Position numbers and translations under genes: made by a program. DNA of 64,000 nt, taken from IMG/VR virus record IMGVR_UViG_3300012347_000364, positions 25,019-89,018 of that record. One strand, given 5' to 3'. Shown one piece after another: positions 1 to 64,000 of this stretch (position 1 is its first letter; every line of letters begins with the position of its first letter). A model generated the notes under the pieces. The model did not search any database, was not told where the DNA came from, and saw only the letters and a program-made list of their open reading frames with translations. Origin of the DNA: a virus (lineage: Duplodnaviria; Heunggongvirae; Uroviricota; Caudoviricetes).

Positions 1-479
1 ACTGGAACGTGCGTGGCTTAAATTTTAGCCAGTACCATGCATTCTTTGCTACAATCTATGAATTGCATTATGGTGCAGTGGATCCAACAGCTGAAGAAAT
101 CCGTGCATTGGGCGCACCAGCTCCTGGCGGCTTAGGCATCTATAAAGAAAAGTCTCGCGTCACAGATACTGCTGGTACATTAGATGTTCCGCAGATGATC
201 TCAGCATTATACTATGATAATCAAACAATCATCGACATTCTCAATGAAGTACATGACCTTGCTCAATCTACAAAGCAACATGGCTTACTGAACTTTATCG
301 AGGGCCGTTTGGATGAGCACAAAAAGTATGCGTGGCAGTTGAGTGCTAGCATGGGCACGAACGTTGCATCAACAACCATCAAAGAAGAAGAGCAGGTCGA
401 AGACGTTGCTGAACCCATCGCTGAGGTTGAACCAATCACAGAAGAAGTCCGCACATACAGACTAATTCCAAACAAATAA
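1..479 (+). CDS. Dps/ferritin-like protein, 5' end outside the window (first in-window start is GTG at 9)
   Basis: ORF is open to the window edge. C-terminal ...LNFIEGRLDEHKKYAWQL resembles the Dps family C-terminal helix (..EEHEKHAWML..); acidic tail. Confidence 0.3.
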   Translation, partial: WNVRGLNFSQYHAFFATIYELHYGAVDPTAEEIRALGAPAPGGLGIYKEKSRVTDTAGTLDVPQMISALYYDNQTIIDILNEVHDLAQSTKQHGLLNFIEGRLDEHKKYAWQLSASMGTNVASTTIKEEEQVEDVAEPIAEVEPITEEVRTYRLIPNK

Positions 480-512
480 ATAGCAGAATAACAACAATTA
501 ACAGGACCCCCA

Positions 513-2054
513 ATGAACAATTTCAATTTACCAAAAGGCCTTGTAGACTCAGTAACAGCGATGATGAAGTCTGGCAAGATGCACGATGCTCCTCTACAAG
601 AGAAGATTATCAAAGACAACATGAACGCAGTTAAAGCGCCAAGCGCTTTTGATACTGCATATGCATCAGTTGTTGCAGAAGAACGTCGCAAAGAAGTAGA
701 ACGTAAAGAGCAATTCGCTCAAGGTGCAGTTGCAGCTCATCTACGTATGGGTAAGACGATTGCAGAATCTATTGCTACGCCAGAAGCGGTCGTAGAGGCA
801 AAACAGTATATCATCACAGAGTCGATGCTTGAAGGCTTAGTAAGCCGTATGCATTCTCTCGGCCTTACTAAGCGTATGGCTCCGATGACAGAACAAAAAG
901 AATTGGTTAGCCAATTAACTCGCGCATTCTTTGTATCGTTTGATGAGATTGTTTCTCAAAACGTTTCTGAAGAATTGCTACAGAACGAACAAATTGCTCA
1001 AGCTATCGACGAAGTTCGTGCAGAGATTCGCTTGTCTTTAGTGAATGCAATCAACGTTGCTAACGCAATGCGTACCGTCGACGAAGCATCTAAGATCCTT
1101 GCAATCGTTGCTAAGCATGATGTTTTGGAAGCTAAACACTCATCCAGCTGTTCGTGCAAGAGCTGCATGAACGAAAAGAAGAGCAACCCCGACACAGATC
1201 CATACGACAAGGGCAACCTAAAGAGCCGCAAGGAAAAGGGTCAAGGCGATGCTATGGACGAAGCTAAGCTAGATCCAGTCGGCAAAGAAGATGCTGATGT
1301 AAACAACGATGGTAAGACAGACAAGACAGATTCGTTCTTGAAGAACCGCCGTAAGACCATCTCTGCTAACATTAAAGAAGAAGCAGTTGAAGAAGGTGTA
1401 ATGACCAAGGTCAAGTCTTTCGCTAAGAAGGCGATTGAAAAGATGGGCCACGGTTCCGACGAAGACCTGTTGAAGGATCTACAGAAGAAGGCTGGCGTAC
1501 CACAAACTGGTAAGAAACCAGAGCCTATCAAAGAAGAAGAAAAAGCACGTTCTGCTGGTTCTGTTTTTGATTCAGCTGTTGCTAGATCTTTCAGCAAGAA
1601 GCCAGGCGAAGGCACAGGACATGCTGCTAAGAAAATCTCTACCGGCACTGTATACACTAAGAAGTGGAAGAAAGATGCTGACGAAGCTACTGCAGATAAA
1701 AAAGGCATGATGGAAGCTAAGAAAGACCAGCAACCAGAAGGTCTTTACTCTAGCAAGCGTTTTGAGACTGACGGCCAACGTGTTGCTCGTCTTGCAAAAG
1801 AAAAGATGCAAGCTAAGAAGTCAGCTACAAGCACAGATACTCCTGGCAACAGCTATGCTCACCAATGTGCTGTTCATGTTAAGCACGCTAAGCTAGGTGA
1901 AGGCAAGACATTGTTTAGCCAACACGCTACACCAGACGCAGATGGCAACATCGCATGGTATGATGTGATGTTTGCAGAAAGCATCGAACGTGTTGAAACG
2001 AAGGATCTTGAAATCCTCGTATCTGAATCACACATGAATCACAAGAAGAAGTGA
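513..2054 (+). CDS. hypothetical K/E-rich protein (513 aa), possible virion-associated protein
   Basis: Long ATG ORF with no competing frame; highly charged low-complexity central region; no recognisable catalytic motif. Confidence 0.5.
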   Translation: MNNFNLPKGLVDSVTAMMKSGKMHDAPLQEKIIKDNMNAVKAPSAFDTAYASVVAEERRKEVERKEQFAQGAVAAHLRMGKTIAESIATPEAVVEAKQYIITESMLEGLVSRMHSLGLTKRMAPMTEQKELVSQLTRAFFVSFDEIVSQNVSEELLQNEQIAQAIDEVRAEIRLSLVNAINVANAMRTVDEASKILAIVAKHDVLEAKHSSSCSCKSCMNEKKSNPDTDPYDKGNLKSRKEKGQGDAMDEAKLDPVGKEDADVNNDGKTDKTDSFLKNRRKTISANIKEEAVEEGVMTKVKSFAKKAIEKMGHGSDEDLLKDLQKKAGVPQTGKKPEPIKEEEKARSAGSVFDSAVARSFSKKPGEGTGHAAKKISTGTVYTKKWKKDADEATADKKGMMEAKKDQQPEGLYSSKRFETDGQRVARLAKEKMQAKKSATSTDTPGNSYAHQCAVHVKHAKLGEGKTLFSQHATPDADGNIAWYDVMFAESIERVETKDLEILVSESHMNHKKK

Positions 2055-2058
2055 TACT

Positions 2059-3627
2059 ATGAACAAGAAGTTACAAGATTATATTCGCCGGTCCTCCGGC
2101 GAAGTAACTCACCTACAGAACGTTGCTAATAGAACTGGGATGACAGATAATATCAAACGTCTCATTGCTAAACGCAACAAAGGCCAAGAAGCCGCTTCGA
2201 AGCGATTGACTGGTGAAGCGCGAGAAGCTACCTACGGTGCTGATTATAATCTAGCTGTACAAAACTTGAAGGCTAAGGCTAAGAAGAATCCTGTCGATTT
2301 TAAGTCGCTCGCAGCTCGTATGCAAGCAGCATATGCTAGAGAAGATGCAAAGAAGAAGCAAGATGCCCAGGGCCTGAAGGAAGATGTTTCCGACACAATC
2401 ACTGATAATGACGATCGCCGTAAATATAACGCATTGCGTTCGATGCAGTCTGACCGTCTCGCTAAGGCGAAGAAGTCGAAGGACTTAGTTCGCTCTGGAC
2501 ATGAGCAGATGGCACAACAACACGGCGACGAGGCTGAAACAATTCTCGACAAATACCGTAAAGAGAGCACTGATATATGTAAAGTGTGTGGTCAAACACC
2601 ATGCAATTGTACGTCGATTAGTGAAACTGCAGCTTGGAGCCGTAAGGAAGGAAAGAATCCTTCCGGCGGTCTCAATCGCAAGGGTATTGAATCGTACCGC
2701 CGCGAGAATCCAGGCTCAAAGCTTTCCATGGCAGTAACGACTCCTCCTTCTAAATTAGATCCGGATAGCAAGGCAGCTAAGCGTCGTAAGTCTTTCTGTG
2801 CTCGTATGGGTGGTATGGAAGGTGCTATGAAGAAGCCTAATGGCGAACCGACACGTAAAGCACTAGCACTCAAGAAGTGGAATTGCAATGAGGAAGTGGT
2901 CGAAGAAGGTAGTAATGGTCTTTGGGACAACATTCACGCTAAACGAGAACGAATTAAGAACGGGTCAGGTGAAAAGATGCGTAAACCAGGAAGCAAAGGT
3001 GCACCAACAGCAACAGCACTAAAAATGTCTGCTGAGTCTAATGAGCATGTTGTTCATAGCACATTGGATACTATTAAGCGTACTCTTGAATCGAAATTAG
3101 TAGAAGGTGCAAATGTGCGCGCTGGTAATCCAAAGGCATATAGCAACGACTACAATTTCTCTAGAACAGGATTTAGTAAGACGCGTCATCCAGATGGCGG
3201 TGCAAACGATGAAGGTCATCCAGAAGAGAAGCCAAAGTTCAAATCGTTGATGGATCGTCCTCATACTGTTCATATTGACGGGAAGCCTTGGAAAACGTTC
3301 AACAACGGCCACCAAGCTAATGCAGCTGCAAACACATTAAACGCCAAAGGCAAAAAAGCAGTTGCGATTGCTAACTTTAAAGAAATGAAAGAAGACACAG
3401 ACATGGATAACAAAACACACCCAGACGCAATCCACGTGAAGCCAGTTAAAGTAGACGGCCAAACAAAATATCACGTACATGCAGTTGGTGCCAACTTCTC
3501 ACATGGCATTAAAAAGGGCGAACACCTTACCGATACAGAGCTAGATGACTTTGCTGAAATGGGTGGTAAGATCAAGCATCTCAAAGAGCAAAAGCTAGCC
3601 GATATCCTTAGTAAACTAAAGGTCTAA
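2059..3627 (+). CDS. hypothetical basic protein (522 aa) with a CxxC...CxC cluster
   Basis: ATG 4 nt after the upstream stop; long ORF; CKVCGQTPCNC motif; Lys/Arg-rich. Confidence 0.5.
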   Translation: MNKKLQDYIRRSSGEVTHLQNVANRTGMTDNIKRLIAKRNKGQEAASKRLTGEAREATYGADYNLAVQNLKAKAKKNPVDFKSLAARMQAAYAREDAKKKQDAQGLKEDVSDTITDNDDRRKYNALRSMQSDRLAKAKKSKDLVRSGHEQMAQQHGDEAETILDKYRKESTDICKVCGQTPCNCTSISETAAWSRKEGKNPSGGLNRKGIESYRRENPGSKLSMAVTTPPSKLDPDSKAAKRRKSFCARMGGMEGAMKKPNGEPTRKALALKKWNCNEEVVEEGSNGLWDNIHAKRERIKNGSGEKMRKPGSKGAPTATALKMSAESNEHVVHSTLDTIKRTLESKLVEGANVRAGNPKAYSNDYNFSRTGFSKTRHPDGGANDEGHPEEKPKFKSLMDRPHTVHIDGKPWKTFNNGHQANAAANTLNAKGKKAVAIANFKEMKEDTDMDNKTHPDAIHVKPVKVDGQTKYHVHAVGANFSHGIKKGEHLTDTELDDFAEMGGKIKHLKEQKLADILSKLKV

Positions 3628-3628
3628 T

Positions 3629-3844
3629 ATGGCAATCACAGCTGGCAAAGTAGTAGTTAGCGACAAAGTAGTCGATAAAAAACAATTGATGCAGAATAGA
3701 AACATTTCTCTCGTAGACAAGTTCTCGAGAGAAACGGCTACGCCTATTAAGACTACATCTGCTAAGATTTCGGTAATAGAAAATGGGGTACAAAAGGAAG
3801 TTTACAAAACATCTAAATACCTCGAAGATTTAACAAAAAAGTAA
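3629..3844 (+). CDS. hypothetical protein (71 aa)
   Basis: ATG 2 nt after the upstream stop; same-strand tiling. Confidence 0.4.
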   Translation: MAITAGKVVVSDKVVDKKQLMQNRNISLVDKFSRETATPIKTTSAKISVIENGVQKEVYKTSKYLEDLTKK

Positions 3845-3860
3845 AAAAGGGGATTTAAAA

Positions 3861-4694
3861 ATGCCATTATGGGGAAAAACAGATAACGCTGCTAACAGCG
3901 TATTATCCGCAGTTAATCAATTCGGTGTTACTGCAAACAGCGACAACCAAACAGCCTTCTTCGGAAACACATCTGCTTGGGCTGCTGGTAACAAACTAGT
4001 TGCTGGTCAGTTCGGCGTAAGTGCTGCTGAGGGAAATGTAGGATCTGGTAACGTTGCTATTGGACGCATCACAAGCGGAGGTTCTGGATATACTGCTAAC
4101 GCTACTGTCACTATTACAGCAACTAATGGTGGTACTGGCGCAGTTGCTAACGGCAACGTAGCTGTTGGTCGTGTTGGTACATTCAACATTTCAACTGCTG
4201 GTTCTGGATACAAGACTGCACCTACAATTGCTTTCTCTGCACCAACAGCTATTGTATTCAACGGTAATACAGCTGTATCTGCGAACGCAATTGCACTCAC
4301 ATCTGCTAATACTAAGTTCTTAGTTGGTGATAAGCTCACGTATGCTGGTAATACGACATCTACTCCAGTTGGATTGACAGATAACACTCAGTACTTCGTT
4401 TCTTTTGCTAACACAACAGTAATTAAGTTGGCCGCTACTCTTGGTGGTGCTAACCTTACTATCTCTTCTGCTTCTGGTGATAATACAACAGCTGGTGGCG
4501 CAACACTTACTGGTGAAACAGCTACCGGTTACGTTGAAATTGGTGGTGGCGAGAACAAAGGCGCTACTGCTGGTTGGAACGTACGTACTGTTGGTACAGG
4601 TGGCCGTGCTGGTCGTACTCAGTATGAGTGCTTGGTTGCTATGCGCAATATCACAAGCGACGCATCTGACGATTCCATCTTACCAGACGCCTAA
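3861..4694 (+). CDS. Gly/Thr/Ala/Asn-rich repeat protein, fibre or structural-like
   Basis: RBS-like AAAAGGGGA upstream; internal duplicated segment GSGYTANATVTITATNGGTGA / GSGYKTAPTIAFSAPTA; beta-rich low-complexity typical of fibres or decoration proteins. Confidence 0.5.
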   Translation: MPLWGKTDNAANSVLSAVNQFGVTANSDNQTAFFGNTSAWAAGNKLVAGQFGVSAAEGNVGSGNVAIGRITSGGSGYTANATVTITATNGGTGAVANGNVAVGRVGTFNISTAGSGYKTAPTIAFSAPTAIVFNGNTAVSANAIALTSANTKFLVGDKLTYAGNTTSTPVGLTDNTQYFVSFANTTVIKLAATLGGANLTISSASGDNTTAGGATLTGETATGYVEIGGGENKGATAGWNVRTVGTGGRAGRTQYECLVAMRNITSDASDDSILPDA

Positions 4695-4700
4695 TAGCAT

Positions 4701-5030
4701 ATGGCAGATCGCGCAAAAAAGATCTCAGAACTTGCCGTTCTGACTGCGCCTATCGCAGGCGATCTGCTCGTTATTGTGGACGACCCAACAGGCACTCCCA
4801 TAACGAAGCAGATCACTGTCGGCAATTTGCTAGGTAATGCAGCTGCTAACGTTGTGGTTAGCAACACTCATTACCTATCTGCTAACAATGTAGTTGTTCG
4901 TAGAAAATATACACCAGGCTCTAGCTCGGGAACGACTGATGTGCAAGGCAGTATATGGTTCGATGACAACTACATCTACGTTGCAATTGGCCCTGGCGTT
5001 ATCAAGAGAGCCGCACTAAGCACATTCTAA
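4701..5030 (+). CDS. hypothetical protein (109 aa)
   Basis: Tiled ORF; possible small structural protein. Confidence 0.45.
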   Translation: MADRAKKISELAVLTAPIAGDLLVIVDDPTGTPITKQITVGNLLGNAAANVVVSNTHYLSANNVVVRRKYTPGSSSGTTDVQGSIWFDDNYIYVAIGPGVIKRAALSTF

Positions 5031-5031
5031 T

Positions 5032-5430
5032 ATGATTGATCAAGTGGACGAATCGAATTTTTTATTATACGCAGCGAAGCATTATGAGAATCCACACTGT
5101 TATGATACAGTGGAATTCTATGAAGATCTGAATCGATTCAAGTATATTAAGCGTTTGTTTAATAAGTATGAAGAAACGGGTGATATTAAAGATCGATTAG
5201 TCGTTAATCACTTGACGATCGTATATAATGTTTTTGGAGTAGAGGCTGGTACCAGGTTGTTGTTCTTAAAATTAAGAGATCATCTGCACCTAATCAAGCC
5301 TTTCTTGGAACTAATGGGGACGCTGCCAACGGTGGTGCAAAAAATAGGGATAGAAGGTAAAGACATATTCACAGATGATATTAAATCAGATGCTGGTGTT
5401 GTCGAAGCCTTAAAGAAAATAGATGTCTAA
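5032..5430 (+). CDS. hypothetical protein (132 aa)
   Basis: ATG 2 nt after the upstream stop. Confidence 0.45.
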   Translation: MIDQVDESNFLLYAAKHYENPHCYDTVEFYEDLNRFKYIKRLFNKYEETGDIKDRLVVNHLTIVYNVFGVEAGTRLLFLKLRDHLHLIKPFLELMGTLPTVVQKIGIEGKDIFTDDIKSDAGVVEALKKIDV

Positions 5431-5938
5431 AATAACTGACGCATATCTTGTATACAATCTTGTTAAGAGGCTGATTACGCCTTTTGATAAGTGGCCAGCG
5501 TTTACTCTTGGTATCATTGATGCTAAGGGTAAGGTGTTGAAAGATCGTCAATCGCTAACCGCTAAAGAACAAGACTCTTGGGGTTATTTTGACATTGCTG
5601 TTGCTAACTTAAAAAAGATTCTAGCAAAAGTCCCTGGCGGTAGCTCGAGGCTTGCAAGTTTTGCAGCAGCTGCGTTCTTGTTTAAAGAACATAAAAAATA
5701 TGATATCGATCAGTTAGATCAACTGACTGAAGCATACGTGAAAAAGATTAATGAAGACGGTGAGGGTGGCATACCTACAAATAACGCCGGCAGTGGCCAA
5801 ATTGCTGCAGTCGGTGTGACTCCTCCCGGATATCCTAAAAACTGGGGTGAACCACCTAAGGGTAAAGCCAAACTCAAGTCATTTAAAGATGTACTGAGAC
5901 GAAAGGCACCTAATGTGGATTCTAAATTACCTACCTAA
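5423..5938 (+). CDS. hypothetical protein (171 aa)
   Basis: Overlaps the upstream gene by 8 nt; Gly/Pro-rich C-terminus. Confidence 0.45.
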   Translation: MSKITDAYLVYNLVKRLITPFDKWPAFTLGIIDAKGKVLKDRQSLTAKEQDSWGYFDIAVANLKKILAKVPGGSSRLASFAAAAFLFKEHKKYDIDQLDQLTEAYVKKINEDGEGGIPTNNAGSGQIAAVGVTPPGYPKNWGEPPKGKAKLKSFKDVLRRKAPNVDSKLPT

Positions 5939-6341
5939 CTGGATATTCCATCTAGTTGTATTTCTCGGCGTAGTAGCAATCGTAGCTGCATATTTAATAC
6001 GCCACATTCCGTTTACACGAGTATATGCGCTCCCGCTTAACATCGGTGGCGCTATTGCTATATGCGTTGGCCTTTGGGTTGAAGGTTCGTTGTATACTGA
6101 AAGCGTTTGGCAAGAGCGTGTAAAAGAGCTTGAGGCTAAGTTGGCTGTTGCTGAACAACAATCCAAAGAAGCTAATGATAAAATCGTCAGCCTAATTGCC
6201 GCTAAAGATCAAGCAATCAAAGCCCGCAACGAAACACTGCTGCAGTATGTTGAGGTTGAAGTCACGAAATATGACAACCAATGCAAGATACCAGAAGAGT
6301 TTATTTTTGTCATTAACAAAGCAGCGGAGCCACTACAATGA
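5913..6341 (+). CDS. putative i-spanin (Rz-like): N-terminal TM segments plus a periplasmic coiled coil
   Basis: Hydrophobic N-terminus (HLVVFLGVVAIVAAYLI..), coiled-coil ELEAKLAVAEQQSKEANDKIV; immediately upstream of the lipoprotein, endolysin and holin genes. Confidence 0.5.
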   Translation: MWILNYLPNWIFHLVVFLGVVAIVAAYLIRHIPFTRVYALPLNIGGAIAICVGLWVEGSLYTESVWQERVKELEAKLAVAEQQSKEANDKIVSLIAAKDQAIKARNETLLQYVEVEVTKYDNQCKIPEEFIFVINKAAEPLQ

Positions 6342-6604
6342 GATTAGCGACTATATTAATTGCGGTCTTCCTTTCAGGATGTTCGACCGTAGTACCAGTA
6401 AAACAAAAATTCCCACAAGTGCCAGAGACTCTTATGAAGTCCTGCCCACCTTTGGAAAAGCTTAAAGATGAAGCACTATTGAGTGATGTCGCCAAAAGCG
6501 TCACTTTAAATTATTCGACTTATCATGGATGTGCCGTGAAAAATGATGCATGGATTGAATGGTATCAACTTCAGAAAAACATACATGAGGAAGCGAACAA
6601 ATGA
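6338..6604 (+). CDS. putative o-spanin (Rz1-like outer-membrane lipoprotein)
   Basis: Signal peptide with lipobox MRLATILIAVFLSG|C; 4-nt overlap with the i-spanin and with the endolysin. Confidence 0.55.
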   Translation: MRLATILIAVFLSGCSTVVPVKQKFPQVPETLMKSCPPLEKLKDEALLSDVAKSVTLNYSTYHGCAVKNDAWIEWYQLQKNIHEEANK

Positions 6605-7212
6605 TTACATTACAGCAACTAAAGCAATTGTTGCCTAAGAACCCATATGTCGAACATTGGCATGAGGCTCTAGAGCAATTATTGCCGGATTACGACATTA
6701 ACACCCCACAACGCATCGCTGCATTCGTTGCACAATGTGCACATGAGTCCGGAGGGTTTACTGCGCTTAAAGAGAATTTAAACTATAGAGCAGTTACTTT
6801 GCGAAAGATTTTCCCAAAGTATTTCCCCGACGATGCAATTGCAGCTGCATTTGCTGGTAAGCAAGAGATGATTGCTAACCGCGTTTATGCAAATCGTATG
6901 GGCAACGGCGACGAGCACTCTGGCGACGGCTTCCGTTATTGCGGCCGCGGCCTTATTCAGCTAACTGGTAAGAATAACTACCAAGCATTCGCTGACAGTC
7001 TAGAAATGGCAGTCGAGGATGTTCCTGCATACCTAGCAACGTTTGAGGGCGCTGCTCAATCAGCATGCTGGTTCTGGGAAGCAAATAACTTGAATCGTTT
7101 TGCTGATGCAGGCGATATCAAAGGATTAACAAAAGCAATCAACGGTGGATATATCGGTCTTGAAGATCGTATCAGTCATTATGAACATGCATTACACGTA
7201 TTAGGAGCATAA
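6601..7212 (+). CDS. endolysin, glycoside hydrolase family 19 (chitinase-like)
   Basis: Motifs CAHESGGF and GRGLIQLTGKNNYQAF match the GH19 catalytic region (GRGPIQLTWNYNY). Confidence 0.7.
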   Translation: MITLQQLKQLLPKNPYVEHWHEALEQLLPDYDINTPQRIAAFVAQCAHESGGFTALKENLNYRAVTLRKIFPKYFPDDAIAAAFAGKQEMIANRVYANRMGNGDEHSGDGFRYCGRGLIQLTGKNNYQAFADSLEMAVEDVPAYLATFEGAAQSACWFWEANNLNRFADAGDIKGLTKAINGGYIGLEDRISHYEHALHVLGA

Positions 7213-7213
7213 C

Positions 7214-7702
7214 ATGGCTGAAGAAGTACAAGAAGTAGCAGTTAAAAAAGAAGAAGATTGGATGACGAAGAAGTGGCGTCCTATGATGGCTATCATGTAT
7301 ATGATTTGCTGTCTATGCGACTTTGCATTATTCCCAATCATGTTTACAATCGTTCAGTTCTGGGAAGTACAAGCTGCTAATGATGCATTCCGTCAGTGGG
7401 TACCGATTACATTGCAAGGCGGTGGTTTATTCCACGTAGCAATGGGTGCTGTGCTTGGTGTGTCTGCATATGGCCGTACACAAGAAAAACTTGGTGGCGC
7501 AACAACACAAACAGTTGCGACGCCAGTACTATCTACTGCAACTCCAGTAGTGCCAGCAGCCGCAATTTCTGCGCCAGTTACAGCATCTCCTGCTCCAGTT
7601 GCGCCGGTGGTTGTTGCGAATACAGCTCCACTAAATACTACACCAGAAGTAGGCTTCGGTGGGAAGAAAGCTCCTCCTGCTGCACCAGAACCTTTAATCT
7701 AA
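7214..7702 (+). CDS. putative holin / lysis membrane protein
   Basis: Two TM helices after a charged N-terminus, Pro/Ala/Thr-rich tail; follows the endolysin. Confidence 0.4.
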   Translation: MAEEVQEVAVKKEEDWMTKKWRPMMAIMYMICCLCDFALFPIMFTIVQFWEVQAANDAFRQWVPITLQGGGLFHVAMGAVLGVSAYGRTQEKLGGATTQTVATPVLSTATPVVPAAAISAPVTASPAPVAPVVVANTAPLNTTPEVGFGGKKAPPAAPEPLI

Positions 7703-7712
7703 GGAATCAAAA

Positions 7713-7889
7713 ATGAAACTATTAGCAACACTATTCGTTGCTCTAGGTTTGCTGGCTTCACAGCCAGCATTCGCTGGAGGCGAAGTAAAAGAAAAATGCA
7801 CTAAGAACGAAAAGACTGGTAAAGAAGTCTGCAAGAAAATTAAAGTGCATAAGAAGCTAGAAGGCAAAGAAATCCCTACCAAAAAGTAA
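7713..7889 (+). CDS. small secreted Lys-rich peptide (58 aa; not in the ORF track)
   Basis: AGGAATCAAAAATG RBS; signal peptide MKLLATLFVALGLLASQPAFA then a 37-aa mature peptide with two Cys and many Lys. Confidence 0.4.
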   Translation: MKLLATLFVALGLLASQPAFAGGEVKEKCTKNEKTGKEVCKKIKVHKKLEGKEIPTKK

Positions 7890-7896
7890 GGCAAAC

Positions 7897-8259
7897 ATGG
7901 TCGATAACGTAATACGAATCCGTGAAGGTAGCGATGTCAAAACACGAGTCACTGTTTTAGAGACTCAGATGCTTGGCGTCGCACATAATATGGAAAAGTT
8001 AGAAACGAAGGTTGAAGGACAATATGTCAACCTTCATGCCCGTATATCAGATATGCGCGATGACCTACGTAATGAGATCGACAACAAACACACTCTTATG
8101 ATGGAAAAGCTTGACCAGCATATGACCACTGAAGAGCAACATCATAAGAGTGTACAAGATAAGATCAGCACGATTGAAAAATGGCGCTGGATGATTATGG
8201 GCGGAGCAATCGTCATAGGTTACGTGCTCGCTCACTTGAAATTAGAGAAGTTCTTTTGA
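7897..8259 (+). CDS. tail-anchored coiled-coil membrane protein (120 aa)
   Basis: Coiled-coil N-terminal part, single C-terminal TM WRWMIMGGAIVIGYVLAHL; adjacent to the lysis cassette. Confidence 0.4.
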   Translation: MVDNVIRIREGSDVKTRVTVLETQMLGVAHNMEKLETKVEGQYVNLHARISDMRDDLRNEIDNKHTLMMEKLDQHMTTEEQHHKSVQDKISTIEKWRWMIMGGAIVIGYVLAHLKLEKFF

Positions 8260-8342
8260 GGGTTCCACGACGGCCGCGGACAATACAATAGATTTAATTA
8301 TTAATCAGAAGGCTAGCTTCGAAGTCATCTTTACTATTAAAG

Positions 8343-9101
8343 ATGGCGTCACTAAATTACTACTATTATAATATGCAAATATCAGGTATCACCCTCTCAG
8401 GCGTTAATATTAACGGTTCAGCAGGTGCTAGCATCGTAACTTCTGGATTACAGTTTAATTTATTGTCTGCTCCTTCATCTGGCTCAACATGGAATGATGT
8501 GTCAGGTAATGGTCGCAACGCAACATTGCAGGGTACGCCCACATACGTCTCAAATAACGGTGGCGGTATAAGGATGAATAATGCTGTATACACAGGCACA
8601 GATTACATCAGCGTACCATACAACATATCGACCAATACCGCTACTATTGAGATTGTTGCATCGTTCAACCCAACATCCAACTGGGCTACGATTTGGGGTA
8701 ATGAGAGTTATTCAGCAGGTCGTGGTTATTTGGCTTACATGGCAAACTCCACATCTATAACATATGGAAAATCTTCAGGTCCTGCTAGTGCGGCAGTGAC
8801 TGCAAGCAATTCTATAAGACATTGGACTTTCATTATCAATGGCACAAGCCACAGCTTATATTTGAACGGTTCGCAAGTAGGAACGACTGCTACTGTTGCC
8901 AATCAAACGCTCTTCGCAACTAGCGAATTCTTATTCGGTGCAAGACACACAAATGGCGGAACAGGTGCTACTGATAAGATGAACAACTCAAACGCTGCGC
9001 TTTATCCAGTATTCTATCAGATGCGTGTATACGATAGAGCGTTGTCTGGATCAGAAGTCACGCAAAACTACAACGCTATTAAATCGACATACGGTATTTA
9101 A
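8343..9101 (+). CDS. concanavalin A-like / laminin-G (LamG) jelly-roll domain protein
   Basis: ..HSLYLNGSQVGT.. and an overall beta-rich pattern typical of LamG/ConA-like lectin folds; possible structural or adhesin protein. Confidence 0.4.
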   Translation: MASLNYYYYNMQISGITLSGVNINGSAGASIVTSGLQFNLLSAPSSGSTWNDVSGNGRNATLQGTPTYVSNNGGGIRMNNAVYTGTDYISVPYNISTNTATIEIVASFNPTSNWATIWGNESYSAGRGYLAYMANSTSITYGKSSGPASAAVTASNSIRHWTFIINGTSHSLYLNGSQVGTTATVANQTLFATSEFLFGARHTNGGTGATDKMNNSNAALYPVFYQMRVYDRALSGSEVTQNYNAIKSTYGI

Positions 9102-9120
9102 AGGCGTGACCGCGCGCCTG

Positions 9121-9149
9121 TTGACATGATCCCACGAACCGCCTATAGT
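9121..9149 (+). promoter_or_regulatory. sigma70-type promoter TTGACA-17-TATAGT
   Basis: Exact -35 TTGACA (9121-9126), 17-nt spacer, -10 TATAGT (9144-9149), 27 nt upstream of the primase ATG. Confidence 0.55.
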
Positions 9150-9176
9150 CGACTTGTTCGTTGATAGGAATATATT

Positions 9177-10199
9177 ATGGATTGGATTGATCAGAAGTAC
9201 ATTGGTTTGATTTCGAATCGCGTCGAGCGATTTAAACGAATCAACAGCACTACGTACAACATGCGCTGCCCTCTTTGCGGGGATTCACGCACTAACAAAT
9301 TTAAAACACGAGGATACATCGTCGATAAGCCTGTCGTCGGTGCGCTATACTATTGTCACAACTGCCACGAGTCTATCTCATTTGGCAATTTTCTCAAACG
9401 GATCGATCCCTCGATCGCTGAGTCGTATAAACGCGATAAATTCCTCGATAGAAACGCCCCAGAGCCCGAGACCGAGGTAAAGAAGCCTGATATTACCAGT
9501 TTCGCTCCTCCTGTGTTTCTACAGGGTTCTAGTCCATTGAAATCGATCAAGAAAATCTCACAGATCGATCCTGAACATCCAGCCAAGAAATATGTCCAAA
9601 AACGGCGGATTCCTGCGAACTTGCATTATAAATTGTTCTACGCGCCAAAGTTTAAACAATGGGTGAATTCTATCATTCCGGAGAAGTTTGACGCTGAAAA
9701 TGATGAGCCTCGGTTAATCATTCCTTTTCTCGATCGCAATGGTGATATGTTCGGATTCCAAGGACGTTCTTTCCGAAAAGAGGGGATACGATACATCACT
9801 ATTATGATTGATGAGAACAAACCCAAGGTGTTTGGTTTGGATACTATTGATGATAAGGGAATTGTATTTGTTGTAGAAGGTCCTATCGATTCTATGTTCT
9901 TACCCAACTGTGTAGCGATGGCAGGCAGTGCAATTGGCCTACTAAATATCTTCCCCAACAAACCCAAAGATGAGTTTATCATCGTGATGGATAATGAGCC
10001 TCGTAACGAACAAATCGTTAAGACTATTGACAAATACATCGATGATGGGTATAATGTATGCATATGGCCTTCCGACTTAGTTCAGAAGGATGTGAATGAT
10101 ATGGTGTTAGCTGGATTGGATCCTGAAGCGATCATTCGAGCTAACACAAAACGTGGCCTAATGGCGAAAGCGGCATTGACGCAATGGAAGAAATTTTGA
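9177..10199 (+). CDS. 61: DNA primase, T4 gp61-like (zinc ribbon plus Toprim)
   Basis: N-terminus MRCPLCGDSRTNKFKTRGY...YYCHNCHESISFGNFLKRIDP closely matches T4 gp61 (CPVCGDSKTDQNKARGW...IHCYNCNYHAPIGIYLKEFEP); Toprim-like EGPIDSMF / VMDNE. Confidence 0.8.
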   Translation: MDWIDQKYIGLISNRVERFKRINSTTYNMRCPLCGDSRTNKFKTRGYIVDKPVVGALYYCHNCHESISFGNFLKRIDPSIAESYKRDKFLDRNAPEPETEVKKPDITSFAPPVFLQGSSPLKSIKKISQIDPEHPAKKYVQKRRIPANLHYKLFYAPKFKQWVNSIIPEKFDAENDEPRLIIPFLDRNGDMFGFQGRSFRKEGIRYITIMIDENKPKVFGLDTIDDKGIVFVVEGPIDSMFLPNCVAMAGSAIGLLNIFPNKPKDEFIIVMDNEPRNEQIVKTIDKYIDDGYNVCIWPSDLVQKDVNDMVLAGLDPEAIIRANTKRGLMAKAALTQWKKF

Positions 10200-10924
10200 A
10201 TATACCAATTCTCGAAAACGAAGAGATGTGGACACAACGTGTAATAGATGAGGAATCAATGAAGGTTAAATTAGTATCTTACAGCCGCCCCGACCGACAG
10301 TTCGTATCAGACGGATTGTACGATTGTCAAGATCTCGTAGCATACTGCGCACGAGTGTCGAATCCGAGTAATCAATTTACAACAGCAACGTCTGAAAAAT
10401 TAATCAACTATCTTATTAAGCACCAACACTGGTCGCCATTAGAAATGGTTTCAGCATGTCTCGAGATTGAAACTACAAGAGATATTGCACGTCAAATTCT
10501 ACGTCACCGCTCATTCTCATTCCAAGAGTTTTCACAGCGATATGCAGATCCAACAGAAGATCTTTCATTCGTTACACGTGAAGCTCGATTACAAGATACA
10601 AAGAATCGTCAAAACTCAGTCGAAACAGATGACCGCGAATTAAAGCGTGTGTGGGACGAAAAACAACAAGATATGATACGTCAAGCTCGTGCGACGTATC
10701 AGTGGGCTGTAAGTAATGGTATCGCAAAAGAACAAGCGCGCGCTGTTCTACCAGAAGGCCTTACCGTCAGTCGTCTCTATATGAATGGCACACTGCGCTC
10801 TTGGATTCACTACATCCAACTCCGTGCAGCACATGGCACACAAAAAGAGCATATCCTGATTGCACAGGAATGCGCAAAGGCTATTGCAACCATCTTTCCG
10901 ATGGCAGAGCAATTCACAAAATAA
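10184..10924 (+). CDS. thyX: flavin-dependent thymidylate synthase ThyX
   Basis: ThyX signature RHRSFSFQEFSQRY (RHRx7-8S...RY). Confidence 0.8.
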   Translation: MEEILNIPILENEEMWTQRVIDEESMKVKLVSYSRPDRQFVSDGLYDCQDLVAYCARVSNPSNQFTTATSEKLINYLIKHQHWSPLEMVSACLEIETTRDIARQILRHRSFSFQEFSQRYADPTEDLSFVTREARLQDTKNRQNSVETDDRELKRVWDEKQQDMIRQARATYQWAVSNGIAKEQARAVLPEGLTVSRLYMNGTLRSWIHYIQLRAAHGTQKEHILIAQECAKAIATIFPMAEQFTK

Positions 10925-10948
10925 TAACAATAACAACTGGAGTTTTAC

Positions 10949-12745
10949 ATGACAGATACTGTCCATGGCATAACCGTCGACTTTTCACGGGATGGCCTGT
11001 TTGATGAATTAGGTATTAAGCGACTAAAAGAGTCGTATATGAGAGAGGATGAGGCTTCACCACAGGAAAGATTTGCATATGTTTCTAAAGCGTTTGGATC
11101 AAATCCAGAACATGCACAACGTTTATACGACCATGCTTCTAAGCATTGGTTATCATACTCTACTCCTATTCTGTCTTTTGGTCGCTCTGCCCGCGGTCTT
11201 CCTATTTCATGTTTCCTTCCTTATCTCCACGACAGTTCGTCGGGGCTGGTTGATACTCTGTCGGAAGTAAACTGGTTATCGATGTTGGGCGGTGGCGTTG
11301 GTATTGGTGTCGGTATCCGATCTGCTGACGATAAGTCTGTTGGCGTTATGCCACATCTTCGCACATACGATGCAAGCTCTCTAGCATATCGTCAAGGCCG
11401 CACACGTCGTGGCTCTTATGCTGCTTATCTTGACATCAGCCACCCAGACATTCTAATGTTCTTAGAGATGCGTAAGCCTACTGGTGATCCCAATATGCGT
11501 ACTCTGAACCTACACCATGGCATCAACATTACAGACGATTTCATGCACATTGTTGAACAGTGTATGATTGATCCTAACTACGATGATACATGGGAATTAA
11601 AAGATCCACATAACGGCGAAGTACGCGACACTATTCCTGCACGTGAATTGTGGCAACGGATCTTGGAGATGCGCATGCTTTCAGGCGAGCCATACCTCCA
11701 CTTCGTAGACACATCTAATCGTGCTATGCCTGAGTTCCAGAAGAAGCTTGGATTGAAGATCCGTCAGTCGAATCTTTGCTCTGAGATTATCTTACCAACC
11801 GACAAAGACCGTACTGCTGTATGCTGTCTGAGCTCAGTCAATCTCGAGTACTTCGATGAATGGAAAACACACCCAACCTTCCTCAAAGATATTGCGGAGA
11901 TGTTAGACAACGTATTGCAATACTTTATCGATAATGCTCCTGAACCAGTCGCACGTGCAAAGTATTCTGCAATGCGTGAACGATCTATTGGTGTTGGTGC
12001 TCTCGGTTACCACGCATACCTACAGAAGAATAATCTTCCGTGGGAATCCGCAATGGCGACAGGCAAGAACATTCAAATGTTTAAACATATTCGTGAGACA
12101 TTAAATGCAGCTAACTTGGAATTGGGTACTGAACGAGGTGAGGCTCCTGATGCAGCTGGCACTGGCCTTCGTTTTAGTCATTGCATGGCTATTGCTCCCA
12201 ACGCTTCAAGCTCAATTATCATGGGGAACACTTCTCCTTCTATTGAGCCCCTGCGCGCTAATGCTTACAGACAGGATACGTTGTCTGGTTCATCACTGAA
12301 TAAGAATAAGTGGTTAGATCGAATCATTAAGCAGAAGTGTGAAGATAACACGAAGTTAGATTATCAAGAAATTTGGTCCTCTATCATTGCTAACGACGGC
12401 TCATGCCAACACCTAGAGATTCTAGATGATTGGGAAAAAGACGTCTTTAAGACATCGATGGAAATTGACCAACGTTGGTTAGTACAGCATGCAGCTGACC
12501 GTCAGCAGTTTATTGACCAGGCCCAGTCACTTAACTTATTCTTTAGACCGGACTGTAATATTAAGTATCTGCATGCTGTACACTTTCAAGCGTGGAAGAG
12601 TGGATTGAAGACACTTTACTACTGCCGTTCAGAAAAGCTTGCAAAAGCTGATAAAGTATCGAAGCGAATTGAACGTGAAGTTATTAAAGAGATCGACCTG
12701 CAAGCTTTGGTTGATGGTGATGTTTGTTTAGCATGTGAAGGATAA
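10949..12745 (+). CDS. nrdA: ribonucleotide reductase class I large subunit (short form)
   Basis: Active-site region NLCSEIILP, CCLSSVNLEYFDEW and a C-terminal CxxC tail (CLACEG); adjacent thioredoxin and nrdB. Confidence 0.8.
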   Translation: MTDTVHGITVDFSRDGLFDELGIKRLKESYMREDEASPQERFAYVSKAFGSNPEHAQRLYDHASKHWLSYSTPILSFGRSARGLPISCFLPYLHDSSSGLVDTLSEVNWLSMLGGGVGIGVGIRSADDKSVGVMPHLRTYDASSLAYRQGRTRRGSYAAYLDISHPDILMFLEMRKPTGDPNMRTLNLHHGINITDDFMHIVEQCMIDPNYDDTWELKDPHNGEVRDTIPARELWQRILEMRMLSGEPYLHFVDTSNRAMPEFQKKLGLKIRQSNLCSEIILPTDKDRTAVCCLSSVNLEYFDEWKTHPTFLKDIAEMLDNVLQYFIDNAPEPVARAKYSAMRERSIGVGALGYHAYLQKNNLPWESAMATGKNIQMFKHIRETLNAANLELGTERGEAPDAAGTGLRFSHCMAIAPNASSSIIMGNTSPSIEPLRANAYRQDTLSGSSLNKNKWLDRIIKQKCEDNTKLDYQEIWSSIIANDGSCQHLEILDDWEKDVFKTSMEIDQRWLVQHAADRQQFIDQAQSLNLFFRPDCNIKYLHAVHFQAWKSGLKTLYYCRSEKLAKADKVSKRIEREVIKEIDLQALVDGDVCLACEG

Positions 12746-12749
12746 TAAA

Positions 12750-12998
12750 ATGGCAAAAGAGTTACTAAAATTCCAAGCGGAGTGGTGTGGACCATGTAAG
12801 GCTTTAACGCACATCATTGACGATGAAGATTTGGGCGTACCTGTTAGAGTCATCGACATTGACGAAGATATGGATACGCCGAAGATGTATGGCATCCGTG
12901 GGGTGCCTACGTTGGTCCTTATCGATGGTGGTAAGGAGCTGAAGAGAATAACTGGCGTGAAGACGCTTGCCGCCTTAAAAGAGTGGTTGGGAGATTAA
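12750..12998 (+). CDS. thioredoxin
   Basis: WCGPC active site; ATG at 12750 preceded by GAAGGA. The track's GTG start at 12735 overlaps the nrdA end. Confidence 0.75.
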   Translation: MAKELLKFQAEWCGPCKALTHIIDDEDLGVPVRVIDIDEDMDTPKMYGIRGVPTLVLIDGGKELKRITGVKTLAALKEWLGD

Positions 12999-13001
12999 GT
13001 T

Positions 13002-13187
13002 ATGCCAATGCGCGACTACAAATGTAGAGTATGTTCCCATACGTGGGAAGAGTTGCGTAAGGGGCAGACCGATCCTGAAAGATGCCCAATGTGCAAGACA
13101 AACGCAGTATCTCGCAAGCTGTCAGCACCGGGCGGATTTACATTTACTAATGGAAACTTTAGTGCCTCCTCGGAGAAAAGAAAATAA
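13002..13187 (+). CDS. FmdB-family zinc-ribbon protein
   Basis: YKCRVCSHTWE...CPMCKT matches the FmdB CxxC..CPxC zinc ribbon. Confidence 0.5.
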   Translation: MPMRDYKCRVCSHTWEELRKGQTDPERCPMCKTNAVSRKLSAPGGFTFTNGNFSASSEKRK

Positions 13188-13384
13188 TGGATACATATTT
13201 CCTCAATAAAGAACTCACGACTGCGTGGGAATTGCATATGGAGCGCGTGTTTGAAACAGGCAGCAAGATTGATCTACCCATCGTTGTAGAAGTTGATGGC
13301 AAGACGCATGATATCGTCTCCCTACGTCGTGAAGATAATAAACTTGTTATAGGTATTGCAAATGAACCCAATACTACAACGTGA
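13187..13384 (+). CDS. hypothetical protein (65 aa)
   Basis: ATG overlaps the upstream stop (TAATG). Confidence 0.35.
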   Translation: MDTYFLNKELTTAWELHMERVFETGSKIDLPIVVEVDGKTHDIVSLRREDNKLVIGIANEPNTTT

Positions 13385-13919
13385 CAACTACCTGGTAATT
13401 CCTAACTTTCTTTTACCGGAGAAAGCACTTCATCTAGGAGCATTATTCGATGCTTTCTGTGAAGGAGCAAACGCACACGAGGACCTCAACGTTCCAAAGT
13501 CTACGTATTTTGCTAACCATATGGATTTTGTAGATTTGTTATGCCTATCAACTGTTCGTGTATCGCGCATGGCTGGAGTTCCAGTACTACCCACATACAC
13601 ATACACCCGTGCATATACAGAGGGAGCAGATCTCAAACCACATCGCGACCGAGAGGCATGCGAAATTAGTATTACGTTATGTATTGATGAGTCTGGCCCA
13701 GTGTGGCCAATCTTTATGACAAAACCAGACGGTAGTGTTTCATCATTATCGTTATTCCCTGGCGATGCTGTCATGTACTTGGGGTGTAGATCTGCGCACT
13801 GGAGAACGCCGTGCCCTACATCCAAATACAAACAAGCATTCCTGCACTACGTTAGGGCGGATGGTCCGTTTGCGGATGAGGCGTTTGAGTATATTAGAAC
13901 CGCGCCAGCACCGCGTTGA
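13362..13919 (+). CDS. 2OG-Fe(II) oxygenase superfamily protein
   Basis: H-R-D ... SAHWR iron-binding pattern; start placed at ATG 13362 (the track start at 13356 is TTG). Confidence 0.5.
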   Translation: MNPILQRDNYLVIPNFLLPEKALHLGALFDAFCEGANAHEDLNVPKSTYFANHMDFVDLLCLSTVRVSRMAGVPVLPTYTYTRAYTEGADLKPHRDREACEISITLCIDESGPVWPIFMTKPDGSVSSLSLFPGDAVMYLGCRSAHWRTPCPTSKYKQAFLHYVRADGPFADEAFEYIRTAPAPR

Positions 13920-13944
13920 TGATATGTGTTAATTAGAATATAAT
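13916..13944 (+). promoter_or_regulatory. sigma70-type promoter TTGATG-17-TATAAT
   Basis: -35 TTGATG at 13916, 17-nt spacer, -10 TATAAT at 13939-13944, 27 nt upstream of the nrdB ATG. Confidence 0.5.
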
Positions 13945-13970
13945 ACAACAGTAACAATAATAAAGAGTTT

Positions 13971-14963
13971 ATGATCAAAAAGAAAACATCATTAATGGAC
14001 GGTCGTACATCGTTCAAACCATTTAACTACCCTTGGGCATACGATGCATGGCTTAAGCATGAGCAGTCACACTGGCTTCATACTGAAGTTCCGATGCTAG
14101 AGGACGTCAAAGACTGGAAGAATCGCCTGAGCGATGGAGAGAAGGCGTTTCTCACTAACATCTTCCGTTTCTTCACACAAGGTGATATTGATGTAGCTGG
14201 CGGATATGTAAAAAACTATCTACCACATTTTCCTCAACCAGAAGTTCGAATGATGCTGATGGGATTTGCTGCTCGCGAAGCGTTACACATCGCAGCTTAC
14301 TCTCATTTGATTGAAACTCTCGGTCTTCCGGAAACGACATATAATGAGTTTCTATCATACCAAGAGATGAAGGATAAGCATGATTATGTCCTCGACATCT
14401 CAGATACAAACGGTACGAAAGAAAACACAGCTAAGCACATCGCTGTGTTCTCAGCATTTACTGAAGGCATGCAATTATTCAGCTCATTTGTAATGTTGCT
14501 GAATTTCCCGCGCCACGGCAAAATGAAAGGCATGGGTCAAATCATCACGTGGTCTATCGTCGATGAGACGATGCATGCCGAAAACATGATGAAGTTGTTT
14601 AAGACATACATCCATGAGAATAATGAAATTTGGAATGATGAGCTTAAAGAGTCTATCTACTCCATTGCAGAGCGTATGGTAGAGCTTGAAGATCGGTTTA
14701 TTGACTTAGCATTTGGTGTGAATTCGATGGAAGACATGACGGCAGATGATTTGAAGAAGTACATCCGCTATATTGCAGACCGTCGTTTGATTGGATTGGG
14801 TATGAAAGGTATCTTCAAAGTTAAGAAGAATCCTCTTCCATGGGTTGAAGAAATGATTAATGCCCCCACACATACGAACTTCTTTGAAAATCGTGCAACA
14901 GACTATGCCAAGGGTGCGTTGTCTGGGACATGGGATGATGTTTGGACAAAACCTAAGGAATGA
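13971..14963 (+). CDS. nrdB: ribonucleotide reductase class I small subunit (R2)
   Basis: Di-iron ligand motifs FAAREALHIAAYSHLIETL and FTEGMQLFSSFVMLLNF, IVDETMHAEN; uninterrupted (no intron). Confidence 0.8.
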   Translation: MIKKKTSLMDGRTSFKPFNYPWAYDAWLKHEQSHWLHTEVPMLEDVKDWKNRLSDGEKAFLTNIFRFFTQGDIDVAGGYVKNYLPHFPQPEVRMMLMGFAAREALHIAAYSHLIETLGLPETTYNEFLSYQEMKDKHDYVLDISDTNGTKENTAKHIAVFSAFTEGMQLFSSFVMLLNFPRHGKMKGMGQIITWSIVDETMHAENMMKLFKTYIHENNEIWNDELKESIYSIAERMVELEDRFIDLAFGVNSMEDMTADDLKKYIRYIADRRLIGLGMKGIFKVKKNPLPWVEEMINAPTHTNFFENRATDYAKGALSGTWDDVWTKPKE

Positions 14964-14964
14964 T

Positions 14965-15675
14965 ATGTCTGATTATGTACAACAGTTAATTGATAATAAG
15001 AAACTTGCAATCAAACAGCTGGATCTAGACCTTCCAGAGTTGGTGTCTAGTCTAGAAGCAATCAATGCCGAACTCCATTCCAAATATGTTATGGAGGATT
15101 TCCCTGAAGGCTTCTACCACAGTTTTGGAAATCTAGCAACTGCTGCATATAGTAAGTATAATTTATTTCAATCATTCCGTCCCGGAATTCAACAGCTCAA
15201 ACACAACATCAAACAGCTATTCGAATCTTCGTTAAAAACGGAAGACAAACCGCATTTTATATGTGCATGGTTTAATGTTTATCCGCAAGGTAGAGGTGCA
15301 GGTTGGCATCTGCACGTCGATCCCGCAAAGAAGACCTACCATGGAGTGTTTTGTGTTAGATCTAACGAGCCCAGCTCAACGATATATCGTAAGCCAGTTA
15401 ATACGGAATATACATACAATTGCTTAGAACATAAACCACCCCACTGCATTATTCTAGGTGATGCTCCCTGCAATTTCGATTCATTTGATGCAGAGCATTA
15501 TCAAGAGTATGCGATAGATAGCGTAGATAATAGGTTGTTTATCGCAGAATGTGATGGGGCAGTTCATAGCTCAACACCAAATGCTGTAGAGCTTCCACGG
15601 ATCACTGTTGCGTTCGATATTGCGTACGACATAACGCAAAATGAACCTCCCGGGATGATATGGATACCACTATAA
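14965..15675 (+). CDS. hypothetical protein, possible second 2OG-Fe(II) oxygenase/cupin
   Basis: WHLHVD ... H ... RITVAFDI pattern; ATG at 14965 with AAGGAA RBS, 1 nt after the nrdB stop. Confidence 0.4.
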   Translation: MSDYVQQLIDNKKLAIKQLDLDLPELVSSLEAINAELHSKYVMEDFPEGFYHSFGNLATAAYSKYNLFQSFRPGIQQLKHNIKQLFESSLKTEDKPHFICAWFNVYPQGRGAGWHLHVDPAKKTYHGVFCVRSNEPSSTIYRKPVNTEYTYNCLEHKPPHCIILGDAPCNFDSFDAEHYQEYAIDSVDNRLFIAECDGAVHSSTPNAVELPRITVAFDIAYDITQNEPPGMIWIPL

Positions 15676-15691
15676 TAAAAAAGAGGAAATA

Positions 15692-15880
15692 ATGTTTCAA
15701 ATCGACGAACAAGAAGATGATATTATGTTGTGTGTTGAGTGCGACTCAGAATTCACAATAACAAAAATCGACGGTGATTCACAGCCTGTAGAATTCTGCC
15801 CATTTTGCGGTGCGCACATGGTTGAAGAAGACGATGAAGATTTTGACGAAGATGAGGATGAGGGTCCAACATTAAATTGA
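15692..15880 (+). CDS. acidic zinc-ribbon protein (62 aa)
   Basis: CVECDS...CPFCGAH two CxxC pairs; poly-D/E tail. Confidence 0.4.
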   Translation: MFQIDEQEDDIMLCVECDSEFTITKIDGDSQPVEFCPFCGAHMVEEDDEDFDEDEDEGPTLN

Positions 15881-15970
15881 TTTTTGTTGATCTAGATTAA
15901 CGAACTGATAAATAGCAAAGTACAATGTTGTTATGTTTCGGTGACAAAATCTTAGAAAACAAGGAAAAAT

Positions 15971-16444
15971 ATGTACAAGAAGGTCGTTTTAGCGGCGCTT
16001 TTTGTTATGGCTTCATCAACGACGGTTGCGCAAACGGATCCAATCGTCACTGACTCGACATCTAGAAGTACCACCACTTCTATTAGTGAGACTACTGTAA
16101 AGTCTCCTCCACCAACCGCAGTAGCACCAGCAATCACTGTTATTAACAGCGACGTTTGCGCAGTCGCCGCGTCTGGTGCTGTTCAAACGCAAATTCTCGG
16201 TATATCGATGGGCGGAACGATGACCGATTTTAATTGTGAGCGTATCAAGCTCGCTCGCTCCGTATATGATATGGGGATGAAAGTTGCTGCCGTTGCCATC
16301 ATGTGTCAAGATGAACGTGTGTTTACAGCAATGTCCAATGCAGGCACACCTTGCCCGGTAGATGGTAAGATTGGCGCACAAGCCAAGGAAATTTGGGACG
16401 CAAACCCAGAACGTATTCCGCAAAAAGTTAAGAGTACGAAATGA
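15971..16444 (+). CDS. secreted protein with signal peptide (157 aa)
   Basis: MYKKVVLAALFVMASSTTVAQ signal peptide, then a Ser/Thr-rich linker and a Cys-containing domain. Confidence 0.5.
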   Translation: MYKKVVLAALFVMASSTTVAQTDPIVTDSTSRSTTTSISETTVKSPPPTAVAPAITVINSDVCAVAASGAVQTQILGISMGGTMTDFNCERIKLARSVYDMGMKVAAVAIMCQDERVFTAMSNAGTPCPVDGKIGAQAKEIWDANPERIPQKVKSTK

Positions 16445-18678
16445 TCAAGAGAACCCTAGCAATTTTATTGTTAGGAGTCTCTAGCGTTTTTGCCCAAACG
16501 ATTCAGACCACCCCTAACTTAATAACATCAGGTACTTCGCACACTTGGTATGGGGTGACTACAGGCACAATTCCATCAAACTACATGCCAGGCGGCCCCC
16601 AGCCTAGGTATGATCCTAGCACAAACACGATCGCGTTCAGTTACGGTAGCGCGTCTGTAGGACAAACATACGCTGTTAATCAAGCATTGGCTGGCGTTGG
16701 TGCAGGCGTTAAGGTTAATGGTTATAACTATAGTTACGAAGTCCGTAACATGAATGGTGACGATAGACAACCAGGCATCGATACGTTCACTGTCTCTCAG
16801 CTATTGAGAGGTCCAAACAACTCAGTTCTATTAAATAGCAGCCAATTCTATAACACTAAGTTTGAATGGCAGACAGTATCTGGCACACGAACTGCAACAA
16901 CGCCATACAACATAGCTGATACAAGTTATATACAGTTTGGTGTACAGGGAGCTGATAACGGGTACTGGGGCGGATACTTTGGCCCTCAGATTCGTAACGT
17001 TAGCATGAGCTTAAAGTATAGTGTCGATCCTTGCGCTACCAACCCAGCATACTCCCCATCATGTGCGGGATATGTTAATGTGGCAACGCAAAACGTATTT
17101 AACGGGATGACTGGTCAGCAAGCATATGCACTAAACAACGCACTATCTGGTTCGGGCGTAATGGTACATGGATTTAATTACGGTTACCAGTACAGTGTTG
17201 GTGGTAGATATTGTAGTTGGATGGACTTTCTTGGTGGATGTATTGGAACGTGGATATATCCTAGTGCTTCCGTTACCACAGACGTAACGGACAATACAGG
17301 CACTTCAATATACAACGAAGTCAATACACATACTGCTGGCACATCTGGTAGCTATGATAAACAAATGAGATTTGGTGCATCACGTCCTATTTCAACAATG
17401 GGTACGTTTAATATGACGCCGTCTGGCAACATTACCAATATGTATAGCACAGTTGTGTATACACCAGACCCGTGCGTTGTCAATCCATTATCATCGACGA
17501 CTTGTTCAGGGTATCAAGCTGCATACACACAACAACAATGTACGATCACTGCATTGTATAGCACTTCATGCCCGGGATATGCACAAGCATACTTTACTCA
17601 GCAATGTACAGCGAGCGCGTTATATGATTCATTATGCCCAGGATATGCAAGTGCTTATCTAACACAACAGTGCAACATTAATCCATTATACAGCACCACT
17701 TGCTCAGGTTATGACACTGCATACCACGACCAGCAGTGTAGCATCAATCCGTTGTATGCTACAAGTTGTGTAGGGTATACGCAGGCCTACCATGACCAGC
17801 AGTGTAGTGCTAATGCTCTATATGCATCCGATTGTGTAGGATATCAGGCAGCATATAAAGCACAGCAGTGCTCCATCAATGCGCTATATGCATCCGATTG
17901 TCCTGGTCACCAAGTAGCTTATAAAGCACATCAGTGTTCGATCAGTGCTTTGTATGCTAGCGATTGTCCGGGGTATGCACAAGCATACTTCAATCAACAA
18001 TGTACAGCTGATCCATTATACAACGCACAATGTGCCGGGTATAAAGCTGCATACGCACTCAAGTATATCACACCAACTACGACCACGATCGCCACAGCAG
18101 TAACGACGCCAGTAGTCGAGACGGTTGAAGCTACTAAGGCTGTATCTGATCCTATAACGACTGCTACCGCAGCTCCGAGTACTACATCAGCTACGTCGAT
18201 ATCGCCAATTGCCGTAATATCAACAGTTAAGCCAGCTCCTGCTGCTACGGAAACGGTAGCACAAGCTGAGCCGAAGAAGGAAGAAAAGAAAGCTGAAGAT
18301 ACTCCTAAAGCTAGTGCGGACACAAAGTCAGACAGCCCTAAGCCAAAGACTGCTAGAGAAGAGATGGCAGCTAAGCGCGAAGAAGCTGCAAAGAAAGAAG
18401 CCGTTGCAAAAGCCAAAGATCTTGCTAATCAGATGGGACAAGCAGCTAGCTTAGAAGCGCAAAAGGCAGTACAGAATGTTGTTATTCAGGCGATGGGTTA
18501 CTCGCCTGGGTTTGATCAATATGGTAAGACGAGCATTCCAGATACTCAATTCTACCGCCCATTCACCATATATGGTGGGCAGAAGAATATAGACACTCGC
18601 AGTGGGGCCCGCTTGTTTGGGGGCAGCGATAGAGTACATCAAGATATGGTCGATTCACAATACCAATTAGGAAATTAA
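16441..18678 (+). CDS. secreted 745-aa protein with nine tandem 22-aa two-cysteine repeats (QQCxIxALYASxCxGYxxAYxx)
   Basis: Signal peptide MIKRTLAILLLGVSSVFAQT; beta-rich N-domain; 9 x 22-aa repeats; Thr/Ala/Pro linker; Lys/Glu-rich C-terminal region. Confidence 0.55.
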   Translation: MIKRTLAILLLGVSSVFAQTIQTTPNLITSGTSHTWYGVTTGTIPSNYMPGGPQPRYDPSTNTIAFSYGSASVGQTYAVNQALAGVGAGVKVNGYNYSYEVRNMNGDDRQPGIDTFTVSQLLRGPNNSVLLNSSQFYNTKFEWQTVSGTRTATTPYNIADTSYIQFGVQGADNGYWGGYFGPQIRNVSMSLKYSVDPCATNPAYSPSCAGYVNVATQNVFNGMTGQQAYALNNALSGSGVMVHGFNYGYQYSVGGRYCSWMDFLGGCIGTWIYPSASVTTDVTDNTGTSIYNEVNTHTAGTSGSYDKQMRFGASRPISTMGTFNMTPSGNITNMYSTVVYTPDPCVVNPLSSTTCSGYQAAYTQQQCTITALYSTSCPGYAQAYFTQQCTASALYDSLCPGYASAYLTQQCNINPLYSTTCSGYDTAYHDQQCSINPLYATSCVGYTQAYHDQQCSANALYASDCVGYQAAYKAQQCSINALYASDCPGHQVAYKAHQCSISALYASDCPGYAQAYFNQQCTADPLYNAQCAGYKAAYALKYITPTTTTIATAVTTPVVETVEATKAVSDPITTATAAPSTTSATSISPIAVISTVKPAPAATETVAQAEPKKEEKKAEDTPKASADTKSDSPKPKTAREEMAAKREEAAKKEAVAKAKDLANQMGQAASLEAQKAVQNVVIQAMGYSPGFDQYGKTSIPDTQFYRPFTIYGGQKNIDTRSGARLFGGSDRVHQDMVDSQYQLGN
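17467..18060 (+). repeat. 9 x 66-nt in-frame tandem repeat array inside CDS 16441-18678
   Basis: Codon-level repeats encoding ..C.GY..AY..QQC...LY...; a degenerate tenth copy lies near 17030. Confidence 0.6.
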
Positions 18679-18679
18679 A

Positions 18680-19471
18680 ATGTCAGAAGAAAATAAGAAT
18701 CCAGAAGAAAACGAAAACTTAGAAGAAGAGTTGGATGATTCTGTAGAAGAGTCCGAAGAGGAAACCGAAGAAGGTACAGAGGAAGAATCTAATACTAATG
18801 CATTGGCTGGCTTAGCTGGCGCAGCAGCTGCGGGTGCATTAGCTAGTAGAGGTAATAAGAAGCCAGCGGCTAAGGCCAAGAAGGGTGCAAAAGCTGCGCC
18901 AGTAAAGACAGCTGCTAAGCCAGTTGCCAAGCCTGCACCAGCTAAACCTGCAATGCCAGCAGGTACGGTAGACGTCAACGCAGAAGTTGAAAAGCTTCAA
19001 AAACTGACTGACAAAAACACAGTGTGGACTATCGCTGGTTATAGCTTCACCCCAGCAAAGCTGATGATACTTGGCACGATCTTATCTACTGCTCTTGGTG
19101 GCTTGTATGGTTCTTTCGAAGTGTATAAAGACTATATGGACATGAAGAAGAAGATTGCTATGTACGTTGCTCCAGACTTATCAGAGTTGTATAAGAAGAT
19201 GGAAATCGCAGAACAAAATTCTGAGAAATCTGTTCAATACACACAGGATATTAAGAATGATTTGAAGAGCGATATTCGTCGCCTAGAAAACGTAGTTGAA
19301 GGCGTTGAGCGTAACTCCAAGCAAACGGCACGTGAGTCTGACTTAGCAGTACGTGAAGTACAACAAGAGCTTCGTAAGAATAGTAAAGAAACGGATCAAG
19401 CGATTAAACAAGTACAACGTGAGGTCGATATGAAAATTCAGAAGGCCATGGATAACCCATTAGCCAAATAA
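18680..19471 (+). CDS. membrane protein: acidic N-terminus, Ala/Lys/Pro-rich (histone H1-like) segment, one TM, coiled coil
   Basis: MSEENKNPEENENLEEELDD...; AAKAKKGAKAAPVKTAAKPVAKPAPAKPA; TM LMILGTILSTALGGLYG. Confidence 0.45.
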   Translation: MSEENKNPEENENLEEELDDSVEESEEETEEGTEEESNTNALAGLAGAAAAGALASRGNKKPAAKAKKGAKAAPVKTAAKPVAKPAPAKPAMPAGTVDVNAEVEKLQKLTDKNTVWTIAGYSFTPAKLMILGTILSTALGGLYGSFEVYKDYMDMKKKIAMYVAPDLSELYKKMEIAEQNSEKSVQYTQDIKNDLKSDIRRLENVVEGVERNSKQTARESDLAVREVQQELRKNSKETDQAIKQVQREVDMKIQKAMDNPLAK

Positions 19472-19487
19472 CATAATGTAGTTTGTT

Positions 19488-20270
19488 ATGGATCCAATCA
19501 CCTTATTCATGCTTGCAAACTCTGCCGTCGCGGCAGTGAAGCAGGGGTGTAAGCTTTATAAGGATATCAAGGGTGCTGCAGGTGAAGTTAAAGACGTTCT
19601 CAAAGATCTCGATGAGCAATTTCATAAACTTCACCCGCCCGAGAAGCCTGCAACGACGGAGCAACGTAATCAATTCATTGAAGAGAAGAATAGAGTACGC
19701 GACTTAAACAAGAAGGCTAATGCGGGACACCATGACGATGTGTACCGTCAAATTGGTGAGCAGCTTGGTGCATACTACGACAACTTCTATAAGTGTATGG
19801 CCATATTCGAAGAAGAAGAACGTAGAGCTAAGACCGAAGTATATCATGGCGACGACAGTTTGGGTAAGCGTGCTTTACAACGTGTTCTGATGCGCAAACA
19901 GTTGGAGCAAATGAGCACAGAATTGCGCGAGTTGATGGTGTACCAATCGCCCCCTGAGTTGGGCGCACTACATACCGAAGTCGAAGCGATGATGAAGGTT
20001 ATGGGTAGAGAGCAAAAGGTACTAATCGCACGTCAGATGGATGATGATCGTAGAGCAGCTCGTCGACGTCGTCAGCGTTTGGAGCAGCTATACGCTAATA
20101 TTGCTATTGGTGTTGGAGGGCTGCTCATAGCAGCTGGCATTGGAATGTGTTTTACGTTTGTTGTCCAGGACCGCATAGAAAAGTACCCACAATACGGCAA
20201 TGGATGGATTCCGAAAACGGAGCTCCAAAGACGTAAGGAAGCAGAACCACATATATACGTTGGAAGATAA
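19488..20270 (+). CDS. coiled-coil protein with C-terminal TM anchor (260 aa)
   Basis: C-terminal IAIGVGGLLIAAGIGMCFTFVV; Arg-rich stretch RRAARRRRQR. Confidence 0.45.
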   Translation: MDPITLFMLANSAVAAVKQGCKLYKDIKGAAGEVKDVLKDLDEQFHKLHPPEKPATTEQRNQFIEEKNRVRDLNKKANAGHHDDVYRQIGEQLGAYYDNFYKCMAIFEEEERRAKTEVYHGDDSLGKRALQRVLMRKQLEQMSTELRELMVYQSPPELGALHTEVEAMMKVMGREQKVLIARQMDDDRRAARRRRQRLEQLYANIAIGVGGLLIAAGIGMCFTFVVQDRIEKYPQYGNGWIPKTELQRRKEAEPHIYVGR

Positions 20271-20272
20271 AC

Positions 20273-20449
20273 ATGAACGAACGTCAACTATTTGAAATGT
20301 ATCAATCTTGGCAGCAAGGTCAGGAAGACTACATTCGTGATTGGTACGATTTTGTAGAATGGGCAGCGGAGTGGAATAATACCACCGGTGACCAAGTAAT
20401 GAAAATATTACAAACCACACATTGGTTTAAAAAGCCTGAGGAGCAATAA
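20273..20449 (+). CDS. hypothetical small protein (58 aa; not in the ORF track)
   Basis: ATG 3 nt after the upstream stop and TAATG-coupled to the next gene; Trp-rich. Confidence 0.3.
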   Translation: MNERQLFEMYQSWQQGQEDYIRDWYDFVEWAAEWNNTTGDQVMKILQTTHWFKKPEEQ

Positions 20450-20994
20450 TGGCAGAAGTAGAAGTAAAACCGCTATCACGTAGTGAACGTGAGGCACTTA
20501 TCAAAGACAAAGCAGGTCTCGTGATTGTTATCATGGCATTGTTCATGGCAATTACAACATACTTCGCTAACTCATACTCAGGTGCAGGCTTGAAAAATAT
20601 GTTGAAAGCGACTGACACATACGCTTTCTTCCAATCGAAGTCGATTAAGCAGACTATCGCCGAGGGGCAGCGTGATGATTACTTAGCTCGTGGCGATAAA
20701 GTTAAAGCTCAGGCATTGCAAGCAAAGATTGATCGGTATGAGTCTGATCCAGAGAAGGGTGAGGGCAAGAAAGAGTTGCTAGCTAAGGCACAAGCGTACG
20801 AAGCTGCACGAGATGAGGCGGCTAAGCATGGTCCATGGTTGACCTTTGCTAGTATGGCATTCCAGTTAGCAATCGTGTTGCTATCAGCGAGTATCTTATC
20901 CGTCAATAATAAAATGTATAAATTCAGCGAGGTTGTTGCTGTAGTCGGTATCGTTCTATTGACGCAGGGAATCTGGCTCTGGCTACCGCTTTAA
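20449..20994 (+). CDS. membrane protein with 2 TM (181 aa)
   Basis: TM1 LVIVIMALFMAITTYF, TM2 AFQLAIVLLSASILSV, C-terminal hydrophobic stretch. Confidence 0.45.
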   Translation: MAEVEVKPLSRSEREALIKDKAGLVIVIMALFMAITTYFANSYSGAGLKNMLKATDTYAFFQSKSIKQTIAEGQRDDYLARGDKVKAQALQAKIDRYESDPEKGEGKKELLAKAQAYEAARDEAAKHGPWLTFASMAFQLAIVLLSASILSVNNKMYKFSEVVAVVGIVLLTQGIWLWLPL

Positions 20995-21053
20995 ATTATA
21001 ACTATTACCGTCTGACTTAGCATCATAGTAGTTGCTAGCAGACGGCCTAAATA

Positions 21054-21101
21054 ACTGCTCACTCCATTGATCTTCGGGTCGTGGTTGAGCAGTTTTCTTT
21101 T
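21054..21101 (+). terminator. rho-independent terminator (long hairpin with CUUCGG tetraloop plus T-run)
   Basis: CTGCTCA...CTTCGG...TGAGCAG followed by TTTTCTTTTT. A second imperfect hairpin, CCGTCTG...CAGACGG, lies at 21007-21044. Confidence 0.5.
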
Positions 21102-21155
21102 TGAACCAACAAAATAACATATCGAATAATTTCTTCATTTTGAATATATAGTATT

Positions 21156-21557
21156 ATGAGCACACAATGGACATACAATGGGGAAGTGTTTGAAGAACCA
21201 GCTGAAGAGCACTACGGGTTCGTATACAACATTACAAACTTGCAAACTGGTAAACAGTACATCGGCAAGAAGCTTTTTTGGTTTAAGAAAATCAAGACCC
21301 TCAAAGGCAAGAAGAAACGATACTTAGCACCAAGCGATTGGAAGAAGTATTATGGGTCTTCCGTCGCCTTAAACAAAGACGTAGAAGAGTTGGGTGAAGA
21401 GAATTTCAAACGCGAGATCATCCACCTATGCACATCAAAAGGTCATGCTTCGTATTTGGAAGCAAAAGAACAATTCCAGAGAGACGTTTTGTTCAATCCC
21501 GACCTGTATTATAATGACTGGATTATTTGTAGAGTCCATAGGAAACACGTGAAATGA
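21156..21557 (+). CDS. GIY-YIG nuclease domain protein (133 aa; seg-like catalytic domain only)
   Basis: YGFVYNITNLQTGKQYIGKK ... KKYYGSS matches the GIY-YIG motifs (GIYxIxNxxNGKxYIGS). Confidence 0.5.
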   Translation: MSTQWTYNGEVFEEPAEEHYGFVYNITNLQTGKQYIGKKLFWFKKIKTLKGKKKRYLAPSDWKKYYGSSVALNKDVEELGEENFKREIIHLCTSKGHASYLEAKEQFQRDVLFNPDLYYNDWIICRVHRKHVK

Positions 21558-22246
21558 ACAAAGGAAAGTTCTACGACGCAGCTTGGATTGCTTCAGATGT
21601 AGAACATTCAAAGCGTTTGGTGTTCGACTACGAAGCTTTCGATTTTGAAAAGCGGTGGGAAAATGAAACACAATTCACAATCGATCTGATTGACGCCCAT
21701 ACATCGCTTGACCACACTAGTCGAGTACTAGATTATGGGTCAGGCGTCGGTAGGCTGGCAAAACCTGTTATAGAACGGTTTGGGTGTTGTGTTGACGCAT
21801 ACGAACCGAGCGCTGATCTAAGACTGCACGCAAAAACCTATGTTGGCGATGAACGATACCAACACGTCACAGAACCACAAACATACGACTTGATAATATG
21901 CGCATGGGTAGCGTTACTAATAGATGATGTCGATGGGTTGTATGATATGTTTGCTTCAGTGTTAAAACCAACTGGTATGCTATTAGTAATTGACTATGAA
22001 CATCAGCTACTGACAGATGATGGTATTAATTACAAGCGTGTTAAGAACGGGAAAGTGAAAAGTTCGCTAGAACGACAGTTTGATGTGTTGTATACTGGCA
22101 ATGTTCCAGATAAATACATTGACAAGCAGTGGGTTGCCAAAAACACATTTTCATGGAACCACACATTTTGGGCAGTGTCGAGTAGTAAACCGAAATATCA
22201 TTATGAGTACAACGAAAAAGAAAGCACCTGTAAGGCAGACAGCTAA
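21554..22246 (+). CDS. class I SAM-dependent methyltransferase
   Basis: Motif I VLDYGSGVGRL; acidic motif after a beta strand (..VDAYEP); 4-nt overlap with the GIY-YIG gene. Confidence 0.5.
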   Translation: MNKGKFYDAAWIASDVEHSKRLVFDYEAFDFEKRWENETQFTIDLIDAHTSLDHTSRVLDYGSGVGRLAKPVIERFGCCVDAYEPSADLRLHAKTYVGDERYQHVTEPQTYDLIICAWVALLIDDVDGLYDMFASVLKPTGMLLVIDYEHQLLTDDGINYKRVKNGKVKSSLERQFDVLYTGNVPDKYIDKQWVAKNTFSWNHTFWAVSSSKPKYHYEYNEKESTCKADS

Positions 22247-22280
22247 ACAAAAACCAATTTACACACTAACCAAAGAAGGT

Positions 22281-22427
22281 ATGGAGTGTACAATTTATGA
22301 GGAGGATACAAACTTCTCAGTGTTTAAAGAAGAGAACAGTCGTATATCGCGCACGTTCTTGCCAAACAAAAAAAGTGTTGATGCCCTCGTTGCCTCTTTG
22401 GTTAAAACAGGGTATACTAAGAGTTAA
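22281..22427 (+). CDS. hypothetical small protein (start uncertain; in-frame alternative ATG at 22203)
   Basis: AAAGAAGGT RBS 5 nt before ATG 22281. The track's ORF 22080-22427 overlaps the methyltransferase. Confidence 0.3.
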   Translation: MECTIYEEDTNFSVFKEENSRISRTFLPNKKSVDALVASLVKTGYTKS

Positions 22428-22429
22428 TT

Positions 22430-22505
22430 GCGGCTATGGTCTAATGGATAAGACAACGGTCTTCTACACCGTCCGATGGGAGTTCGAATCTCTCTAGCCG
22501 CGCCA
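22430..22505 (+). tRNA. tRNA-Arg (anticodon TCT)
   Basis: Hand-folded cloverleaf: acceptor GCGGCTA/TAGCCGC, D-stem GTCT/AGAC, anticodon stem ACGGT/ACCGT with loop CTTCTAC, T-arm GGGAG-TTCGAAT-CTCTC, encoded CCA. Confidence 0.85.
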
Positions 22506-22510
22506 AATAC

Positions 22511-22585
22511 GCGCTGATAGCTTAATGGTAAAGCAGTCGACTCATAATCGATCGAGTCTAGGTTCAATTCCTAGTCAGCGCACCA
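22511..22585 (+). tRNA. tRNA-Met (anticodon CAT; elongator type or lysidine-dependent Ile2)
   Basis: Acceptor GCGCTGA/TCAGCGC, D-stem GCTT/AAGC, anticodon stem GTCGA/TCGAT with loop CTCATAA, T-arm CTAGG-TTCAATT-CCTAG, encoded CCA; lacks the initiator 3-GC signature. Confidence 0.8.
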
Positions 22586-22591
22586 ATTATT

Positions 22592-22789
22592 ATGCTAAAA
22601 CAAAATCTATACAGAACCAAAACAGACGTAGTCCTTAAAAATAAGTTGACTAATGAGTCCGTTCGTGGTAATATTATTAACGAGCGTGAGATTGAGGGTA
22701 AGCAATATTGGGTAATGCAAACCCCAAGTCGTGGCACTGCTCAGTTAAGTTATAATAAAGATTCGTGGTTATTGACAAAAGGAAAATGA
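22592..22789 (+). CDS. hypothetical protein (65 aa)
   Basis: ATG 7 nt after the tRNA; tiled ORF. Confidence 0.4.
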   Translation: MLKQNLYRTKTDVVLKNKLTNESVRGNIINEREIEGKQYWVMQTPSRGTAQLSYNKDSWLLTKGK

Positions 22790-23055
22790 TGGAACATATG
22801 ATGGCATCCCTTGAGGGACGTGAGTGGTTGAAGTCTACGCTCCGCAACGGTACAGTTGAGGTTGTATTCACAAAGAAAGATGGCACCGAACGTACTATGA
22901 AGTGTACGTTGAAGGAAGGTGTTGCTATTCCACATGAGAAAACTACTGAGCGTACAAAAGAGGCTAATGATGCAAACTTGGCTGTATGGGATGTGGAAAA
23001 GAATGCGTGGCGTTCGTTCCGCCTAGATAGTATCAAGAGTGTTATTTTAGCGTGA
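22786..23055 (+). CDS. hypothetical protein (89 aa)
   Basis: AAGGAAA RBS; ATG 22786 coupled to the upstream TGA (ATGA). Confidence 0.4.
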   Translation: MMEHMMASLEGREWLKSTLRNGTVEVVFTKKDGTERTMKCTLKEGVAIPHEKTTERTKEANDANLAVWDVEKNAWRSFRLDSIKSVILA

Positions 23056-23062
23056 GAATATA

Positions 23063-24022
23063 ATGAGTATTGCAACTGATGAATTGAGTAAGAATGCGAT
23101 GGGCGGTACAGAGATGATGAAGTACGGCCTAGCCGACCGCATCGCTCCTGAACTACTTGAGCCATTCCATATTACAGCAAGCCGATATCGTGGCCCAGAA
23201 GCTGGTAAGATTGAGCTGTATTGGCTCCACGATCTTCCTGGCGATCCAGAATCAGCCCACTTAGCCAACGGTGGATGGAACAACTTTGAGAAGTTGATTT
23301 TCGTCTCCAACTGGCAATTGCAAGCATACCAACAGCACTATGGATTGCCTTGGTATAAATGTATGGTTTTGCAAAATGCCATTGAACCAATCCCCGTAAA
23401 AGAAAAGTCGAAAGACAAGATCAAGATCATCTACAACACCACACCTCATCGTGGTTTGGAGATCTTGGTACCAGTCTTTGAAAAACTGGCCGAAAACTAC
23501 GACAACGTTGAGTTAGACGTGTTCTCATCGTTCGCTGCCTATGGGTGGGAAGAACGTGATGCACCATACCAAGAGTTGTTTGATCGGTGCAGAGCACATC
23601 CAAAGATCAACTACCACGGCTACCAACCAAACGCAGTTGTACGTGAAGCGTTGGCAGAAGCACATATCCAAGCATACCCATCTATCTGGCTGGAAACGTC
23701 ATGTATTGCATTGATGGAAGCAATGAGTGCTGGTTGTTTGTGTATCCATCCTAACTATGGTGCATTGCATGAGACGGCCGCTAATTGGACCTGGATGTAT
23801 CAATGGACACAAAACAAACGCGATCATGCCAATGTGCTATACGCGCACCTAGCTAGTGCGGTCGACAACTACTGGACCGAAGGTGTGCAAACACGTCTTG
23901 GTGGCCAGAAATCATATGCAGATGTGTTCTATGGCTGGCCATATCGCACTCAACAATGGAATACATACTTGTCCAATACGTTATACGAAAAGAACTTACA
24001 CCCAAGTCAGAAAGCGACTTGA
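23063..24022 (+). CDS. putative GT-B glycosyltransferase (GT1/GT4-like)
   Basis: C-terminal E-x7-E signature ETSCIALMEAMSAGCLCIHP..HETA typical of retaining GT-B glycosyltransferases. Confidence 0.4.
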   Translation: MSIATDELSKNAMGGTEMMKYGLADRIAPELLEPFHITASRYRGPEAGKIELYWLHDLPGDPESAHLANGGWNNFEKLIFVSNWQLQAYQQHYGLPWYKCMVLQNAIEPIPVKEKSKDKIKIIYNTTPHRGLEILVPVFEKLAENYDNVELDVFSSFAAYGWEERDAPYQELFDRCRAHPKINYHGYQPNAVVREALAEAHIQAYPSIWLETSCIALMEAMSAGCLCIHPNYGALHETAANWTWMYQWTQNKRDHANVLYAHLASAVDNYWTEGVQTRLGGQKSYADVFYGWPYRTQQWNTYLSNTLYEKNLHPSQKAT

Positions 24023-24047
24023 CATTAAGTCATTTTTGTGATACAAT
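24019..24047 (+). promoter_or_regulatory. sigma70-type promoter TTGACA-17-TACAAT
   Basis: -35 overlaps the upstream stop codon; -10 TACAAT 24042-24047, 6 nt before the rnh ATG region. Confidence 0.5.
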
Positions 24048-24053
24048 CGCCAT

Positions 24054-24911
24054 ATGATTATTGTTGATATAAACCAAGTTATGATTGCCAACATGATGGC
24101 ACAGCTTGGTAACCACACAAACACTGCGATCGAGGAAGATCTTGTTAGGCACATGGTGCTTAACTCGCTTCGTTCCTATCGTAGGAACTATGGCGAATAT
24201 GGAGAACTTGTAATTGCTTGTGATGATAAGCGTTACTGGCGCAAGCAAGTTTTCCCATATTATAAGGCAAACCGTAAAAAGGCACGTGAAGATTCAGAAA
24301 TGGATTGGAACCAGATCTTTAATTGTCTAAATAAAGTCAGGGATGAGCTGAAGGCGTATTCGCCATACAGAGTAGTCCAGGTGGATGGTGCCGAAGCAGA
24401 TGACGTTATTGCGACATTGTGCATTGAGTATGGCACCATTCTTGCATCGGGCGAGAAGATTTTGATTTTCTCGGGCGATAAAGATTTTGTACAATTACAG
24501 ATTTATGGAAACGTCGAGCAGTACAATCCTGTACTCAAAAAGTATATCAAACATGGTGACCCTCACCGATACCTTCGCGAGCATATCCTCAAAGGCGATC
24601 GAGGCGATGGCATTCCTAACATCATGTCTCCCGACACGTGTCTCGCTGTCGGCGAACGACAGAAAAACCTCCCAGCAAAACGAATCGAGCATCTGTGCGA
24701 GATTGCTGACCTGTCGACTGTACTCCCTCCAGACCAATTAAAGAACTTTAAGCGCAACGAGCAGCTGATTGACCTTCACATGATTCCAGACGATATTAAG
24801 ACATCTGTCTTAGAAAAATACCATAGCGAGGCCAATAAGCCTAACCGGTTGGCGGAGTATTTTGCTCAACACAACCTCAGAACATTATCAGATCAAATTA
24901 GCGAGTTTTAA
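24054..24911 (+). CDS. rnh: RNase H / 5'-3' flap endonuclease (T4 rnh-like)
   Basis: LNSLRSYRRN..ACDDKRYWRKQVFPYYKANRKKAREDSEMDW..LKAYSPYRVVQVDGAEADDVIA parallels T4 RNase H (..CIDNAKSGYWRRDFAYYYKKNRGKAREESTWDW..LKAYMPYIVMDIDKYEADDHIA). Confidence 0.8.
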   Translation: MIIVDINQVMIANMMAQLGNHTNTAIEEDLVRHMVLNSLRSYRRNYGEYGELVIACDDKRYWRKQVFPYYKANRKKAREDSEMDWNQIFNCLNKVRDELKAYSPYRVVQVDGAEADDVIATLCIEYGTILASGEKILIFSGDKDFVQLQIYGNVEQYNPVLKKYIKHGDPHRYLREHILKGDRGDGIPNIMSPDTCLAVGERQKNLPAKRIEHLCEIADLSTVLPPDQLKNFKRNEQLIDLHMIPDDIKTSVLEKYHSEANKPNRLAEYFAQHNLRTLSDQISEF

Positions 24912-24912
24912 T

Positions 24913-25371
24913 ATGAGATTAGGATTATTCCAAATAATTGAATTGGCGTCTACGCAAAAGACGACCGAGGAAAAGATTCAAGTGCTGCACAAGCACAATA
25001 GTGCAGCCCTACAAGCTATCTTAAAATACGCTTTTGATCCAAACATTGTATGGGACTTGCCTGCAGGCGCTCCACCATATAAGCCATGTCCATATCCAGC
25101 TCAAGAGATGAGATTAGTTTCAGAAGTCAGACGTCTGTACCTCTTCATCAAGGGCGGCAATCCGAATTTAACCAAGCTAAAGCGTGAAGCGCTGTATATT
25201 GAATTGTTAGAATCAGTGCATCCGGAAGATGCTGTCCTTCTCAACGCGATGAAGGAAAAGAAAGTTCCCTACAAAGGAATCAACGTAAAGCTGATTAAAG
25301 AAGCATTTCCCGGTCTTATTTCGGAGCCTGTAACAAATGAAGCACCAACTCCTTCATCCAAAACAAAGTAA
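24913..25371 (+). CDS. hypothetical protein (152 aa)
   Basis: ATG 1 nt after the rnh stop (TAATATG). Confidence 0.4.
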   Translation: MRLGLFQIIELASTQKTTEEKIQVLHKHNSAALQAILKYAFDPNIVWDLPAGAPPYKPCPYPAQEMRLVSEVRRLYLFIKGGNPNLTKLKREALYIELLESVHPEDAVLLNAMKEKKVPYKGINVKLIKEAFPGLISEPVTNEAPTPSSKTK

Positions 25372-25525
25372 ACAAACACACACAGCCTTTCTCGAGTATG
25401 AAGAGAACGGACGTCATCTTTCAAAGAAGGTGCGCACACACAAGCAACAAAAGGCCAATAATGCGCTCGACAAAGCGCTGAGGACTAAAAACCTGAAAGA
25501 CATCCTCGAAATGGATGACTACTAA
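25337..25525 (+). CDS. hypothetical basic small protein (62 aa)
   Basis: ATG ORF overlapping the upstream gene by 35 nt; uncertain. Confidence 0.25.
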   Translation: MKHQLLHPKQSKQTHTAFLEYEENGRHLSKKVRTHKQQKANNALDKALRTKNLKDILEMDDY

Positions 25526-25543
25526 AATAACAAGGAGACTTAA

Positions 25544-25822
25544 ATGTTGTCAAAACTAGCTCAGTTGTTTGGATTTGGTACCAAACAAACTACCCAAGGT
25601 GCGCAAACGCCTGCAATTGAAGTAGCACCAGTGCTCGCTGCGATTGTAGAAAAGGCACCTGCAAAGAAACGTACTTTCGTTAAACGCGAAGAAACTGCTA
25701 CAGCAAAGAAACCTGCTGCTAAAAAGCCTGCTGTTAAAGCTGCCGCAAAGCCAGTCGTTAAGAAAGCCGCTCCAGCTGCTAAGAAGACCACGGCTACTCA
25801 ACGTAAAACGTCGAAGAAGTAA
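25544..25822 (+). CDS. histone H1-like / AlgP-like Ala-Lys-Pro repeat basic protein, putative DNA-binding
   Basis: AKKPAAKKPAVKAAAKPVVKKAAPAAKKTTATQRKTSKK tail resembles H1/Hc1/AlgP KPAAKK repeats; GGAGACTTAAATG RBS. Confidence 0.45.
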   Translation: MLSKLAQLFGFGTKQTTQGAQTPAIEVAPVLAAIVEKAPAKKRTFVKREETATAKKPAAKKPAVKAAAKPVVKKAAPAAKKTTATQRKTSKK

Positions 25823-25823
25823 G

Positions 25824-26135
25824 ATGCCAATCTATTCCTTCATTGACAAGGAGACCGAAGAGGTCTTCGATATTATAATGAGTATTAAAGACTTGGACGA
25901 ATACAAGGCACTCAACCCTACACACGAAAGATATTTCGATAGTAGCAGTGCGCCTAGTATTGTGTCTGGCGTCTCTATTACAGGAAAGATTGATGATGGC
26001 TTCAAAGACGTTATCACAAAGATCTCTGAAGCACATCCCGACTCTCCGTTGGCTGAGAACAATGTAAGGAAATCGATTAAGCAAGTTCAAACCGAACGAG
26101 CTGTACGTAAGTGGAAAGGCTCGAGCGGACAATAA
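25824..26135 (+). CDS. hypothetical protein (103 aa)
   Basis: ATG 1 nt after the upstream stop. Confidence 0.4.
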   Translation: MPIYSFIDKETEEVFDIIMSIKDLDEYKALNPTHERYFDSSSAPSIVSGVSITGKIDDGFKDVITKISEAHPDSPLAENNVRKSIKQVQTERAVRKWKGSSGQ

Positions 26136-26155
26136 ATCTAACCTGTAGGATACAA

Positions 26156-26917
26156 ATGGCCAAACGCTCAAATAACGCACTTCATATTGTTGGTGCAGAC
26201 ACAACACAGACAGAGCAAGCATCAAGACAACATCAGCCGTTGAAAATTAAATTGGATCACATGAAAACGTTTGATCCATTGACTAATAATCAAAAGAAAT
26301 TTTATGATGCATATAAACGTGGAGACTACTTCGTAGCACTTCACGGTGTGGCAGGTACAGGTAAGAGCTTCATTGCAGTGTATAAAGCACTCGAAGAAGT
26401 TTTAGATAAAGGCAACCCTTTCAGTAAGGTAATTATTGTTAGGTCTGCTGTGCAAGGTAGAGAGATCGGGCATCTGCCTGGTGATATTGAAGGTAAGTTA
26501 GACATTTACCAGCAGCCTTACAGACAAATCTGTGAGACAATGTTTGGTAGAAAAGATGCTTACCAACGCCTCGAAGAACAAGGCTACATTGAGTTTATCT
26601 CGACGTCCTTTATTCGTGGTATGACGTTTGATGATGCAATCATTATTGTTGATGAAATGCAAAATATGACGTATGAAGAAATCGATACTGTTATGACGCG
26701 AGTCGGCCACAGATCGAAAATTATTTGGTGTGGTGATTATAGACAGTGTGACTTGAAGAAGCGCGACGACAAATCAGGAATCTTAAAGTTCTTTGATATC
26801 GCCGGACTGATGAAAGCTTTCACTCGTATTGAATTCACCACAGATGATATTGTTAGAAGTTCACTGGTGAAAGATTACATCCTTGCAAAGATTCAGCACG
26901 AAGACCAAGCAAAATAG
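26156..26917 (+). CDS. phoH: PhoH-like P-loop ATPase
   Basis: Walker A HGVAGTGKSF, Walker B IIIVDEMQNMT; start at ATG 26156 (AGGATACAAATG). The track's GTG start at 26111 overlaps the upstream gene. Confidence 0.75.
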   Translation: MAKRSNNALHIVGADTTQTEQASRQHQPLKIKLDHMKTFDPLTNNQKKFYDAYKRGDYFVALHGVAGTGKSFIAVYKALEEVLDKGNPFSKVIIVRSAVQGREIGHLPGDIEGKLDIYQQPYRQICETMFGRKDAYQRLEEQGYIEFISTSFIRGMTFDDAIIIVDEMQNMTYEEIDTVMTRVGHRSKIIWCGDYRQCDLKKRDDKSGILKFFDIAGLMKAFTRIEFTTDDIVRSSLVKDYILAKIQHEDQAK

Positions 26918-27632
26918 AAAGCTGTTCGAGATTTACAACCTACCCAACGTAGATCTCGACTCAACTTATATCGACGGTAAGAGATACTACTGTACCCCAG
27001 ATGGTATTCTCTATCCGTCGGTTACTACTGTCCTTTCAGCAATGAAAGACAAAACCCACTTAGAGAAGTGGAAGAAACGAGTCGGTGAACAAGAAGCCGC
27101 TCGTATATCTCGCCGTGCATCGACCCGCGGCACAGAGATGCATCAGATCTGTGAAGATTATCTACGCAACGCGGACAACTACATTGGCAGTGCAATGCCA
27201 TTGAGTGTTGAGCTGTTCCACAACATCAAACCATTAATCGATGAGAATGTTGAAGCTGTGTATGGTAATGAAATGGCTTTGTTCTCACACCGACTGAAGA
27301 CTGCTGGTCGTACTGACTTGTTCTGTCGCTTTCAAGGTTTGAATACGATTGCCGACTTTAAGACATCGATCAAAAACAAACGCGAAGATTGGATTGAAGA
27401 CTACTTCATTCAGTCTACTGTGTATGCAATTATGATTGAAGAGATGTACAAAGACATCAAACCAATCAAAATCCCTCAGATCGCAATCTTGATTGCTATT
27501 GAGGAAGGCGAGGACAAATATCAGTTATTTGTCAAAAAGACTGCAGACTATCGTGAAAAGGCATTCGACCTTTTCGATCGATACCATGAAACCCACGAGC
27601 TTCCCAGTCCTGGAACTGCACTTATCGCATAA
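26883..27632 (+). CDS. putative PD-(D/E)XK nuclease (RecB/Cas4-like exonuclease fold)
   Basis: GRTDLF ... IADFKTS (D...D-x-K) plus Q/Y motifs; the track start is a TTG overlapping phoH by 35 nt, so the true start is uncertain. Confidence 0.4.
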   Translation: MQRFSTKTKQNRKLFEIYNLPNVDLDSTYIDGKRYYCTPDGILYPSVTTVLSAMKDKTHLEKWKKRVGEQEAARISRRASTRGTEMHQICEDYLRNADNYIGSAMPLSVELFHNIKPLIDENVEAVYGNEMALFSHRLKTAGRTDLFCRFQGLNTIADFKTSIKNKREDWIEDYFIQSTVYAIMIEEMYKDIKPIKIPQIAILIAIEEGEDKYQLFVKKTADYREKAFDLFDRYHETHELPSPGTALIA

Positions 27633-28259
27633 ATGTTGCAACACATATTCACGACGCCGATATCGTTTCATAAGTGGCCCCATAGCACCGAAACGACTGA
27701 ACGTATCTACAATGCTGCAGTTAATGCTAGTAGCGAGGGTAGAACATTTTATAGAGATGTCACCACGACAAAGAATGATGATGATGATGTTGTTTTTAGA
27801 AAATGGATTCTAGAAACAGCGCAACAGCATGCGTGGGATGTTGGATATAAACAAGGCGTCGTTGTGTTAAGACGTGCGTGGATGCGCGTAATACGCAATC
27901 CACAAAACACTGTGCCACTTCATTATCACCCTGAAGCATGGTGTGTCGGTACATTTTACTTCACTGATGGCGGTGGCGATATCATGCTCGTCGATCCGCG
28001 AGGATATATCGGGGAGTATGAGGTTGGCCGAGTCAATGATGCGGAAGGTAAATCGCATAGTGTGTGCAACGATTACTACTACACCCCTGAAAAGAATACA
28101 GCTATTGTATTTCCTGGCTATTTGAAACATATGGTCCACTCTTCTTCACAAAACGATGAGAGGACTAGAGTAGCAATAAGTTGGGACATACGTTTATTCT
28201 TGGATGATGAATGTATAGAGTCTTGCGAATTGGAAGATGACCGCTACATGCGGTTGTAA
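27633..28259 (+). CDS. 2OG-Fe(II) oxygenase-like protein (family common in marine phages)
   Basis: HYHPEAW ... H ... RVAISWDI pattern (HxH/D...H...R-x-S). Confidence 0.45.
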   Translation: MLQHIFTTPISFHKWPHSTETTERIYNAAVNASSEGRTFYRDVTTTKNDDDDVVFRKWILETAQQHAWDVGYKQGVVVLRRAWMRVIRNPQNTVPLHYHPEAWCVGTFYFTDGGGDIMLVDPRGYIGEYEVGRVNDAEGKSHSVCNDYYYTPEKNTAIVFPGYLKHMVHSSSQNDERTRVAISWDIRLFLDDECIESCELEDDRYMRL

Positions 28260-28265
28260 CGACTG

Positions 28266-28294
28266 TTGACAATTGTTCAAAACTATTGTACAAT
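28266..28294 (+). promoter_or_regulatory. sigma70-type promoter TTGACA-17-TACAAT
   Basis: Exact -35; -10 TACAAT 28289-28294; 33 nt upstream of ATG 28328 with a GAGGAA RBS. Confidence 0.55.
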
Positions 28295-28327
28295 AGGCTC
28301 TACCTTAACTGATAGAGGAATTTGAAA

Positions 28328-28813
28328 ATGGTGGATGTTCAGTCTGTGTTGAAAAAGTATAGTATTGATCCTAAGGGTTCACTTAACCGTGCAATCGTTA
28401 AGATTAGTGACGATATTAGTGAAGCACAAGATCCGCTAGCGCTGTCTAACAAGATTATTAAACAGCTTGGTTGTAGTCCCGTTGAATGTAACATCGATGC
28501 ACCGATTATTGCGAAATGCTTAATCGAGCAGGCGATTCTCATGGACGAGGACTATGAACCTACTTTCGCCTTCAAGAAGGCGGAGGAGAAGCTCGCTAAT
28601 ATGAAAGTTAAACATCCATATATCTTTGCTATGAAGGAAAATGAAATGACTGCAGCTGCCGCTAAACCTACCAACGACAAAAAAGCACGCGCCTTGGCTA
28701 TCTTTGAAGCCAACCGTGGCAAGACTCCGAGTGATGTTGCCAAGCTAATTCAAGTTGAGTTGGGTATTACGTTCGCTAACGCATACTACTACGTTTCTCG
28801 CGTCTTTAAGTAA
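28328..28813 (+). CDS. hypothetical protein (161 aa)
   Basis: ATG with a GAGGAA RBS; the track start at 28322 is TTG. Confidence 0.45.
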   Translation: MVDVQSVLKKYSIDPKGSLNRAIVKISDDISEAQDPLALSNKIIKQLGCSPVECNIDAPIIAKCLIEQAILMDEDYEPTFAFKKAEEKLANMKVKHPYIFAMKENEMTAAAAKPTNDKKARALAIFEANRGKTPSDVAKLIQVELGITFANAYYYVSRVFK

Positions 28814-28819
28814 GCACCT

Positions 28820-28843
28820 GCCCCTTCGGGGGCTTCATAAGTT
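28820..28843 (+). terminator. putative terminator hairpin GCCCC-UUCG-GGGGC
   Basis: 5-bp GC stem with a UUCG tetraloop 7 nt after the stop codon; the downstream sequence is only moderately T-rich. Confidence 0.35.
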
Positions 28844-29020
28844 TGTTGTCTGGAAAATTTGGTGTATCCGATATGTGCACTCTCCCTGATGGCTCTGGTT
28901 GCAAACACCCATTACGAGTTGCGTTATGACGAGATAGGACTGATCATCCAATACAGTAAGCATAATGCGTTAAAAGCAAACGATCAGGGTTGGGCCTGAT
29001 CCATAACAGACAGCAAACTT

Positions 29021-29188
29021 ATGAACGTGCACAACTTATCTAAAGAAGAGCGTATCCAGCTCGTTTTAGAAGGCGTCCTGCCTTCTGAATTCATCACAGC
29101 CGAAGAACTACTCGAAGTCTTGGACGTCGTGGAAGAACTAATCTGGCAACAACCCCAAACCCACTACTCCCCCGAAACATTGCAGTAA
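29021..29188 (+). CDS. possible small acidic ORF (55 aa; not in the ORF track)
   Basis: Only ORF in a roughly 400-bp low-coding region; no clear RBS. Confidence 0.2.
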   Translation: MNVHNLSKEERIQLVLEGVLPSEFITAEELLEVLDVVEELIWQQPQTHYSPETLQ

Positions 29189-29196
29189 AATAACTG

Positions 29197-29225
29197 TTGA
29201 CATTTTATCCAGAAACGCGTATAAT
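29197..29225 (+). promoter_or_regulatory. perfect-consensus sigma70 promoter TTGACA-17-TATAAT
   Basis: TTGACA 29197-29202, 17-nt spacer, TATAAT 29220-29225; 22 nt upstream of the GGAG RBS and ATG at 29248. Confidence 0.6.
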
Positions 29226-29247
29226 TAATGTATTGATTGGAGCAAGT

Positions 29248-29376
29248 ATGAAATCATTTTTTATTGGTGTGATTGTTGGTATTGTCATTGCTACCGTTGG
29301 TCTGAGTGGGCTATTCCGCATCATGGACAATGGGTTGAATAAAGTACAGACGATTTCTAAGGAAGCGGCACAGTAA
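29248..29376 (+). CDS. small single-TM peptide (42 aa; not in the ORF track)
   Basis: GGAGCAAGTATG RBS; MKSFFIGVIVGIVIATVGLSGLF hydrophobic helix; TAATG-coupled to the next gene. Confidence 0.4.
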   Translation: MKSFFIGVIVGIVIATVGLSGLFRIMDNGLNKVQTISKEAAQ

Positions 29377-29732
29377 TGGCTGTTATCTATTTGAGTACTA
29401 AGTCTAAAACGACTCGTAAGCAAAAAGCTAAAGCGAAAGATAGCTGGGCAGAGTACATGAAGAAGTATGGTCTGGTTGAGCATAAAGGTCGTGCTCAACA
29501 AATTGTTAAGCCGTATGTTGCTCCTAAAGTGATGCCTGTACGTGCTGGTGCAAACGACTTTGCTAAACACAAATCACTCAATAGTGGTGCTCATGTAGCT
29601 ACAAAGGCTGAACCAAAGGTGTATACTGGTACTAAGGTGATTGGTATTGGCACAATGCATAAGTCTAACCTCGTTCCGATCTTCAGCGAAGAGGCGGCAG
29701 TTGATATTTCTAAGATGAGACGTAATGATTAA
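29376..29732 (+). CDS. hypothetical Lys-rich protein (118 aa)
   Basis: Tiled ORF; overlaps the ligase start by 8 nt. Confidence 0.45.
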   Translation: MAVIYLSTKSKTTRKQKAKAKDSWAEYMKKYGLVEHKGRAQQIVKPYVAPKVMPVRAGANDFAKHKSLNSGAHVATKAEPKVYTGTKVIGIGTMHKSNLVPIFSEEAAVDISKMRRND

Positions 29733-31047
29733 TTCTATTTTCGAAACACTAGCTAGCGATAATGGTCGTAATTTTAAAATCGACTACCTCACTAAACACA
29801 AACACAACGACACTCTAAAAGAAGCAGTACGTCTTGCGCTCGATCCATACACGCAATTCTTCATTCGTAAGATTCCGAAGTATATGACTGATGCTGTCCC
29901 TACACGTACATTGGATCAAGCAATGGCTGATCTGTCAGCACTGTCTAAGCGCGAGGTCACTGGCCACGAAGGCATCGATCATTTGACTGATATCTTGGAA
30001 ACACTCACAGCATCTGACGCTAAGGTGATTGAGCGCATCATCGAAAAAGACTTGAAGTGTGGTGTGTCTGAATCTACAGCTAATAAAGTATGGCCAGGAT
30101 TAGTGCATGAATATCCGTGTATGCTTGCTTCTGCCTTTGAACAGAAGTTGGTTGACAAGATTCAATTCCCTGCATACGCACAATTAAAGATGGACGGCAT
30201 GCGATTCAATGCAATCGTCCGCGACGGTAAATGTGAATTCCGTTCACGCAACGGTAAGCTGATCGACATTCCGAACGAACTGTTCCAACAACCATTCATC
30301 CATATGTCCAATTATTGGGGCGTCGATATGGTGTTCGATGGTGAGTTGTTGGTCGTTGATATTGCTGGCAAGCCGCTCGACCGTAAGACTGGTAACGGTA
30401 TCCTAAACAAAGCAGTTAAGGGAACGATGTCAGAAGAAGAATCACAAGACGTTCGTGCTACGTTGTGGGACGCGATTCCTGTCGATCATTTCGCTATTGG
30501 TAAGTATACAGAACAATATATCGACCGTATTGCTAAGCTATCCAACGCTTTGTCGGATATGAAGCATAAGACGCGGTTTGGCCATTTGGCTGTAATGGTC
30601 AAACACATTCAAGTCGATACACCACAAGAAGCACAAAAGGTATTCCTCAACTACTTGTACGATGGTCAAGAGGGCATCATCCTTAAAGACCGATTTGGTA
30701 TTTGGGAAAACAAACGAGCTAAACACCAAGTGAAGTATAAAGGCGAGTATGAGTGTGACCTCATCTGTACAGCTTGGGAAGAGGGCACTGGCAAGAACGT
30801 TGGACGTCTTGGCGCGTTGCGTTTAGCTACTGCTGATGGTAAGTTGGAAGTCGGTGTTGGTTCTGGATTCAACGATAAAGATCGCGATACGATTGGTAAA
30901 GACGTCGTTGGTAAAATCATTGCAGTCAAGTACAATGCCATTGTGGACGATAAACGAACAGAAACAAAGTCACTGTTCCTTCCAATCTTTTTGGAAATTC
31001 GTGAAGATAAAACTACAGCAGATTCGCTGGCTGATTTGAAAGGTTAA
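29725..31047 (+). CDS. 30: ATP-dependent DNA ligase (T4 gp30-like)
   Basis: Motif I KMDGMR (KxDGxR), motif IV EGIILKD, motif V K..K; 440 aa. Confidence 0.8.
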   Translation: MINSIFETLASDNGRNFKIDYLTKHKHNDTLKEAVRLALDPYTQFFIRKIPKYMTDAVPTRTLDQAMADLSALSKREVTGHEGIDHLTDILETLTASDAKVIERIIEKDLKCGVSESTANKVWPGLVHEYPCMLASAFEQKLVDKIQFPAYAQLKMDGMRFNAIVRDGKCEFRSRNGKLIDIPNELFQQPFIHMSNYWGVDMVFDGELLVVDIAGKPLDRKTGNGILNKAVKGTMSEEESQDVRATLWDAIPVDHFAIGKYTEQYIDRIAKLSNALSDMKHKTRFGHLAVMVKHIQVDTPQEAQKVFLNYLYDGQEGIILKDRFGIWENKRAKHQVKYKGEYECDLICTAWEEGTGKNVGRLGALRLATADGKLEVGVGSGFNDKDRDTIGKDVVGKIIAVKYNAIVDDKRTETKSLFLPIFLEIREDKTTADSLADLKG

Positions 31048-31049
31048 TT

Positions 31050-31418
31050 ATGTTTGGTTTCGGTAATAAACAAGCTCCACGAGTCAATGACTTGGAGCGC
31101 CAATTGCAAAATCTCGAAAGCATTAAATTGCAACTCGAGCAACGTGTAAAGCAACTAGAAGAAAAGATTGCATGTGATACACGCGCAGCTGATTGTGATT
31201 TCGATTTTGATAACATGAATGTGTTCTCTGTCGAACGCAACGATAGCAAAGGCGAGCCATGTACGATCATTGGATATTTGCTGGATGAACCCGTCCTTAG
31301 TTCTGATGGTGAGATGATCGTAAACAAACCGGTCGTCCGTGAGTGGTACTACTACTGCGACCTCGCACGCCACCAACAAGTCGTAGATGCATTTCGTAAA
31401 AGCAAGAAGACAAAATGA
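31050..31418 (+). CDS. hypothetical coiled-coil protein (122 aa)
   Basis: ATG 2 nt after the ligase stop. Confidence 0.4.
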   Translation: MFGFGNKQAPRVNDLERQLQNLESIKLQLEQRVKQLEEKIACDTRAADCDFDFDNMNVFSVERNDSKGEPCTIIGYLLDEPVLSSDGEMIVNKPVVREWYYYCDLARHQQVVDAFRKSKKTK

Positions 31419-31591
31419 GTAGAATCATCCTGACCTTTTTGGTCTTATTCTTTGCATTCTATTTTGGAATTGGCGCTATACGTTCACTTTCTGGTAAAGA
31501 AAAGTGGGTGTTGACCAAGTTGATTTCTTATAGTATAATGTGTGCAGTGCTTACGATTGTAGTACTGGTGGGTTTTGTAGTTTTATTTTAA
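31415..31591 (+). CDS. small 2-TM membrane peptide (58 aa; not in the ORF track)
   Basis: ATGA overlap with the upstream stop; hydrophobic helices ILTFLVLFFAFYFGIGAI and IMCAVLTIVVLVGFVVLF. Confidence 0.35.
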   Translation: MSRIILTFLVLFFAFYFGIGAIRSLSGKEKWVLTKLISYSIMCAVLTIVVLVGFVVLF

Positions 31592-31597
31592 GGATAT

Positions 31598-32413
31598 ATG
31601 ATGAAACGTATTTTTGTAATGTTGATGGTTGCAGCTGGTGTTTTGATGACAGGCTGTACCCGAATTGAAACCGGTGAGATTGGTCTTCGTATTGATATGA
31701 GCAAACAGATCAGCAATAACGAATTGGCGGAAGGTTCGTGGAACCAAACAATCGTTGGTGATGTGTTGACATTCCCAGTGAAAGAAGTAGCGGTCAAAGT
31801 TGATGACTTGAATCCACCAGCCGCAGACAACTCAACAATGAAAGACTTTGACTTGACTGTTATCTATAACATCAACAAGAGTCAGGTTGCTGAGATTTAT
31901 AACACCAAAAACAAGAGTTTTCACGCTAAACATGATGGCGACACTTACTTGATGTATAACTACATTTTCAACGCTACTCGCAACGCTGTATACAAGTCAG
32001 CACGCAAGTACGAAGCCTTGAACATGGGTGATAACCGTACTCCAATGGAAATCGAAATCAAAGAGCTTATCACTAAGACTTTGGAGAGCGAGAAGCTAGA
32101 AGGTACTATCACTATCAGTCAAGTATTGATTCGACAGATCATCCCAGCTGATACTGTAGTTGAAAGTGCTAACGCTCTAGTTCGTGCTAAGAACGAAACC
32201 AAGCAGAAAGAAGCTGAAGTTCGTACAGCCCAACTTGAAGCACAGCGTATTCAAGCACTGGCCCAAAACCAAGGCGCTATTGCTTACATGGATGCTCAAA
32301 CACGCATGACGCTGGCTGAGGCTGCTAAGATTCAGGCACAGGCTATTGCTAACTTCAAGGGCGGTACTTTGGTACTTGGTGGTCAATCTCCTGTCCTCAA
32401 TGTAGGTAAGTAA
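31598..32413 (+). CDS. lipoprotein with SPFH/band-7-like domain
   Basis: Lipobox VLMTG|C; AAGGATATATG RBS; C-terminal Ala/Gln-rich coiled coil typical of stomatin/prohibitin-family proteins. Confidence 0.45.
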   Translation: MMKRIFVMLMVAAGVLMTGCTRIETGEIGLRIDMSKQISNNELAEGSWNQTIVGDVLTFPVKEVAVKVDDLNPPAADNSTMKDFDLTVIYNINKSQVAEIYNTKNKSFHAKHDGDTYLMYNYIFNATRNAVYKSARKYEALNMGDNRTPMEIEIKELITKTLESEKLEGTITISQVLIRQIIPADTVVESANALVRAKNETKQKEAEVRTAQLEAQRIQALAQNQGAIAYMDAQTRMTLAEAAKIQAQAIANFKGGTLVLGGQSPVLNVGK

Positions 32414-32414
32414 C

Positions 32415-32540
32415 ATGGATATCAAAAAGAAAGTAACTGCTGCTCAGAAACGAGTACAAAAGTTCATTGATGTTGAGTTTGCTAAGTTGGCAGAAGAAAC
32501 AAAAGCTGCATTTGATGCAGCTCGCAATCAAAACAAATAA
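32415..32540 (+). CDS. small ORF (41 aa; not in the ORF track)
   Basis: ATG 1 nt after the upstream stop; helical Lys/Glu-rich. Confidence 0.25.
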   Translation: MDIKKKVTAAQKRVQKFIDVEFAKLAEETKAAFDAARNQNK

Positions 32541-32590
32541 CCCCCGCAGTGTGCGTAGAGGCAACGTCAATAAGTCCTCTCCGATAAATT

Positions 32591-32917
32591 ATGATATTTG
32601 ATATTCTCAGCGAAGCATTTAAGATTGTCAGCAAGAAGCGTAAGGCCGCCAAGTTAGCGGCCGAACGTGTTTCCGTAGCTAAAGCATTTAATAACCTATA
32701 CACATATCGCCATCGGTGGGACACTTCCAAAAGCACTCGCCTTCCTGGTTCTGGTATGTGGGGATTCACACCTGAAGTTGGTCATGCATGGATGTGTCCG
32801 GATTGCAACAAGATTCATCTTGCAGAAGAGTGTAGTGCTATGACTGGGCTTCAGTACCCTGGTTGTTGCATAACTAGTAAAGGCCATCGGTTGTATCACG
32901 ATATTAAAACAAAATGA
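32591..32917 (+). CDS. hypothetical Cys-rich protein (108 aa)
   Basis: CPDCNKIHLAEECSAMTGLQYPGCC, a possible zinc-binding motif. Confidence 0.4.
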   Translation: MIFDILSEAFKIVSKKRKAAKLAAERVSVAKAFNNLYTYRHRWDTSKSTRLPGSGMWGFTPEVGHAWMCPDCNKIHLAEECSAMTGLQYPGCCITSKGHRLYHDIKTK

Positions 32918-33273
32918 AAAAACTAGTAATTAATAAATGTTTTGGGGGGTTTGGCATCAGCCATGAAGCTGCCCTGTTATATGGCGAGCGCGCCAATCTA
33001 AACCTATTTTGGTTTCAGGATGATGAATATCCATCCCTCGGTATCACTCATTACTATACTGGTGGTGTTAAGGACGATAATAACTATTGGTTTCCACGAT
33101 CGATCCAACGCGACGATCCAATCCTAGTACAGATTGTAGAGGAACTTGGCGAGAAGGTTAATACTCGTTACTCCGAACTCAAGATAGTTGAAATTCCTGA
33201 GGATGTAGAGTATACTATAGAAGAATATGACGGCATCGAATGGATTGCTGAAAAACACAGGACATGGCAGTGA
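32914..33273 (+). CDS. hypothetical protein (119 aa)
   Basis: 4-nt overlap with the upstream gene. Confidence 0.4.
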   Translation: MKKLVINKCFGGFGISHEAALLYGERANLNLFWFQDDEYPSLGITHYYTGGVKDDNNYWFPRSIQRDDPILVQIVEELGEKVNTRYSELKIVEIPEDVEYTIEEYDGIEWIAEKHRTWQ

Positions 33274-33458
33274 AAACATTAAGAGATCAAATTATTGCAC
33301 GTATCACCAACCTTGGTGGTGAACAGGCTGAATATTATGCAGATTTTTCCGACTATGATTTGTTGGAAGATTATGAAGAGCTGTTTCGTACAGTGATTGA
33401 AGAAGAATACTTGGCCGATAAACATGACACGACGACACCTGAAAATACCGATTCCTGA
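33264..33458 (+). CDS. hypothetical acidic protein (64 aa)
   Basis: Tiled ORF. Confidence 0.35.
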   Translation: MAVKTLRDQIIARITNLGGEQAEYYADFSDYDLLEDYEELFRTVIEEEYLADKHDTTTPENTDS

Positions 33459-33927
33459 TTGGTTTCCTGACGCAGAGGATGCAAGAGTGCTGCTTGGAAG
33501 GGTCAAAGGCAAATACACACCTTTCCGTTGCTCCACATGCGATGATAAATTAAAATTCAAGCACCCTGAGTTCATGTCTGACGTGAACGGCAAACGCATC
33601 GGTGTAAGCAATTCAGGTGAGTCGTTATGTGCTCCATGCCTTTCTGATGAAATTGCTAAAGTGTTTGTTTGGGGTACGGGCGTTGAGGTGGCAAAGTGCT
33701 ACTGTTGTGAAGAGGAAAAGAAAACAGTTGACATTGTATGGGGATTGGGTGATAATCAATCCAAGATCAATGTCCGATTCTTGACGCGTTGGTGGAACGG
33801 TAACCCTCTATGTTTGGATTGTATCCAGTCTGCATTGGATAAAAGCAAACAAACAAGCAGCTTTATCAAGTACCATCGCGGTAAATCATATTACGTAAAT
33901 TCGAAGGGCGGTTTAATCCGTGTCTGA
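33397..33927 (+). CDS. hypothetical Cys-rich protein (start uncertain)
   Basis: Multiple CxxC pairs (CSTCDD, CAPC, CYCC, CLDC); the track start overlaps the upstream ORF by 62 nt. Confidence 0.35.
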   Translation: MKKNTWPINMTRRHLKIPIPDWFPDAEDARVLLGRVKGKYTPFRCSTCDDKLKFKHPEFMSDVNGKRIGVSNSGESLCAPCLSDEIAKVFVWGTGVEVAKCYCCEEEKKTVDIVWGLGDNQSKINVRFLTRWWNGNPLCLDCIQSALDKSKQTSSFIKYHRGKSYYVNSKGGLIRV

Positions 33928-35083
33928 TCTAGCACTACTACGCAGTCTTGGCCTCTCTCTAGCAGAGGCATCGTCATACAGACGTGGCCGCCGTCGTATT
34001 CGATCTACTGGCAGCAAGCGTGTCAACCGATTCAATAGAAAATCAACCTGGGTACAAGAACCAATCTCAACTATGGCAAAAGATAATAACGAATTCTTTT
34101 TAGCATCTTCGGATGTTTCTGATCACATTACGACTAAATTGTTGTTTGATCGTATGGGCAAGAGTACGCTGATGGATGAGATTACGTTGCTCGCTACTAA
34201 GCAGCAATGGATTGACCATGTTAAAACGCAATATGGCGATGAAACCAAGTACCAAGTTGTCCACCACTCCTCTAGTGGTATGTTGATTATCGAGATTGCA
34301 ACCAAGTCGTGGATGGATTGCACGTTGAACGCCAATGCAATCTCTATTCGCGTTCATGGCACACGAGATGAGAATTCAAACTTCATTACGGAATGTGGTG
34401 AGAAGTTTGAGATTGCAGAATCGTATATCGAGTGGATGTACTCTGCTGATGGTAACTCAGTAAACGTACCACTACGCACTGACCGTACGCCTCTGTCCGA
34501 GATGTACCCGTTCCTTGATGGCCGTACGATTGAAGAATACTACGACAGCTACATCGAATCTGATGCTTCAATCCTGTTGTTGATTGGACCACCAGGTACT
34601 GGTAAGACTACATTCATTCGTGGATTACTGCAACACACTGGATCGAGCGCCATTGTAACATACGATGCAGCAATTCTAGAAAAAGATTATGTGTTCGCAC
34701 AATTCATCGAAGGTGAAGCTAATGTTATGGTGATGGAGGATGCGGACACATTCCTCAAAGCACGTAGCGATGGCAACTCAATGATGCATCGCTTCTTGAA
34801 CGTTGGCGATGGACTTGTTACCACGAAGGGTAAGAAGTTGGTGTTCTCCACAAACCTGCCCAGCATTCGTGATATCGATTCAGCCTTGATTCGGCCTGGA
34901 CGTTGCTTTGACATCGTTCACTTCGACGAACTGAACACAGAACAAGCTCACACGCTGGCTAAGAAGATCGGTATGTCTACTGATAAACTAACCAAAGACA
35001 AATACTCGATTGCAGAGCTGTTCAACGGTGAAGTGCAAAAACACGAAACAAAGTCCGTTGGACGTAAGGTTGGATTTGTATGA
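33920..35083 (+). CDS. classic-clade AAA ATPase with ~200-aa N-terminal domain
   Basis: Walker A GPPGTGKTT, Walker B VMVMEDAD, second-region-of-homology ALIRPGRCFD as in FtsH/Bcs1/katanin-type AAA proteins. Confidence 0.6.
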   Translation: MSDLALLRSLGLSLAEASSYRRGRRRIRSTGSKRVNRFNRKSTWVQEPISTMAKDNNEFFLASSDVSDHITTKLLFDRMGKSTLMDEITLLATKQQWIDHVKTQYGDETKYQVVHHSSSGMLIIEIATKSWMDCTLNANAISIRVHGTRDENSNFITECGEKFEIAESYIEWMYSADGNSVNVPLRTDRTPLSEMYPFLDGRTIEEYYDSYIESDASILLLIGPPGTGKTTFIRGLLQHTGSSAIVTYDAAILEKDYVFAQFIEGEANVMVMEDADTFLKARSDGNSMMHRFLNVGDGLVTTKGKKLVFSTNLPSIRDIDSALIRPGRCFDIVHFDELNTEQAHTLAKKIGMSTDKLTKDKYSIAELFNGEVQKHETKSVGRKVGFV

Positions 35084-35268
35084 AGTATACACAACATATA
35101 GGGTTGGGAATCTTGTTTTGTATATGGATTGGTTTTGGTATACACTTTCTGCTAACACAACCAAAGCCAAGCAACACTATTCGAATCGATTGCACATTAT
35201 CAGAAATCAGTCCTGATTTTACACCAGAGTTAAAACAACTATGCCGAAACGCCAAACAAATCAAATGA
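35080..35268 (+). CDS. small membrane protein (62 aa)
   Basis: ATGA overlap with the AAA gene stop; ILFCIWIGFGIHFLL. Confidence 0.3.
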   Translation: MKYTQHIGLGILFCIWIGFGIHFLLTQPKPSNTIRIDCTLSEISPDFTPELKQLCRNAKQIK

Positions 35269-35516
35269 CTGATATGACGACCGAGCACGAGATTCTTCAG
35301 ATTCTTTCTGAAGAATGTGCAGAGGTTGTTTTAGCTGCTAGTAAATGTATCCGATTCGGGTATGCTGTCAACAGCCTCGAGCTCGAAAGAGAAATTGGAC
35401 AGGTACTGTGTCTGATCGATATTATGCACAAACATGATATGGTTTCATTCGGCAACCTCGAAAAGTTCATTGAAGAAAAATATAAAAAACTAGAGAAGTA
35501 TTCGAATATAGTATGA
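35241..35516 (+). CDS. MazG-like nucleotide pyrophosphohydrolase domain protein (small)
   Basis: EECAEV...E.E.E acidic helix pattern (EExxE) typical of MazG/HisE all-alpha NTP-PPases. Confidence 0.4.
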   Translation: MPKRQTNQMTDMTTEHEILQILSEECAEVVLAASKCIRFGYAVNSLELEREIGQVLCLIDIMHKHDMVSFGNLEKFIEEKYKKLEKYSNIV

Positions 35517-35653
35517 AACAAGTATCAACAGTAATTGCATTCGTGGTGGCATCACCATTTATCGTGGCTGGAGCGTTTTGGCGGTTTGCTGCCGACTCCT
35601 TCAACGCCGGCGTCAATCTTGGCCAAATGTTTATCGACTACTTGAGTGAATAA
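35513..35653 (+). CDS. small TM peptide (46 aa; not in the ORF track)
   Basis: ATGA overlap with the upstream stop; VIAFVVASPFIVAGAFW. Confidence 0.3.
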   Translation: MKQVSTVIAFVVASPFIVAGAFWRFAADSFNAGVNLGQMFIDYLSE

Positions 35654-35654
35654 T

Positions 35655-36089
35655 ATGATTAAAGTTACCACCCGCCATAAGAAATCTATCGTCGAGGTAG
35701 AAACATACGAACGTGTTGTTGATGGCACAACATACCGAGCTACACTTGAAAATGTGTGGAGATGGGGTCATGCAATCATTGACGCATCCGCAAATGAAAT
35801 CGACGTTGAGTCTGATTTAATCATTACTGACTACAGCATTGAGGATCAACAATTCGATGATGGGACTTCTTCTTTCTGGTATTTTGATGATAGCGTACCA
35901 GAACCAATTCAACAAGAGCTAGAGGCAGCTTGGGAAGAGAATTGGATGGAGGGAATCGAGGAGCTTGGTTGGTATCATGTTGATACAGAAACTACGTTTG
36001 TTGCTCCTTTGGACATCGAGGAGCTTGATGAAGAGCCTAAGGCTGAGTCAGCGCCAGCAGACGCGTCTGCACGTAAGTGGCCCTTTTAA
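35655..36089 (+). CDS. hypothetical acidic protein (144 aa)
   Basis: ATG 35655; the track start is GTG 35646. 4-nt overlap with the convergent minus-strand gene. Confidence 0.4.
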   Translation: MIKVTTRHKKSIVEVETYERVVDGTTYRATLENVWRWGHAIIDASANEIDVESDLIITDYSIEDQQFDDGTSSFWYFDDSVPEPIQQELEAAWEENWMEGIEELGWYHVDTETTFVAPLDIEELDEEPKAESAPADASARKWPF

Positions 36090-36610
36090 TAGAACCGTTG
36101 ACCTTTGATGTAGTCTTTGAATTCAGGGCTACGTCCTAGCTTAAACCCAAGAGGTATCTTGTCTTCATGGCAACGTAGCTCTTGGCCCGTTTCCGGATGA
36201 TGGCACCACTTTTGGCCATTGAGTGTTGACTTGCCCATACGCTTAGAGGCAATCATAATCTTTGTCATCTTATCATGTCGACGGCCTTCGAAATTAGACT
36301 TACCCTTCATCGTAGCTGATGTCTTAGCGTTTGACTCTGTTGGGCGAGGCTTGCCAATTCGTGCCTCGATGCATTTGCGTCTAATCTCTTCAGTAAAGTA
36401 TTTCCAGCCCCATCGCTTTAATTCGGCATAGTCTCTAACGACTTCTTCTGCTTTATAATCTTTTTGAAGGCGGGCAATTACCTTCTCTAAGTTGTCGTAC
36501 TCAGCAACGGCTTGAATCAGCTCATATGCACCAGGGTATTTCTGTCTAAATTCACGTTCTGTTGATTCAACGACGATCAGTCTCTTCGACTGAAGAAATA
36601 CCCTGTACAT
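36086..36610 (-). CDS. NUMOD3-motif DNA-binding protein (homing-endonuclease-associated module; no clear nuclease domain)
   Basis: C-terminal MKGKSNFEGRRHDKMTKIMIASKRMGKS and HKW..TG.E.R...P.G.K.GR motifs shared with the adjacent gene; minus strand in a + strand genome. Confidence 0.45.
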   Translation of the reverse strand: MYRVFLQSKRLIVVESTEREFRQKYPGAYELIQAVAEYDNLEKVIARLQKDYKAEEVVRDYAELKRWGWKYFTEEIRRKCIEARIGKPRPTESNAKTSATMKGKSNFEGRRHDKMTKIMIASKRMGKSTLNGQKWCHHPETGQELRCHEDKIPLGFKLGRSPEFKDYIKGQRFY

Positions 36611-36611
36611 A

Positions 36612-37754
36612 TTAGCAATCCGATTTTGGTTTCTTGATTGCTTTCATAACCTTAGCCATTTTAGATTCCATGAATCCTTTATGAGTTACGATGCCTCGTG
36701 CTTTGGCTAGGTTTTCACGATCGCTGATCTTACCAGCTTTCTCATCATCTCTTACTTGCTTGACTGTTAATGGCTTGTCGCCGCGCGCCTTGCGTAGATA
36801 TGCTGGAATGTCTTTGGTTTGCAACATTTCGTCGACGTTCTTTCCGCGCAACGCGTTTAGTCTGTTCAATGTCAATTGTGTCTTATCACTCATAGTATCT
36901 TCTCTGTAGAATTTTCTCGTTCCTGGCTTGGAATGGATTGGTTTGCGGATTCGTGGGCTAACTGTTCCGACGGATTGGATATTGCCAGCTGCTTGATCAA
37001 CGATTGCAGGAACAGTTCCTACTGTGCCGCCATTAGGAATGGGCGTATAACGTACCTGCTGGCCAGGAGTGTCTTTTTGATAGGTCTTGCGCAAGCTGTT
37101 GGTGCCCTGTAGACGGTCAGATGATTTGTCTTCCAAGAACAGGTGCGAGTTAGCGCGGCCATACTCACGCATCATAACACCAGCTAGTGCGTTGGCTTCG
37201 TTCTCATATGGAGATCCTGTATCGCCAGCATTTTCTGGCAACGGCTCACGGAGGCTTTGTTTGTAGTGGACGAGCTCATGCGCAAGTGTACGTAATACAT
37301 CCATTGTATGACGACCAGCAGTGTTTAATTCAATACGCTGCTCTTCTGGGAAGAACCCACCAAACGCTTGGAATTCTTTAGACGCATCCCTTTCTTGGTT
37401 CACGTCGATTCGCGGAAGGGAATCTAACCCCAAGTGGTTCTGCGCAAAAATAACAAAGCTGTCGATTGCTTGCTGGACATCTTTCTTCTCCTGCAATTGA
37501 ACTTCTTCTTGCTGGATCCATTGCTTGAACGCTCCTGTACGGCCCCATTTACTACCTGAAGGTAGGCCACCGCCTTTAACACGCGTTTCCTTGCCTGTAT
37601 TCTTATTTACAGCCCATTTATGATCTGCAGCGTTGCGCTTGCCCTTCATTGAGGATGATATTGCAATCTTGTCAGCATGTGTATGACTGTGGCCTTCAAA
37701 ATTCGAATGGCCTTTCATTGTACGTGATATTTTCTTGCGGGTTTCGGCGTCCAT
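36612..37754 (-). CDS. chimeric protein: two N-terminal NUMOD3 motifs plus HExxH zinc-metallopeptidase-like core plus Lys-rich tail
   Basis: AETRKKISRTMKGHS / HADKIAISSSMKGKRN (NUMOD3); LAHELVHYKQ (HExxH); AGGAAAT RBS on the minus strand. Confidence 0.5.
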   Translation of the reverse strand: MDAETRKKISRTMKGHSNFEGHSHTHADKIAISSSMKGKRNAADHKWAVNKNTGKETRVKGGGLPSGSKWGRTGAFKQWIQQEEVQLQEKKDVQQAIDSFVIFAQNHLGLDSLPRIDVNQERDASKEFQAFGGFFPEEQRIELNTAGRHTMDVLRTLAHELVHYKQSLREPLPENAGDTGSPYENEANALAGVMMREYGRANSHLFLEDKSSDRLQGTNSLRKTYQKDTPGQQVRYTPIPNGGTVGTVPAIVDQAAGNIQSVGTVSPRIRKPIHSKPGTRKFYREDTMSDKTQLTLNRLNALRGKNVDEMLQTKDIPAYLRKARGDKPLTVKQVRDDEKAGKISDRENLAKARGIVTHKGFMESKMAKVMKAIKKPKSDC

Positions 37755-37928
37755 AGCATTTCCTGTTATTAGTGTCCCGTTTATGTCCTCCCACCTGGCG
37801 TAGTGGGATGTAGTAGGACGGGACCACTCCTTTTTGACACCTATCGTAAGTTTAACGGTCCTAAGGTAGGTGTGATCTAATTGATCTATTTATTCAACTG
37901 CGTAAGCGATATCTTATAGCGATTTTAC

Positions 37929-40673
37929 TTATGCGCCACGTATCATACAGCCTTGGAAGTATGAAATTTGTTGGTATTCGCTAATGGTCCTGTTAGCGCC
38001 ACTGCTTTGATAGACATACACTTGGAAGTAGTCGCCGCTTCCGTTAGCATATGCTATACAACTAACTGATAACGTGAAGAAGTTGGCGCCTGCCTCCGTA
38101 CCCATCTCATTAGTGCCACGTTTATGCTCAGCACCATTCTTGTAAATAACAATCATACGCTCGCCAGTGCCTGAGCTACCATCTATACGAACGGTGGCGT
38201 TGAGTTGATAGTATCCTTCTACGTTTGGTTGGAATTTACCATTAGGGGCATCATAACACCCACCAATATCATATTCTTCATTTCCTAAGTTTACACGCGT
38301 GTTCGAGCCACTAGCAATCGTTTGTGCTGGAGAAGTTGGGTATGCGCTGAATGCCGGGCCATTGACTGCCTTTTTACCATTGACTTGATAATCTCCGCTA
38401 ATACTCATATTACCAGCATCACTCAATATCACTAAGGGTGCAGTGTATGCACTATTGATAATTTCAACAGCACCAGCGCTACTCAAACGGAATGTTTTAT
38501 TGCCGTTAGTAACTCCGCTAGTAGTGTTAGTAACTTTTAAGAAGTCGAAGTATCCGATACCACCTTGTGTGTCTTTGCCAGTAGCAGTTAAAGCAGCTCC
38601 ATTAGCTGTTGCAGGAGTATACGTAACCGTTAATGAATTGTTAATACTAAAGTTGGAACCATTAGCATATGCATACTGATTTGCTGCCTTTGTACCAAGG
38701 TAAGATGTGTTATTAGACGACAGCGTTGCAACATTAGCTGAGAGACCAGCTGTAGTCTGGTATACACTTAGTGAATTAGCATATGCATATTGGTTAGCAG
38801 AAAACCCACCAAGGTTAGTCGCATTGTTAGCAGTACCAGAGATGTTGTCTGGTATCACGATCCCCGACACTTGCTCGACGTTAATAATAACTGCTGGTGT
38901 ACTAGGTACTGTTGGTGTCGTACCAGCTGCATATGAAACCAATTTCACATGGCCGCCTTCGGATGAGTGCATCACCTGAACTCTATCACCAGCGTTGACA
39001 GTCATCATGAACGGAGTAACAGCAATCAAGCTTCCAGGATCCTGACCAGTGTTCTTTCTATTGACTGAAAATCTACTATTAGTGTTTGTTTGATCGGTGC
39101 CGTTGATTCGAACCCACACATTGGCATCGTCGTCGGCATTGCCAGTATTTTCATACTGGATGCTATATTCAATGCGGTATGTGCCGCTATGTGCAAATAC
39201 TATATCGTTGTTGCTACCGACTGTTACGCCGTTTGTTCCATCATATGATGCAGTAATAGGAACGATGTATGCATTGGTTGTATTAGATAAGGCAACGTTA
39301 GCACCGTTATAGTAGAACGCACCAAAGTATCCAGTAGTGAAGTTGTTGGATGTTCCGTTCTGGTTAATCCATTGACCGAGGGACGTATTATATGTCAGTA
39401 CTTGATTGTTCAGCGGACCAGTAATCGTAACATCAGTCAGACTATCAATCGTAGTTGGAATCGTTGGCTTATTCTTAATAAAGCTGAGCTTGCTTGTGTT
39501 TGCTTCTGTCCAGTCTGCTTGAGTGGCAGCTGTGTTTTGTGTAGTATTATCAGAGAATGTAATCGTCGTGTTGACGAGCAAGTTCTGATTAATGATAACG
39601 CTAGTGTCAACACTAGCGGAGCCAATCACTAAGTCTTGTGTTGTATTCGCTAACTGCATTGTATAGTTCTGCAGTATGATACCACCAGCATTGAATCCAG
39701 CGTTAGCGTTGAATGTTGTATTCGATCCACCACCTTGCGTGATGTAGAACACTTGATTAGCAAGAGATAGTACTTGGTCAGGTCCGCCTAATGTATCAGA
39801 GAATGTGATTGAGTTGGCGCCGACCCAAAGCGATTCCCACCGTTGCGTATCACTACCTAAGCTATACATTAAGTTGGTGTGAGGAAGGACGTCGCCAACA
39901 ACAATATCGTTATTCGTGCTGTTGCCAGCAGTTGTTACTTGATCGAGAGTACCAACAATACCATTCGCTGTGATTGTTATAGGATTTGCTATCCACTTCT
40001 TAGTAGATGCGTTATATGTTAGCACATCTCCGTCAGCAGCACCAATCACAGACGATCGTGCAACATCATCCAAGTCTTTCAACCAAACAGCACCACCGCC
40101 AGGTCCTGTCATCGAGATCTTGCTGACCCAACCTTCCAACAATTTCAACTTGCGTTGGATGTCAGCTAAGTCTCTACCAGTAGCAGCAGGTTCTGGTTGA
40201 ACAAATACTGAAGGAGGAGCTTCTTTGGAAATCTTCTTCGCTGCTTCTTTCGCAAGCGTAGGTTCTTCAATGGGAGCAAGGATCGCTGACTTCTCCGTGA
40301 GTTCAACTTCCTCGACGATCTCGTCCAGAACTTTTTCTAGTTGACCATCAGCAACTTCCTCAGGGATAGTCACTTGTGGTTGTTCTGATATAGACTGCGC
40401 GGCTTTAATCTCATCAATCTTTGAAAGAGTACTAGCAAACCGATCAAGAATTGCCTGCTCTTCAGCAGTCTTCTTCTTTTCGTCAGCCATCAACTTGCCG
40501 ATGTCATTAGACAAACCAGCAAACATGCTTTGGAATGCATTTCGGCGCGATTCAGCAACTTGCTGTATCTTCGCTTCTTCCTCAGCAATTTCATCAAGCA
40601 ACTTTTGGTCGACGGGCTCGCCGATACGTTGTTGCATTCTGACCAGTAGTTTTTTTTCTTTAAGTGTCTTCAT
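37929..40673 (-). CDS. tail-fibre-like protein (914 aa) with two C1q/TNF-like jelly-roll domains
   Basis: N-terminal coiled coil; Asn/Thr/Ser/Gly-rich shaft with ANQYAYAN repeats; middle (about 38950-39330) and C-terminal (about 37932-38360) segments fit the C1q pattern F.A....I.F....N.G..Y....G.F.AP..G.Y.F...V..NG......SL.L..GD.V.V. Confidence 0.5.
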   Translation of the reverse strand: MKTLKEKKLLVRMQQRIGEPVDQKLLDEIAEEEAKIQQVAESRRNAFQSMFAGLSNDIGKLMADEKKKTAEEQAILDRFASTLSKIDEIKAAQSISEQPQVTIPEEVADGQLEKVLDEIVEEVELTEKSAILAPIEEPTLAKEAAKKISKEAPPSVFVQPEPAATGRDLADIQRKLKLLEGWVSKISMTGPGGGAVWLKDLDDVARSSVIGAADGDVLTYNASTKKWIANPITITANGIVGTLDQVTTAGNSTNNDIVVGDVLPHTNLMYSLGSDTQRWESLWVGANSITFSDTLGGPDQVLSLANQVFYITQGGGSNTTFNANAGFNAGGIILQNYTMQLANTTQDLVIGSASVDTSVIINQNLLVNTTITFSDNTTQNTAATQADWTEANTSKLSFIKNKPTIPTTIDSLTDVTITGPLNNQVLTYNTSLGQWINQNGTSNNFTTGYFGAFYYNGANVALSNTTNAYIVPITASYDGTNGVTVGSNNDIVFAHSGTYRIEYSIQYENTGNADDDANVWVRINGTDQTNTNSRFSVNRKNTGQDPGSLIAVTPFMMTVNAGDRVQVMHSSEGGHVKLVSYAAGTTPTVPSTPAVIINVEQVSGIVIPDNISGTANNATNLGGFSANQYAYANSLSVYQTTAGLSANVATLSSNNTSYLGTKAANQYAYANGSNFSINNSLTVTYTPATANGAALTATGKDTQGGIGYFDFLKVTNTTSGVTNGNKTFRLSSAGAVEIINSAYTAPLVILSDAGNMSISGDYQVNGKKAVNGPAFSAYPTSPAQTIASGSNTRVNLGNEEYDIGGCYDAPNGKFQPNVEGYYQLNATVRIDGSSGTGERMIVIYKNGAEHKRGTNEMGTEAGANFFTLSVSCIAYANGSGDYFQVYVYQSSGANRTISEYQQISYFQGCMIRGA

Positions 40674-40689
40674 ATCAATTATTTATCAG

Positions 40690-40718
40690 TTGACTTAGAA
40701 AGCGTTGGGTGGTATAAT
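40690..40718 (+). promoter_or_regulatory. sigma70-type promoter TTGACT-17-TATAAT
   Basis: -35 at 40690-40695, -10 at 40713-40718; restarts + strand transcription after the inverted block. Confidence 0.55.
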
Positions 40719-40739
40719 AGACCAAAAGTGAAAGATGAA

Positions 40740-41300
40740 ATGAGTACACATAAAGTTTATTACACCGACGATGGCCGAGCGATGCACGTGTTTGATGGTT
40801 TGTTCGACCTGCAAACTCGTACACGATTCTTCATGTTCATTAAGAATTCGAAGTTCCTGATTACAGGCGGTGGTGGTGTTGAACCAGAAGATGTTGCAGA
40901 CCAGCAATTTCAATCAATGTACTCTTTTGAGCAGCTACTCGACTTTGGTATGATGGAGAAGCACAACTCGGACGGCTTTGCAGAGGTTATCGAAGGCTAT
41001 GCACCAATTCGTTCGTATGCTCTTGCTACTAATTACACATCTCAACCACACTTTCATCCAGACCCTCCAGGCCTGACTCTACTATACTACGCAAATATGA
41101 AGTGGGATAAAGATTGGGGTGGTGAGACGATGTTTGCTGATGATACGTTGGATGAGATCATCTACACGTCGATGTATGTTCCTGGACGTGTTGTAATCTT
41201 CGATTCCTCTATCCCTCATAAACCTTGTACGCCTACAATAAAGGCCAACCCATTTAGATTCACATACGTTATTAACTTTAAAAAGTTGGAAGCAGAATGA
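40740..41300 (+). CDS. 2OG-Fe(II) oxygenase-like protein
   Basis: HFHPD ... SIPH (HxD...H); ATG 40740 (the track's GTG at 40728 would be leaderless relative to the promoter). Confidence 0.45.
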   Translation: MSTHKVYYTDDGRAMHVFDGLFDLQTRTRFFMFIKNSKFLITGGGGVEPEDVADQQFQSMYSFEQLLDFGMMEKHNSDGFAEVIEGYAPIRSYALATNYTSQPHFHPDPPGLTLLYYANMKWDKDWGGETMFADDTLDEIIYTSMYVPGRVVIFDSSIPHKPCTPTIKANPFRFTYVINFKKLEAE

Positions 41301-41857
41301 AACCAGAAGTAGATAAGATGATATGCGATGCATATCCTAAGATGTTTATCGAGCGTGGTATGTCAGCAGATGAGTCGTGCATGGCATGGGGTCTCGCTGT
41401 CGGTGACGGCTGGTCGACGCTTATTAATATGCTATGTAATAACATCCAACGTCATATTGATTGGACTATTCAGCGACGTAATGGTGTTATCAAGATGAAC
41501 GCAATTCGTGCTGCGTTAAAGCAGGGCAACACTCAACCGTTTGATAATGAGTATGGCGACTTAGGTTGGAGTGAAGAATTTCTATCCAACCGCCGTGAAG
41601 AATTGACAAAAGAAGACTTGCGTCCTGTACCTGATGAAGTAGAGCAAGTAGTTGTCGAGCAAGTAAAAGAGAAATTTGGAACGCTACGATTTTACTACCG
41701 TGGTGGTGATGATTACATCAGCGGTTTAGTTGCTATGGCTGAATCAATGAGTGGATATATGTGTGAGGGGTGTGGTGCGCCAGCCCTGACTAGTCGTTCG
41801 GAACGAGGATGGGTTAATACAACCTGCCAATCTTGTAAGGATAAAAATGGAAACTAA
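41297..41857 (+). CDS. hypothetical protein with C-terminal Cys4 cluster
   Basis: CEGCGAP...CQSCKDK. Confidence 0.4.
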   Translation: MKPEVDKMICDAYPKMFIERGMSADESCMAWGLAVGDGWSTLINMLCNNIQRHIDWTIQRRNGVIKMNAIRAALKQGNTQPFDNEYGDLGWSEEFLSNRREELTKEDLRPVPDEVEQVVVEQVKEKFGTLRFYYRGGDDYISGLVAMAESMSGYMCEGCGAPALTSRSERGWVNTTCQSCKDKNGN

Positions 41858-42017
41858 AGATACGATCATTGAATGTATAAAGATCATTCGTAGCATAACT
41901 GCTCACTCTACTGTGTATACTACACATGATAAGGATAGAGCCGACTCAGTTAAAGAGGACGTCATTCAAGCTCTATGCAAACACTATGACATTAACTATG
42001 AAATGACAAAACGATGA
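41847..42017 (+). CDS. small ORF (56 aa; not in the ORF track)
   Basis: ATG 41847; ATGA-coupled to the next gene at 42014. Confidence 0.3.
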   Translation: METKDTIIECIKIIRSITAHSTVYTTHDKDRADSVKEDVIQALCKHYDINYEMTKR

Positions 42018-42247
42018 GTGTAGAAGTTGAAAAATGGATTACCGTGGACGTCGATCTCGATGATTTTGACGATGAGGATTTATTAGATGAGATCGAACGT
42101 CGAGGGTTAGATTTAGATCACGGCTATACGGATAGTGGTGAAATTAAACGTTTGCTCGTTTCTATCTGGGAAAAGAAACGTCTCGGTCAAGACTTCACAC
42201 GCGACCTCGAAGACTTGATTTATTATGGTATTGGTAAAGTAATCTAA
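42014..42247 (+). CDS. hypothetical acidic protein (77 aa)
   Basis: Tiled ORF. Confidence 0.4.
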   Translation: MSVEVEKWITVDVDLDDFDDEDLLDEIERRGLDLDHGYTDSGEIKRLLVSIWEKKRLGQDFTRDLEDLIYYGIGKVI

Positions 42248-42256
42248 GGAGCTATT

Positions 42257-42448
42257 ATGGTTGGAACATTATTTAAATTATTCGCTGGTATTGCGTTCAT
42301 TGCATTTATGGTCATTATCGGACCGATTTTGATCATCTGGGCTCTGAACACATTGTTCCCAGCACTCGAAATCCCCTACACGATCGAGACGTGGGCGGCT
42401 GCAGCAGTGTTGAACGCTCCCTTCACGACACGTTTTGTAAAGAAATAA
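42257..42448 (+). CDS. small 2-TM membrane protein (63 aa)
   Basis: GGAGCTATTATG RBS; hydrophobic. Confidence 0.4.
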   Translation: MVGTLFKLFAGIAFIAFMVIIGPILIIWALNTLFPALEIPYTIETWAAAAVLNAPFTTRFVKK

Positions 42449-42449
42449 G

Positions 42450-42890
42450 ATGACAGATAAACAACACCAATATCTCACGATCCAATACGATAAAATCGTT
42501 GCTGACACTTCTATGCTAGCAGTCACACGTATGCTAGCTCTAAACGTTAGCAAGAATCCGTATATGTCAGTCAAGGACTTTTTGGAGACGTTGAGTGATG
42601 GCGATCTTGACCTTTTGCTGCTAGTTAGCGAAGAGGAAGATAATAAACACTTCGGTGAGTTGATTATCATTTCAGAAATTTTAGCTCAAACAGAGGGAAT
42701 TATTTCCGAACATAAGTCAACGGATGAAATGTTAGACCACACTATTCTGCGAGTTCAGACGCTTGCCTCTTTCTTGGCTATCGAGGGACTTGGACGAAAA
42801 GGTCTTGTTAAAGTATATCGTGAAAATATGTCGTTTGGTGAAGACCAAGGACATAAGATGATTGTTGAACGATTAGATGTTGACAAATAA
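42450..42890 (+). CDS. hypothetical protein (146 aa)
   Basis: ATG 2 nt after the upstream stop. Confidence 0.4.
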   Translation: MTDKQHQYLTIQYDKIVADTSMLAVTRMLALNVSKNPYMSVKDFLETLSDGDLDLLLLVSEEEDNKHFGELIIISEILAQTEGIISEHKSTDEMLDHTILRVQTLASFLAIEGLGRKGLVKVYRENMSFGEDQGHKMIVERLDVDK

Positions 42891-42908
42891 TTAATCACAA
42901 TGTATAAT
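42880..42908 (+). promoter_or_regulatory. perfect-consensus sigma70 promoter TTGACA-17-TATAAT
   Basis: TTGACA 42880-42885 overlaps the upstream stop; TATAAT 42903-42908; upstream of the NadM-Nudix gene. Confidence 0.6.
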
Positions 42909-42972
42909 TGAGACATATATAAGAAGGCAAGGAGATAGACTCCGAGCTTCAAACTATTGAAAGGATTTTTCA

Positions 42973-43992
42973 ATGTCAAAACCATATGGCACCCTTGTCC
43001 TCATTGGACGCTTCCAACCGTTTCACAACGCTCACCTTGAGATTATCAAGCGTGCGACTGCATTAACAGATAACCTTGTAATCATTACAGGTTCAGCAAA
43101 TCAACCACGTACATATAAGAATCCGTTCACTTCTGCTGAACGCGAACAGATGATCAAAGCCGCAACAGGCGGACTGACATTAAAGATTCACATCGAATCT
43201 AACCCCGATACAATCTACAACGACCAAGCATGGGCCGTTCGCATTCAGTCGATTGTTAGTCGCTACCGCATTCTCGGTACACGCACTGCCGTCATTGGCC
43301 ACAAGAAAGACGATAGCTCATTCTACTTGGATATGTTCCCGCAATGGGAGTATGTTGATGTGGAAGAGATCGAGCCTCTGAGTGCAGTCAACATCCGCGA
43401 CCTGTACTTCAAGCGTGACGCCAACATGAATTTCATTAAAGCAGTCGTGCCACAAACTACATTTGTGTACCTGGATGCTTTCAAAGATACGCCAGAGTAT
43501 GAGCAAATTATCAAAGAGCGCGAGTTCGTTGAGAACTACAGGAAGCAGTATGCATCTTTGCCATACCCGCCAATCTTCTCTACCGCTGATGCTGTTGTGA
43601 TTCAATCCGGTCACATCCTGCTGATCAAACGTCGCGCAGAGCCAGGTAAAGGTTTATGGGCATTGCCAGGCGGTTATGTGAACGCTAACACCGATAAGTC
43701 TGTAGAAGATGCAGCTATCCGTGAGTTGCGCGAAGAAACTATGATTAAAGTGCCAGGACCAGTATTGCGTGGGTCTATTGTTCGTAGCAAAGTATTCGAT
43801 GCAATCGATCGTAGTCCTCGTGGCCGCATCATTACACATGCATTCCACATTGTGTTGCCAGATGGTGAGTTGCCTAAAGTAAAAGGTTCCGATGATGCTG
43901 AAAAAGCACGTTGGGTGCCTATTGCAGAAGTGAAGTCGGAAGAGTGTTTCGAAGACCACTACGAAATCATCCAACACTTCTTGGGAGCTTGA
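42973..43992 (+). CDS. natV: bifunctional NMN adenylyltransferase (NadM-type) plus Nudix ADP-ribose pyrophosphatase
   Basis: Nucleotidyltransferase motif GRFQPFHNAH near the N-terminus; Nudix box GGYVNANTDKSVEDAAIRELREETMIKV; same architecture as vibriophage KVP40 NatV. Confidence 0.75.
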   Translation: MSKPYGTLVLIGRFQPFHNAHLEIIKRATALTDNLVIITGSANQPRTYKNPFTSAEREQMIKAATGGLTLKIHIESNPDTIYNDQAWAVRIQSIVSRYRILGTRTAVIGHKKDDSSFYLDMFPQWEYVDVEEIEPLSAVNIRDLYFKRDANMNFIKAVVPQTTFVYLDAFKDTPEYEQIIKEREFVENYRKQYASLPYPPIFSTADAVVIQSGHILLIKRRAEPGKGLWALPGGYVNANTDKSVEDAAIRELREETMIKVPGPVLRGSIVRSKVFDAIDRSPRGRIITHAFHIVLPDGELPKVKGSDDAEKARWVPIAEVKSEECFEDHYEIIQHFLGA

Positions 43993-43993
43993 T

Positions 43994-44203
43994 ATGCACC
44001 CAAGCAACTACCAACCTAAGCGTAGTCAACAACTCTTCCTAGCAGAACAAGTTAGGACTCAAGTTTTCAACGACTCGATGGATCAGATTATTGTACATCA
44101 TGTGTTGGAAGATACTCCAACCCGATTGTATTTACAAATTGAACGTCGTGCAACAAGTCCAATGGGCTTTGCAGATATTTACTTTGAAAGGGTGGTGCTG
44201 TAA
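43994..44203 (+). CDS. hypothetical protein (69 aa)
   Basis: ATG 2 nt after the upstream stop. Confidence 0.35.
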   Translation: MHPSNYQPKRSQQLFLAEQVRTQVFNDSMDQIIVHHVLEDTPTRLYLQIERRATSPMGFADIYFERVVL

Positions 44204-44400
44204 TGGTAACAGTAGTAAGCACTGAACCACATCCGTCCGTGGTTAAAGAAGCGATCTGCAGGAACTGTGGTGCAACATTGAACTACGTTCCCGTCGATAT
44301 TAAAGAAGAAGTACAATCGGACTACGGCGGTGGGCGTGAGACGGTACGTTTCATTAAATGCCCTCCATGCGGTCATAAAGTGATTGTGAAGGGATATTGA
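44203..44400 (+). CDS. zinc-ribbon protein (65 aa)
   Basis: CRNCGA...CPPCGH. Confidence 0.4.
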   Translation: MVTVVSTEPHPSVVKEAICRNCGATLNYVPVDIKEEVQSDYGGGRETVRFIKCPPCGHKVIVKGY

Positions 44401-44402
44401 AA

Positions 44403-44561
44403 ATGGAATGGACCCTGTTTAATTGGATCAACGTATTCTTCTTGTGTGTCAATGGATACCTCGCATGTGAATTCTTCAAAGCGGACAATCCATTTCCAGC
44501 CTACCTTAATCTGATAGCAAGTGCGACTAATGCTGCATGCATTGCTGCAATTCTAATGTAA
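44403..44561 (+). CDS. small TM peptide (52 aa; not in the ORF track)
   Basis: ATG 3 nt after the upstream stop; WINVFFLCVNGYLACEFF hydrophobic. Confidence 0.3.
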   Translation: MEWTLFNWINVFFLCVNGYLACEFFKADNPFPAYLNLIASATNAACIAAILM

Positions 44562-44570
44562 GGAATTTTT

Positions 44571-45521
44571 ATGTGGAAAAATGTTAATGTTTTCGAGGAT
44601 GAGAAAGAGCATGTCAAAAAATATGTGTTTGAAAAAGACGACATCGCAGTTGAATCTGTCCTTTATCGCTACCCTACTTACGCTGAACGTACCGTACTCT
44701 GTATTAGTACTATGTGTGGTTGCCCCATGGGCTGTCGCTTCTGTGGTACTGGTGATTACTTCGTTCGTTCCCTGACAGCAGAAGAGATTGTCGGACAAGC
44801 GGAATACATCCTAGGCACACAAATCGATGGACTAGATCCTGCTAGCATTAAGAAGCTGCAGATCATGGTAATGTCGATGGGCGAGCCTGCTCTGAATAAA
44901 GCATTGGAACAAGCATTCGAAGTGCTGTATGCAAAGTACCCTAATGCTGCATTACTGATCAGTTCGAGTGGTCCGAAGGTGGATTACACATGGATTCGCA
45001 ATATGAGTGTTCGTATCCCTACAGTCGGATTGCAGTTCAGCATTCACGAAAGCACAGATGAGGCTCGCGACAAGTTGATTCCTTTCGAGAAGAAACTCAA
45101 CTTGCAGGAAATTGCCGATCAGGGAGTTCGTTGGTATTTGGATACTGGTCGCAAACCATACTTCAACTACTGCGCTCACGAAGGTAATAATACTGACGAG
45201 GATGTTGCACGTCTTCGTGAGTTGTTCCATCCAAAGATTTGGGAAGCGACTGTTTCTGTTATTTGTGAGCGCGATGCTCACGAAGAAGCAACCAACAACA
45301 AGCAACGTGACTTGGCAATTGAATTTGGAAACAAGTTGGTTGCTGCTGACTACAACGTTCGTGTGTTTGATCCTGCTGGTCAAGATACGATCGGTGGTGG
45401 TTGCGGTCAATTGTGGTATGTGCAAGACTGGATGAAAGATCACCCAGAGCACGTTAAGCCATCGGTCGGCTGTGGCCTACAAAAAGTGCATACTCCTAAG
45501 GAGTGGAACGTTGGCAACTAA
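44571..45521 (+). CDS. radical SAM enzyme of the RlmN/Cfr family (N-terminally truncated)
   Basis: [23 protein letters not shown] vs RlmN [32 protein letters not shown] vs MGMGEPLLN; ISSSGP vs LSTSGV; C-terminal GGGCGQLW vs AACGQLAG. Lacks the ~100-aa N-terminal domain of RlmN. Confidence 0.7.
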   Translation: [316 protein letters not shown]

Positions 45522-45759
45522 AAAGAAAGCAACGGCCGTTGTTGAGGCTCCTGACATTCTGCCTGACGAACCAATCGATCGCAAAGGTTGGAAATATTAT
45601 TGCAACGACGAGTTAGTAACTGAAGAAGTTTTTAATTCGATCACTAAAGATCATCAAGCGTGGATTGATGAACAAGAGAAGATTAAAGAAGCTGCTGCAT
45701 TAGCCACACAGAAGGAAGATGCGAAGCTTGCAAAGAAGAAAGTGAAGAAGACAAAATGA
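45472..45759 (+). CDS. hypothetical Lys-rich protein (start uncertain)
   Basis: Overlaps the radical-SAM gene end by 50 nt. Confidence 0.3.
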   Translation: MAYKKCILLRSGTLATKKKATAVVEAPDILPDEPIDRKGWKYYCNDELVTEEVFNSITKDHQAWIDEQEKIKEAAALATQKEDAKLAKKKVKKTK

Positions 45760-46235
45760 TGTTGCGTACAAAAGGTAATATTATAGATCTCGCTGAAAGT
45801 GGTTCGTTTGACTTGATCATCCAAGGCTGCAATTGTTTTAATACAATGGGTAGCGGGCTTGCCAAAGAGATTCGTGCTCGCTACCCAGACGCATATGAAG
45901 CAGACCAACAAACTACTGCTGGCGATCGTACTAAGTTGGGAAACTTTTCTGCTGCTATTATCGATAAGGATGGTCATATATTTGTGATTGTTAATGCATA
46001 CACACAATACCACTACAACCTCCGTGGTGCGAAAGCGGACTTATTTGAGTATGAGGCATTAGGACGTGTTCTAGACAAGATTCGTGATTGTGCGGGACAC
46101 ACGCGAATTGGTATTCCTATGATTGGGATGGGGCTTGCTGGTGGAGACCCAGAGCGTATCATGCCAATGATTGAAAAGTTTGCACAAGACTGCACAAATC
46201 GTGGCGGTTCGGTAACATTAGTGGAGTTTGCATGA
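45756..46235 (+). CDS. macro domain protein (ADP-ribose binding/processing)
   Basis: DLIIQGCNCFNTMGSGLAKEI (cf. macro IVNAAN..LGGGGV..AI) and GIPMIGMGLAGG (cf. AFPAISTGVYG). Confidence 0.55.
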   Translation: MMLRTKGNIIDLAESGSFDLIIQGCNCFNTMGSGLAKEIRARYPDAYEADQQTTAGDRTKLGNFSAAIIDKDGHIFVIVNAYTQYHYNLRGAKADLFEYEALGRVLDKIRDCAGHTRIGIPMIGMGLAGGDPERIMPMIEKFAQDCTNRGGSVTLVEFA

Positions 46236-46741
46236 TAGTTCTCAAACCCCCAGCACCCATCGACGTAGGTAATAAATTCTCTATATTCCTTGCCGGCTCG
46301 ATTGAAATGGGTAAGGCAGAAGATTGGCAATATCGTATTTCAAAAACATTTGAAGACTATAGCGATAACTTAGTGTTACTCAACCCACGACGTGATGGTT
46401 GGGACTGGAACACGAAACAATCAATCAATAACACAACATTTAAAGGACAGGTGGATTGGGAGTTAGATGCTCTCGAAGCAGCTGACCTTATTATGTACTA
46501 CTTCGTACCTGGTACAATGAGTCCCATTTCATTACTAGAATTTGGATTATATGCCAACACAACGAAACACATCATAGTGTGCTGCCCAGAAGGATTCTGG
46601 CGCAAAGGAAACATCGACGTAGTGTGTGATAGATTCATTATCCCATTATTCGATGACTTAAACATGGTGGTAGAAGAATTGCATAATAAACTTCCACAAT
46701 GGATTCAAGCAAAACAGGTGTTGACATCGACCTCTAACTGA
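46232..46741 (+). CDS. nucleoside 2-deoxyribosyltransferase-like (NDT/SLOG Rossmann) protein
   Basis: FLAGSIEMG N-terminal Rossmann strand; SLLEFGLYANTTKHII matches the NDT-family motif (..FEIGYAxALGKPI). Confidence 0.45.
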   Translation: MIVLKPPAPIDVGNKFSIFLAGSIEMGKAEDWQYRISKTFEDYSDNLVLLNPRRDGWDWNTKQSINNTTFKGQVDWELDALEAADLIMYYFVPGTMSPISLLEFGLYANTTKHIIVCCPEGFWRKGNIDVVCDRFIIPLFDDLNMVVEELHNKLPQWIQAKQVLTSTSN

Positions 46742-46749
46742 TGTATAAT
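46721..46749 (+). promoter_or_regulatory. perfect-consensus sigma70 promoter TTGACA-17-TATAAT
   Basis: Within the 3' end of the upstream gene; TATAAT 46744-46749; 55 nt upstream of the NAMPT ATG (AAGGAG RBS). Confidence 0.6.
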
Positions 46750-46803
46750 CAAGTCAAGGCCAAAGGATAGACCGACTGGCCGATTAACGATAAGGAGCTT
46801 ATC

Positions 46804-48204
46804 ATGCGTTTAGCAAAAAACATTATCCTGAATACTGACAGCTACAAAGTGTCAATGTTCAAACAGTATCCTGCTGGTACTACTGGTGTATACAGCTACA
46901 TTGAGTCTCGTGGTGGTCGCTACGATAAGACTGTAATGTTTGGGCTGCAGGCATTCATTAAAGAATACTTGCTTACCCCAATCAACCAAATGGACATTGA
47001 GATTGCAGACGAGATTCTGACAGCTCACGGTGAACCGTTTAACCGCGAAGGTTGGCAGTATATTGTAGACAAATACAACGGCTATCTTCCTGTCGTTATC
47101 CGTGCCGTTCCTGAAGGTACTGTGGTTCCTGTTAGCAACGTACTTGCTACTATTGAAAATACTGATCCAGAATGTTTCTGGTTGACAACTTGGCTTGAGA
47201 CTGCATTGCTTCGTGCTGTATGGTATGGTACGACTGTAGCTACTCAAAGCTGGAGTATTAAGCAAGTGATTGCTGACTATTTGGAGAAAACTGGTGATCC
47301 CACTTCTATTGATTTTAAGTTGCACGATTTCGGTGCTCGAGGCGTATCTTCTATGGAGAGTGCTGGCATTGGCGGGGCAGCTCACCTTGTCAACTTTATG
47401 GGATCGGATACTATTAGCGGTGTATTGTTTGCTCGTGAGTACTATAACGCTGGGATCGCTGGCTTTAGCATTCCTGCCGCAGAGCACAGCACTATCACTT
47501 CTTGGGGTCGTGACAACGAAGTAAAAGCATATGAAAACATGCTCACTCAGTTCGCGAAGCCTGGTGCTATTCTCGCTGTCGTTTCTGATTCTTATGATAT
47601 CTACAATGCTGTCCGTAACTTGTGGGGCACCGAGCTCCGTGATCGAGTTATTGCAAGTGGCGCAACTGTGGTTATTCGTCCTGATAGCGGGGATCCAGTC
47701 AGCGTTAATAAACAGCTGATTGAAATCTTAGGAGAGAAATTTGGTTACACAACAAACGCCAAAGGATTCAAAGTCCTCAACAACGTTCGCCTCATCCAGG
47801 GCGACGGAGTTAATGAGCTTAGCATTCGTAGTATTCTTGGGGCTTTTATGGCCATGGGTTGGTCTGCTGATAATATTGCGTTTGGTATGGGTGGCGCATT
47901 GTTACAACAGATTGATCGTGACACCCAACGATTCGCAATGAAGTGTTCTGCTGCTCTTATCAATGGAGATTGGGTCGATGTTCAAAAAGATCCGGTCACT
48001 GATAGTGGCAAGCGCTCGAAAGCAGGTCGTGTCTCTCTGTGGACTAATAGTGGTGGTGAATTCGCTTCTAGCGTATCTGCTCCTACTGGCTGGTCTGACA
48101 AAGGGATTGGTGGTTGGACTAACGCGCTGGACGAAGTCTACCGCGATGGTAAACTGGTCAAAGAATATACCTTCGATGAAGTACGAGCCAATACTCGCAA
48201 GTAA
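46804..48204 (+). CDS. nadV: nicotinamide phosphoribosyltransferase (NAMPT)
   Basis: NTDSYKVSMFKQYP; GWQYIVDKYNGYLPVVIRAVPEGTVVP; TIENTDPECFWLTTWLETAL; KLHDFGARGVSSMESAGIGGAAHLVNFMGSDT. Near-collinear with human/KVP40 NAMPT. Confidence 0.85.
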   Translation: MRLAKNIILNTDSYKVSMFKQYPAGTTGVYSYIESRGGRYDKTVMFGLQAFIKEYLLTPINQMDIEIADEILTAHGEPFNREGWQYIVDKYNGYLPVVIRAVPEGTVVPVSNVLATIENTDPECFWLTTWLETALLRAVWYGTTVATQSWSIKQVIADYLEKTGDPTSIDFKLHDFGARGVSSMESAGIGGAAHLVNFMGSDTISGVLFAREYYNAGIAGFSIPAAEHSTITSWGRDNEVKAYENMLTQFAKPGAILAVVSDSYDIYNAVRNLWGTELRDRVIASGATVVIRPDSGDPVSVNKQLIEILGEKFGYTTNAKGFKVLNNVRLIQGDGVNELSIRSILGAFMAMGWSADNIAFGMGGALLQQIDRDTQRFAMKCSAALINGDWVDVQKDPVTDSGKRSKAGRVSLWTNSGGEFASSVSAPTGWSDKGIGGWTNALDEVYRDGKLVKEYTFDEVRANTRK

Positions 48205-48222
48205 TAGCTACTAGCTAGCACG

Positions 48223-48253
48223 AAAGGCCACCGTTGTGTGGCCTTTCCTTTTT
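48223..48253 (+). terminator. rho-independent terminator AAAGGCCAC-cgttgt-GTGGCCTTT plus TCCTTTTT
   Basis: 9-bp stem, 6-nt loop, T-run; 19 nt after the NAMPT stop. Confidence 0.6.
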
Positions 48254-48262
48254 GTGTATAAT
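48234..48262 (+). promoter_or_regulatory. sigma70-type promoter TTGTGT-17-TATAAT overlapping the terminator
   Basis: -10 TATAAT 48257-48262; AAAAGGAA RBS; ATG 48286. Confidence 0.4.
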
Positions 48263-48285
48263 ACGTTATATCAAAAGGAATTGTT

Positions 48286-48489
48286 ATGAACGTTGAACTA
48301 ATTGAACGATTGAAGAAGCTCGCTGGTAGTGAGTGCTTTTATGATGATGAATCTGAAGATAAGATCGTCGATGATTATGCTGGCGGCAATGTTGATGATG
48401 CATTCCAGGTCGGCGTACATGCTGGTGAAGTAATGTTGGCCCGTGATGTGTTGACGGCTCTCAACATCCAGTGGTGGAGCGAAGAATGA
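48286..48489 (+). CDS. hypothetical acidic protein (67 aa)
   Basis: RBS plus ATG; first gene of a small-ORF block. Confidence 0.4.
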   Translation: MNVELIERLKKLAGSECFYDDESEDKIVDDYAGGNVDDAFQVGVHAGEVMLARDVLTALNIQWWSEE

Positions 48490-48773
48490 ATTTGAATATC
48501 ATTGAACGCATGCGCCAAGAGCTGCAACCGAAGGGCACCGCGCCTATTGTTATCTTACGCCCCATGGGTATTGGTATTGAGATGCATGCCGACTTTGTTG
48601 CTAAGTGCATTGATGAACTGGAGCGCATCCCTATGCGTGCAGCAGTGGGCGAGGTACCTAGCAATCTAGAGAAGCTAGCATATCAGCTACTGTTGGACTC
48701 TGCATACATTGATCCCAAGGCAGAGCGTGAGCGTGAAGATCGCTTGGCTGAGTATGCAAGGGAAGCACAATGA
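48486..48773 (+). CDS. hypothetical protein (95 aa)
   Basis: ATGA-coupled ATG 48486 (the track start is GTG 48471). Confidence 0.4.
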   Translation: MNLNIIERMRQELQPKGTAPIVILRPMGIGIEMHADFVAKCIDELERIPMRAAVGEVPSNLEKLAYQLLLDSAYIDPKAEREREDRLAEYAREAQ

Positions 48774-49027
48774 ATATTAAAACTGTAGCAGAAAATCTGC
48801 GTAACACAATCGCCGGCAAGGTAAAGCACGAAGTTGAGTTGGAGTATGCGTTGACGTTAGCAACTAATGGCGAACGTATGGCACTGGCTGCTACACTTGC
48901 ATACCTGCAAATCAACATCGGTGAACTCAAGCTAATCCTAGCTGATATTGAGAAATGTCAGACTCCAGTGTATACATCATCCGACGACCCACTCGATGGT
49001 CCAATGATTAAAATGTTTCGAGATTAA
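48770..49027 (+). CDS. hypothetical protein (85 aa)
   Basis: ATGA overlap. Confidence 0.4.
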   Translation: MNIKTVAENLRNTIAGKVKHEVELEYALTLATNGERMALAATLAYLQINIGELKLILADIEKCQTPVYTSSDDPLDGPMIKMFRD

Positions 49028-49028
49028 T

Positions 49029-49337
49029 ATGAACAAAAAGCAATTCATCGATCAATATGTTTGTACATTCCTAGCATCGTATATGGCTGGGAACTACGAA
49101 CGAGACTGTGCAAGCGGCCATCAAAATAATCCATACGATCACCAGCCAGTTGATGATGCTACGTTCTGTGCCGAGCGCGCATGGAAGCAATATTATGACC
49201 CCTATGATATTGGTCGGAAGCTGTTTGATGATGGAATGGGACTAAGCGATGTTCTCGATGCTGTCGACAAAGAGGACTGGGATGAATGTCGTAGAGGTTA
49301 TGAGGAACAAGCGCAACGGAGAGCTTATTATGGTTAA
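49029..49337 (+). CDS. hypothetical protein (102 aa)
   Basis: ATG 2 nt after the upstream stop. Confidence 0.4.
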   Translation: MNKKQFIDQYVCTFLASYMAGNYERDCASGHQNNPYDHQPVDDATFCAERAWKQYYDPYDIGRKLFDDGMGLSDVLDAVDKEDWDECRRGYEEQAQRRAYYG

Positions 49338-49572
49338 ACGATTTAATGAACTGTGGGGTAAGGCTTTAGATAAGGCCGTACCAGAAACATACTCACAGTT
49401 GAGCGACATGCAGTTGAGCAAAGCGCTTGATGCATATGCTCTGTTGATTATGGAAGAATGTATTAGTATTATCAACAAACGCAAATATGCAGCAATCGAT
49501 GCTGATTGGTTGGTAGATGAAGCGATGTCTAACGCTGTTTGGGATATTGAAGAGCATTTCGGAGTTGAATAA
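49330..49572 (+). CDS. hypothetical protein (80 aa)
   Basis: ATG 49330 overlaps the upstream stop (the track start at 49249 overlaps by 89 nt). Confidence 0.35.
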   Translation: MVKRFNELWGKALDKAVPETYSQLSDMQLSKALDAYALLIMEECISIINKRKYAAIDADWLVDEAMSNAVWDIEEHFGVE

Positions 49573-49898
49573 TGACGCAACGTATAAAGATTAAAAAACG
49601 CGTGGAAGAGATTTCAACTTGGGAGTTTGAAGGTCCACTATCTTTGTCACTACAACGTATACAGGAATTGATCGAGCGCTATGGTCCAGATGCACATCTT
49701 GATTATAACGCACACTTTTATTATGACTACGACAGCGAACCATCGCCTCGGTTTGAGTTATACGTTGAGCGAGAAGAGAATGATGCTGAATTCAAACAGC
49801 GCTTATTTGAACAAGCTGAATACAACCGCAAACGTGAGGAAGCTGAGAAAGCTGAGTTTGAACGATTGAGTAAAAAGTTCGGAGCACGAAATGTGTGA
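49572..49898 (+). CDS. hypothetical protein (108 aa)
   Basis: TAATG overlap. Confidence 0.4.
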   Translation: MTQRIKIKKRVEEISTWEFEGPLSLSLQRIQELIERYGPDAHLDYNAHFYYDYDSEPSPRFELYVEREENDAEFKQRLFEQAEYNRKREEAEKAEFERLSKKFGARNV

Positions 49899-49985
49899 AG
49901 ATAAAGAAGTTTTGTATGTGTTGCTGACGTTGTTTGTGGTTGGTATCATCTATGTTCTCAAGATTTTTAGTGATGCGACCAAGCT

Positions 49986-50240
49986 ATGACAATACCATAC
50001 ATTCCTATTAAAATTGATCCAGCGTTGCCGATAGATGCCTTTGCAATGTACTTGGAATTTAGTATTCTTTGGCATAAAGATATCCGCGATAATTCGTTCA
50101 ACGATTTCGATCGTCGATGGAAGCAAGGCCAAATAGATCTGCTTCAAAGTATGGTTGATGAGATTGACGGTATTCAAAAACCATCAGCAATCGAAATTGC
50201 ATTTAGTATAGCAGAAGAGATGAAAGACGGCGATGTCTAA
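49986..50240 (+). CDS. hypothetical protein (84 aa)
   Basis: Tiled ORF. Confidence 0.4.
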   Translation: MTIPYIPIKIDPALPIDAFAMYLEFSILWHKDIRDNSFNDFDRRWKQGQIDLLQSMVDEIDGIQKPSAIEIAFSIAEEMKDGDV

Positions 50241-50445
50241 GTTTGTTTTAATCAAGTACTCTGCCCCTGGTTGGGAGCAAGAGTACTCAACCGAAGAAGA
50301 CTTGCGCAAAGCTTTGTATAATCACATCTGTGGAATGTGTCGTGAGGGTGAGGAAGATTTCAGCGATCCGGTTTATGAGCATTCTGAAATTGACCATTTG
50401 CTGAGCACTGCATGCGGTTGTGAATTTGGAGTAGAATTAGAATGA
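50233..50445 (+). CDS. hypothetical protein (70 aa) with CxxC...C.C
   Basis: 8-nt overlap with the upstream gene. Confidence 0.35.
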   Translation: MSKFVLIKYSAPGWEQEYSTEEDLRKALYNHICGMCREGEEDFSDPVYEHSEIDHLLSTACGCEFGVELE

Positions 50446-50645
50446 TTATCTATTCAGCAGAGTATAATGATTGCATTTACGAATCTGCATTCGGCACAAT
50501 ATCCCTTCATAGAACATATGAAGGTGCATGTCAGACGATTCGGCGCGATGAGCGAAAGAAATTAAATCAATGGAAGAAGGCAGGACACGATACGATTCCT
50601 GATTATGAGCAGTGGCGTGTAAGAGAAATTGAATTGTTGGATTAA
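50442..50645 (+). CDS. hypothetical protein (67 aa)
   Basis: 4-nt overlap with the upstream gene. Confidence 0.35.
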   Translation: MIIYSAEYNDCIYESAFGTISLHRTYEGACQTIRRDERKKLNQWKKAGHDTIPDYEQWRVREIELLD

Positions 50646-51170
50646 ATGAAACCCCTAACCGATCACTTGAGAGACAGACATTTAGATGTAGTGCTCCACC
50701 ATCCTGTATTGGATGAAGTGGAACGTGTCGTCACGTTCTATTTGTGGAACCTTAGTGGTCAGTTGGTTGGCTTCCAACAATATAGACCAGAAGGCGAGAA
50801 GAAGCCGAACAACAATCCAAAACTCGGCAAGTACTACACATACAAAAAGCAGCCTACACTTGCTGTATGGGGCGTAGAAACGCTTGACCTTTCACCTAAC
50901 GTAATCTTCCTAACAGAAGGTGTGTTCGATGCTGCTAGGCTGACCAGTAGAGGTTATAGTGCACTTGCTGTACTAACTAACAACCCGACTATGGACCTTC
51001 GTAACTGGTTGACTTGCCTCAATAGAAAGGTCGTGGCAGTTTGTGATAATGATGCGGCTGGAAAGAAATTAGCCAAGTTTGGTGATGTGGCTGTTTTCAC
51101 AGAAGAAAAAGATCTCGGTGACGCTGATGAACAGTGGGTAACTGACCTGTTGACGACGTATGCACAATGA
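50646..51170 (+). CDS. Toprim-domain protein (174 aa)
   Basis: FLTEGVFDAARL (Toprim Glu) and AVCDNDAAGKK (DxD) motifs. Confidence 0.5.
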   Translation: MKPLTDHLRDRHLDVVLHHPVLDEVERVVTFYLWNLSGQLVGFQQYRPEGEKKPNNNPKLGKYYTYKKQPTLAVWGVETLDLSPNVIFLTEGVFDAARLTSRGYSALAVLTNNPTMDLRNWLTCLNRKVVAVCDNDAAGKKLAKFGDVAVFTEEKDLGDADEQWVTDLLTTYAQ

Positions 51171-51178
51171 TGTATAAT
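51150..51178 (+). promoter_or_regulatory. sigma70-type promoter TTGACG-17-TATAAT
   Basis: -35 at 51150-51155 inside the 3' end of the Toprim gene; -10 at 51173-51178. Confidence 0.5.
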
Positions 51179-51209
51179 AGGGTTATTGTGATTAACGGGA
51201 GTCGTTATT

Positions 51210-51446
51210 ATGAACCGAGATGGATACAACACTGCTGAAGAAGCAATCCAAGCTGGCATCGATGCCGGTGGTGTAGACGAGTTTGAGGGCATGAATTGCA
51301 ACGACTACACATTCGATGATGAGACGTCTGAATGTGCTGGTTGGGACGGCGTCGATCGCCGCTGTGATTGCGGCAACCGTCGTGTTAGCTGGGAGACCGG
51401 CCAATACGACAACGGTAAATTCTATGCTTATGGTGTTGCATACTGA
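51210..51446 (+). CDS. hypothetical Cys/Asp-rich protein (78 aa)
   Basis: Tiled ORF. Confidence 0.4.
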   Translation: MNRDGYNTAEEAIQAGIDAGGVDEFEGMNCNDYTFDDETSECAGWDGVDRRCDCGNRRVSWETGQYDNGKFYAYGVAY

Positions 51447-51456
51447 GGGTTGATAG

Positions 51457-51795
51457 ATGACTCTTTCTAGTTTGATTGCACGCCAAGACAATAAGTGCTA
51501 CTACTGTAGCTGTGAAATGAACCAGACCAAGAAGTCTCCTCAACAAGCGACTACTGAGCACTTGATTGATAAGTGGTCTAGTCCGAAGCACCATAAGATT
51601 GAATGTTCTTCTAATCTAGTCGCTGCTTGCTACCAATGTAATAACAGTCGAGGTGCTATCCGCAACCGGATAGCCCGTTCTTATTACAAAGGACAAGCTG
51701 CTATTAAGGGAATGAAGCTCGCTGTAGCGTCGACATCGAGTCGACAATTATATTCGTTATTTGGTCCAGTACCACAACACCTGTTTAATGTTTAA
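51457..51795 (+). CDS. HNH endonuclease
   Basis: CYYCSCEM...TTEHLIDKW...NLVAACYQCNNSRG (CxxC...H...N...CxxC HNH motif). Confidence 0.6.
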   Translation: MTLSSLIARQDNKCYYCSCEMNQTKKSPQQATTEHLIDKWSSPKHHKIECSSNLVAACYQCNNSRGAIRNRIARSYYKGQAAIKGMKLAVASTSSRQLYSLFGPVPQHLFNV

Positions 51796-51800
51796 GGAAA

Positions 51801-52820
51801 TTGAAAATGCGTAAACTCGCTACTATCCGTAAGATTGATCAACTGCTTCCTATTGAAGGTGCAGATGCGATCGAATGTGCTATTGTTGGTGGTTGGAAAG
51901 TTGTTGCACAAAAAGGTCTATACAAAGAAGGTGATCTTGCTGTGTATTTTGAGATTGACTCGTGGATTCCTACTGAGCTGGCTCCATTCCTGTCTAAAGG
52001 CAAAGAGCCTCGTGAGTTTGAAGGTGTTAAGGGTGAACGTCTGAAGACTATCAAGCTACGTGGTCAGTTGTCTCAAGGTTTGCTAATGCCTCTGGCTGAG
52101 ATCGATAAATTCTTCACCACAAAACCACATTGGTCTGAAGATGAAGATTTGACTGAAATCTTGAACATCAAGAAGTGGGAAAAGCCAATCAATGCGCAGC
52201 TGGCTGGCGTATGTCGTGGTAACTTCCCGTCTCTGATTCCGAAGACTGATCAAGAACGTGCTCAAAACCTGAAGAAGGAAATTGCTGCAGCTCGAGGTCT
52301 TGAATTCGAAGTGACGGAAAAGCTAGAAGGTTCTTCTATGACCTGCTACTTGATCAACGATGAGTTTGGTGTTTGCTCTCGTAACCTGGATTTGAAGGAG
52401 ACAGAAGGCAACGCATTCTGGACAATTGCTCGTCGTCTGGGTATTGAAGAAAAGATGCGTGCACTTGGTGCAATGGGTGGCCTGGCTATCCAAGGTGAGT
52501 TGATCGGTCCTGGCATCCAAGGTAACATCTACAAGTTGAATGATACACAGTTCCGTGTGTTTGATGTATATGCCGTCCAGGGTGGCGAATACCTCACTCC
52601 CGATGCCCGCCGCGTATTGATTGATGGTATGGGTCTCGACCATGTGCCTGTTATCGCTACGCGATTTGTGTTGGAGCATGGTGTCGAACAATTGTTGGCA
52701 ATGGCTGAATATAAGTCTGAGCTTGCTAATGTCGAACGCGAAGGCATTGTGTTTAAACAAGTCGATGGCGGCATGACGTTCAAGGCTATTTCTAACAAAT
52801 ATTTGCTAGGTGAAAAGTAA
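51801..52820 (+). CDS. ATP-dependent RNA ligase (Rnl2/DRB0094-like nucleotidyltransferase) with N-terminal tRNA-binding OB (Myf/Trbp111-like) domain
   Basis: N-terminal LPIEGADAIECAIVGGWKVV (cf. hP.AD.L.V..VDVG); motif I EKLEGSS, III FRVFDVY, IV EREGIVFK (cf. T4 Rnl2 EGYVLK), V KAISNKY. Confidence 0.55.
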   Translation: MKMRKLATIRKIDQLLPIEGADAIECAIVGGWKVVAQKGLYKEGDLAVYFEIDSWIPTELAPFLSKGKEPREFEGVKGERLKTIKLRGQLSQGLLMPLAEIDKFFTTKPHWSEDEDLTEILNIKKWEKPINAQLAGVCRGNFPSLIPKTDQERAQNLKKEIAAARGLEFEVTEKLEGSSMTCYLINDEFGVCSRNLDLKETEGNAFWTIARRLGIEEKMRALGAMGGLAIQGELIGPGIQGNIYKLNDTQFRVFDVYAVQGGEYLTPDARRVLIDGMGLDHVPVIATRFVLEHGVEQLLAMAEYKSELANVEREGIVFKQVDGGMTFKAISNKYLLGEK

Positions 52821-53047
52821 TGAACCAATTCGATATTGATAGCAAGCGCTTGACGTTCGGAAAGTATAGAGGGCGTACTCCGGAAGAGATTGCAGAGTAT
52901 GACCCTTCATATATCGTGTGGATGTACGATACAATCGAGTTCAAGCATTGTACGAAAGATCTACGCGATATGTGCGAGATGGATGTGCGCGAGAGTGAAG
53001 ATGAATACTACTCTGATTTGCAGGGTGAGAATTGTGAGATGTGGTAA
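52820..53047 (+). CDS. hypothetical protein (75 aa)
   Basis: TAATG overlap. Confidence 0.35.
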   Translation: MNQFDIDSKRLTFGKYRGRTPEEIAEYDPSYIVWMYDTIEFKHCTKDLRDMCEMDVRESEDEYYSDLQGENCEMW

Positions 53048-53334
53048 TGAAACCAATGCAAGTAATCTACAAACTCACTAACACCACAACAGGTGAGTTC
53101 TACATTGGGCGCGCAAAATGTGCTCATGCTCGGATGTTAGCACACAGAGCTCGGAGCCGTCATGGTGCCCACGATCATCTTCCGCTGTACGCTAATATTA
53201 AAAAGTATGGCGAGCACACATTCATGTACCAGTTAGTAGAGTCTAAGCTGAGCTGGGAAGATGCTCTGGTACGTGAGCGACATTGGGTTCAGACACTAAA
53301 ACCGCAGTTGAATAGGATATTGATTAATGGCTAG
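53041..53334 (+). CDS. stand-alone GIY-YIG nuclease domain protein (97 aa)
   Basis: VIYKLTNTTTGEFYIGRA ... R..H ... Y...E..W (GIY-YIG core). Confidence 0.55.
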   Translation: MVMKPMQVIYKLTNTTTGEFYIGRAKCAHARMLAHRARSRHGAHDHLPLYANIKKYGEHTFMYQLVESKLSWEDALVRERHWVQTLKPQLNRILING

Positions 53335-53566
53335 AATTAGAGAAGGTTGTGATTGTGGATGTAACGATCCAGTTGCGCGCAATCCGAAAGACATGCTAGT
53401 ATTCCTGGCACGCCGTTTTGAACATGCAGGCGTTGCCGAAAGTGTGGCTAGCATTTATGCTTATGATATTAAATTGATTTTGAAAGAACATTATGGAATC
53501 GACCTCGACAGTGAAGCGCGGATTCAAGCGCAAGACAATCGAACAAACAATCCGCAACAAGATTAA
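53327..53566 (+). CDS. hypothetical protein (79 aa)
   Basis: ATG ORF; overlaps the next gene by 74 nt, so one of the two boundaries is uncertain. Confidence 0.3.
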   Translation: MARIREGCDCGCNDPVARNPKDMLVFLARRFEHAGVAESVASIYAYDIKLILKEHYGIDLDSEARIQAQDNRTNNPQQD

Positions 53567-54488
53567 GGGTTGGCTTGCGTCGATTGACGATATTGAGTTG
53601 CGCGATGAAGTCAGGAAGCATTACATCGTAACAGGTGGTGCAATCACCTCTATGTTGTTAGGTGACTTGCCGAACGACTACGATGTGTATTTGGATGATA
53701 CCGCTGTCGCTGCTCGCTTAGCAAACTATTACATCAGCCGTTTGCCTACGCCCGACAACGAATGTACTAAGACGCCTATCGTTACTGTGCCGCCAGAAGG
53801 CGGCCGCGTAGAGATCAAAGTCCAATCTGCTGGCGTTGCTGGTGAGGATATGGATCAGACGAAGTATGAATATTTCGAGCAGTATGCAGATGGTGCATCA
53901 AAGTCAGCATCATATTTGGATGCAATGGCTTCTCGTGACACTGGCAAATACAAAGCACTAGCAATTACTACGAACGCTATTACGCTGTCTGATAAGATCC
54001 AGATTGTACTGCGGTTTGTTGGTCCTGCAAATGAGATTCATAAGAACTATGATTTCGTTCACACCACAAATTACTTCACAGAAGACACTGGTGTTGTATT
54101 CAACGAAGCAGCACTCGAATCTATCCTTGCACGTGAGTTGAAGTATGTTGGTTCGTTGTATCCAATCTGTTCGATCTTCCGTATTAAGAAGTTCATCAAA
54201 CGTGGATGGACAATCACGGCTGGCGAAATGTTGAAAATCGCATACGACATTAGCAAGCTCGACCTTGACGATCCTACTGTATTACAGGAACAGCTGACTG
54301 GCGTCGATGCTGCATACTTCCGTCAAATTCTTGATTTAATTAGGCAAGAAGGTAAGCCAATCGACCGCACGTATTTGTTTGAGTTGGTTAACCGTATCTT
54401 TGACGAAGATTGGGAAGTAGAACAAGCGATCGTCGAAGCAAACACTTCCGTAGAAGTATCAACATCGCTAAGTGATTTATTCAAATAA
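53493..54488 (+). CDS. nucleotidyltransferase with CCA-adding-enzyme/poly(A)-polymerase head domain (331 aa)
   Basis: HYIVTGGAITSMLLGDLPNDYDVYL matches the class II CCA/PAP head motif (vYLVGGaVRDlLLGr...DiDi). Confidence 0.5.
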   Translation: MESTSTVKRGFKRKTIEQTIRNKIKGWLASIDDIELRDEVRKHYIVTGGAITSMLLGDLPNDYDVYLDDTAVAARLANYYISRLPTPDNECTKTPIVTVPPEGGRVEIKVQSAGVAGEDMDQTKYEYFEQYADGASKSASYLDAMASRDTGKYKALAITTNAITLSDKIQIVLRFVGPANEIHKNYDFVHTTNYFTEDTGVVFNEAALESILARELKYVGSLYPICSIFRIKKFIKRGWTITAGEMLKIAYDISKLDLDDPTVLQEQLTGVDAAYFRQILDLIRQEGKPIDRTYLFELVNRIFDEDWEVEQAIVEANTSVEVSTSLSDLFK

Positions 54489-54988
54489 TGAAAAAGATTT
54501 ATGTAGACATGGACGGAGTGCTTACCGATTTCGGTAAACGCTACAAGGAACTGTTTGGACGCACCCCTCGAGAAGTTATCCGCGAACAGAAGGAAAAGGG
54601 CGAGTATGGCAGACTGTGGAAGCAGTTCTGTGAAGACCGACATTTTGCCAACCTCGACAAGTATCCTGGTTGTGATGACTTGCTAGAAGCGTTGAGCAAA
54701 CTCAAAAATGTACAGATTGCTATTTTGACATCTTCTGGTGGATTTGATTACCATGGTATGGTACAATTGCAAAAGATCGAATGGTTGTGTAGTAATGGTA
54801 TTCCGTACCCTGCTATCATTGTTCCTGGTCGTCGGTTTAAAGCAGGGTACGCATCCAACGATAGCTTTATGATTGACGATACGCCAGACGTTATTGACAA
54901 CTTTCGGGCCAAGGGCGGCCATGGTGTTATCCATAAAGCTGATGCTAAGTGGGATACCTTTTATCAACTGGAGCAATTTCTAAAATGA
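54488..54988 (+). CDS. HAD-superfamily 5'(3')-deoxyribonucleotidase-like phosphatase
   Basis: N-terminal MKKIYVDMDGVLTDF (DxDG motif I); the 166-aa size fits the NT5C-type family. Confidence 0.55.
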   Translation: MKKIYVDMDGVLTDFGKRYKELFGRTPREVIREQKEKGEYGRLWKQFCEDRHFANLDKYPGCDDLLEALSKLKNVQIAILTSSGGFDYHGMVQLQKIEWLCSNGIPYPAIIVPGRRFKAGYASNDSFMIDDTPDVIDNFRAKGGHGVIHKADAKWDTFYQLEQFLK

Positions 54989-55218
54989 GCACATTAAAAT
55001 TATACACAGTCAAAGTATCATTTGATTTCGTGGTCGCTGCAAACGATGTACATGATGCATATCAGGTCGGCGCTGCTGAGGCAGCAGAAGCGTTCCGCGA
55101 CCTATCGGTTCGTGATATGGATATGGATGTAACGCCTGGAGCTACTGCATACAAGTGGGACGATGAATGCATCCCATATGGTGGTGATGGTAACACTCGT
55201 ACATCGGAGTACAAATAA
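54985..55218 (+). CDS. hypothetical acidic protein (77 aa)
   Basis: ATGA-coupled ATG 54985 (the track start is 54949). Confidence 0.35.
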   Translation: MSTLKLYTVKVSFDFVVAANDVHDAYQVGAAEAAEAFRDLSVRDMDMDVTPGATAYKWDDECIPYGGDGNTRTSEYK

Positions 55219-55463
55219 TGCGAATTATTGTTATCATTATGCTAGCGTTAGCATCTCTTGTGTTTGCTTCACCCTTCGCTCTACTGGTAATCGATGTGTG
55301 GTCGTGGCTGGTACTTGGGTCTGGCGTTACGCCCGTTGATTGGACTTTCATTGGGTCATATGACCACGTCGATCATGTTGGTAAGCCAATATTGGCGATG
55401 TTGTTTTTGGCACCAGCCTTTGTGACTGGCGCTGGTGCACTTGTACTGGTTGGTGACCTATGA
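55218..55463 (+). CDS. small membrane protein (81 aa; 2-3 TM)
   Basis: TAATG overlap; hydrophobic. Confidence 0.4.
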   Translation: MRIIVIIMLALASLVFASPFALLVIDVWSWLVLGSGVTPVDWTFIGSYDHVDHVGKPILAMLFLAPAFVTGAGALVLVGDL

Positions 55464-55840
55464 AAGTAATCATTGCAGGTGGCCGCGACATCGATAACTA
55501 CGACGCACTATTGAAAGCAATCGCCAACAGCAATTTCGAAATTACCGAAGTTGTATCTGGTGGAGCTCTTGGTGCTGATGCTCTTGGCGAGCGATATGCC
55601 AAAGAGAACAACATTAAACTGACAGTGTTTCCAGCATTGTGGAATATCCATGGCCGTGCTGCTGGTCCTATTCGCAATCGTGAGATGGCTGAATATGGTA
55701 ATGCGTTAATTGCATTATGGGATGGTAGCTCGCGTGGAACGAAGAATATGATTGATGAAGCGCGCAAGAACGACCTTGAAGTATACATTTACCTAACAAA
55801 GGATAAAGATGACGGACGAACAATCGATTCTCATTTATGA
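55460..55840 (+). CDS. SLOG-superfamily / DUF2493-like Rossmann protein (DprA/LOG-like)
   Basis: VVSGGALGADALGERYAKENNI ... HGRAAGPIRNREM ... ALWDGSSRGTK, the conserved pattern of the phage/plasmid DUF2493 (YspA-like SLOG) family. Confidence 0.5.
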   Translation: MKVIIAGGRDIDNYDALLKAIANSNFEITEVVSGGALGADALGERYAKENNIKLTVFPALWNIHGRAAGPIRNREMAEYGNALIALWDGSSRGTKNMIDEARKNDLEVYIYLTKDKDDGRTIDSHL

Positions 55841-55991
55841 GAAGATGCTAGAGATGTGGCCGCAATTGCCCAGCGCTGAGCATGAGCCAAAGCAGTTTGA
55901 ATTCTATATGAAGATGTTTCAATACTGTCATCCAGAAGAAGTAAACAAAATCTTAGGAAGACCAAATGAAGTTCCGCAAGAAGCCAGTTGA
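55809..55991 (+). CDS. hypothetical protein (60 aa)
   Basis: ATG ORF overlapping the upstream gene by 32 nt. Confidence 0.3.
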   Translation: MTDEQSILIYEKMLEMWPQLPSAEHEPKQFEFYMKMFQYCHPEEVNKILGRPNEVPQEAS

Positions 55992-56253
55992 GATTGAAGC
56001 AGTTCAGTTTGTATATTCTGATGAAGGGATTGCTGCTCTAAAACAATTTGCTGGCAATGCCATCGGTACAATCTCCAAAGCTCGACACATCAACGCGAAG
56101 GGTGAAGCAGAGATTGGTACACTGGAAGACGGTATGCATCTAACCGTCAAACATATTGCTACTGAGGGCGATTGGATCATTAAAGGAGTACAAGGTGAAT
56201 TCTACGCCTGCAAACCAGACATCTTTGAAGCAACATATGAACGTGTGCTATAA
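55966..56253 (+). CDS. hypothetical protein (95 aa)
   Basis: Tiled ORF. Confidence 0.4.
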   Translation: MKFRKKPVEIEAVQFVYSDEGIAALKQFAGNAIGTISKARHINAKGEAEIGTLEDGMHLTVKHIATEGDWIIKGVQGEFYACKPDIFEATYERVL

Positions 56254-56479
56254 AGGCTGGAGCGATCTAGACGCTAATCGCTCCGGTCGATGTTGCTGTA
56301 ATTGTGTTAACCAGGTTGCAATATACAGACATCCGTGGAACACTATGGTTGGTGGACGAATGAAAGGTCCCGTCACTCAAATTGCTGGGTGGGGATGTAA
56401 AGCAATGGAAAATGGTGGTCTCATCTTTATGGAAGATGAACACAGTATGTGCGAAGTGCACGAATGGAAAAAAGCATGA
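56237..56479 (+). CDS. hypothetical Cys-rich protein (80 aa)
   Basis: ATG 56237; RCCCNCVN..C..C cluster. Confidence 0.35.
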   Translation: MNVCYKGWSDLDANRSGRCCCNCVNQVAIYRHPWNTMVGGRMKGPVTQIAGWGCKAMENGGLIFMEDEHSMCEVHEWKKA

Positions 56480-56688
56480 GTTGGTCTAGTGGATCAGAAG
56501 TAGCCCGTGAAATCATCGTTGTCGTTAAAAAGAACGTAAAGGACGATAAAGTCCGTACAAAGATATACGAGAAGTTGATTGATATCTTTGAAGATCAGGA
56601 CTGTGATACAATGTATGAATGCATTGGTGTTGACAAAGTTTACGATCGATTGTATAATGAATTATATCCTAACGACGATGAAGAGTAA
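56476..56688 (+). CDS. hypothetical protein (70 aa)
   Basis: ATGA-coupled ATG 56476 (the track start is GTG 56449). Confidence 0.35.
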   Translation: MSWSSGSEVAREIIVVVKKNVKDDKVRTKIYEKLIDIFEDQDCDTMYECIGVDKVYDRLYNELYPNDDEE

Positions 56689-56690
56689 AA

Positions 56691-57083
56691 ATGGGAATGA
56701 TTTTAGTGAGAGGTTTACCGGGATCTGGTAAGTCGACTTTGGCAAAGACGTTGATTGGTTTCTACATGCACGTAGAGACTGATAAGTTTTGGGGTCCAGA
56801 ATACAATTTCGATATGAGCCGCCTCGGCGAAGCACATGCGTGGTGCTTGTCCGAAACTCGTCGTCTATTAGCTGCTGGCTTCAGTCCAGTAGTATCCAAC
56901 ACTTTCACTACAAAGAAAGAGCTCGCGCCATACTTTGCATTGGCCAAAGAGTTTGATGTTGTTCCACAAGTCGTGTTGTGTCAGGGCAACTTCAAGAACG
57001 TCCACAACGTTCCTGAAGAAGTCTTATTCAAGATGAACGCACGTTTTGAATACAACATCGATGAATTGTGGGCCACGCTTTGA
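56691..57083 (+). CDS. P-loop kinase, polynucleotide-kinase-like (kinase domain only)
   Basis: MGMILVRGLPGSGKSTLAKTL parallels the T4 Pnk N-terminus [22 protein letters not shown]; 130 aa, no phosphatase domain. Confidence 0.5.
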   Translation: MGMILVRGLPGSGKSTLAKTLIGFYMHVETDKFWGPEYNFDMSRLGEAHAWCLSETRRLLAAGFSPVVSNTFTTKKELAPYFALAKEFDVVPQVVLCQGNFKNVHNVPEEVLFKMNARFEYNIDELWATL

Positions 57084-57391
57084 AGTACTACTACTATCCT
57101 CACGTCTGGCCAAGCAGCGACGTTTCTAACTTATCACGTGAGCGTTGTTATGAGATTGAGTATGGACGTGTTGAGATCGATCCAACAGATGAGTGGGAAT
57201 ATGAGATGTTGGCAGAAAAATGCGCTGACGATTATCGTAGTAACCATGATGGTTGGGAACATGAGTCGTGGGTAAACGATTCGTTGCCTTTCATTTTGTA
57301 TGATAGTAAAATGAATCTCATCGGTACATTTGATGTGTATCTGGAATATGAGCCATCATTCAATGCAACAAGGAAAAAGAATGAAAAGTAA
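57068..57391 (+). CDS. hypothetical acidic Trp-rich protein (107 aa)
   Basis: Tiled ORF. Confidence 0.4.
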   Translation: MGHALKYYYYPHVWPSSDVSNLSRERCYEIEYGRVEIDPTDEWEYEMLAEKCADDYRSNHDGWEHESWVNDSLPFILYDSKMNLIGTFDVYLEYEPSFNATRKKNEK

Positions 57392-57602
57392 ATTGATTGG
57401 TTTATGGAAGGCAATATCGATCCAGCTAAAGTGGTGGATGTTATTGCTAATCCAGGTGTGGACGTGGCCACAATTCTACGATAGCCTAATGCCGCCAAAC
57501 ATCGCCATTCCGTTATTCTTTACTACTGTCGCAGCGTTAATATTCAATGTAGTTAAGCTCGTCAACTCATATGACGAGCCTACGAATCATCGCAATTACT
57601 AA
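57381..57602 (+). CDS. small 2-TM membrane protein (73 aa)
   Basis: AAGGAAAAAG RBS plus ATG 57381 (the track start 57330 overlaps the upstream gene). Confidence 0.4.
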   Translation: MKSKLIGLWKAISIQLKWWMLLLIQVWTWPQFYDSLMPPNIAIPLFFTTVAALIFNVVKLVNSYDEPTNHRNY

Positions 57603-57604
57603 CA

Positions 57605-57970
57605 ATGAAACCATATCTCCATGGAAGAATCCACGCAAAAAAGTATGGGGGAGTGCCAGAAGACTATGCAGACATCGACGACTTCATCGACAGCTCCAAA
57701 GCAGCCGTACCTGACATCCGACACAGGGCAATATTACACTCTGCGTTCGGGTGCTTCATCGTCGAAAGAACTTTTGGTCGTACACGCATCAACTCGGACG
57801 GGAAAGAGTATTCTCCAAGAGATGTGGCAGAAGACCACATCCAGCAAGATTTAGGATTCATTCCTACAATGGAGCAGTATCTCAACAACATGACTATCCA
57901 GCCGTGGATGTCAGGAACAGAGAAGAAGAACAACCGTGCCAAGCAAAAACACATCCCCCTGGTGGATTAA
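57605..57970 (+). CDS. hypothetical protein (121 aa)
   Basis: ATG 2 nt after the upstream stop. Confidence 0.4.
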   Translation: MKPYLHGRIHAKKYGGVPEDYADIDDFIDSSKAAVPDIRHRAILHSAFGCFIVERTFGRTRINSDGKEYSPRDVAEDHIQQDLGFIPTMEQYLNNMTIQPWMSGTEKKNNRAKQKHIPLVD

Positions 57971-58063
57971 AATTATCGATAGCCACTTTTGGTATCCGGT
58001 CGCGCTATTCAACGTTTGTCTGATTGCGTTTGGTGTTGGGTTGGCAATAGGAATGTTTATATT

Positions 58064-58333
58064 ATGAAGAATCGTTTAAACGCGTTTATTGCGTGTACAA
58101 TTGTATTGGGTGTACTGGTTGGTTGTGATGGTGGAACACTTAATAGCGAAGGGTATAAAGCATCTACGCCCGAGTGGCAAAGTGCTGCCGAAAAGTACTC
58201 TTGCACTACTGATCAAATGAATAAAGTAGAGACGGAACACAAATTCTGTAAAGAGAATACGTCGTATTTTAGTTCATACTGTTATGGCAGCGCAATCATG
58301 CGCAATTGTAAAAAGAAAGAAGATGTAAAATGA
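58064..58333 (+). CDS. lipoprotein (89 aa)
   Basis: MKNRLNAFIACTIVLGVLVG|C lipobox; five further Cys; the track start is an upstream GTG. Confidence 0.45.
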   Translation: MKNRLNAFIACTIVLGVLVGCDGGTLNSEGYKASTPEWQSAAEKYSCTTDQMNKVETEHKFCKENTSYFSSYCYGSAIMRNCKKKEDVK

Positions 58334-58683
58334 TGTCGTTTATTAAGCGCTTGTTCTACACACCTCCAACTAGTGCAGCATACTACGGATTGCTGGACGA
58401 TTACAATACGCTTGTGAGGCTTGCACGTAGATGCGCGTATGATCTGCGGCATACGGTAGATGCAATCCCACAAGACCATTTTATGATTGCGAGGCTTCGT
58501 ATGAACGAAGCAGCCAACTATTGGACATCATTATTTGCCAAGGGTAATCCTGGAAAAGATTACCGCTTGAAAATGCATTCCGAGATCGAAGATCTCCGAA
58601 AACGAAACGATAAGCTGCTTAAGCTATGTCGAGACAATAACGTCGACGTTACCTCCGTGATCGGGGCTGATATTCCTTTTTAA
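58330..58683 (+). CDS. hypothetical protein (117 aa)
   Basis: 4-nt overlap with the upstream gene. Confidence 0.4.
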   Translation: MMSFIKRLFYTPPTSAAYYGLLDDYNTLVRLARRCAYDLRHTVDAIPQDHFMIARLRMNEAANYWTSLFAKGNPGKDYRLKMHSEIEDLRKRNDKLLKLCRDNNVDVTSVIGADIPF

Positions 58684-58698
58684 TGAAAGACTAAAACC

Positions 58699-59205
58699 AT
58701 GAGCGATTTGATGAATGAATTTGATGCATTGTTGGATGAGCAACGTGCTATTAAGGCGACTTTTCAAAGTAAAGCCCAAGAGTTGTTTAAGAAGACGACT
58801 GCCGAGATATTCGAGAAAGTACCACAACTGAATGCTATTCGTTGGACACAGTATACACCATACTTTAATGACGGTGATACATGCGAGTTTAGTGTTGGCG
58901 ATCCCTACTTCACAAACGCTGAAGGTGATGAGCTGGAAGATCTAACATCGTATGGTGAGTATGACGGTGAAGGAGATCATATTTGGTGCGCTGAAACATA
59001 CACACTTCGTAGTGACTCATCATACAGCCAAAGCACACGCGATTTAGCAGCCCTCACACACCCACAGTTGATTGCTTTGGAAAAGTTTGCTGTGTTGATT
59101 CAATCTGAGGAGATGCAAGACGTCATGTTGGCAATGTTTGATGATCATGTTTGTGTAACTGCAACACGTGATGGCTTCGATGTAGACGAATACTCGCATG
59201 ACTAA
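58699..59205 (+). CDS. hypothetical acidic protein (168 aa)
   Basis: Tiled ORF. Confidence 0.4.
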   Translation: MSDLMNEFDALLDEQRAIKATFQSKAQELFKKTTAEIFEKVPQLNAIRWTQYTPYFNDGDTCEFSVGDPYFTNAEGDELEDLTSYGEYDGEGDHIWCAETYTLRSDSSYSQSTRDLAALTHPQLIALEKFAVLIQSEEMQDVMLAMFDDHVCVTATRDGFDVDEYSHD

Positions 59206-59887
59206 AATGTTTACGTGGTCCGAGTATACGCACTGGCACCTCAAACTTCGCTGGCCATCTGATGGTTGGGATGAGACACGTGTAGTATTCAATCTTGGAC
59301 TCTGGCACTTGTTTGTACAGATTCCGTTGTGGAAGACTACGCCATGGGCAGAATGGGGGCACGAGGCCCCACAATATGGTATTGCCTACCATAACGATAC
59401 GTTCTGGATCTATCATGGTGCAGACAAGTGGTGGACGTTTGATATGCCATGGCAGTGGACTATTGTAAGGCACGATCTCCTACTTCCGAACGGTGATCTA
59501 TACCACCGAAACAAATACCCACAGTTCGGACGAGGTCGTGGCGTTAAAACGCGCAGCTGGTATGATGTATTTGAAAGCGACCCAGGTGATGTCCAAATTA
59601 AAGTTGCCGACTACGTTGCCCTAAAGCATAAAGTAAGCGATAATATAATCCAAGAAGCAGTGATTCGCCTCTGTGGTGAAGAACGCGAATGGCGTTGGAA
59701 ATGGTTTACTTGGTTTCCGTTCTTTGGTATGATACAACGAACTATTAATTGTGAGTCTCCTATCGAACTTGGCTCTAAAGCTGGTTCATGGAAGGGCGGC
59801 ATGATGGGTTGGGGTACTGACTGGAAGCATGATGAGACTATGGAGCAAGCATTCTGGCGTTGGTATAAAACATGGGACGGAACATAA
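59198..59887 (+). CDS. hypothetical Trp-rich protein (229 aa)
   Basis: Unusually Trp-rich (about 10% W). Confidence 0.4.
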   Translation: MTKMFTWSEYTHWHLKLRWPSDGWDETRVVFNLGLWHLFVQIPLWKTTPWAEWGHEAPQYGIAYHNDTFWIYHGADKWWTFDMPWQWTIVRHDLLLPNGDLYHRNKYPQFGRGRGVKTRSWYDVFESDPGDVQIKVADYVALKHKVSDNIIQEAVIRLCGEEREWRWKWFTWFPFFGMIQRTINCESPIELGSKAGSWKGGMMGWGTDWKHDETMEQAFWRWYKTWDGT

Positions 59888-59896
59888 GGTGATGTT

Positions 59897-60406
59897 GTGA
59901 CAGCATATGAAATGATTTCTGAGTTCTACGGCTTGCGTCAGGCCAAGCGTAGTGGTGTTCCGCTAATCAATCACATCGATGAGGGTATTAAGATCCTCCG
60001 TTGGTTGGGTGCTAGCGTGGATACTATGGAAGCATTTTGCCTACATCCGATGTTGCAAAGCGATGAAGAGCTCAACGCAAACTGGAAAGATGTTGCTATT
60101 GAGTTTGCTGATCAAGGCGAAGTGTTGATGTACGCTATGGAGTATCGCAACGTCGCTAACGCATTCCTTAGCGATAAAGTAATGACTATGGTTACCGATA
60201 ACATCCGTTTAAGTCCGGTAATGCCCGTTAATTTGATGCTAATTGCCGATAAAATCCAGAATCGTAAAGATTTTGAATTGTATCATAAAAGCACACATCC
60301 ACGTAGTACACAGCTAGATGTATACTTCAAGATGTGGTTGAAGCGACTCAATGTCGATGAAATCGCATACCAAGACTATGTTCAACGTCTAAAGGAAAGT
60401 ACATGA
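59897..60406 (+). CDS. hypothetical protein (169 aa; GTG start)
   Basis: Long ORF with a GTG start. Confidence 0.35.
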   Translation: MTAYEMISEFYGLRQAKRSGVPLINHIDEGIKILRWLGASVDTMEAFCLHPMLQSDEELNANWKDVAIEFADQGEVLMYAMEYRNVANAFLSDKVMTMVTDNIRLSPVMPVNLMLIADKIQNRKDFELYHKSTHPRSTQLDVYFKMWLKRLNVDEIAYQDYVQRLKEST

Positions 60407-60768
60407 ACGATACTTTAATTCTAATCACGCTGCTGTTTGTTAAGCACTTCATTGTCGACTTTCCATTGCAAAAGCCATTCCAGTGGCAGAACAAAGGAAC
60501 ATATGGTCATTTCGGTGGTATCTTACATGCAGCATTGCATGGCTTAGGTACTGCCCTATGCTTCTGGTGGTATGCACCGCTTGCATGCGTCGTTCTTGGA
60601 TTTACCGACATGACGTTGCATTATCATATCGATTGGCTTAAAATGAAACTCAATCAGAAGTTTGGGTGGAAGCCAGATCAACATGAAGCATTCTGGACCT
60701 TGTTGGGATTGGATCAATTACTACACGCATTGACATACGTGTTGTTAGTTTCTATGGTTGTTAATTGA
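60403..60768 (+). CDS. polytopic membrane protein (121 aa)
   Basis: 3-4 TM helices; His-rich loops. Confidence 0.4.
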   Translation: MNDTLILITLLFVKHFIVDFPLQKPFQWQNKGTYGHFGGILHAALHGLGTALCFWWYAPLACVVLGFTDMTLHYHIDWLKMKLNQKFGWKPDQHEAFWTLLGLDQLLHALTYVLLVSMVVN

Positions 60769-60778
60769 GGATTATATT

Positions 60779-61174
60779 ATGAGTAAGTCAAAGCGCATTG
60801 TCGCACCATTCACTAATAAATTTGGCCAGACTATCCAGCCTGGCGAGGATGTGTTTGCTATTACCACGTGTACGGGTATTGTGTCTATCAATCAAGCGAA
60901 GTATGTTGGGTATGTCGAGCGTCAGAGTTATGACTGGGATACTAAAACATACGGGCTGGAGAAGTTTGCGCAGATCAGCACACCATGTACCAAGAATGTT
61001 TACTACAAGAAGGGTACGACAGAACCGTTTGTGTGGGGATTCTATAATTCCGGCATTCCTGGCACAGATCAATTCGACCGCGTTGAAGTTCCGTTCGATC
61101 AAATCAGTACGCTGCAATATAATCGCATCATTCCAACGACAGCATCCTTAAATGATATGGCCTCTATCCTATGA
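60779..61174 (+). CDS. hypothetical protein (131 aa)
   Basis: GAGGA RBS plus ATG 60779. Confidence 0.4.
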   Translation: MSKSKRIVAPFTNKFGQTIQPGEDVFAITTCTGIVSINQAKYVGYVERQSYDWDTKTYGLEKFAQISTPCTKNVYYKKGTTEPFVWGFYNSGIPGTDQFDRVEVPFDQISTLQYNRIIPTTASLNDMASIL

Positions 61175-61371
61175 AGACGATATTCAGAGATCGCACAGTC
61201 ATTGAGAAGATGGACTACGAGCTAGCAGGCGATCGCCCAATATCGCATTTTATATTAACGGCTGCTGAAATACACGAGTTCATCGGAACAGGTGACCGCG
61301 CGCGGCTTTTTAACAACAACAACGTATACTATGAGTACAAAGGTATCCCAGTATATCAGGAGAGAACATGA
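61171..61371 (+). CDS. hypothetical protein (66 aa)
   Basis: 4-nt overlap with the upstream gene. Confidence 0.35.
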   Translation: MKTIFRDRTVIEKMDYELAGDRPISHFILTAAEIHEFIGTGDRARLFNNNNVYYEYKGIPVYQERT

Positions 61372-61781
61372 AAGAAGTAACACTTAGCCGTTCGTGGCAT
61401 CTATGGTTATCTAACTTTGGTACTACACGAATTCGACCAGAATATGGTACAGACATTTGTGAATATACACGTGCCGTTATTGCTGGAGCATTCTGGGCTG
61501 TCGTTGCGATAGTTGCTTTAGTTGCTAGCACAATGTGGTTAGGATTCTCGTTGTATAACCTTGGCGATATTTTGCTAAATGGTGCAGGGATGGAGATCTA
61601 CACGTTTGGATTGTTGATCGTGTGTGGTTTTGTCGTTGTGTTAGTTAGCATTGCTCTTGCTGTTGAGTGGTTGACGTCACGTCCCAAGAAAGATAAACCA
61701 CAGAAGCCACCAACGTTTGCTGCTGTAGCATATCACAAATTCAAAAGCAAGACTTGTTTCAAAATCAACTTCGCTCGATAA
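61368..61781 (+). CDS. membrane protein (137 aa; 3 TM)
   Basis: Hydrophobic helices. Confidence 0.4.
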   Translation: MKEVTLSRSWHLWLSNFGTTRIRPEYGTDICEYTRAVIAGAFWAVVAIVALVASTMWLGFSLYNLGDILLNGAGMEIYTFGLLIVCGFVVVLVSIALAVEWLTSRPKKDKPQKPPTFAAVAYHKFKSKTCFKINFAR

Positions 61782-61782
61782 T

Positions 61783-62175
61783 ATGTTTGATACAGTATAT
61801 GTCAACAGACACTTCAATGCTTCAACTTTGACTGCGACAGTGACTGAGAAGAGAGCACCGACCGATGAATCAGTTCGCTTGTTGCGCGAGATGGAGCAAG
61901 CAGCACGCGACAAGATAATCAAGTCTATTGAGCTTGAGTCCAACACCGTCTCAGGTCGAGTGTTTGTGATGAAGGACTACTTGTCTGGCATGAATAACTT
62001 TGCTGTAGTGATGGATATCAATGGCAAACGAGTAGAGATCAAAACATCTACCAATGAGTATTCATCGCGTGAAGCGCAGATCCGTCAGGTGTACACCAGC
62101 ATTGCAGAACAGCTCACGAACGTGATCATGCCTGACCTCGTTAAGATGGGAATTAATGAAGGGATGTTTAAGTAA
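61783..62175 (+). CDS. hypothetical protein (130 aa)
   Basis: Tiled ORF. Confidence 0.4.
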   Translation: MFDTVYVNRHFNASTLTATVTEKRAPTDESVRLLREMEQAARDKIIKSIELESNTVSGRVFVMKDYLSGMNNFAVVMDINGKRVEIKTSTNEYSSREAQIRQVYTSIAEQLTNVIMPDLVKMGINEGMFK

Positions 62176-62567
62176 TGTATACCACCCGTCCTTCAGAATT
62201 CGATTCAGAAGCAACGTTCCAAGTGAATGAGCGAAGATTCGATCGTGAGTCTTTCAATATCGATGCTCGTCTTCCGCCAGACTCTATTAGATTCAAAATG
62301 GATGAGGTGTATCCTGAGATGCTCGCTCGTATGACTGCATATGTGTATGCAGAAGATTTGGGCACATACATGCGCGAGTATTCATATCCCTCCAATTGGT
62401 TTGAGCACTTGAAGCAAGATCACTTTCCAAAGTGGTTCACTGACCGCTATCCAGTTAAGTATACGACTAAAGTAATTAAGCTAACTGGTAAGGCGATGTA
62501 TCCAAACTATCGCCCCCCACAAGGGTACGATAAACCATACTACATTTTGAGAGAGTTTAGTTTATGA
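62175..62567 (+). CDS. hypothetical protein (130 aa)
   Basis: TAATG overlap. Confidence 0.4.
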   Translation: MYTTRPSEFDSEATFQVNERRFDRESFNIDARLPPDSIRFKMDEVYPEMLARMTAYVYAEDLGTYMREYSYPSNWFEHLKQDHFPKWFTDRYPVKYTTKVIKLTGKAMYPNYRPPQGYDKPYYILREFSL

Positions 62568-62743
62568 TTACACCGTGCGCATGTATGGGGCCACAAGGCA
62601 ACGATCCTGTATGTCCATGCATAATGCGTAGCAGAGGATTGGAACCAAGTGGGCAATGGACGGATGATGATAAAAGAAGATTCGCTGAGGCGCTTGAGCA
62701 TATGTTTGCGAAGAGGAAGCAGGATGAACAAACTGACATATGA
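62564..62743 (+). CDS. small Cys-rich ORF (59 aa; not in the ORF track)
   Basis: ATGA overlap; CACMGPQGNDPVCPC. Confidence 0.3.
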   Translation: MITPCACMGPQGNDPVCPCIMRSRGLEPSGQWTDDDKRRFAEALEHMFAKRKQDEQTDI

Positions 62744-62843
62744 TGTTGTAAGGTTAGCGCTATTCCTCGCGTTTACAGCATTCATTATCCAAGGCGACTA
62801 TAGCGGATGGTGGGTGTTCTTAGCATTGATTGTGGCATACTAA
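62724..62843 (+). CDS. small TM peptide (39 aa)
   Basis: GAGGAAGCAGGATG RBS; VVRLALFLAFTAFII hydrophobic. Confidence 0.3.
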   Translation: MNKLTYDVVRLALFLAFTAFIIQGDYSGWWVFLALIVAY

Positions 62844-63265
62844 TGTATAAAAAACCAACAGACAAAGACTGGATTGAAGATTGGAAGCATGATAACGGCA
62901 TGTATATGGGTACGTGCGGTCAATGCAAGGGCGAGTTCATAGGACACAAACGTCGTCACTTGTGTAAGGAGTGTTACGGCCTCAATCAACGAATCGTTGC
63001 TGCAGCAAACAGGTTCCATTTCAGCTTTGCAAAACCACTAGTCGTTATCTCAGCTCGCCATTGGGATGAGAACATGCATCATATCGTCAGCAATCTGTCC
63101 GAAGATTTGATGGAGACAGTCGTCCGCGAAGAACAAGGATTCGTCAATCAGTATGGACAATTCTTGACGCGAGAAGATGCGTGGATCGTTGCTGAAAGAC
63201 AAGGTCAGATCCGCAGAGACCTTGGTAGTGCACCAGGTAGGTTGTACTCGGAACACTTGTACTAA
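62843..63265 (+). CDS. hypothetical Cys-rich protein (140 aa)
   Basis: TAATG start; CGQCKGEFIGHKRRHLCKECYG. Confidence 0.4.
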   Translation: MYKKPTDKDWIEDWKHDNGMYMGTCGQCKGEFIGHKRRHLCKECYGLNQRIVAAANRFHFSFAKPLVVISARHWDENMHHIVSNLSEDLMETVVREEQGFVNQYGQFLTREDAWIVAERQGQIRRDLGSAPGRLYSEHLY

Positions 63266-63268
63266 CTG

Positions 63269-63297
63269 TTGACCGGGATACGTTTTTGTGGTATAAT
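63269..63297 (+). promoter_or_regulatory. sigma70-type promoter TTGACC-17-TATAAT
   Basis: -35 at 63269-63274; -10 at 63292-63297, 5 nt before the denV ATG region. Confidence 0.5.
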
Positions 63298-63302
63298 TAA
63301 GT

Positions 63303-63713
63303 ATGACCAGAATTAACGTACTCCCTGTTGAAGAACTAACCGATCAGCACCTGATGGCTGAGTATAGAGAGCTCCCTATGGTGATGGGCTCTCTTCGTCG
63401 TTCTCTCGTCGCTAAGAACGGATTGCCCAAAGGCGGCAAATTCTATACACTCAATGCAGGCCATGTCAAGTTCTTCTATGACAAAGGCAAGTTCCTCCAT
63501 CGGCGATATCTAATGTTGATCGCTGAGCTGACCAAACGCAAATACAATCTCGATCCTGAGCGTAAAGCATGCTTCCAAGTATTCATCGACAATGGATTGT
63601 ATAATGATTGGGTGCCTGATGATAATGCGTATGTGATTAATCGTCAGCGTATCAATGAACGCATTGCTATGAAGCGTGAGTGGTATCGTTACTATGGAGT
63701 GCCTTTGAAATGA
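63303..63713 (+). CDS. denV: endonuclease V (pyrimidine-dimer DNA glycosylase / AP lyase)
   Basis: [33 protein letters not shown]...[24 protein letters not shown] collinear with T4 DenV ([33 protein letters not shown]...[24 protein letters not shown]). Confidence 0.85.
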   Translation: [136 protein letters not shown]

Positions 63714-63871
63714 CATATCATGTAAGAGTTACAGACGAGTATAATCAATCCTTTCATGTCGAGACCGATAATTATTCGGAAGTGGTCAACATTATTAAAG
63801 GCTGGTTGATCATGTATGATGGTAGTAGCGACCCATTCATTGAAATTGTTATACAGATGGATAAAAAATGA
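63680..63871 (+). CDS. hypothetical protein (63 aa)
   Basis: Overlaps the denV 3' end by 34 nt. Confidence 0.3.
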   Translation: MVSLLWSAFEMTYHVRVTDEYNQSFHVETDNYSEVVNIIKGWLIMYDGSSDPFIEIVIQMDKK

Positions 63872-64000
63872 TTGAAATAACTTGTAAGATCTTCTTTACG
63901 TGTATCATCTTCACTATCGTCGCGTGCATCGTTGAAGATGCATCGGGCGGTCATTGGCGGGCCAAGGCAGTTGCAGGCGCGCTATTCTTAATCGACTTTG
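63868..64000 (+). CDS. membrane protein, 3'-truncated by the window end
   Basis: ATGA-coupled ATG 63868; KIFFTCIIFTIVACIV hydrophobic; open to the window end. Confidence 0.3.
   Translation, partial: MIEITCKIFFTCIIFTIVACIVEDASGGHWRAKAVAGALFLIDF

What the first reader, a model, noticed from the sequence alone, without database searches (positions are those of the whole stretch)
50646..57083. Candidate RNA/tRNA repair and maturation module: tRNA-binding RNA ligase, CCA-enzyme-like NTase, phosphatase, kinase and SLOG protein
Seen in sequence: within 6.4 kb lie
- an Rnl2/DRB0094-like RNA ligase fused to a Trbp111/Myf-like tRNA-binding OB domain (51801-52820);
- a nucleotidyltransferase with the class II CCA-adding-enzyme head motif (53493-54488);
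- a HAD DxDG phosphatase (54488-54988);
- a PNK-like P-loop kinase (56691-57083);
- a SLOG/DUF2493 protein (55460-55840);
- Toprim, HNH and GIY-YIG proteins interspersed among them.

Established knowledge: T4 Pnk (kinase plus HAD phosphatase) and Rnl1 heal and seal tRNAs cut by the host anticodon nuclease PrrC. CCA-adding enzymes repair tRNA 3' ends.

Inference: the phage encodes split kinase and phosphatase proteins, a tRNA-targeted ligase and a possible 3'-end repair enzyme. That is a fuller toolkit than T4's and could counter several anticodon- or acceptor-end-nuclease defences (PrrC, RloC, VapC-like, PARIS/retron effectors). The ligase-OB fusion and the short CCA-like enzyme look undescribed in T4-like phages.
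Basis: partly seen in the sequence, partly recalled or inferred. Interest (0 to 1): 0.7.

Follow-up and report, generated by a model that had tools for sequence, protein, structure and literature searches.

The report
Phage RNA-repair genes with Gad2-like enzyme
A large freshwater phage carries a nick-sealing RNA ligase, a polynucleotide-kinase-like kinase and a nucleotide-adding enzyme; that enzyme is not a standard CCA enzyme but a relative of Gad2, an anti-Gabija protein whose mechanism is unknown, and across many phages it tends to sit beside ligase genes.

Summary
Three of them form a credible nucleic-acid end-repair set.

- **Ligase (51801-52820):** a textbook Rnl5 (DraRnl/NgrRnl) nick-sealing RNA ligase. 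Its OB domain is the family's catalytic N-domain, not an added tRNA-binding module.
- **Kinase (56691-57083):** folds like polynucleotide kinases. Its family sits directly next to phage RNA ligases and metallophosphoesterases.
- **NTase (53493-54488):** has a class II CCA/poly(A)-polymerase-type head and neck. It lacks the RRD and EDxxR motifs and the body/tail domains. It belongs to Pfam PF26128 "Gad2" and is homologous to the validated anti-Gabija Gad2 of SPbetaL7. In 18 of 32 lineages a polynucleotide ligase lies within 10 kb, and in 7 an RNA ligase lies within 1 kb.

Two parts are not supported as RNA-repair components.

- **HAD protein:** an NT5C-type 5'(3')-deoxyribonucleotidase, not a Pnk-type phosphatase.
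- **SLOG protein:** a YAcAr family member that fits the neighbouring NAD+ genes.

No 3'-end-healing phosphoesterase was found in the window. Gene order in this region is very plastic, and most Rnl5 genes have no such NTase nearby. Phage RNA-repair kits are already described. The Gad2-ligase link appears to be new.

The parts
46804..48204 (+). NAMPT (nicotinamide phosphoribosyltransferase). It is context for the region, not a repair gene, but it is a frequent neighbour of Rnl5 genes in other phages.
   Evidence: PF04095 at 6e-63 plus NAMPT_N. A 12/12 promoter lies at 46721-46749 and a terminator at 48222-48247. NAMPT lies within 6 kb of Rnl5 in 16/80 loci.
50646..51170 (+). Stand-alone Toprim-domain protein, primase-like. 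It travels with the ligase and kinase in close relatives; its role is unclear.
   Evidence: phrog_849 DNA primase at 2e-42, matching only profile positions 149-335 of 435. Pfam Toprim_2/Toprim_4 hits are weak. Relatives L012, L014, L015 and L057 have it at the same length.
51150..51178 (+). Sigma-70-like promoter (11/12 match) ahead of the 51210 ORF / HNH / Rnl5 / NTase / HAD gene string.
   Evidence: This is a consensus match only.
51457..51795 (+). Free-standing HNH homing-type endonuclease upstream of the ligase.
   Evidence: PF01844 weak; several HNH PHROGs score down to 5e-8.
51801..52820 (+). [quoted passage not shown]
   Evidence: PF21189 plus PF09414. TIGR02306 scores above its cutoff. 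phmmer against NgrRnl 5cot gives E = 1e-89 over the full length. NgrRnl R4, D53, K121, R149, K170, E227, E312 and K326 are conserved as R4, D53, K125, R153, K174, E233, E314 and K328; D172 is replaced by E176 (mapped using the residues named).
52820..53047 (+). 75-aa ORF with an ExoX-like C-terminal motif, overlapping the ligase stop codon.
   Evidence: PF20600 at 6.9e-11. It is absent from L013, where the ligase and NTase abut.
53041..53566 (+). Short GIY-YIG endonuclease ORF (53041-53334) followed by an out-of-frame 79-aa ORF (53327-53566). This is probably a decayed homing endonuclease inserted between the ligase and the NTase.
   Evidence: PF01541 at 6e-6; phrog_314 at 8.5e-12. The insertion is inferred by comparison with L013, L035 and L036.
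53493..54488 (+). Gad2-family (PF26128) Pol-beta nucleotidyltransferase with a class II CCA/PAP-like head and neck. The alternative GTG start at 53511 is the one used by the database protein P0001.
54488..54988 (+). HAD phosphatase of the NT5C 5'(3')-deoxyribonucleotidase family. It overlaps the NTase stop by 1 nt. It is probably a nucleotide-pool enzyme; a role in 3'-end healing is unproven.
   Evidence: PF06941 at 1.1e-11; phrog_2643 at 9e-26 against PNK phrog_415 at 2e-7. Best PDB matches are mitochondrial and cytosolic dNT. Phage homologs are annotated as 5' nucleotidase.
55460..55840 (+). SLOG protein of the YAcAr (DUF2493) family. It is more likely part of the NAD+/ADP-ribose theme than of RNA repair.
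   Evidence: PF10686 at 6.5e-13. The literature places YAcAr with NAD+-using domains (PMC7824862).
55966..56253 (+). 95-aa protein of unknown function (phrog_419) that recurs 1-3 kb from the NTase in unrelated lineages.
   Evidence: phrog_419 at 9e-29. Homologs at 39-40% identity lie near the NTase in L020-L023.
56630..56658 (+). Perfect-consensus sigma-70 promoter (TTGACA-17-TATAAT), 33 bp upstream of the kinase start.
56691..57083 (+). 130-aa stand-alone polynucleotide-kinase-like P-loop kinase.
   Evidence: AAA_33 at 1e-11. AF2 pLDDT is 91. The top 18 Foldseek PDB hits are all polynucleotide kinases: mammalian PNKP, C. thermocellum Pnkp (TM 0.8), T4 Pnk and Mucorales kinases. The family lies next to Rnl1/Rnl5, metallophosphoesterases and true CCA enzymes.
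57605..57970 (+). DUF6915 protein. It is a recurrent neighbour of the NTase in relatives; function unknown.
   Evidence: PF21866 at 4.6e-39. Found in L001, L014-L016, L024 and L035.
59198..59887 (+). Acb3-family CBASS inhibitor. It marks the region as an anti-defence island.
   Evidence: PF25187 at 6e-25, above the cutoff.

Best explanation
The stretch is part of a hypervariable auxiliary and counter-defence island (about 42-60 kb of the window) in a large aquatic phage. The phage probably belongs to the T4 superfamily. Three genes in the stretch form a nucleic-acid break-repair set.

- **Rnl5 ligase.** It seals 3'-OH/5'-phosphate nicks in duplexes whose 3'-OH strand is RNA.
- **Small PNK-like kinase.** It would supply 5'-phosphates on 5'-OH ends.
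- **Gad2-family nucleotidyltransferase.** It has a CCA/poly(A)-polymerase-type catalytic head and neck, but no templating motifs and no tRNA-gripping body or tail. I infer that it adds one or a few nucleotides to a damaged 3'-OH end so the end can be resealed. That is the role shown biochemically for the unrelated ligase-associated NTase RlaP.

The likely purpose is to undo damage to tRNA or other structured RNA caused by host abortive-infection nucleases. Toprim nucleases of the OLD family fit especially well, because they leave ligatable nicks in duplex stems.

The other genes are co-resident rather than part of the pathway. The NT5C-type HAD is probably a nucleotide-pool enzyme. The YAcAr SLOG fits the neighbouring NAMPT/NadR-like NAD+ genes. 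The Toprim protein is primase-like. The HNH and GIY-YIG genes are selfish endonucleases, and the GIY-YIG cassette has split a ligase-NTase pair that is adjacent in relatives.

What is shown: family memberships, folds, conserved catalytic residues and gene-neighbourhood statistics. What is inferred: substrates, the order of reactions and the defence systems countered.
For: **Ligase**
- Full-length match to NgrRnl (E = 1e-89) with the catalytic residues conserved.
- The TIGR02306 equivalog scores above its cutoff.

**Kinase**
- PNK fold.
- In 19 of the 36 family loci that hold an RNA ligase, the ligase is within 800 bp.
- The commonest nearest neighbours are Metallophos (11, plus 3 Metallophos_2), RNA_lig_T4_1 (9), Rnl5 (3) and the PolyA_pol head (3).

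**NTase**
- Class II fold, with an invariant GG...DxD motif.
- Homologous to validated Gad2.
- An RNA ligase lies within 1 kb in 7 independent lineages. These involve two ligase families (Rnl5, Rnl1) and both gene orders.
- RNA_ligase is the joint-top Pfam family among the 119 nearest neighbours.
- Rhizobium phage RHph_I1_18 has the gene string CCA-NT, Thg1, Rnl1, PNK, NTase, tRNA-Lys, tRNA-Gln.
- L004 has PTH2, NTase, TROVE and Rnl5.
- In L036 the NTase-Rnl5 pair sits inside a tRNA array.
- L055 has Rnl1, a metallophosphoesterase, the kinase and a 200-aa mini Gad2-like NTase.

**Precedent and context**
- RlaP adds 1-2 NMP to damaged RNA 3' ends (PMC12776372).
- OLD-family Toprim nucleases leave 3'-OH/5'-P ends, and single stem nicks are resealed by RNA ligases (PMC12445682).
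- The island also holds Acb3 and NAMPT.
Against: - Seen from the ligase side, the pairing is uncommon. Only 5 of 51 Rnl5 lineages have a Gad2-like NTase within 6 kb.
- 14 of 32 NTase lineages show no ligase nearby with my probes.
- 8 lineages have only an ATP-dependent DNA ligase nearby. This may simply reflect residence in a replication module, or it may point to a DNA substrate.
- Gene order differs even in the closest relative, L012, where the ligase is 8.7 kb from the NTase.
- The kinase has its own perfect promoter and lies 3.9 kb from the ligase.
- The window has no 3'-phosphatase or cyclic phosphodiesterase of the kind that normally accompanies this kinase family.
- The kinase lacks the lid arginines of T4 and C. 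thermocellum Pnk.
- Rnl5's physiological substrate is unknown and may be DNA repair (PMC5397189).
- Validated Gad2 works in SPbeta phages with no adjacent ligase, and it has an extra C-terminal ~200 aa that is absent here.
- No activity was measured.
Confidence: 0.55

Rival explanations
1. One reading: a complete T4-style heal-and-seal kit plus CCA repair. The kinase and the HAD phosphatase together replace Pnk, the OB domain targets the ligase to tRNA, and the NTase rebuilds tRNA CCA ends.
For: - PNK-like fold of the kinase.
- The HAD has the DxDxT-type motif and directly follows the NTase.
- The NTase has a class II head and neck.
- An NT5C homolog recurs near a ligase-kinase-NTase cluster in L055 and L062.
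- tRNA genes lie within 10 kb of the NTase in 11 of 33 loci checked.
Against: - The OB domain is the catalytic N-domain of Rnl5, and Rnl5 seals duplex nicks.
- The NTase has no PolyA_pol hit, no RRD or EDxxR motif and no body/tail domains.
- RHph_I1_18 carries a true CCA enzyme as well as this NTase.
- The HAD is NT5C-type, with no HAD_PNKP hit, and lies near only 2 of 80 kinase loci.
- The usual phosphoesterase partner of this kinase family is a metallophosphoesterase.
Confidence: 0.12
2. A DNA-side pathway. The NTase extends or ribo-tails DNA 3' ends at nicks or breaks, and Rnl5 (which needs a ribonucleotide 3' end) or a DNA ligase seals them. This is the logic of bacterial LigD POL plus LIG. 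It would protect phage DNA from nicking or cleaving defences such as Gabija.
For: - The validated family member Gad2 counters Gabija, whose GajA cleaves DNA.
- ATP-dependent DNA ligases lie within 10 kb of the NTase in 11 of 32 lineages, and within about 1.1 kb in L041, L044, L047 and L049.
- DraRnl contributes to recovery from ionising radiation, and its authors leave open a DNA-repair role for Rnl5.
- The 3'-ribonucleotide preference of LigD is from my own knowledge (Zhu and Shuman) and was not checked here.
Against: - The nearest structural relatives of the NTase all act on RNA 3' ends.
- Several neighbourhoods are clearly RNA/tRNA-themed: Rnl1, Thg1, CCA-NT, TROVE, PTH2 and tRNA arrays.
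- A DNA ligase nearby may simply reflect location in a replication module.
Confidence: 0.18
3. There is no functional module. These are independent accessory genes collected in a recombination-prone island. The NTase is a self-sufficient anti-defence enzyme, for example one that modifies a defence protein or makes or consumes a nucleotide signal. The ligase and kinase act separately.
For: - Extreme plasticity of gene order among relatives.
- Most Rnl5 genes lack the NTase.
- Gad2 in SPbetaL7 acts without a neighbouring ligase.
- The island mixes unrelated anti-defence genes such as Acb3 and NAMPT.
- The kinase has a separate promoter.
Against: - NTase-ligase abutment (gaps of 8-24 bp) recurs in distant lineages (40-50% NTase identity), with two different ligase families and in both orders.
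- Ligase distances are far from uniformly spread (P = 9e-6).
Confidence: 0.2

Closest known systems
Rnl5 nick-sealing RNA ligases (Deinococcus DraRnl, Naegleria NgrRnl; PDB 5cot)
   Same: Same two-domain architecture, about 50% identity to NgrRnl over the full length, and conserved catalytic residues in both the OB and NTase domains. Homologs in phages have been noted since 2015.
   Different: Asp172 of motif I is Glu here; D172A in NgrRnl retains activity. The neighbour here is a 75-aa ExoX-like_C ORF rather than the 228-aa DEDDh-like DR_B0095. The physiological substrate is unknown in every case.
Gad2 (Gabija anti-defence 2) of Bacillus phage SPbetaL7; Pfam PF26128
   Same: Homologous NTase domain with the same GGAITS...D-x-D head and the F/YP-I-x-S-x-x-R-x-x-K-F neck motif. 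The family is almost entirely restricted to phages.
   Different: Only about 23% identity. The window protein lacks Gad2's C-terminal ~200 aa and has an insert of about 65 aa in the head. Anti-Gabija activity is untested here. Gad2 in SPbeta has no neighbouring ligase. Gad2's mechanism is still unknown.
Class II tRNA nucleotidyltransferases and poly(A) polymerase I (CCA-, CC- and A-adding enzymes; PF01743)
   Different: No Pfam PolyA_pol hit, no RRD (motif B), no EDxxR (motif D) and no body or tail domains. Beyond the head motif there is no detectable sequence-profile similarity to E. coli Cca or PcnB.
[quoted passage not shown]
   Same: A Pol-beta NTase whose genes sit next to RNA ligases and polynucleotide kinases in phages and bacteria. 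RlaP adds 1-2 NMP to damaged RNA 3' ends before ligation. This is the best functional analogy.
   Different: A different family: no PF10127 hit and a class II-like rather than RlaP-like structure. The analogy rests on genomic context only.
T4 Pnk/Rnl1 and bacterial Pnkp (kinase, metallophosphoesterase, ligase) heal-and-seal systems
   Same: The kinase shares the PNK fold and P-loop, and its family lies beside metallophosphoesterases and Rnl1/Rnl5 ligases, like a split Pnkp.
   Different: Here the kinase is a 130-aa stand-alone protein without the lid arginines. The window has no metallophosphoesterase or Pnk-type HAD. The ligase is Rnl5, not Rnl1 or Rnl4.
Phage RNA-repair gene sets surveyed in jumbo phages (Iyer et al. 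2021, PMC7824862)
   Same: The same logic: ligases plus PNK plus phosphoesterases plus template-independent NTases (RlaP, CCA, Thg1) plus phage tRNAs, placed among counter-defence and NAD+ genes.
   Different: In the passages I read, that survey does not list a Gad2/PF26128-type NTase as a ligase partner.

Membership tests
Rnl5 RNA ligase (DraRnl/NgrRnl) | N-terminal OB domain fused to a C-terminal adenylyltransferase domain, with no C-terminal appendage | tested here: met
   PF21189 covers residues 6-98 and PF09414 covers 168-328. The alignment to 5cot spans 2-336 against 3-335.
Rnl5 RNA ligase (DraRnl/NgrRnl) | Motif I lysine nucleophile and the metal/ATP-contacting residues (NgrRnl R4, D53, K121, R149, K170, D172, E227, E312, K326) | tested here: met
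   Eight of nine are identical (R4, D53, K125, R153, K174, E233, E314, K328). D172 is replaced by E176. Mapped from the alignment using the residues named.
Rnl5 RNA ligase (DraRnl/NgrRnl) | Curated equivalog model TIGR02306 scoring above its cutoff | tested here: met
   191.1 bits against a cutoff of 151.15.
Rnl5 RNA ligase (DraRnl/NgrRnl) | Seals 3'-OH/5'-PO4 nicks only when the 3'-OH strand is RNA | not testable with these tools
   Biochemical property.
Trbp111/Myf-type tRNA-binding OB domain | Match to the tRNA_bind family (PF01588) | tested here: not met
   The only OB hit is PF21189 PHA02142. No tRNA_bind hit at E <= 0.1.
Class II CCA-adding enzyme / poly(A) polymerase | Motif A head signature GG-x-VRD...D-x-D | tested here: met
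   GGAITSMLLGDLPNDYD is present in 45/45 homologs. It is the only segment that aligns to E. coli Cca and PcnB.
Class II CCA-adding enzyme / poly(A) polymerase | Head plus neck fold | tested here: met
Class II CCA-adding enzyme / poly(A) polymerase | PolyA_pol head-domain HMM (PF01743) | tested here: not met
   No Pfam hit at E <= 0.1. A profile search of PDB sequences finds no CCA enzyme.
Class II CCA-adding enzyme / poly(A) polymerase | Motif B RRD (ribose selection) and motif D EDxxR (base templating) | tested here: not met
   RRD occurs in 2/45 and [ED]DxxR in 4/45 homologs, and neither sits at a conserved position. TxNA is retained in 39/45.
Class II CCA-adding enzyme / poly(A) polymerase | Body and tail domains that hold the tRNA | tested here: not met
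Gad2 (PF26128) | Match to the Pfam Gad2 model | tested here: met
   Precomputed PF26128 on P0001 (100% identical, 325 aa) and on all 120 listed homologs. The local Pfam copy returned nothing for this protein, presumably because it lacks that model.
Gad2 (PF26128) | Detectable homology to the experimentally validated Gad2 (SPbetaL7, WIT28108.1) | tested here: met
   BLASTP gives 2e-8 plus 2e-4. hhalign gives 97.2% probability and E = 3e-11 over Gad2 residues 8-200.
Gad2 (PF26128) | Full-length architecture including the C-terminal ~200 aa of Gad2 | tested here: not met
   Nothing in the window protein aligns to Gad2 residues 200-400.
Gad2 (PF26128) | Inhibits Gabija defence | not testable with these tools
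   Phenotype known only for SPbetaL7 Gad2 and a Brevibacillus homolog.
5'-OH polynucleotide kinase (T4 Pnk / Pnkp / PNKP kinase domain) | P-loop kinase fold closest to PNKs | tested here: met
   GLPGSGKST P-loop. The top 18 Foldseek hits are all PNKs, with TM up to 0.80 to C. thermocellum Pnkp.
5'-OH polynucleotide kinase (T4 Pnk / Pnkp / PNKP kinase domain) | General-base Asp after strand 2 and the lid arginines | tested here: inconclusive
   E29 is invariant and D31 nearly invariant at the expected place (ETD). The lid region reads FGNIHNVP, with an invariant His and no Arg; R118 is nearly invariant further on. The T4 and C. thermocellum residues are from my own knowledge.
5'-OH polynucleotide kinase (T4 Pnk / Pnkp / PNKP kinase domain) | Genomic linkage to RNA ligase and an end-healing phosphoesterase | tested here: met
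   Met for the family: a ligase lies within 8 kb in 36/80 loci and within 800 bp in 19, and Metallophos is the top neighbour. In this window the ligase is 3.9 kb away and no phosphoesterase was found.
Pnk-type HAD 3'-phosphatase | Best match to the PNK phosphatase family (HAD_PNKP / PNK3P) rather than another HAD family | tested here: not met
   The best matches are NT5C PF06941 (1e-11) and phrog_2643 deoxyribonucleotidase (9e-26). There is no HAD_PNKP hit. PNK phrog_415 scores only 2e-7.
RlaP (PF10127) | Match to PF10127 | tested here: not met
   No hit. The resemblance is in genomic context only.
SLOG, YAcAr (DUF2493) | Match to PF10686 above its cutoff | tested here: met
   48.7 bits against a cutoff of 28.2.

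The most novel reading that the evidence does not exclude
Gad2-family nucleotidyltransferases are ligase-coupled 3'-end-tailing enzymes, a second, class II-derived counterpart of RlaP. On this reading Gad2 defeats Gabija by repairing or remodelling nuclease-made ends, not by binding the defence complex. That would imply that the lethal lesion made by Gabija is a ligatable break in structured RNA (tRNA stems) or in DNA. OLD and PARIS, its ATPase-Toprim relatives, might make similar lesions. Phages would reverse such breaks with an NTase plus a nick-sealing ligase.
Probability: 0.15. Interest if true: 0.8.

Novelty: new variant of a known kind. Interest (0 to 1): 0.5.

Why it matters
Gad2 is a validated anti-defence enzyme, and a February 2026 review still lists its mechanism as unknown. 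This work shows three things about its family: the catalytic core is of the CCA/poly(A)-polymerase type, the family is essentially restricted to phages, and in many lineages its genes abut RNA ligases, polynucleotide kinases, DNA ligases and tRNA genes. Together these give a concrete, testable hypothesis: Gad2-family enzymes extend nucleic-acid 3' ends ahead of ligation.

The results also suggest a physiological setting for Rnl5 ligases, whose natural substrates are unknown. They define a widespread 130-aa stand-alone PNK-like kinase family that behaves like the kinase module of a split Pnkp.

If the link is only positional, the region is an ordinary mix of accessory genes of already-described kinds.

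Tried and rejected
- **Megablast of the region against phage records:** no match. The phage has no close cultured relative.
- **Sequence searches of the NTase against the PDB:** the single-sequence search and the profile search both gave only noise. Only fold comparison linked it to class II enzymes.
- **hhalign of the NTase family against E. coli Cca and PcnB:** only the 20-30 residue head motif aligned. I therefore rejected 'short CCA-adding enzyme'.
- **Local Pfam:** it did not reproduce the precomputed PF26128 hit. I replaced it with a direct comparison to SPbetaL7 Gad2.
- **Bacterial genome scan for the NTase:** one hit only, a phage-like MAG contig identical in length to an IMG/VR contig. 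There is no cellular context to exploit.
- **Rfam scan:** only the two tRNAs at 22.4 kb. No RNA element lies in the region.
- **Search of the window for a metallophosphoesterase:** motif and tblastn searches found nothing.
- **PDB sequence searches of the SLOG and the phrog_419 protein:** uninformative.
- **Obligate Rnl5-NTase pair:** considered and set aside, because only 5 of 51 Rnl5 lineages have the NTase nearby.
- **NgrRnl structure paper:** I could not retrieve it to check whether its OB domain structurally resembles tRNA-binding OB folds.

Full report
**Observation.**
- The 174-aa protein at 50646 is Toprim-only. It matches just the central part of a phage primase profile.
- 51457-51795 is an HNH endonuclease and 53041-53334 a short GIY-YIG endonuclease.
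- 51801-52820 is an RNA ligase with an N-terminal OB domain (PF21189 plus PF09414).
- 53493-54488 has no hit in the local Pfam copy but carries a GG...DxD head.
- 54488-54988 is a HAD protein, 55460-55840 a YAcAr/DUF2493 SLOG protein, and 56691-57083 an AAA_33 P-loop protein.

**The phage.** It has no close cultured relative. Related metagenomic contigs reach 235-340 kb. The window also holds ribonucleotide reductase, ThyX, a T4-type RNase H, a DNA ligase, DenV and two tRNAs. This fits a large T4-superfamily-like phage from water. The best ligase hits are phages of Synechococcus and Limnohabitans.

**The ligase.** It aligns end to end with Naegleria NgrRnl (E = 1e-89) and passes the DRB0094 equivalog model.
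- The catalytic residues listed for NgrRnl in PMC7261155 are R4, D53 and K121 in the OB domain, and R149, K170, E227, E312 and K326 in the NTase domain. All are conserved here. D172 is replaced by Glu, a position where Ala is tolerated in NgrRnl.
- It is therefore a standard Rnl5 enzyme. Its OB domain is the family's signature N-domain, required for adenylylation and nick sealing. It is not an added tRNA-binding module, and no tRNA_bind hit was seen.
- Rnl5 enzymes seal 3'-OH/5'-phosphate nicks in duplexes whose 3'-OH strand is RNA. Their physiological substrates are unknown and may include DNA repair.
- Phage homologs were reported in 2015. I find the full-length protein in 339 phage records, so the claim that the fusion is undescribed does not hold.

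**The NTase.** This gave the most informative result.
- Its 5,050 database relatives carry the precomputed Pfam family PF26128, named Gad2.
- I fetched the validated Gad2 gene of Bacillus phage SPbetaL7 and compared it directly. BLASTP gives 2e-8, with a second segment over the head motif. The family profile aligns to Gad2 residues 8-200 at 97% probability, E = 3e-11.
- The window protein lacks Gad2's C-terminal 200 residues and has an insert of about 65 residues.
- Sequence-profile comparison to E. coli Cca and PcnB aligns only the head motif. The RRD and EDxxR motifs are absent. There is no room for body and tail domains.
- It should not be filed as a CCA-adding enzyme. Rhizobium phage RHph_I1_18, the closest cultured phage with this gene, encodes a genuine CCA enzyme three genes upstream of it.
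- Gad2's mechanism was still listed as unknown in February 2026. I found no paper linking Gad2 to RNA ligases.

**Neighbourhoods of the NTase.** I collected 42 viral loci plus annotated phage records and grouped them into 32 lineages at 85% identity.
- An RNA ligase lies within 10 kb in 10 lineages. In 7 of those it is within 1 kb (P = 9e-6 against a uniform spread).
- The adjacency involves two ligase families and both gene orders:
  - Rnl5 then NTase in L013 and L035, with gaps of about 20 bp.
  - NTase then Rnl5 in L036/L037, inside a tRNA array.
  - Rnl1, a small ORF, NTase, PNK in L042.
  - CCA-NT, Thg1, Rnl1, PNK, NTase, tRNA-Lys, tRNA-Gln in RHph_I1_18.
  - PTH2, NTase, TROVE and Rnl5 in a 339-kb contig.
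- Among the 119 nearest neighbouring proteins, RNA_ligase and DNA_ligase_A_M are the commonest Pfam families.
- ATP-dependent DNA ligases lie nearby in 11 lineages. Counting RNA and DNA ligases together, 18 of 32 lineages have a polynucleotide ligase within 10 kb.
- In the window itself the ligase and NTase are 0.7 kb apart. That gap holds an ExoX-like_C ORF, the short GIY-YIG gene and an overlapping ORF. It is absent in L013, so a mobile cassette has probably split the pair.
- The link is one-sided. Only 5 of 51 Rnl5 lineages have such an NTase within 6 kb, whereas NAMPT is near Rnl5 in 16 of 80 loci. Gene order differs even in the closest relative.

**The kinase.**
- The 130-aa protein models confidently (pLDDT 91). 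Its top 18 structural matches are all polynucleotide kinases: mammalian PNKP, C. thermocellum Pnkp at TM 0.8, T4 Pnk and Mucorales RNA kinases.
- In 80 viral loci of its family, 36 have an RNA ligase within 8 kb, and 19 of those within 800 bp (P = 2e-10).
- The commonest nearest neighbours are calcineurin-like phosphoesterases, Rnl1, Rnl5 and true PolyA_pol-head CCA enzymes. The family therefore behaves like the kinase module of a split Pnkp.
- L055 shows the full arrangement: Rnl1, a metallophosphoesterase, the kinase, a small ORF and a 200-aa mini Gad2-like NTase (hhalign 98.5%), followed further on by an NT5C homolog.
- The lid arginines of T4 and C. thermocellum Pnk are not evident.
- In the window the kinase has its own perfect sigma-70 promoter.

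**HAD and SLOG.**
- The HAD is best matched by NT5C 5'(3')-deoxyribonucleotidases in Pfam, PHROGs and the PDB. Phage homologs are annotated as 5' nucleotidases.
- It lies near only 2 of 80 kinase loci and has no HAD_PNKP match. A 3'-end-healing role is possible but unsupported.
- I found no metallophosphoesterase in the window, so the healing step for 3'-phosphate or cyclic ends is unaccounted for.
- The SLOG protein is a YAcAr member. The literature places that family with NAD+/ADP-ribose chemistry. This fits the NAMPT and NadR-like/Nudix genes upstream.
- With an Acb3-family CBASS inhibitor at 59198-59887, the wider region looks like a counter-defence island.

**Interpretation.** The best-supported reading is a ligase-centred end-repair set (Rnl5, PNK-like kinase, Gad2-family NTase) embedded in a plastic anti-defence island.
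- By analogy with RlaP, I infer that the NTase restores or extends 3' ends before sealing. RlaP is an unrelated ligase-associated NTase that adds 1-2 nucleotides to damaged RNA ends.
- A recent finding makes a nick-sealing ligase a natural antidote to one class of nuclease. OLD-family Toprim nucleases cut duplex stems of tRNA and leave 3'-OH/5'-phosphate ends, and RNA ligases can reseal single nicks of that kind. Gabija's GajA, the target system of Gad2, belongs to the same class, although GajA is reported to cut DNA.
- Whether the NTase substrate is RNA or DNA cannot be decided here. The DNA-ligase neighbourhoods and the Gabija connection keep a DNA-end model alive.
- The HAD, SLOG, Toprim, HNH and GIY-YIG genes are best treated as co-residents.

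**Novelty.** Phage RNA-repair kits with ligases, PNK, phosphoesterases and template-independent NTases are already described. Rnl5 and Gad2 are known families. What appears new is that Gad2-family enzymes have a class II CCA/PAP-type core and are recurrently coupled to polynucleotide ligases and kinases. I rate this a new variant of a known kind, of moderate interest. Its value is as a testable lead to the mechanism of Gad2 and to the function of Rnl5.

Noticed in passing
window 59198-59887 (+): Acb3-family CBASS inhibitor (PF25187, 6e-25, above cutoff). Homologs lie next to the YAcAr gene in relatives L001, L014 and L015.
   Followed up: partly
window 42973-43992 and 46804-48204 (+): A NadR-like cytidyltransferase/Nudix protein and NAMPT form an NAD+ salvage pair. 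NAMPT lies within 6 kb of Rnl5 in 16 of 80 viral Rnl5 loci, which is more often than the Gad2-like NTase does.
   Followed up: partly
window 46721-46749, 51150-51178, 56630-56658 (+); terminator 48222-48247: Two perfect 12/12 sigma-70 consensus promoters lie ahead of NAMPT and ahead of the kinase, and an 11/12 promoter lies ahead of the ligase gene string. A strong terminator follows NAMPT. This suggests host-polymerase (early) expression of these genes.
   Followed up: no
window 52820-53047 (+): A 75-aa ORF with an ExoX-like C-terminal motif overlaps the ligase stop codon. In Deinococcus the Rnl5 gene is co-operonic with a DEDDh-exonuclease-like protein, so this could be a remnant or a minimal version of that partnership.
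   Followed up: no
window 53041-53566 (+): The GIY-YIG ORF is only 97 aa. It is followed by an out-of-frame 79-aa ORF that overlaps the NTase start. This is probably a decaying homing endonuclease. The whole 0.7-kb insert is absent from L013.
   Followed up: partly
window 50233-51170 (+): A 174-aa Toprim-only protein matches just the middle of phage primase profiles and keeps that length in relatives. A Cys-rich 70-aa ORF (50233-50445) lies just upstream. This could be a split primase or a stand-alone Toprim protein of another function.
   Followed up: no
window 59897-60406 (+): A weak HD_4 match in which the HD dyad reads HP. It is a possible degenerate phosphohydrolase directly after the Acb3 gene.
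   Followed up: no
L055 5811-10868: A compact cluster: a PTP-like HCxxGxxRS protein, Rnl1, a 187-aa metallophosphoesterase, the kinase, a 94-aa hydrophobic ORF, a 200-aa mini Gad2-like NTase, and an NT5C homolog about 1 kb further on. It is the clearest 'complete kit' version of what the window holds in part.
   Followed up: partly
L036 538-8576 (and L037): The NTase-Rnl5 pair sits inside an array of 12 tRNA genes. The array includes a tRNA with a TCA anticodon (called SeC by ARAGORN) and one with a 4-base anticodon call.
   Followed up: no
L018 14751-15120: A phage-encoded tmRNA lies 4 kb from the NTase, followed by a six-tRNA cluster. Separately, an SmpB gene is a nearest neighbour of one kinase homolog.
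   Followed up: no
L020 10001-12763 (and L021): Two divergent Gad2-like NTase paralogs (54% and 31% identity to the window protein) lie 1.2 kb apart, with a phrog_419 homolog downstream.
   Followed up: no
window 37929-40673 (-): A 914-aa minus-strand protein whose only phage matches are partial hits to tail-fibre-like or C1q-head proteins of Pelagibacter, Methylophilales and Limnohabitans phages. This is consistent with an aquatic host.
   Followed up: no
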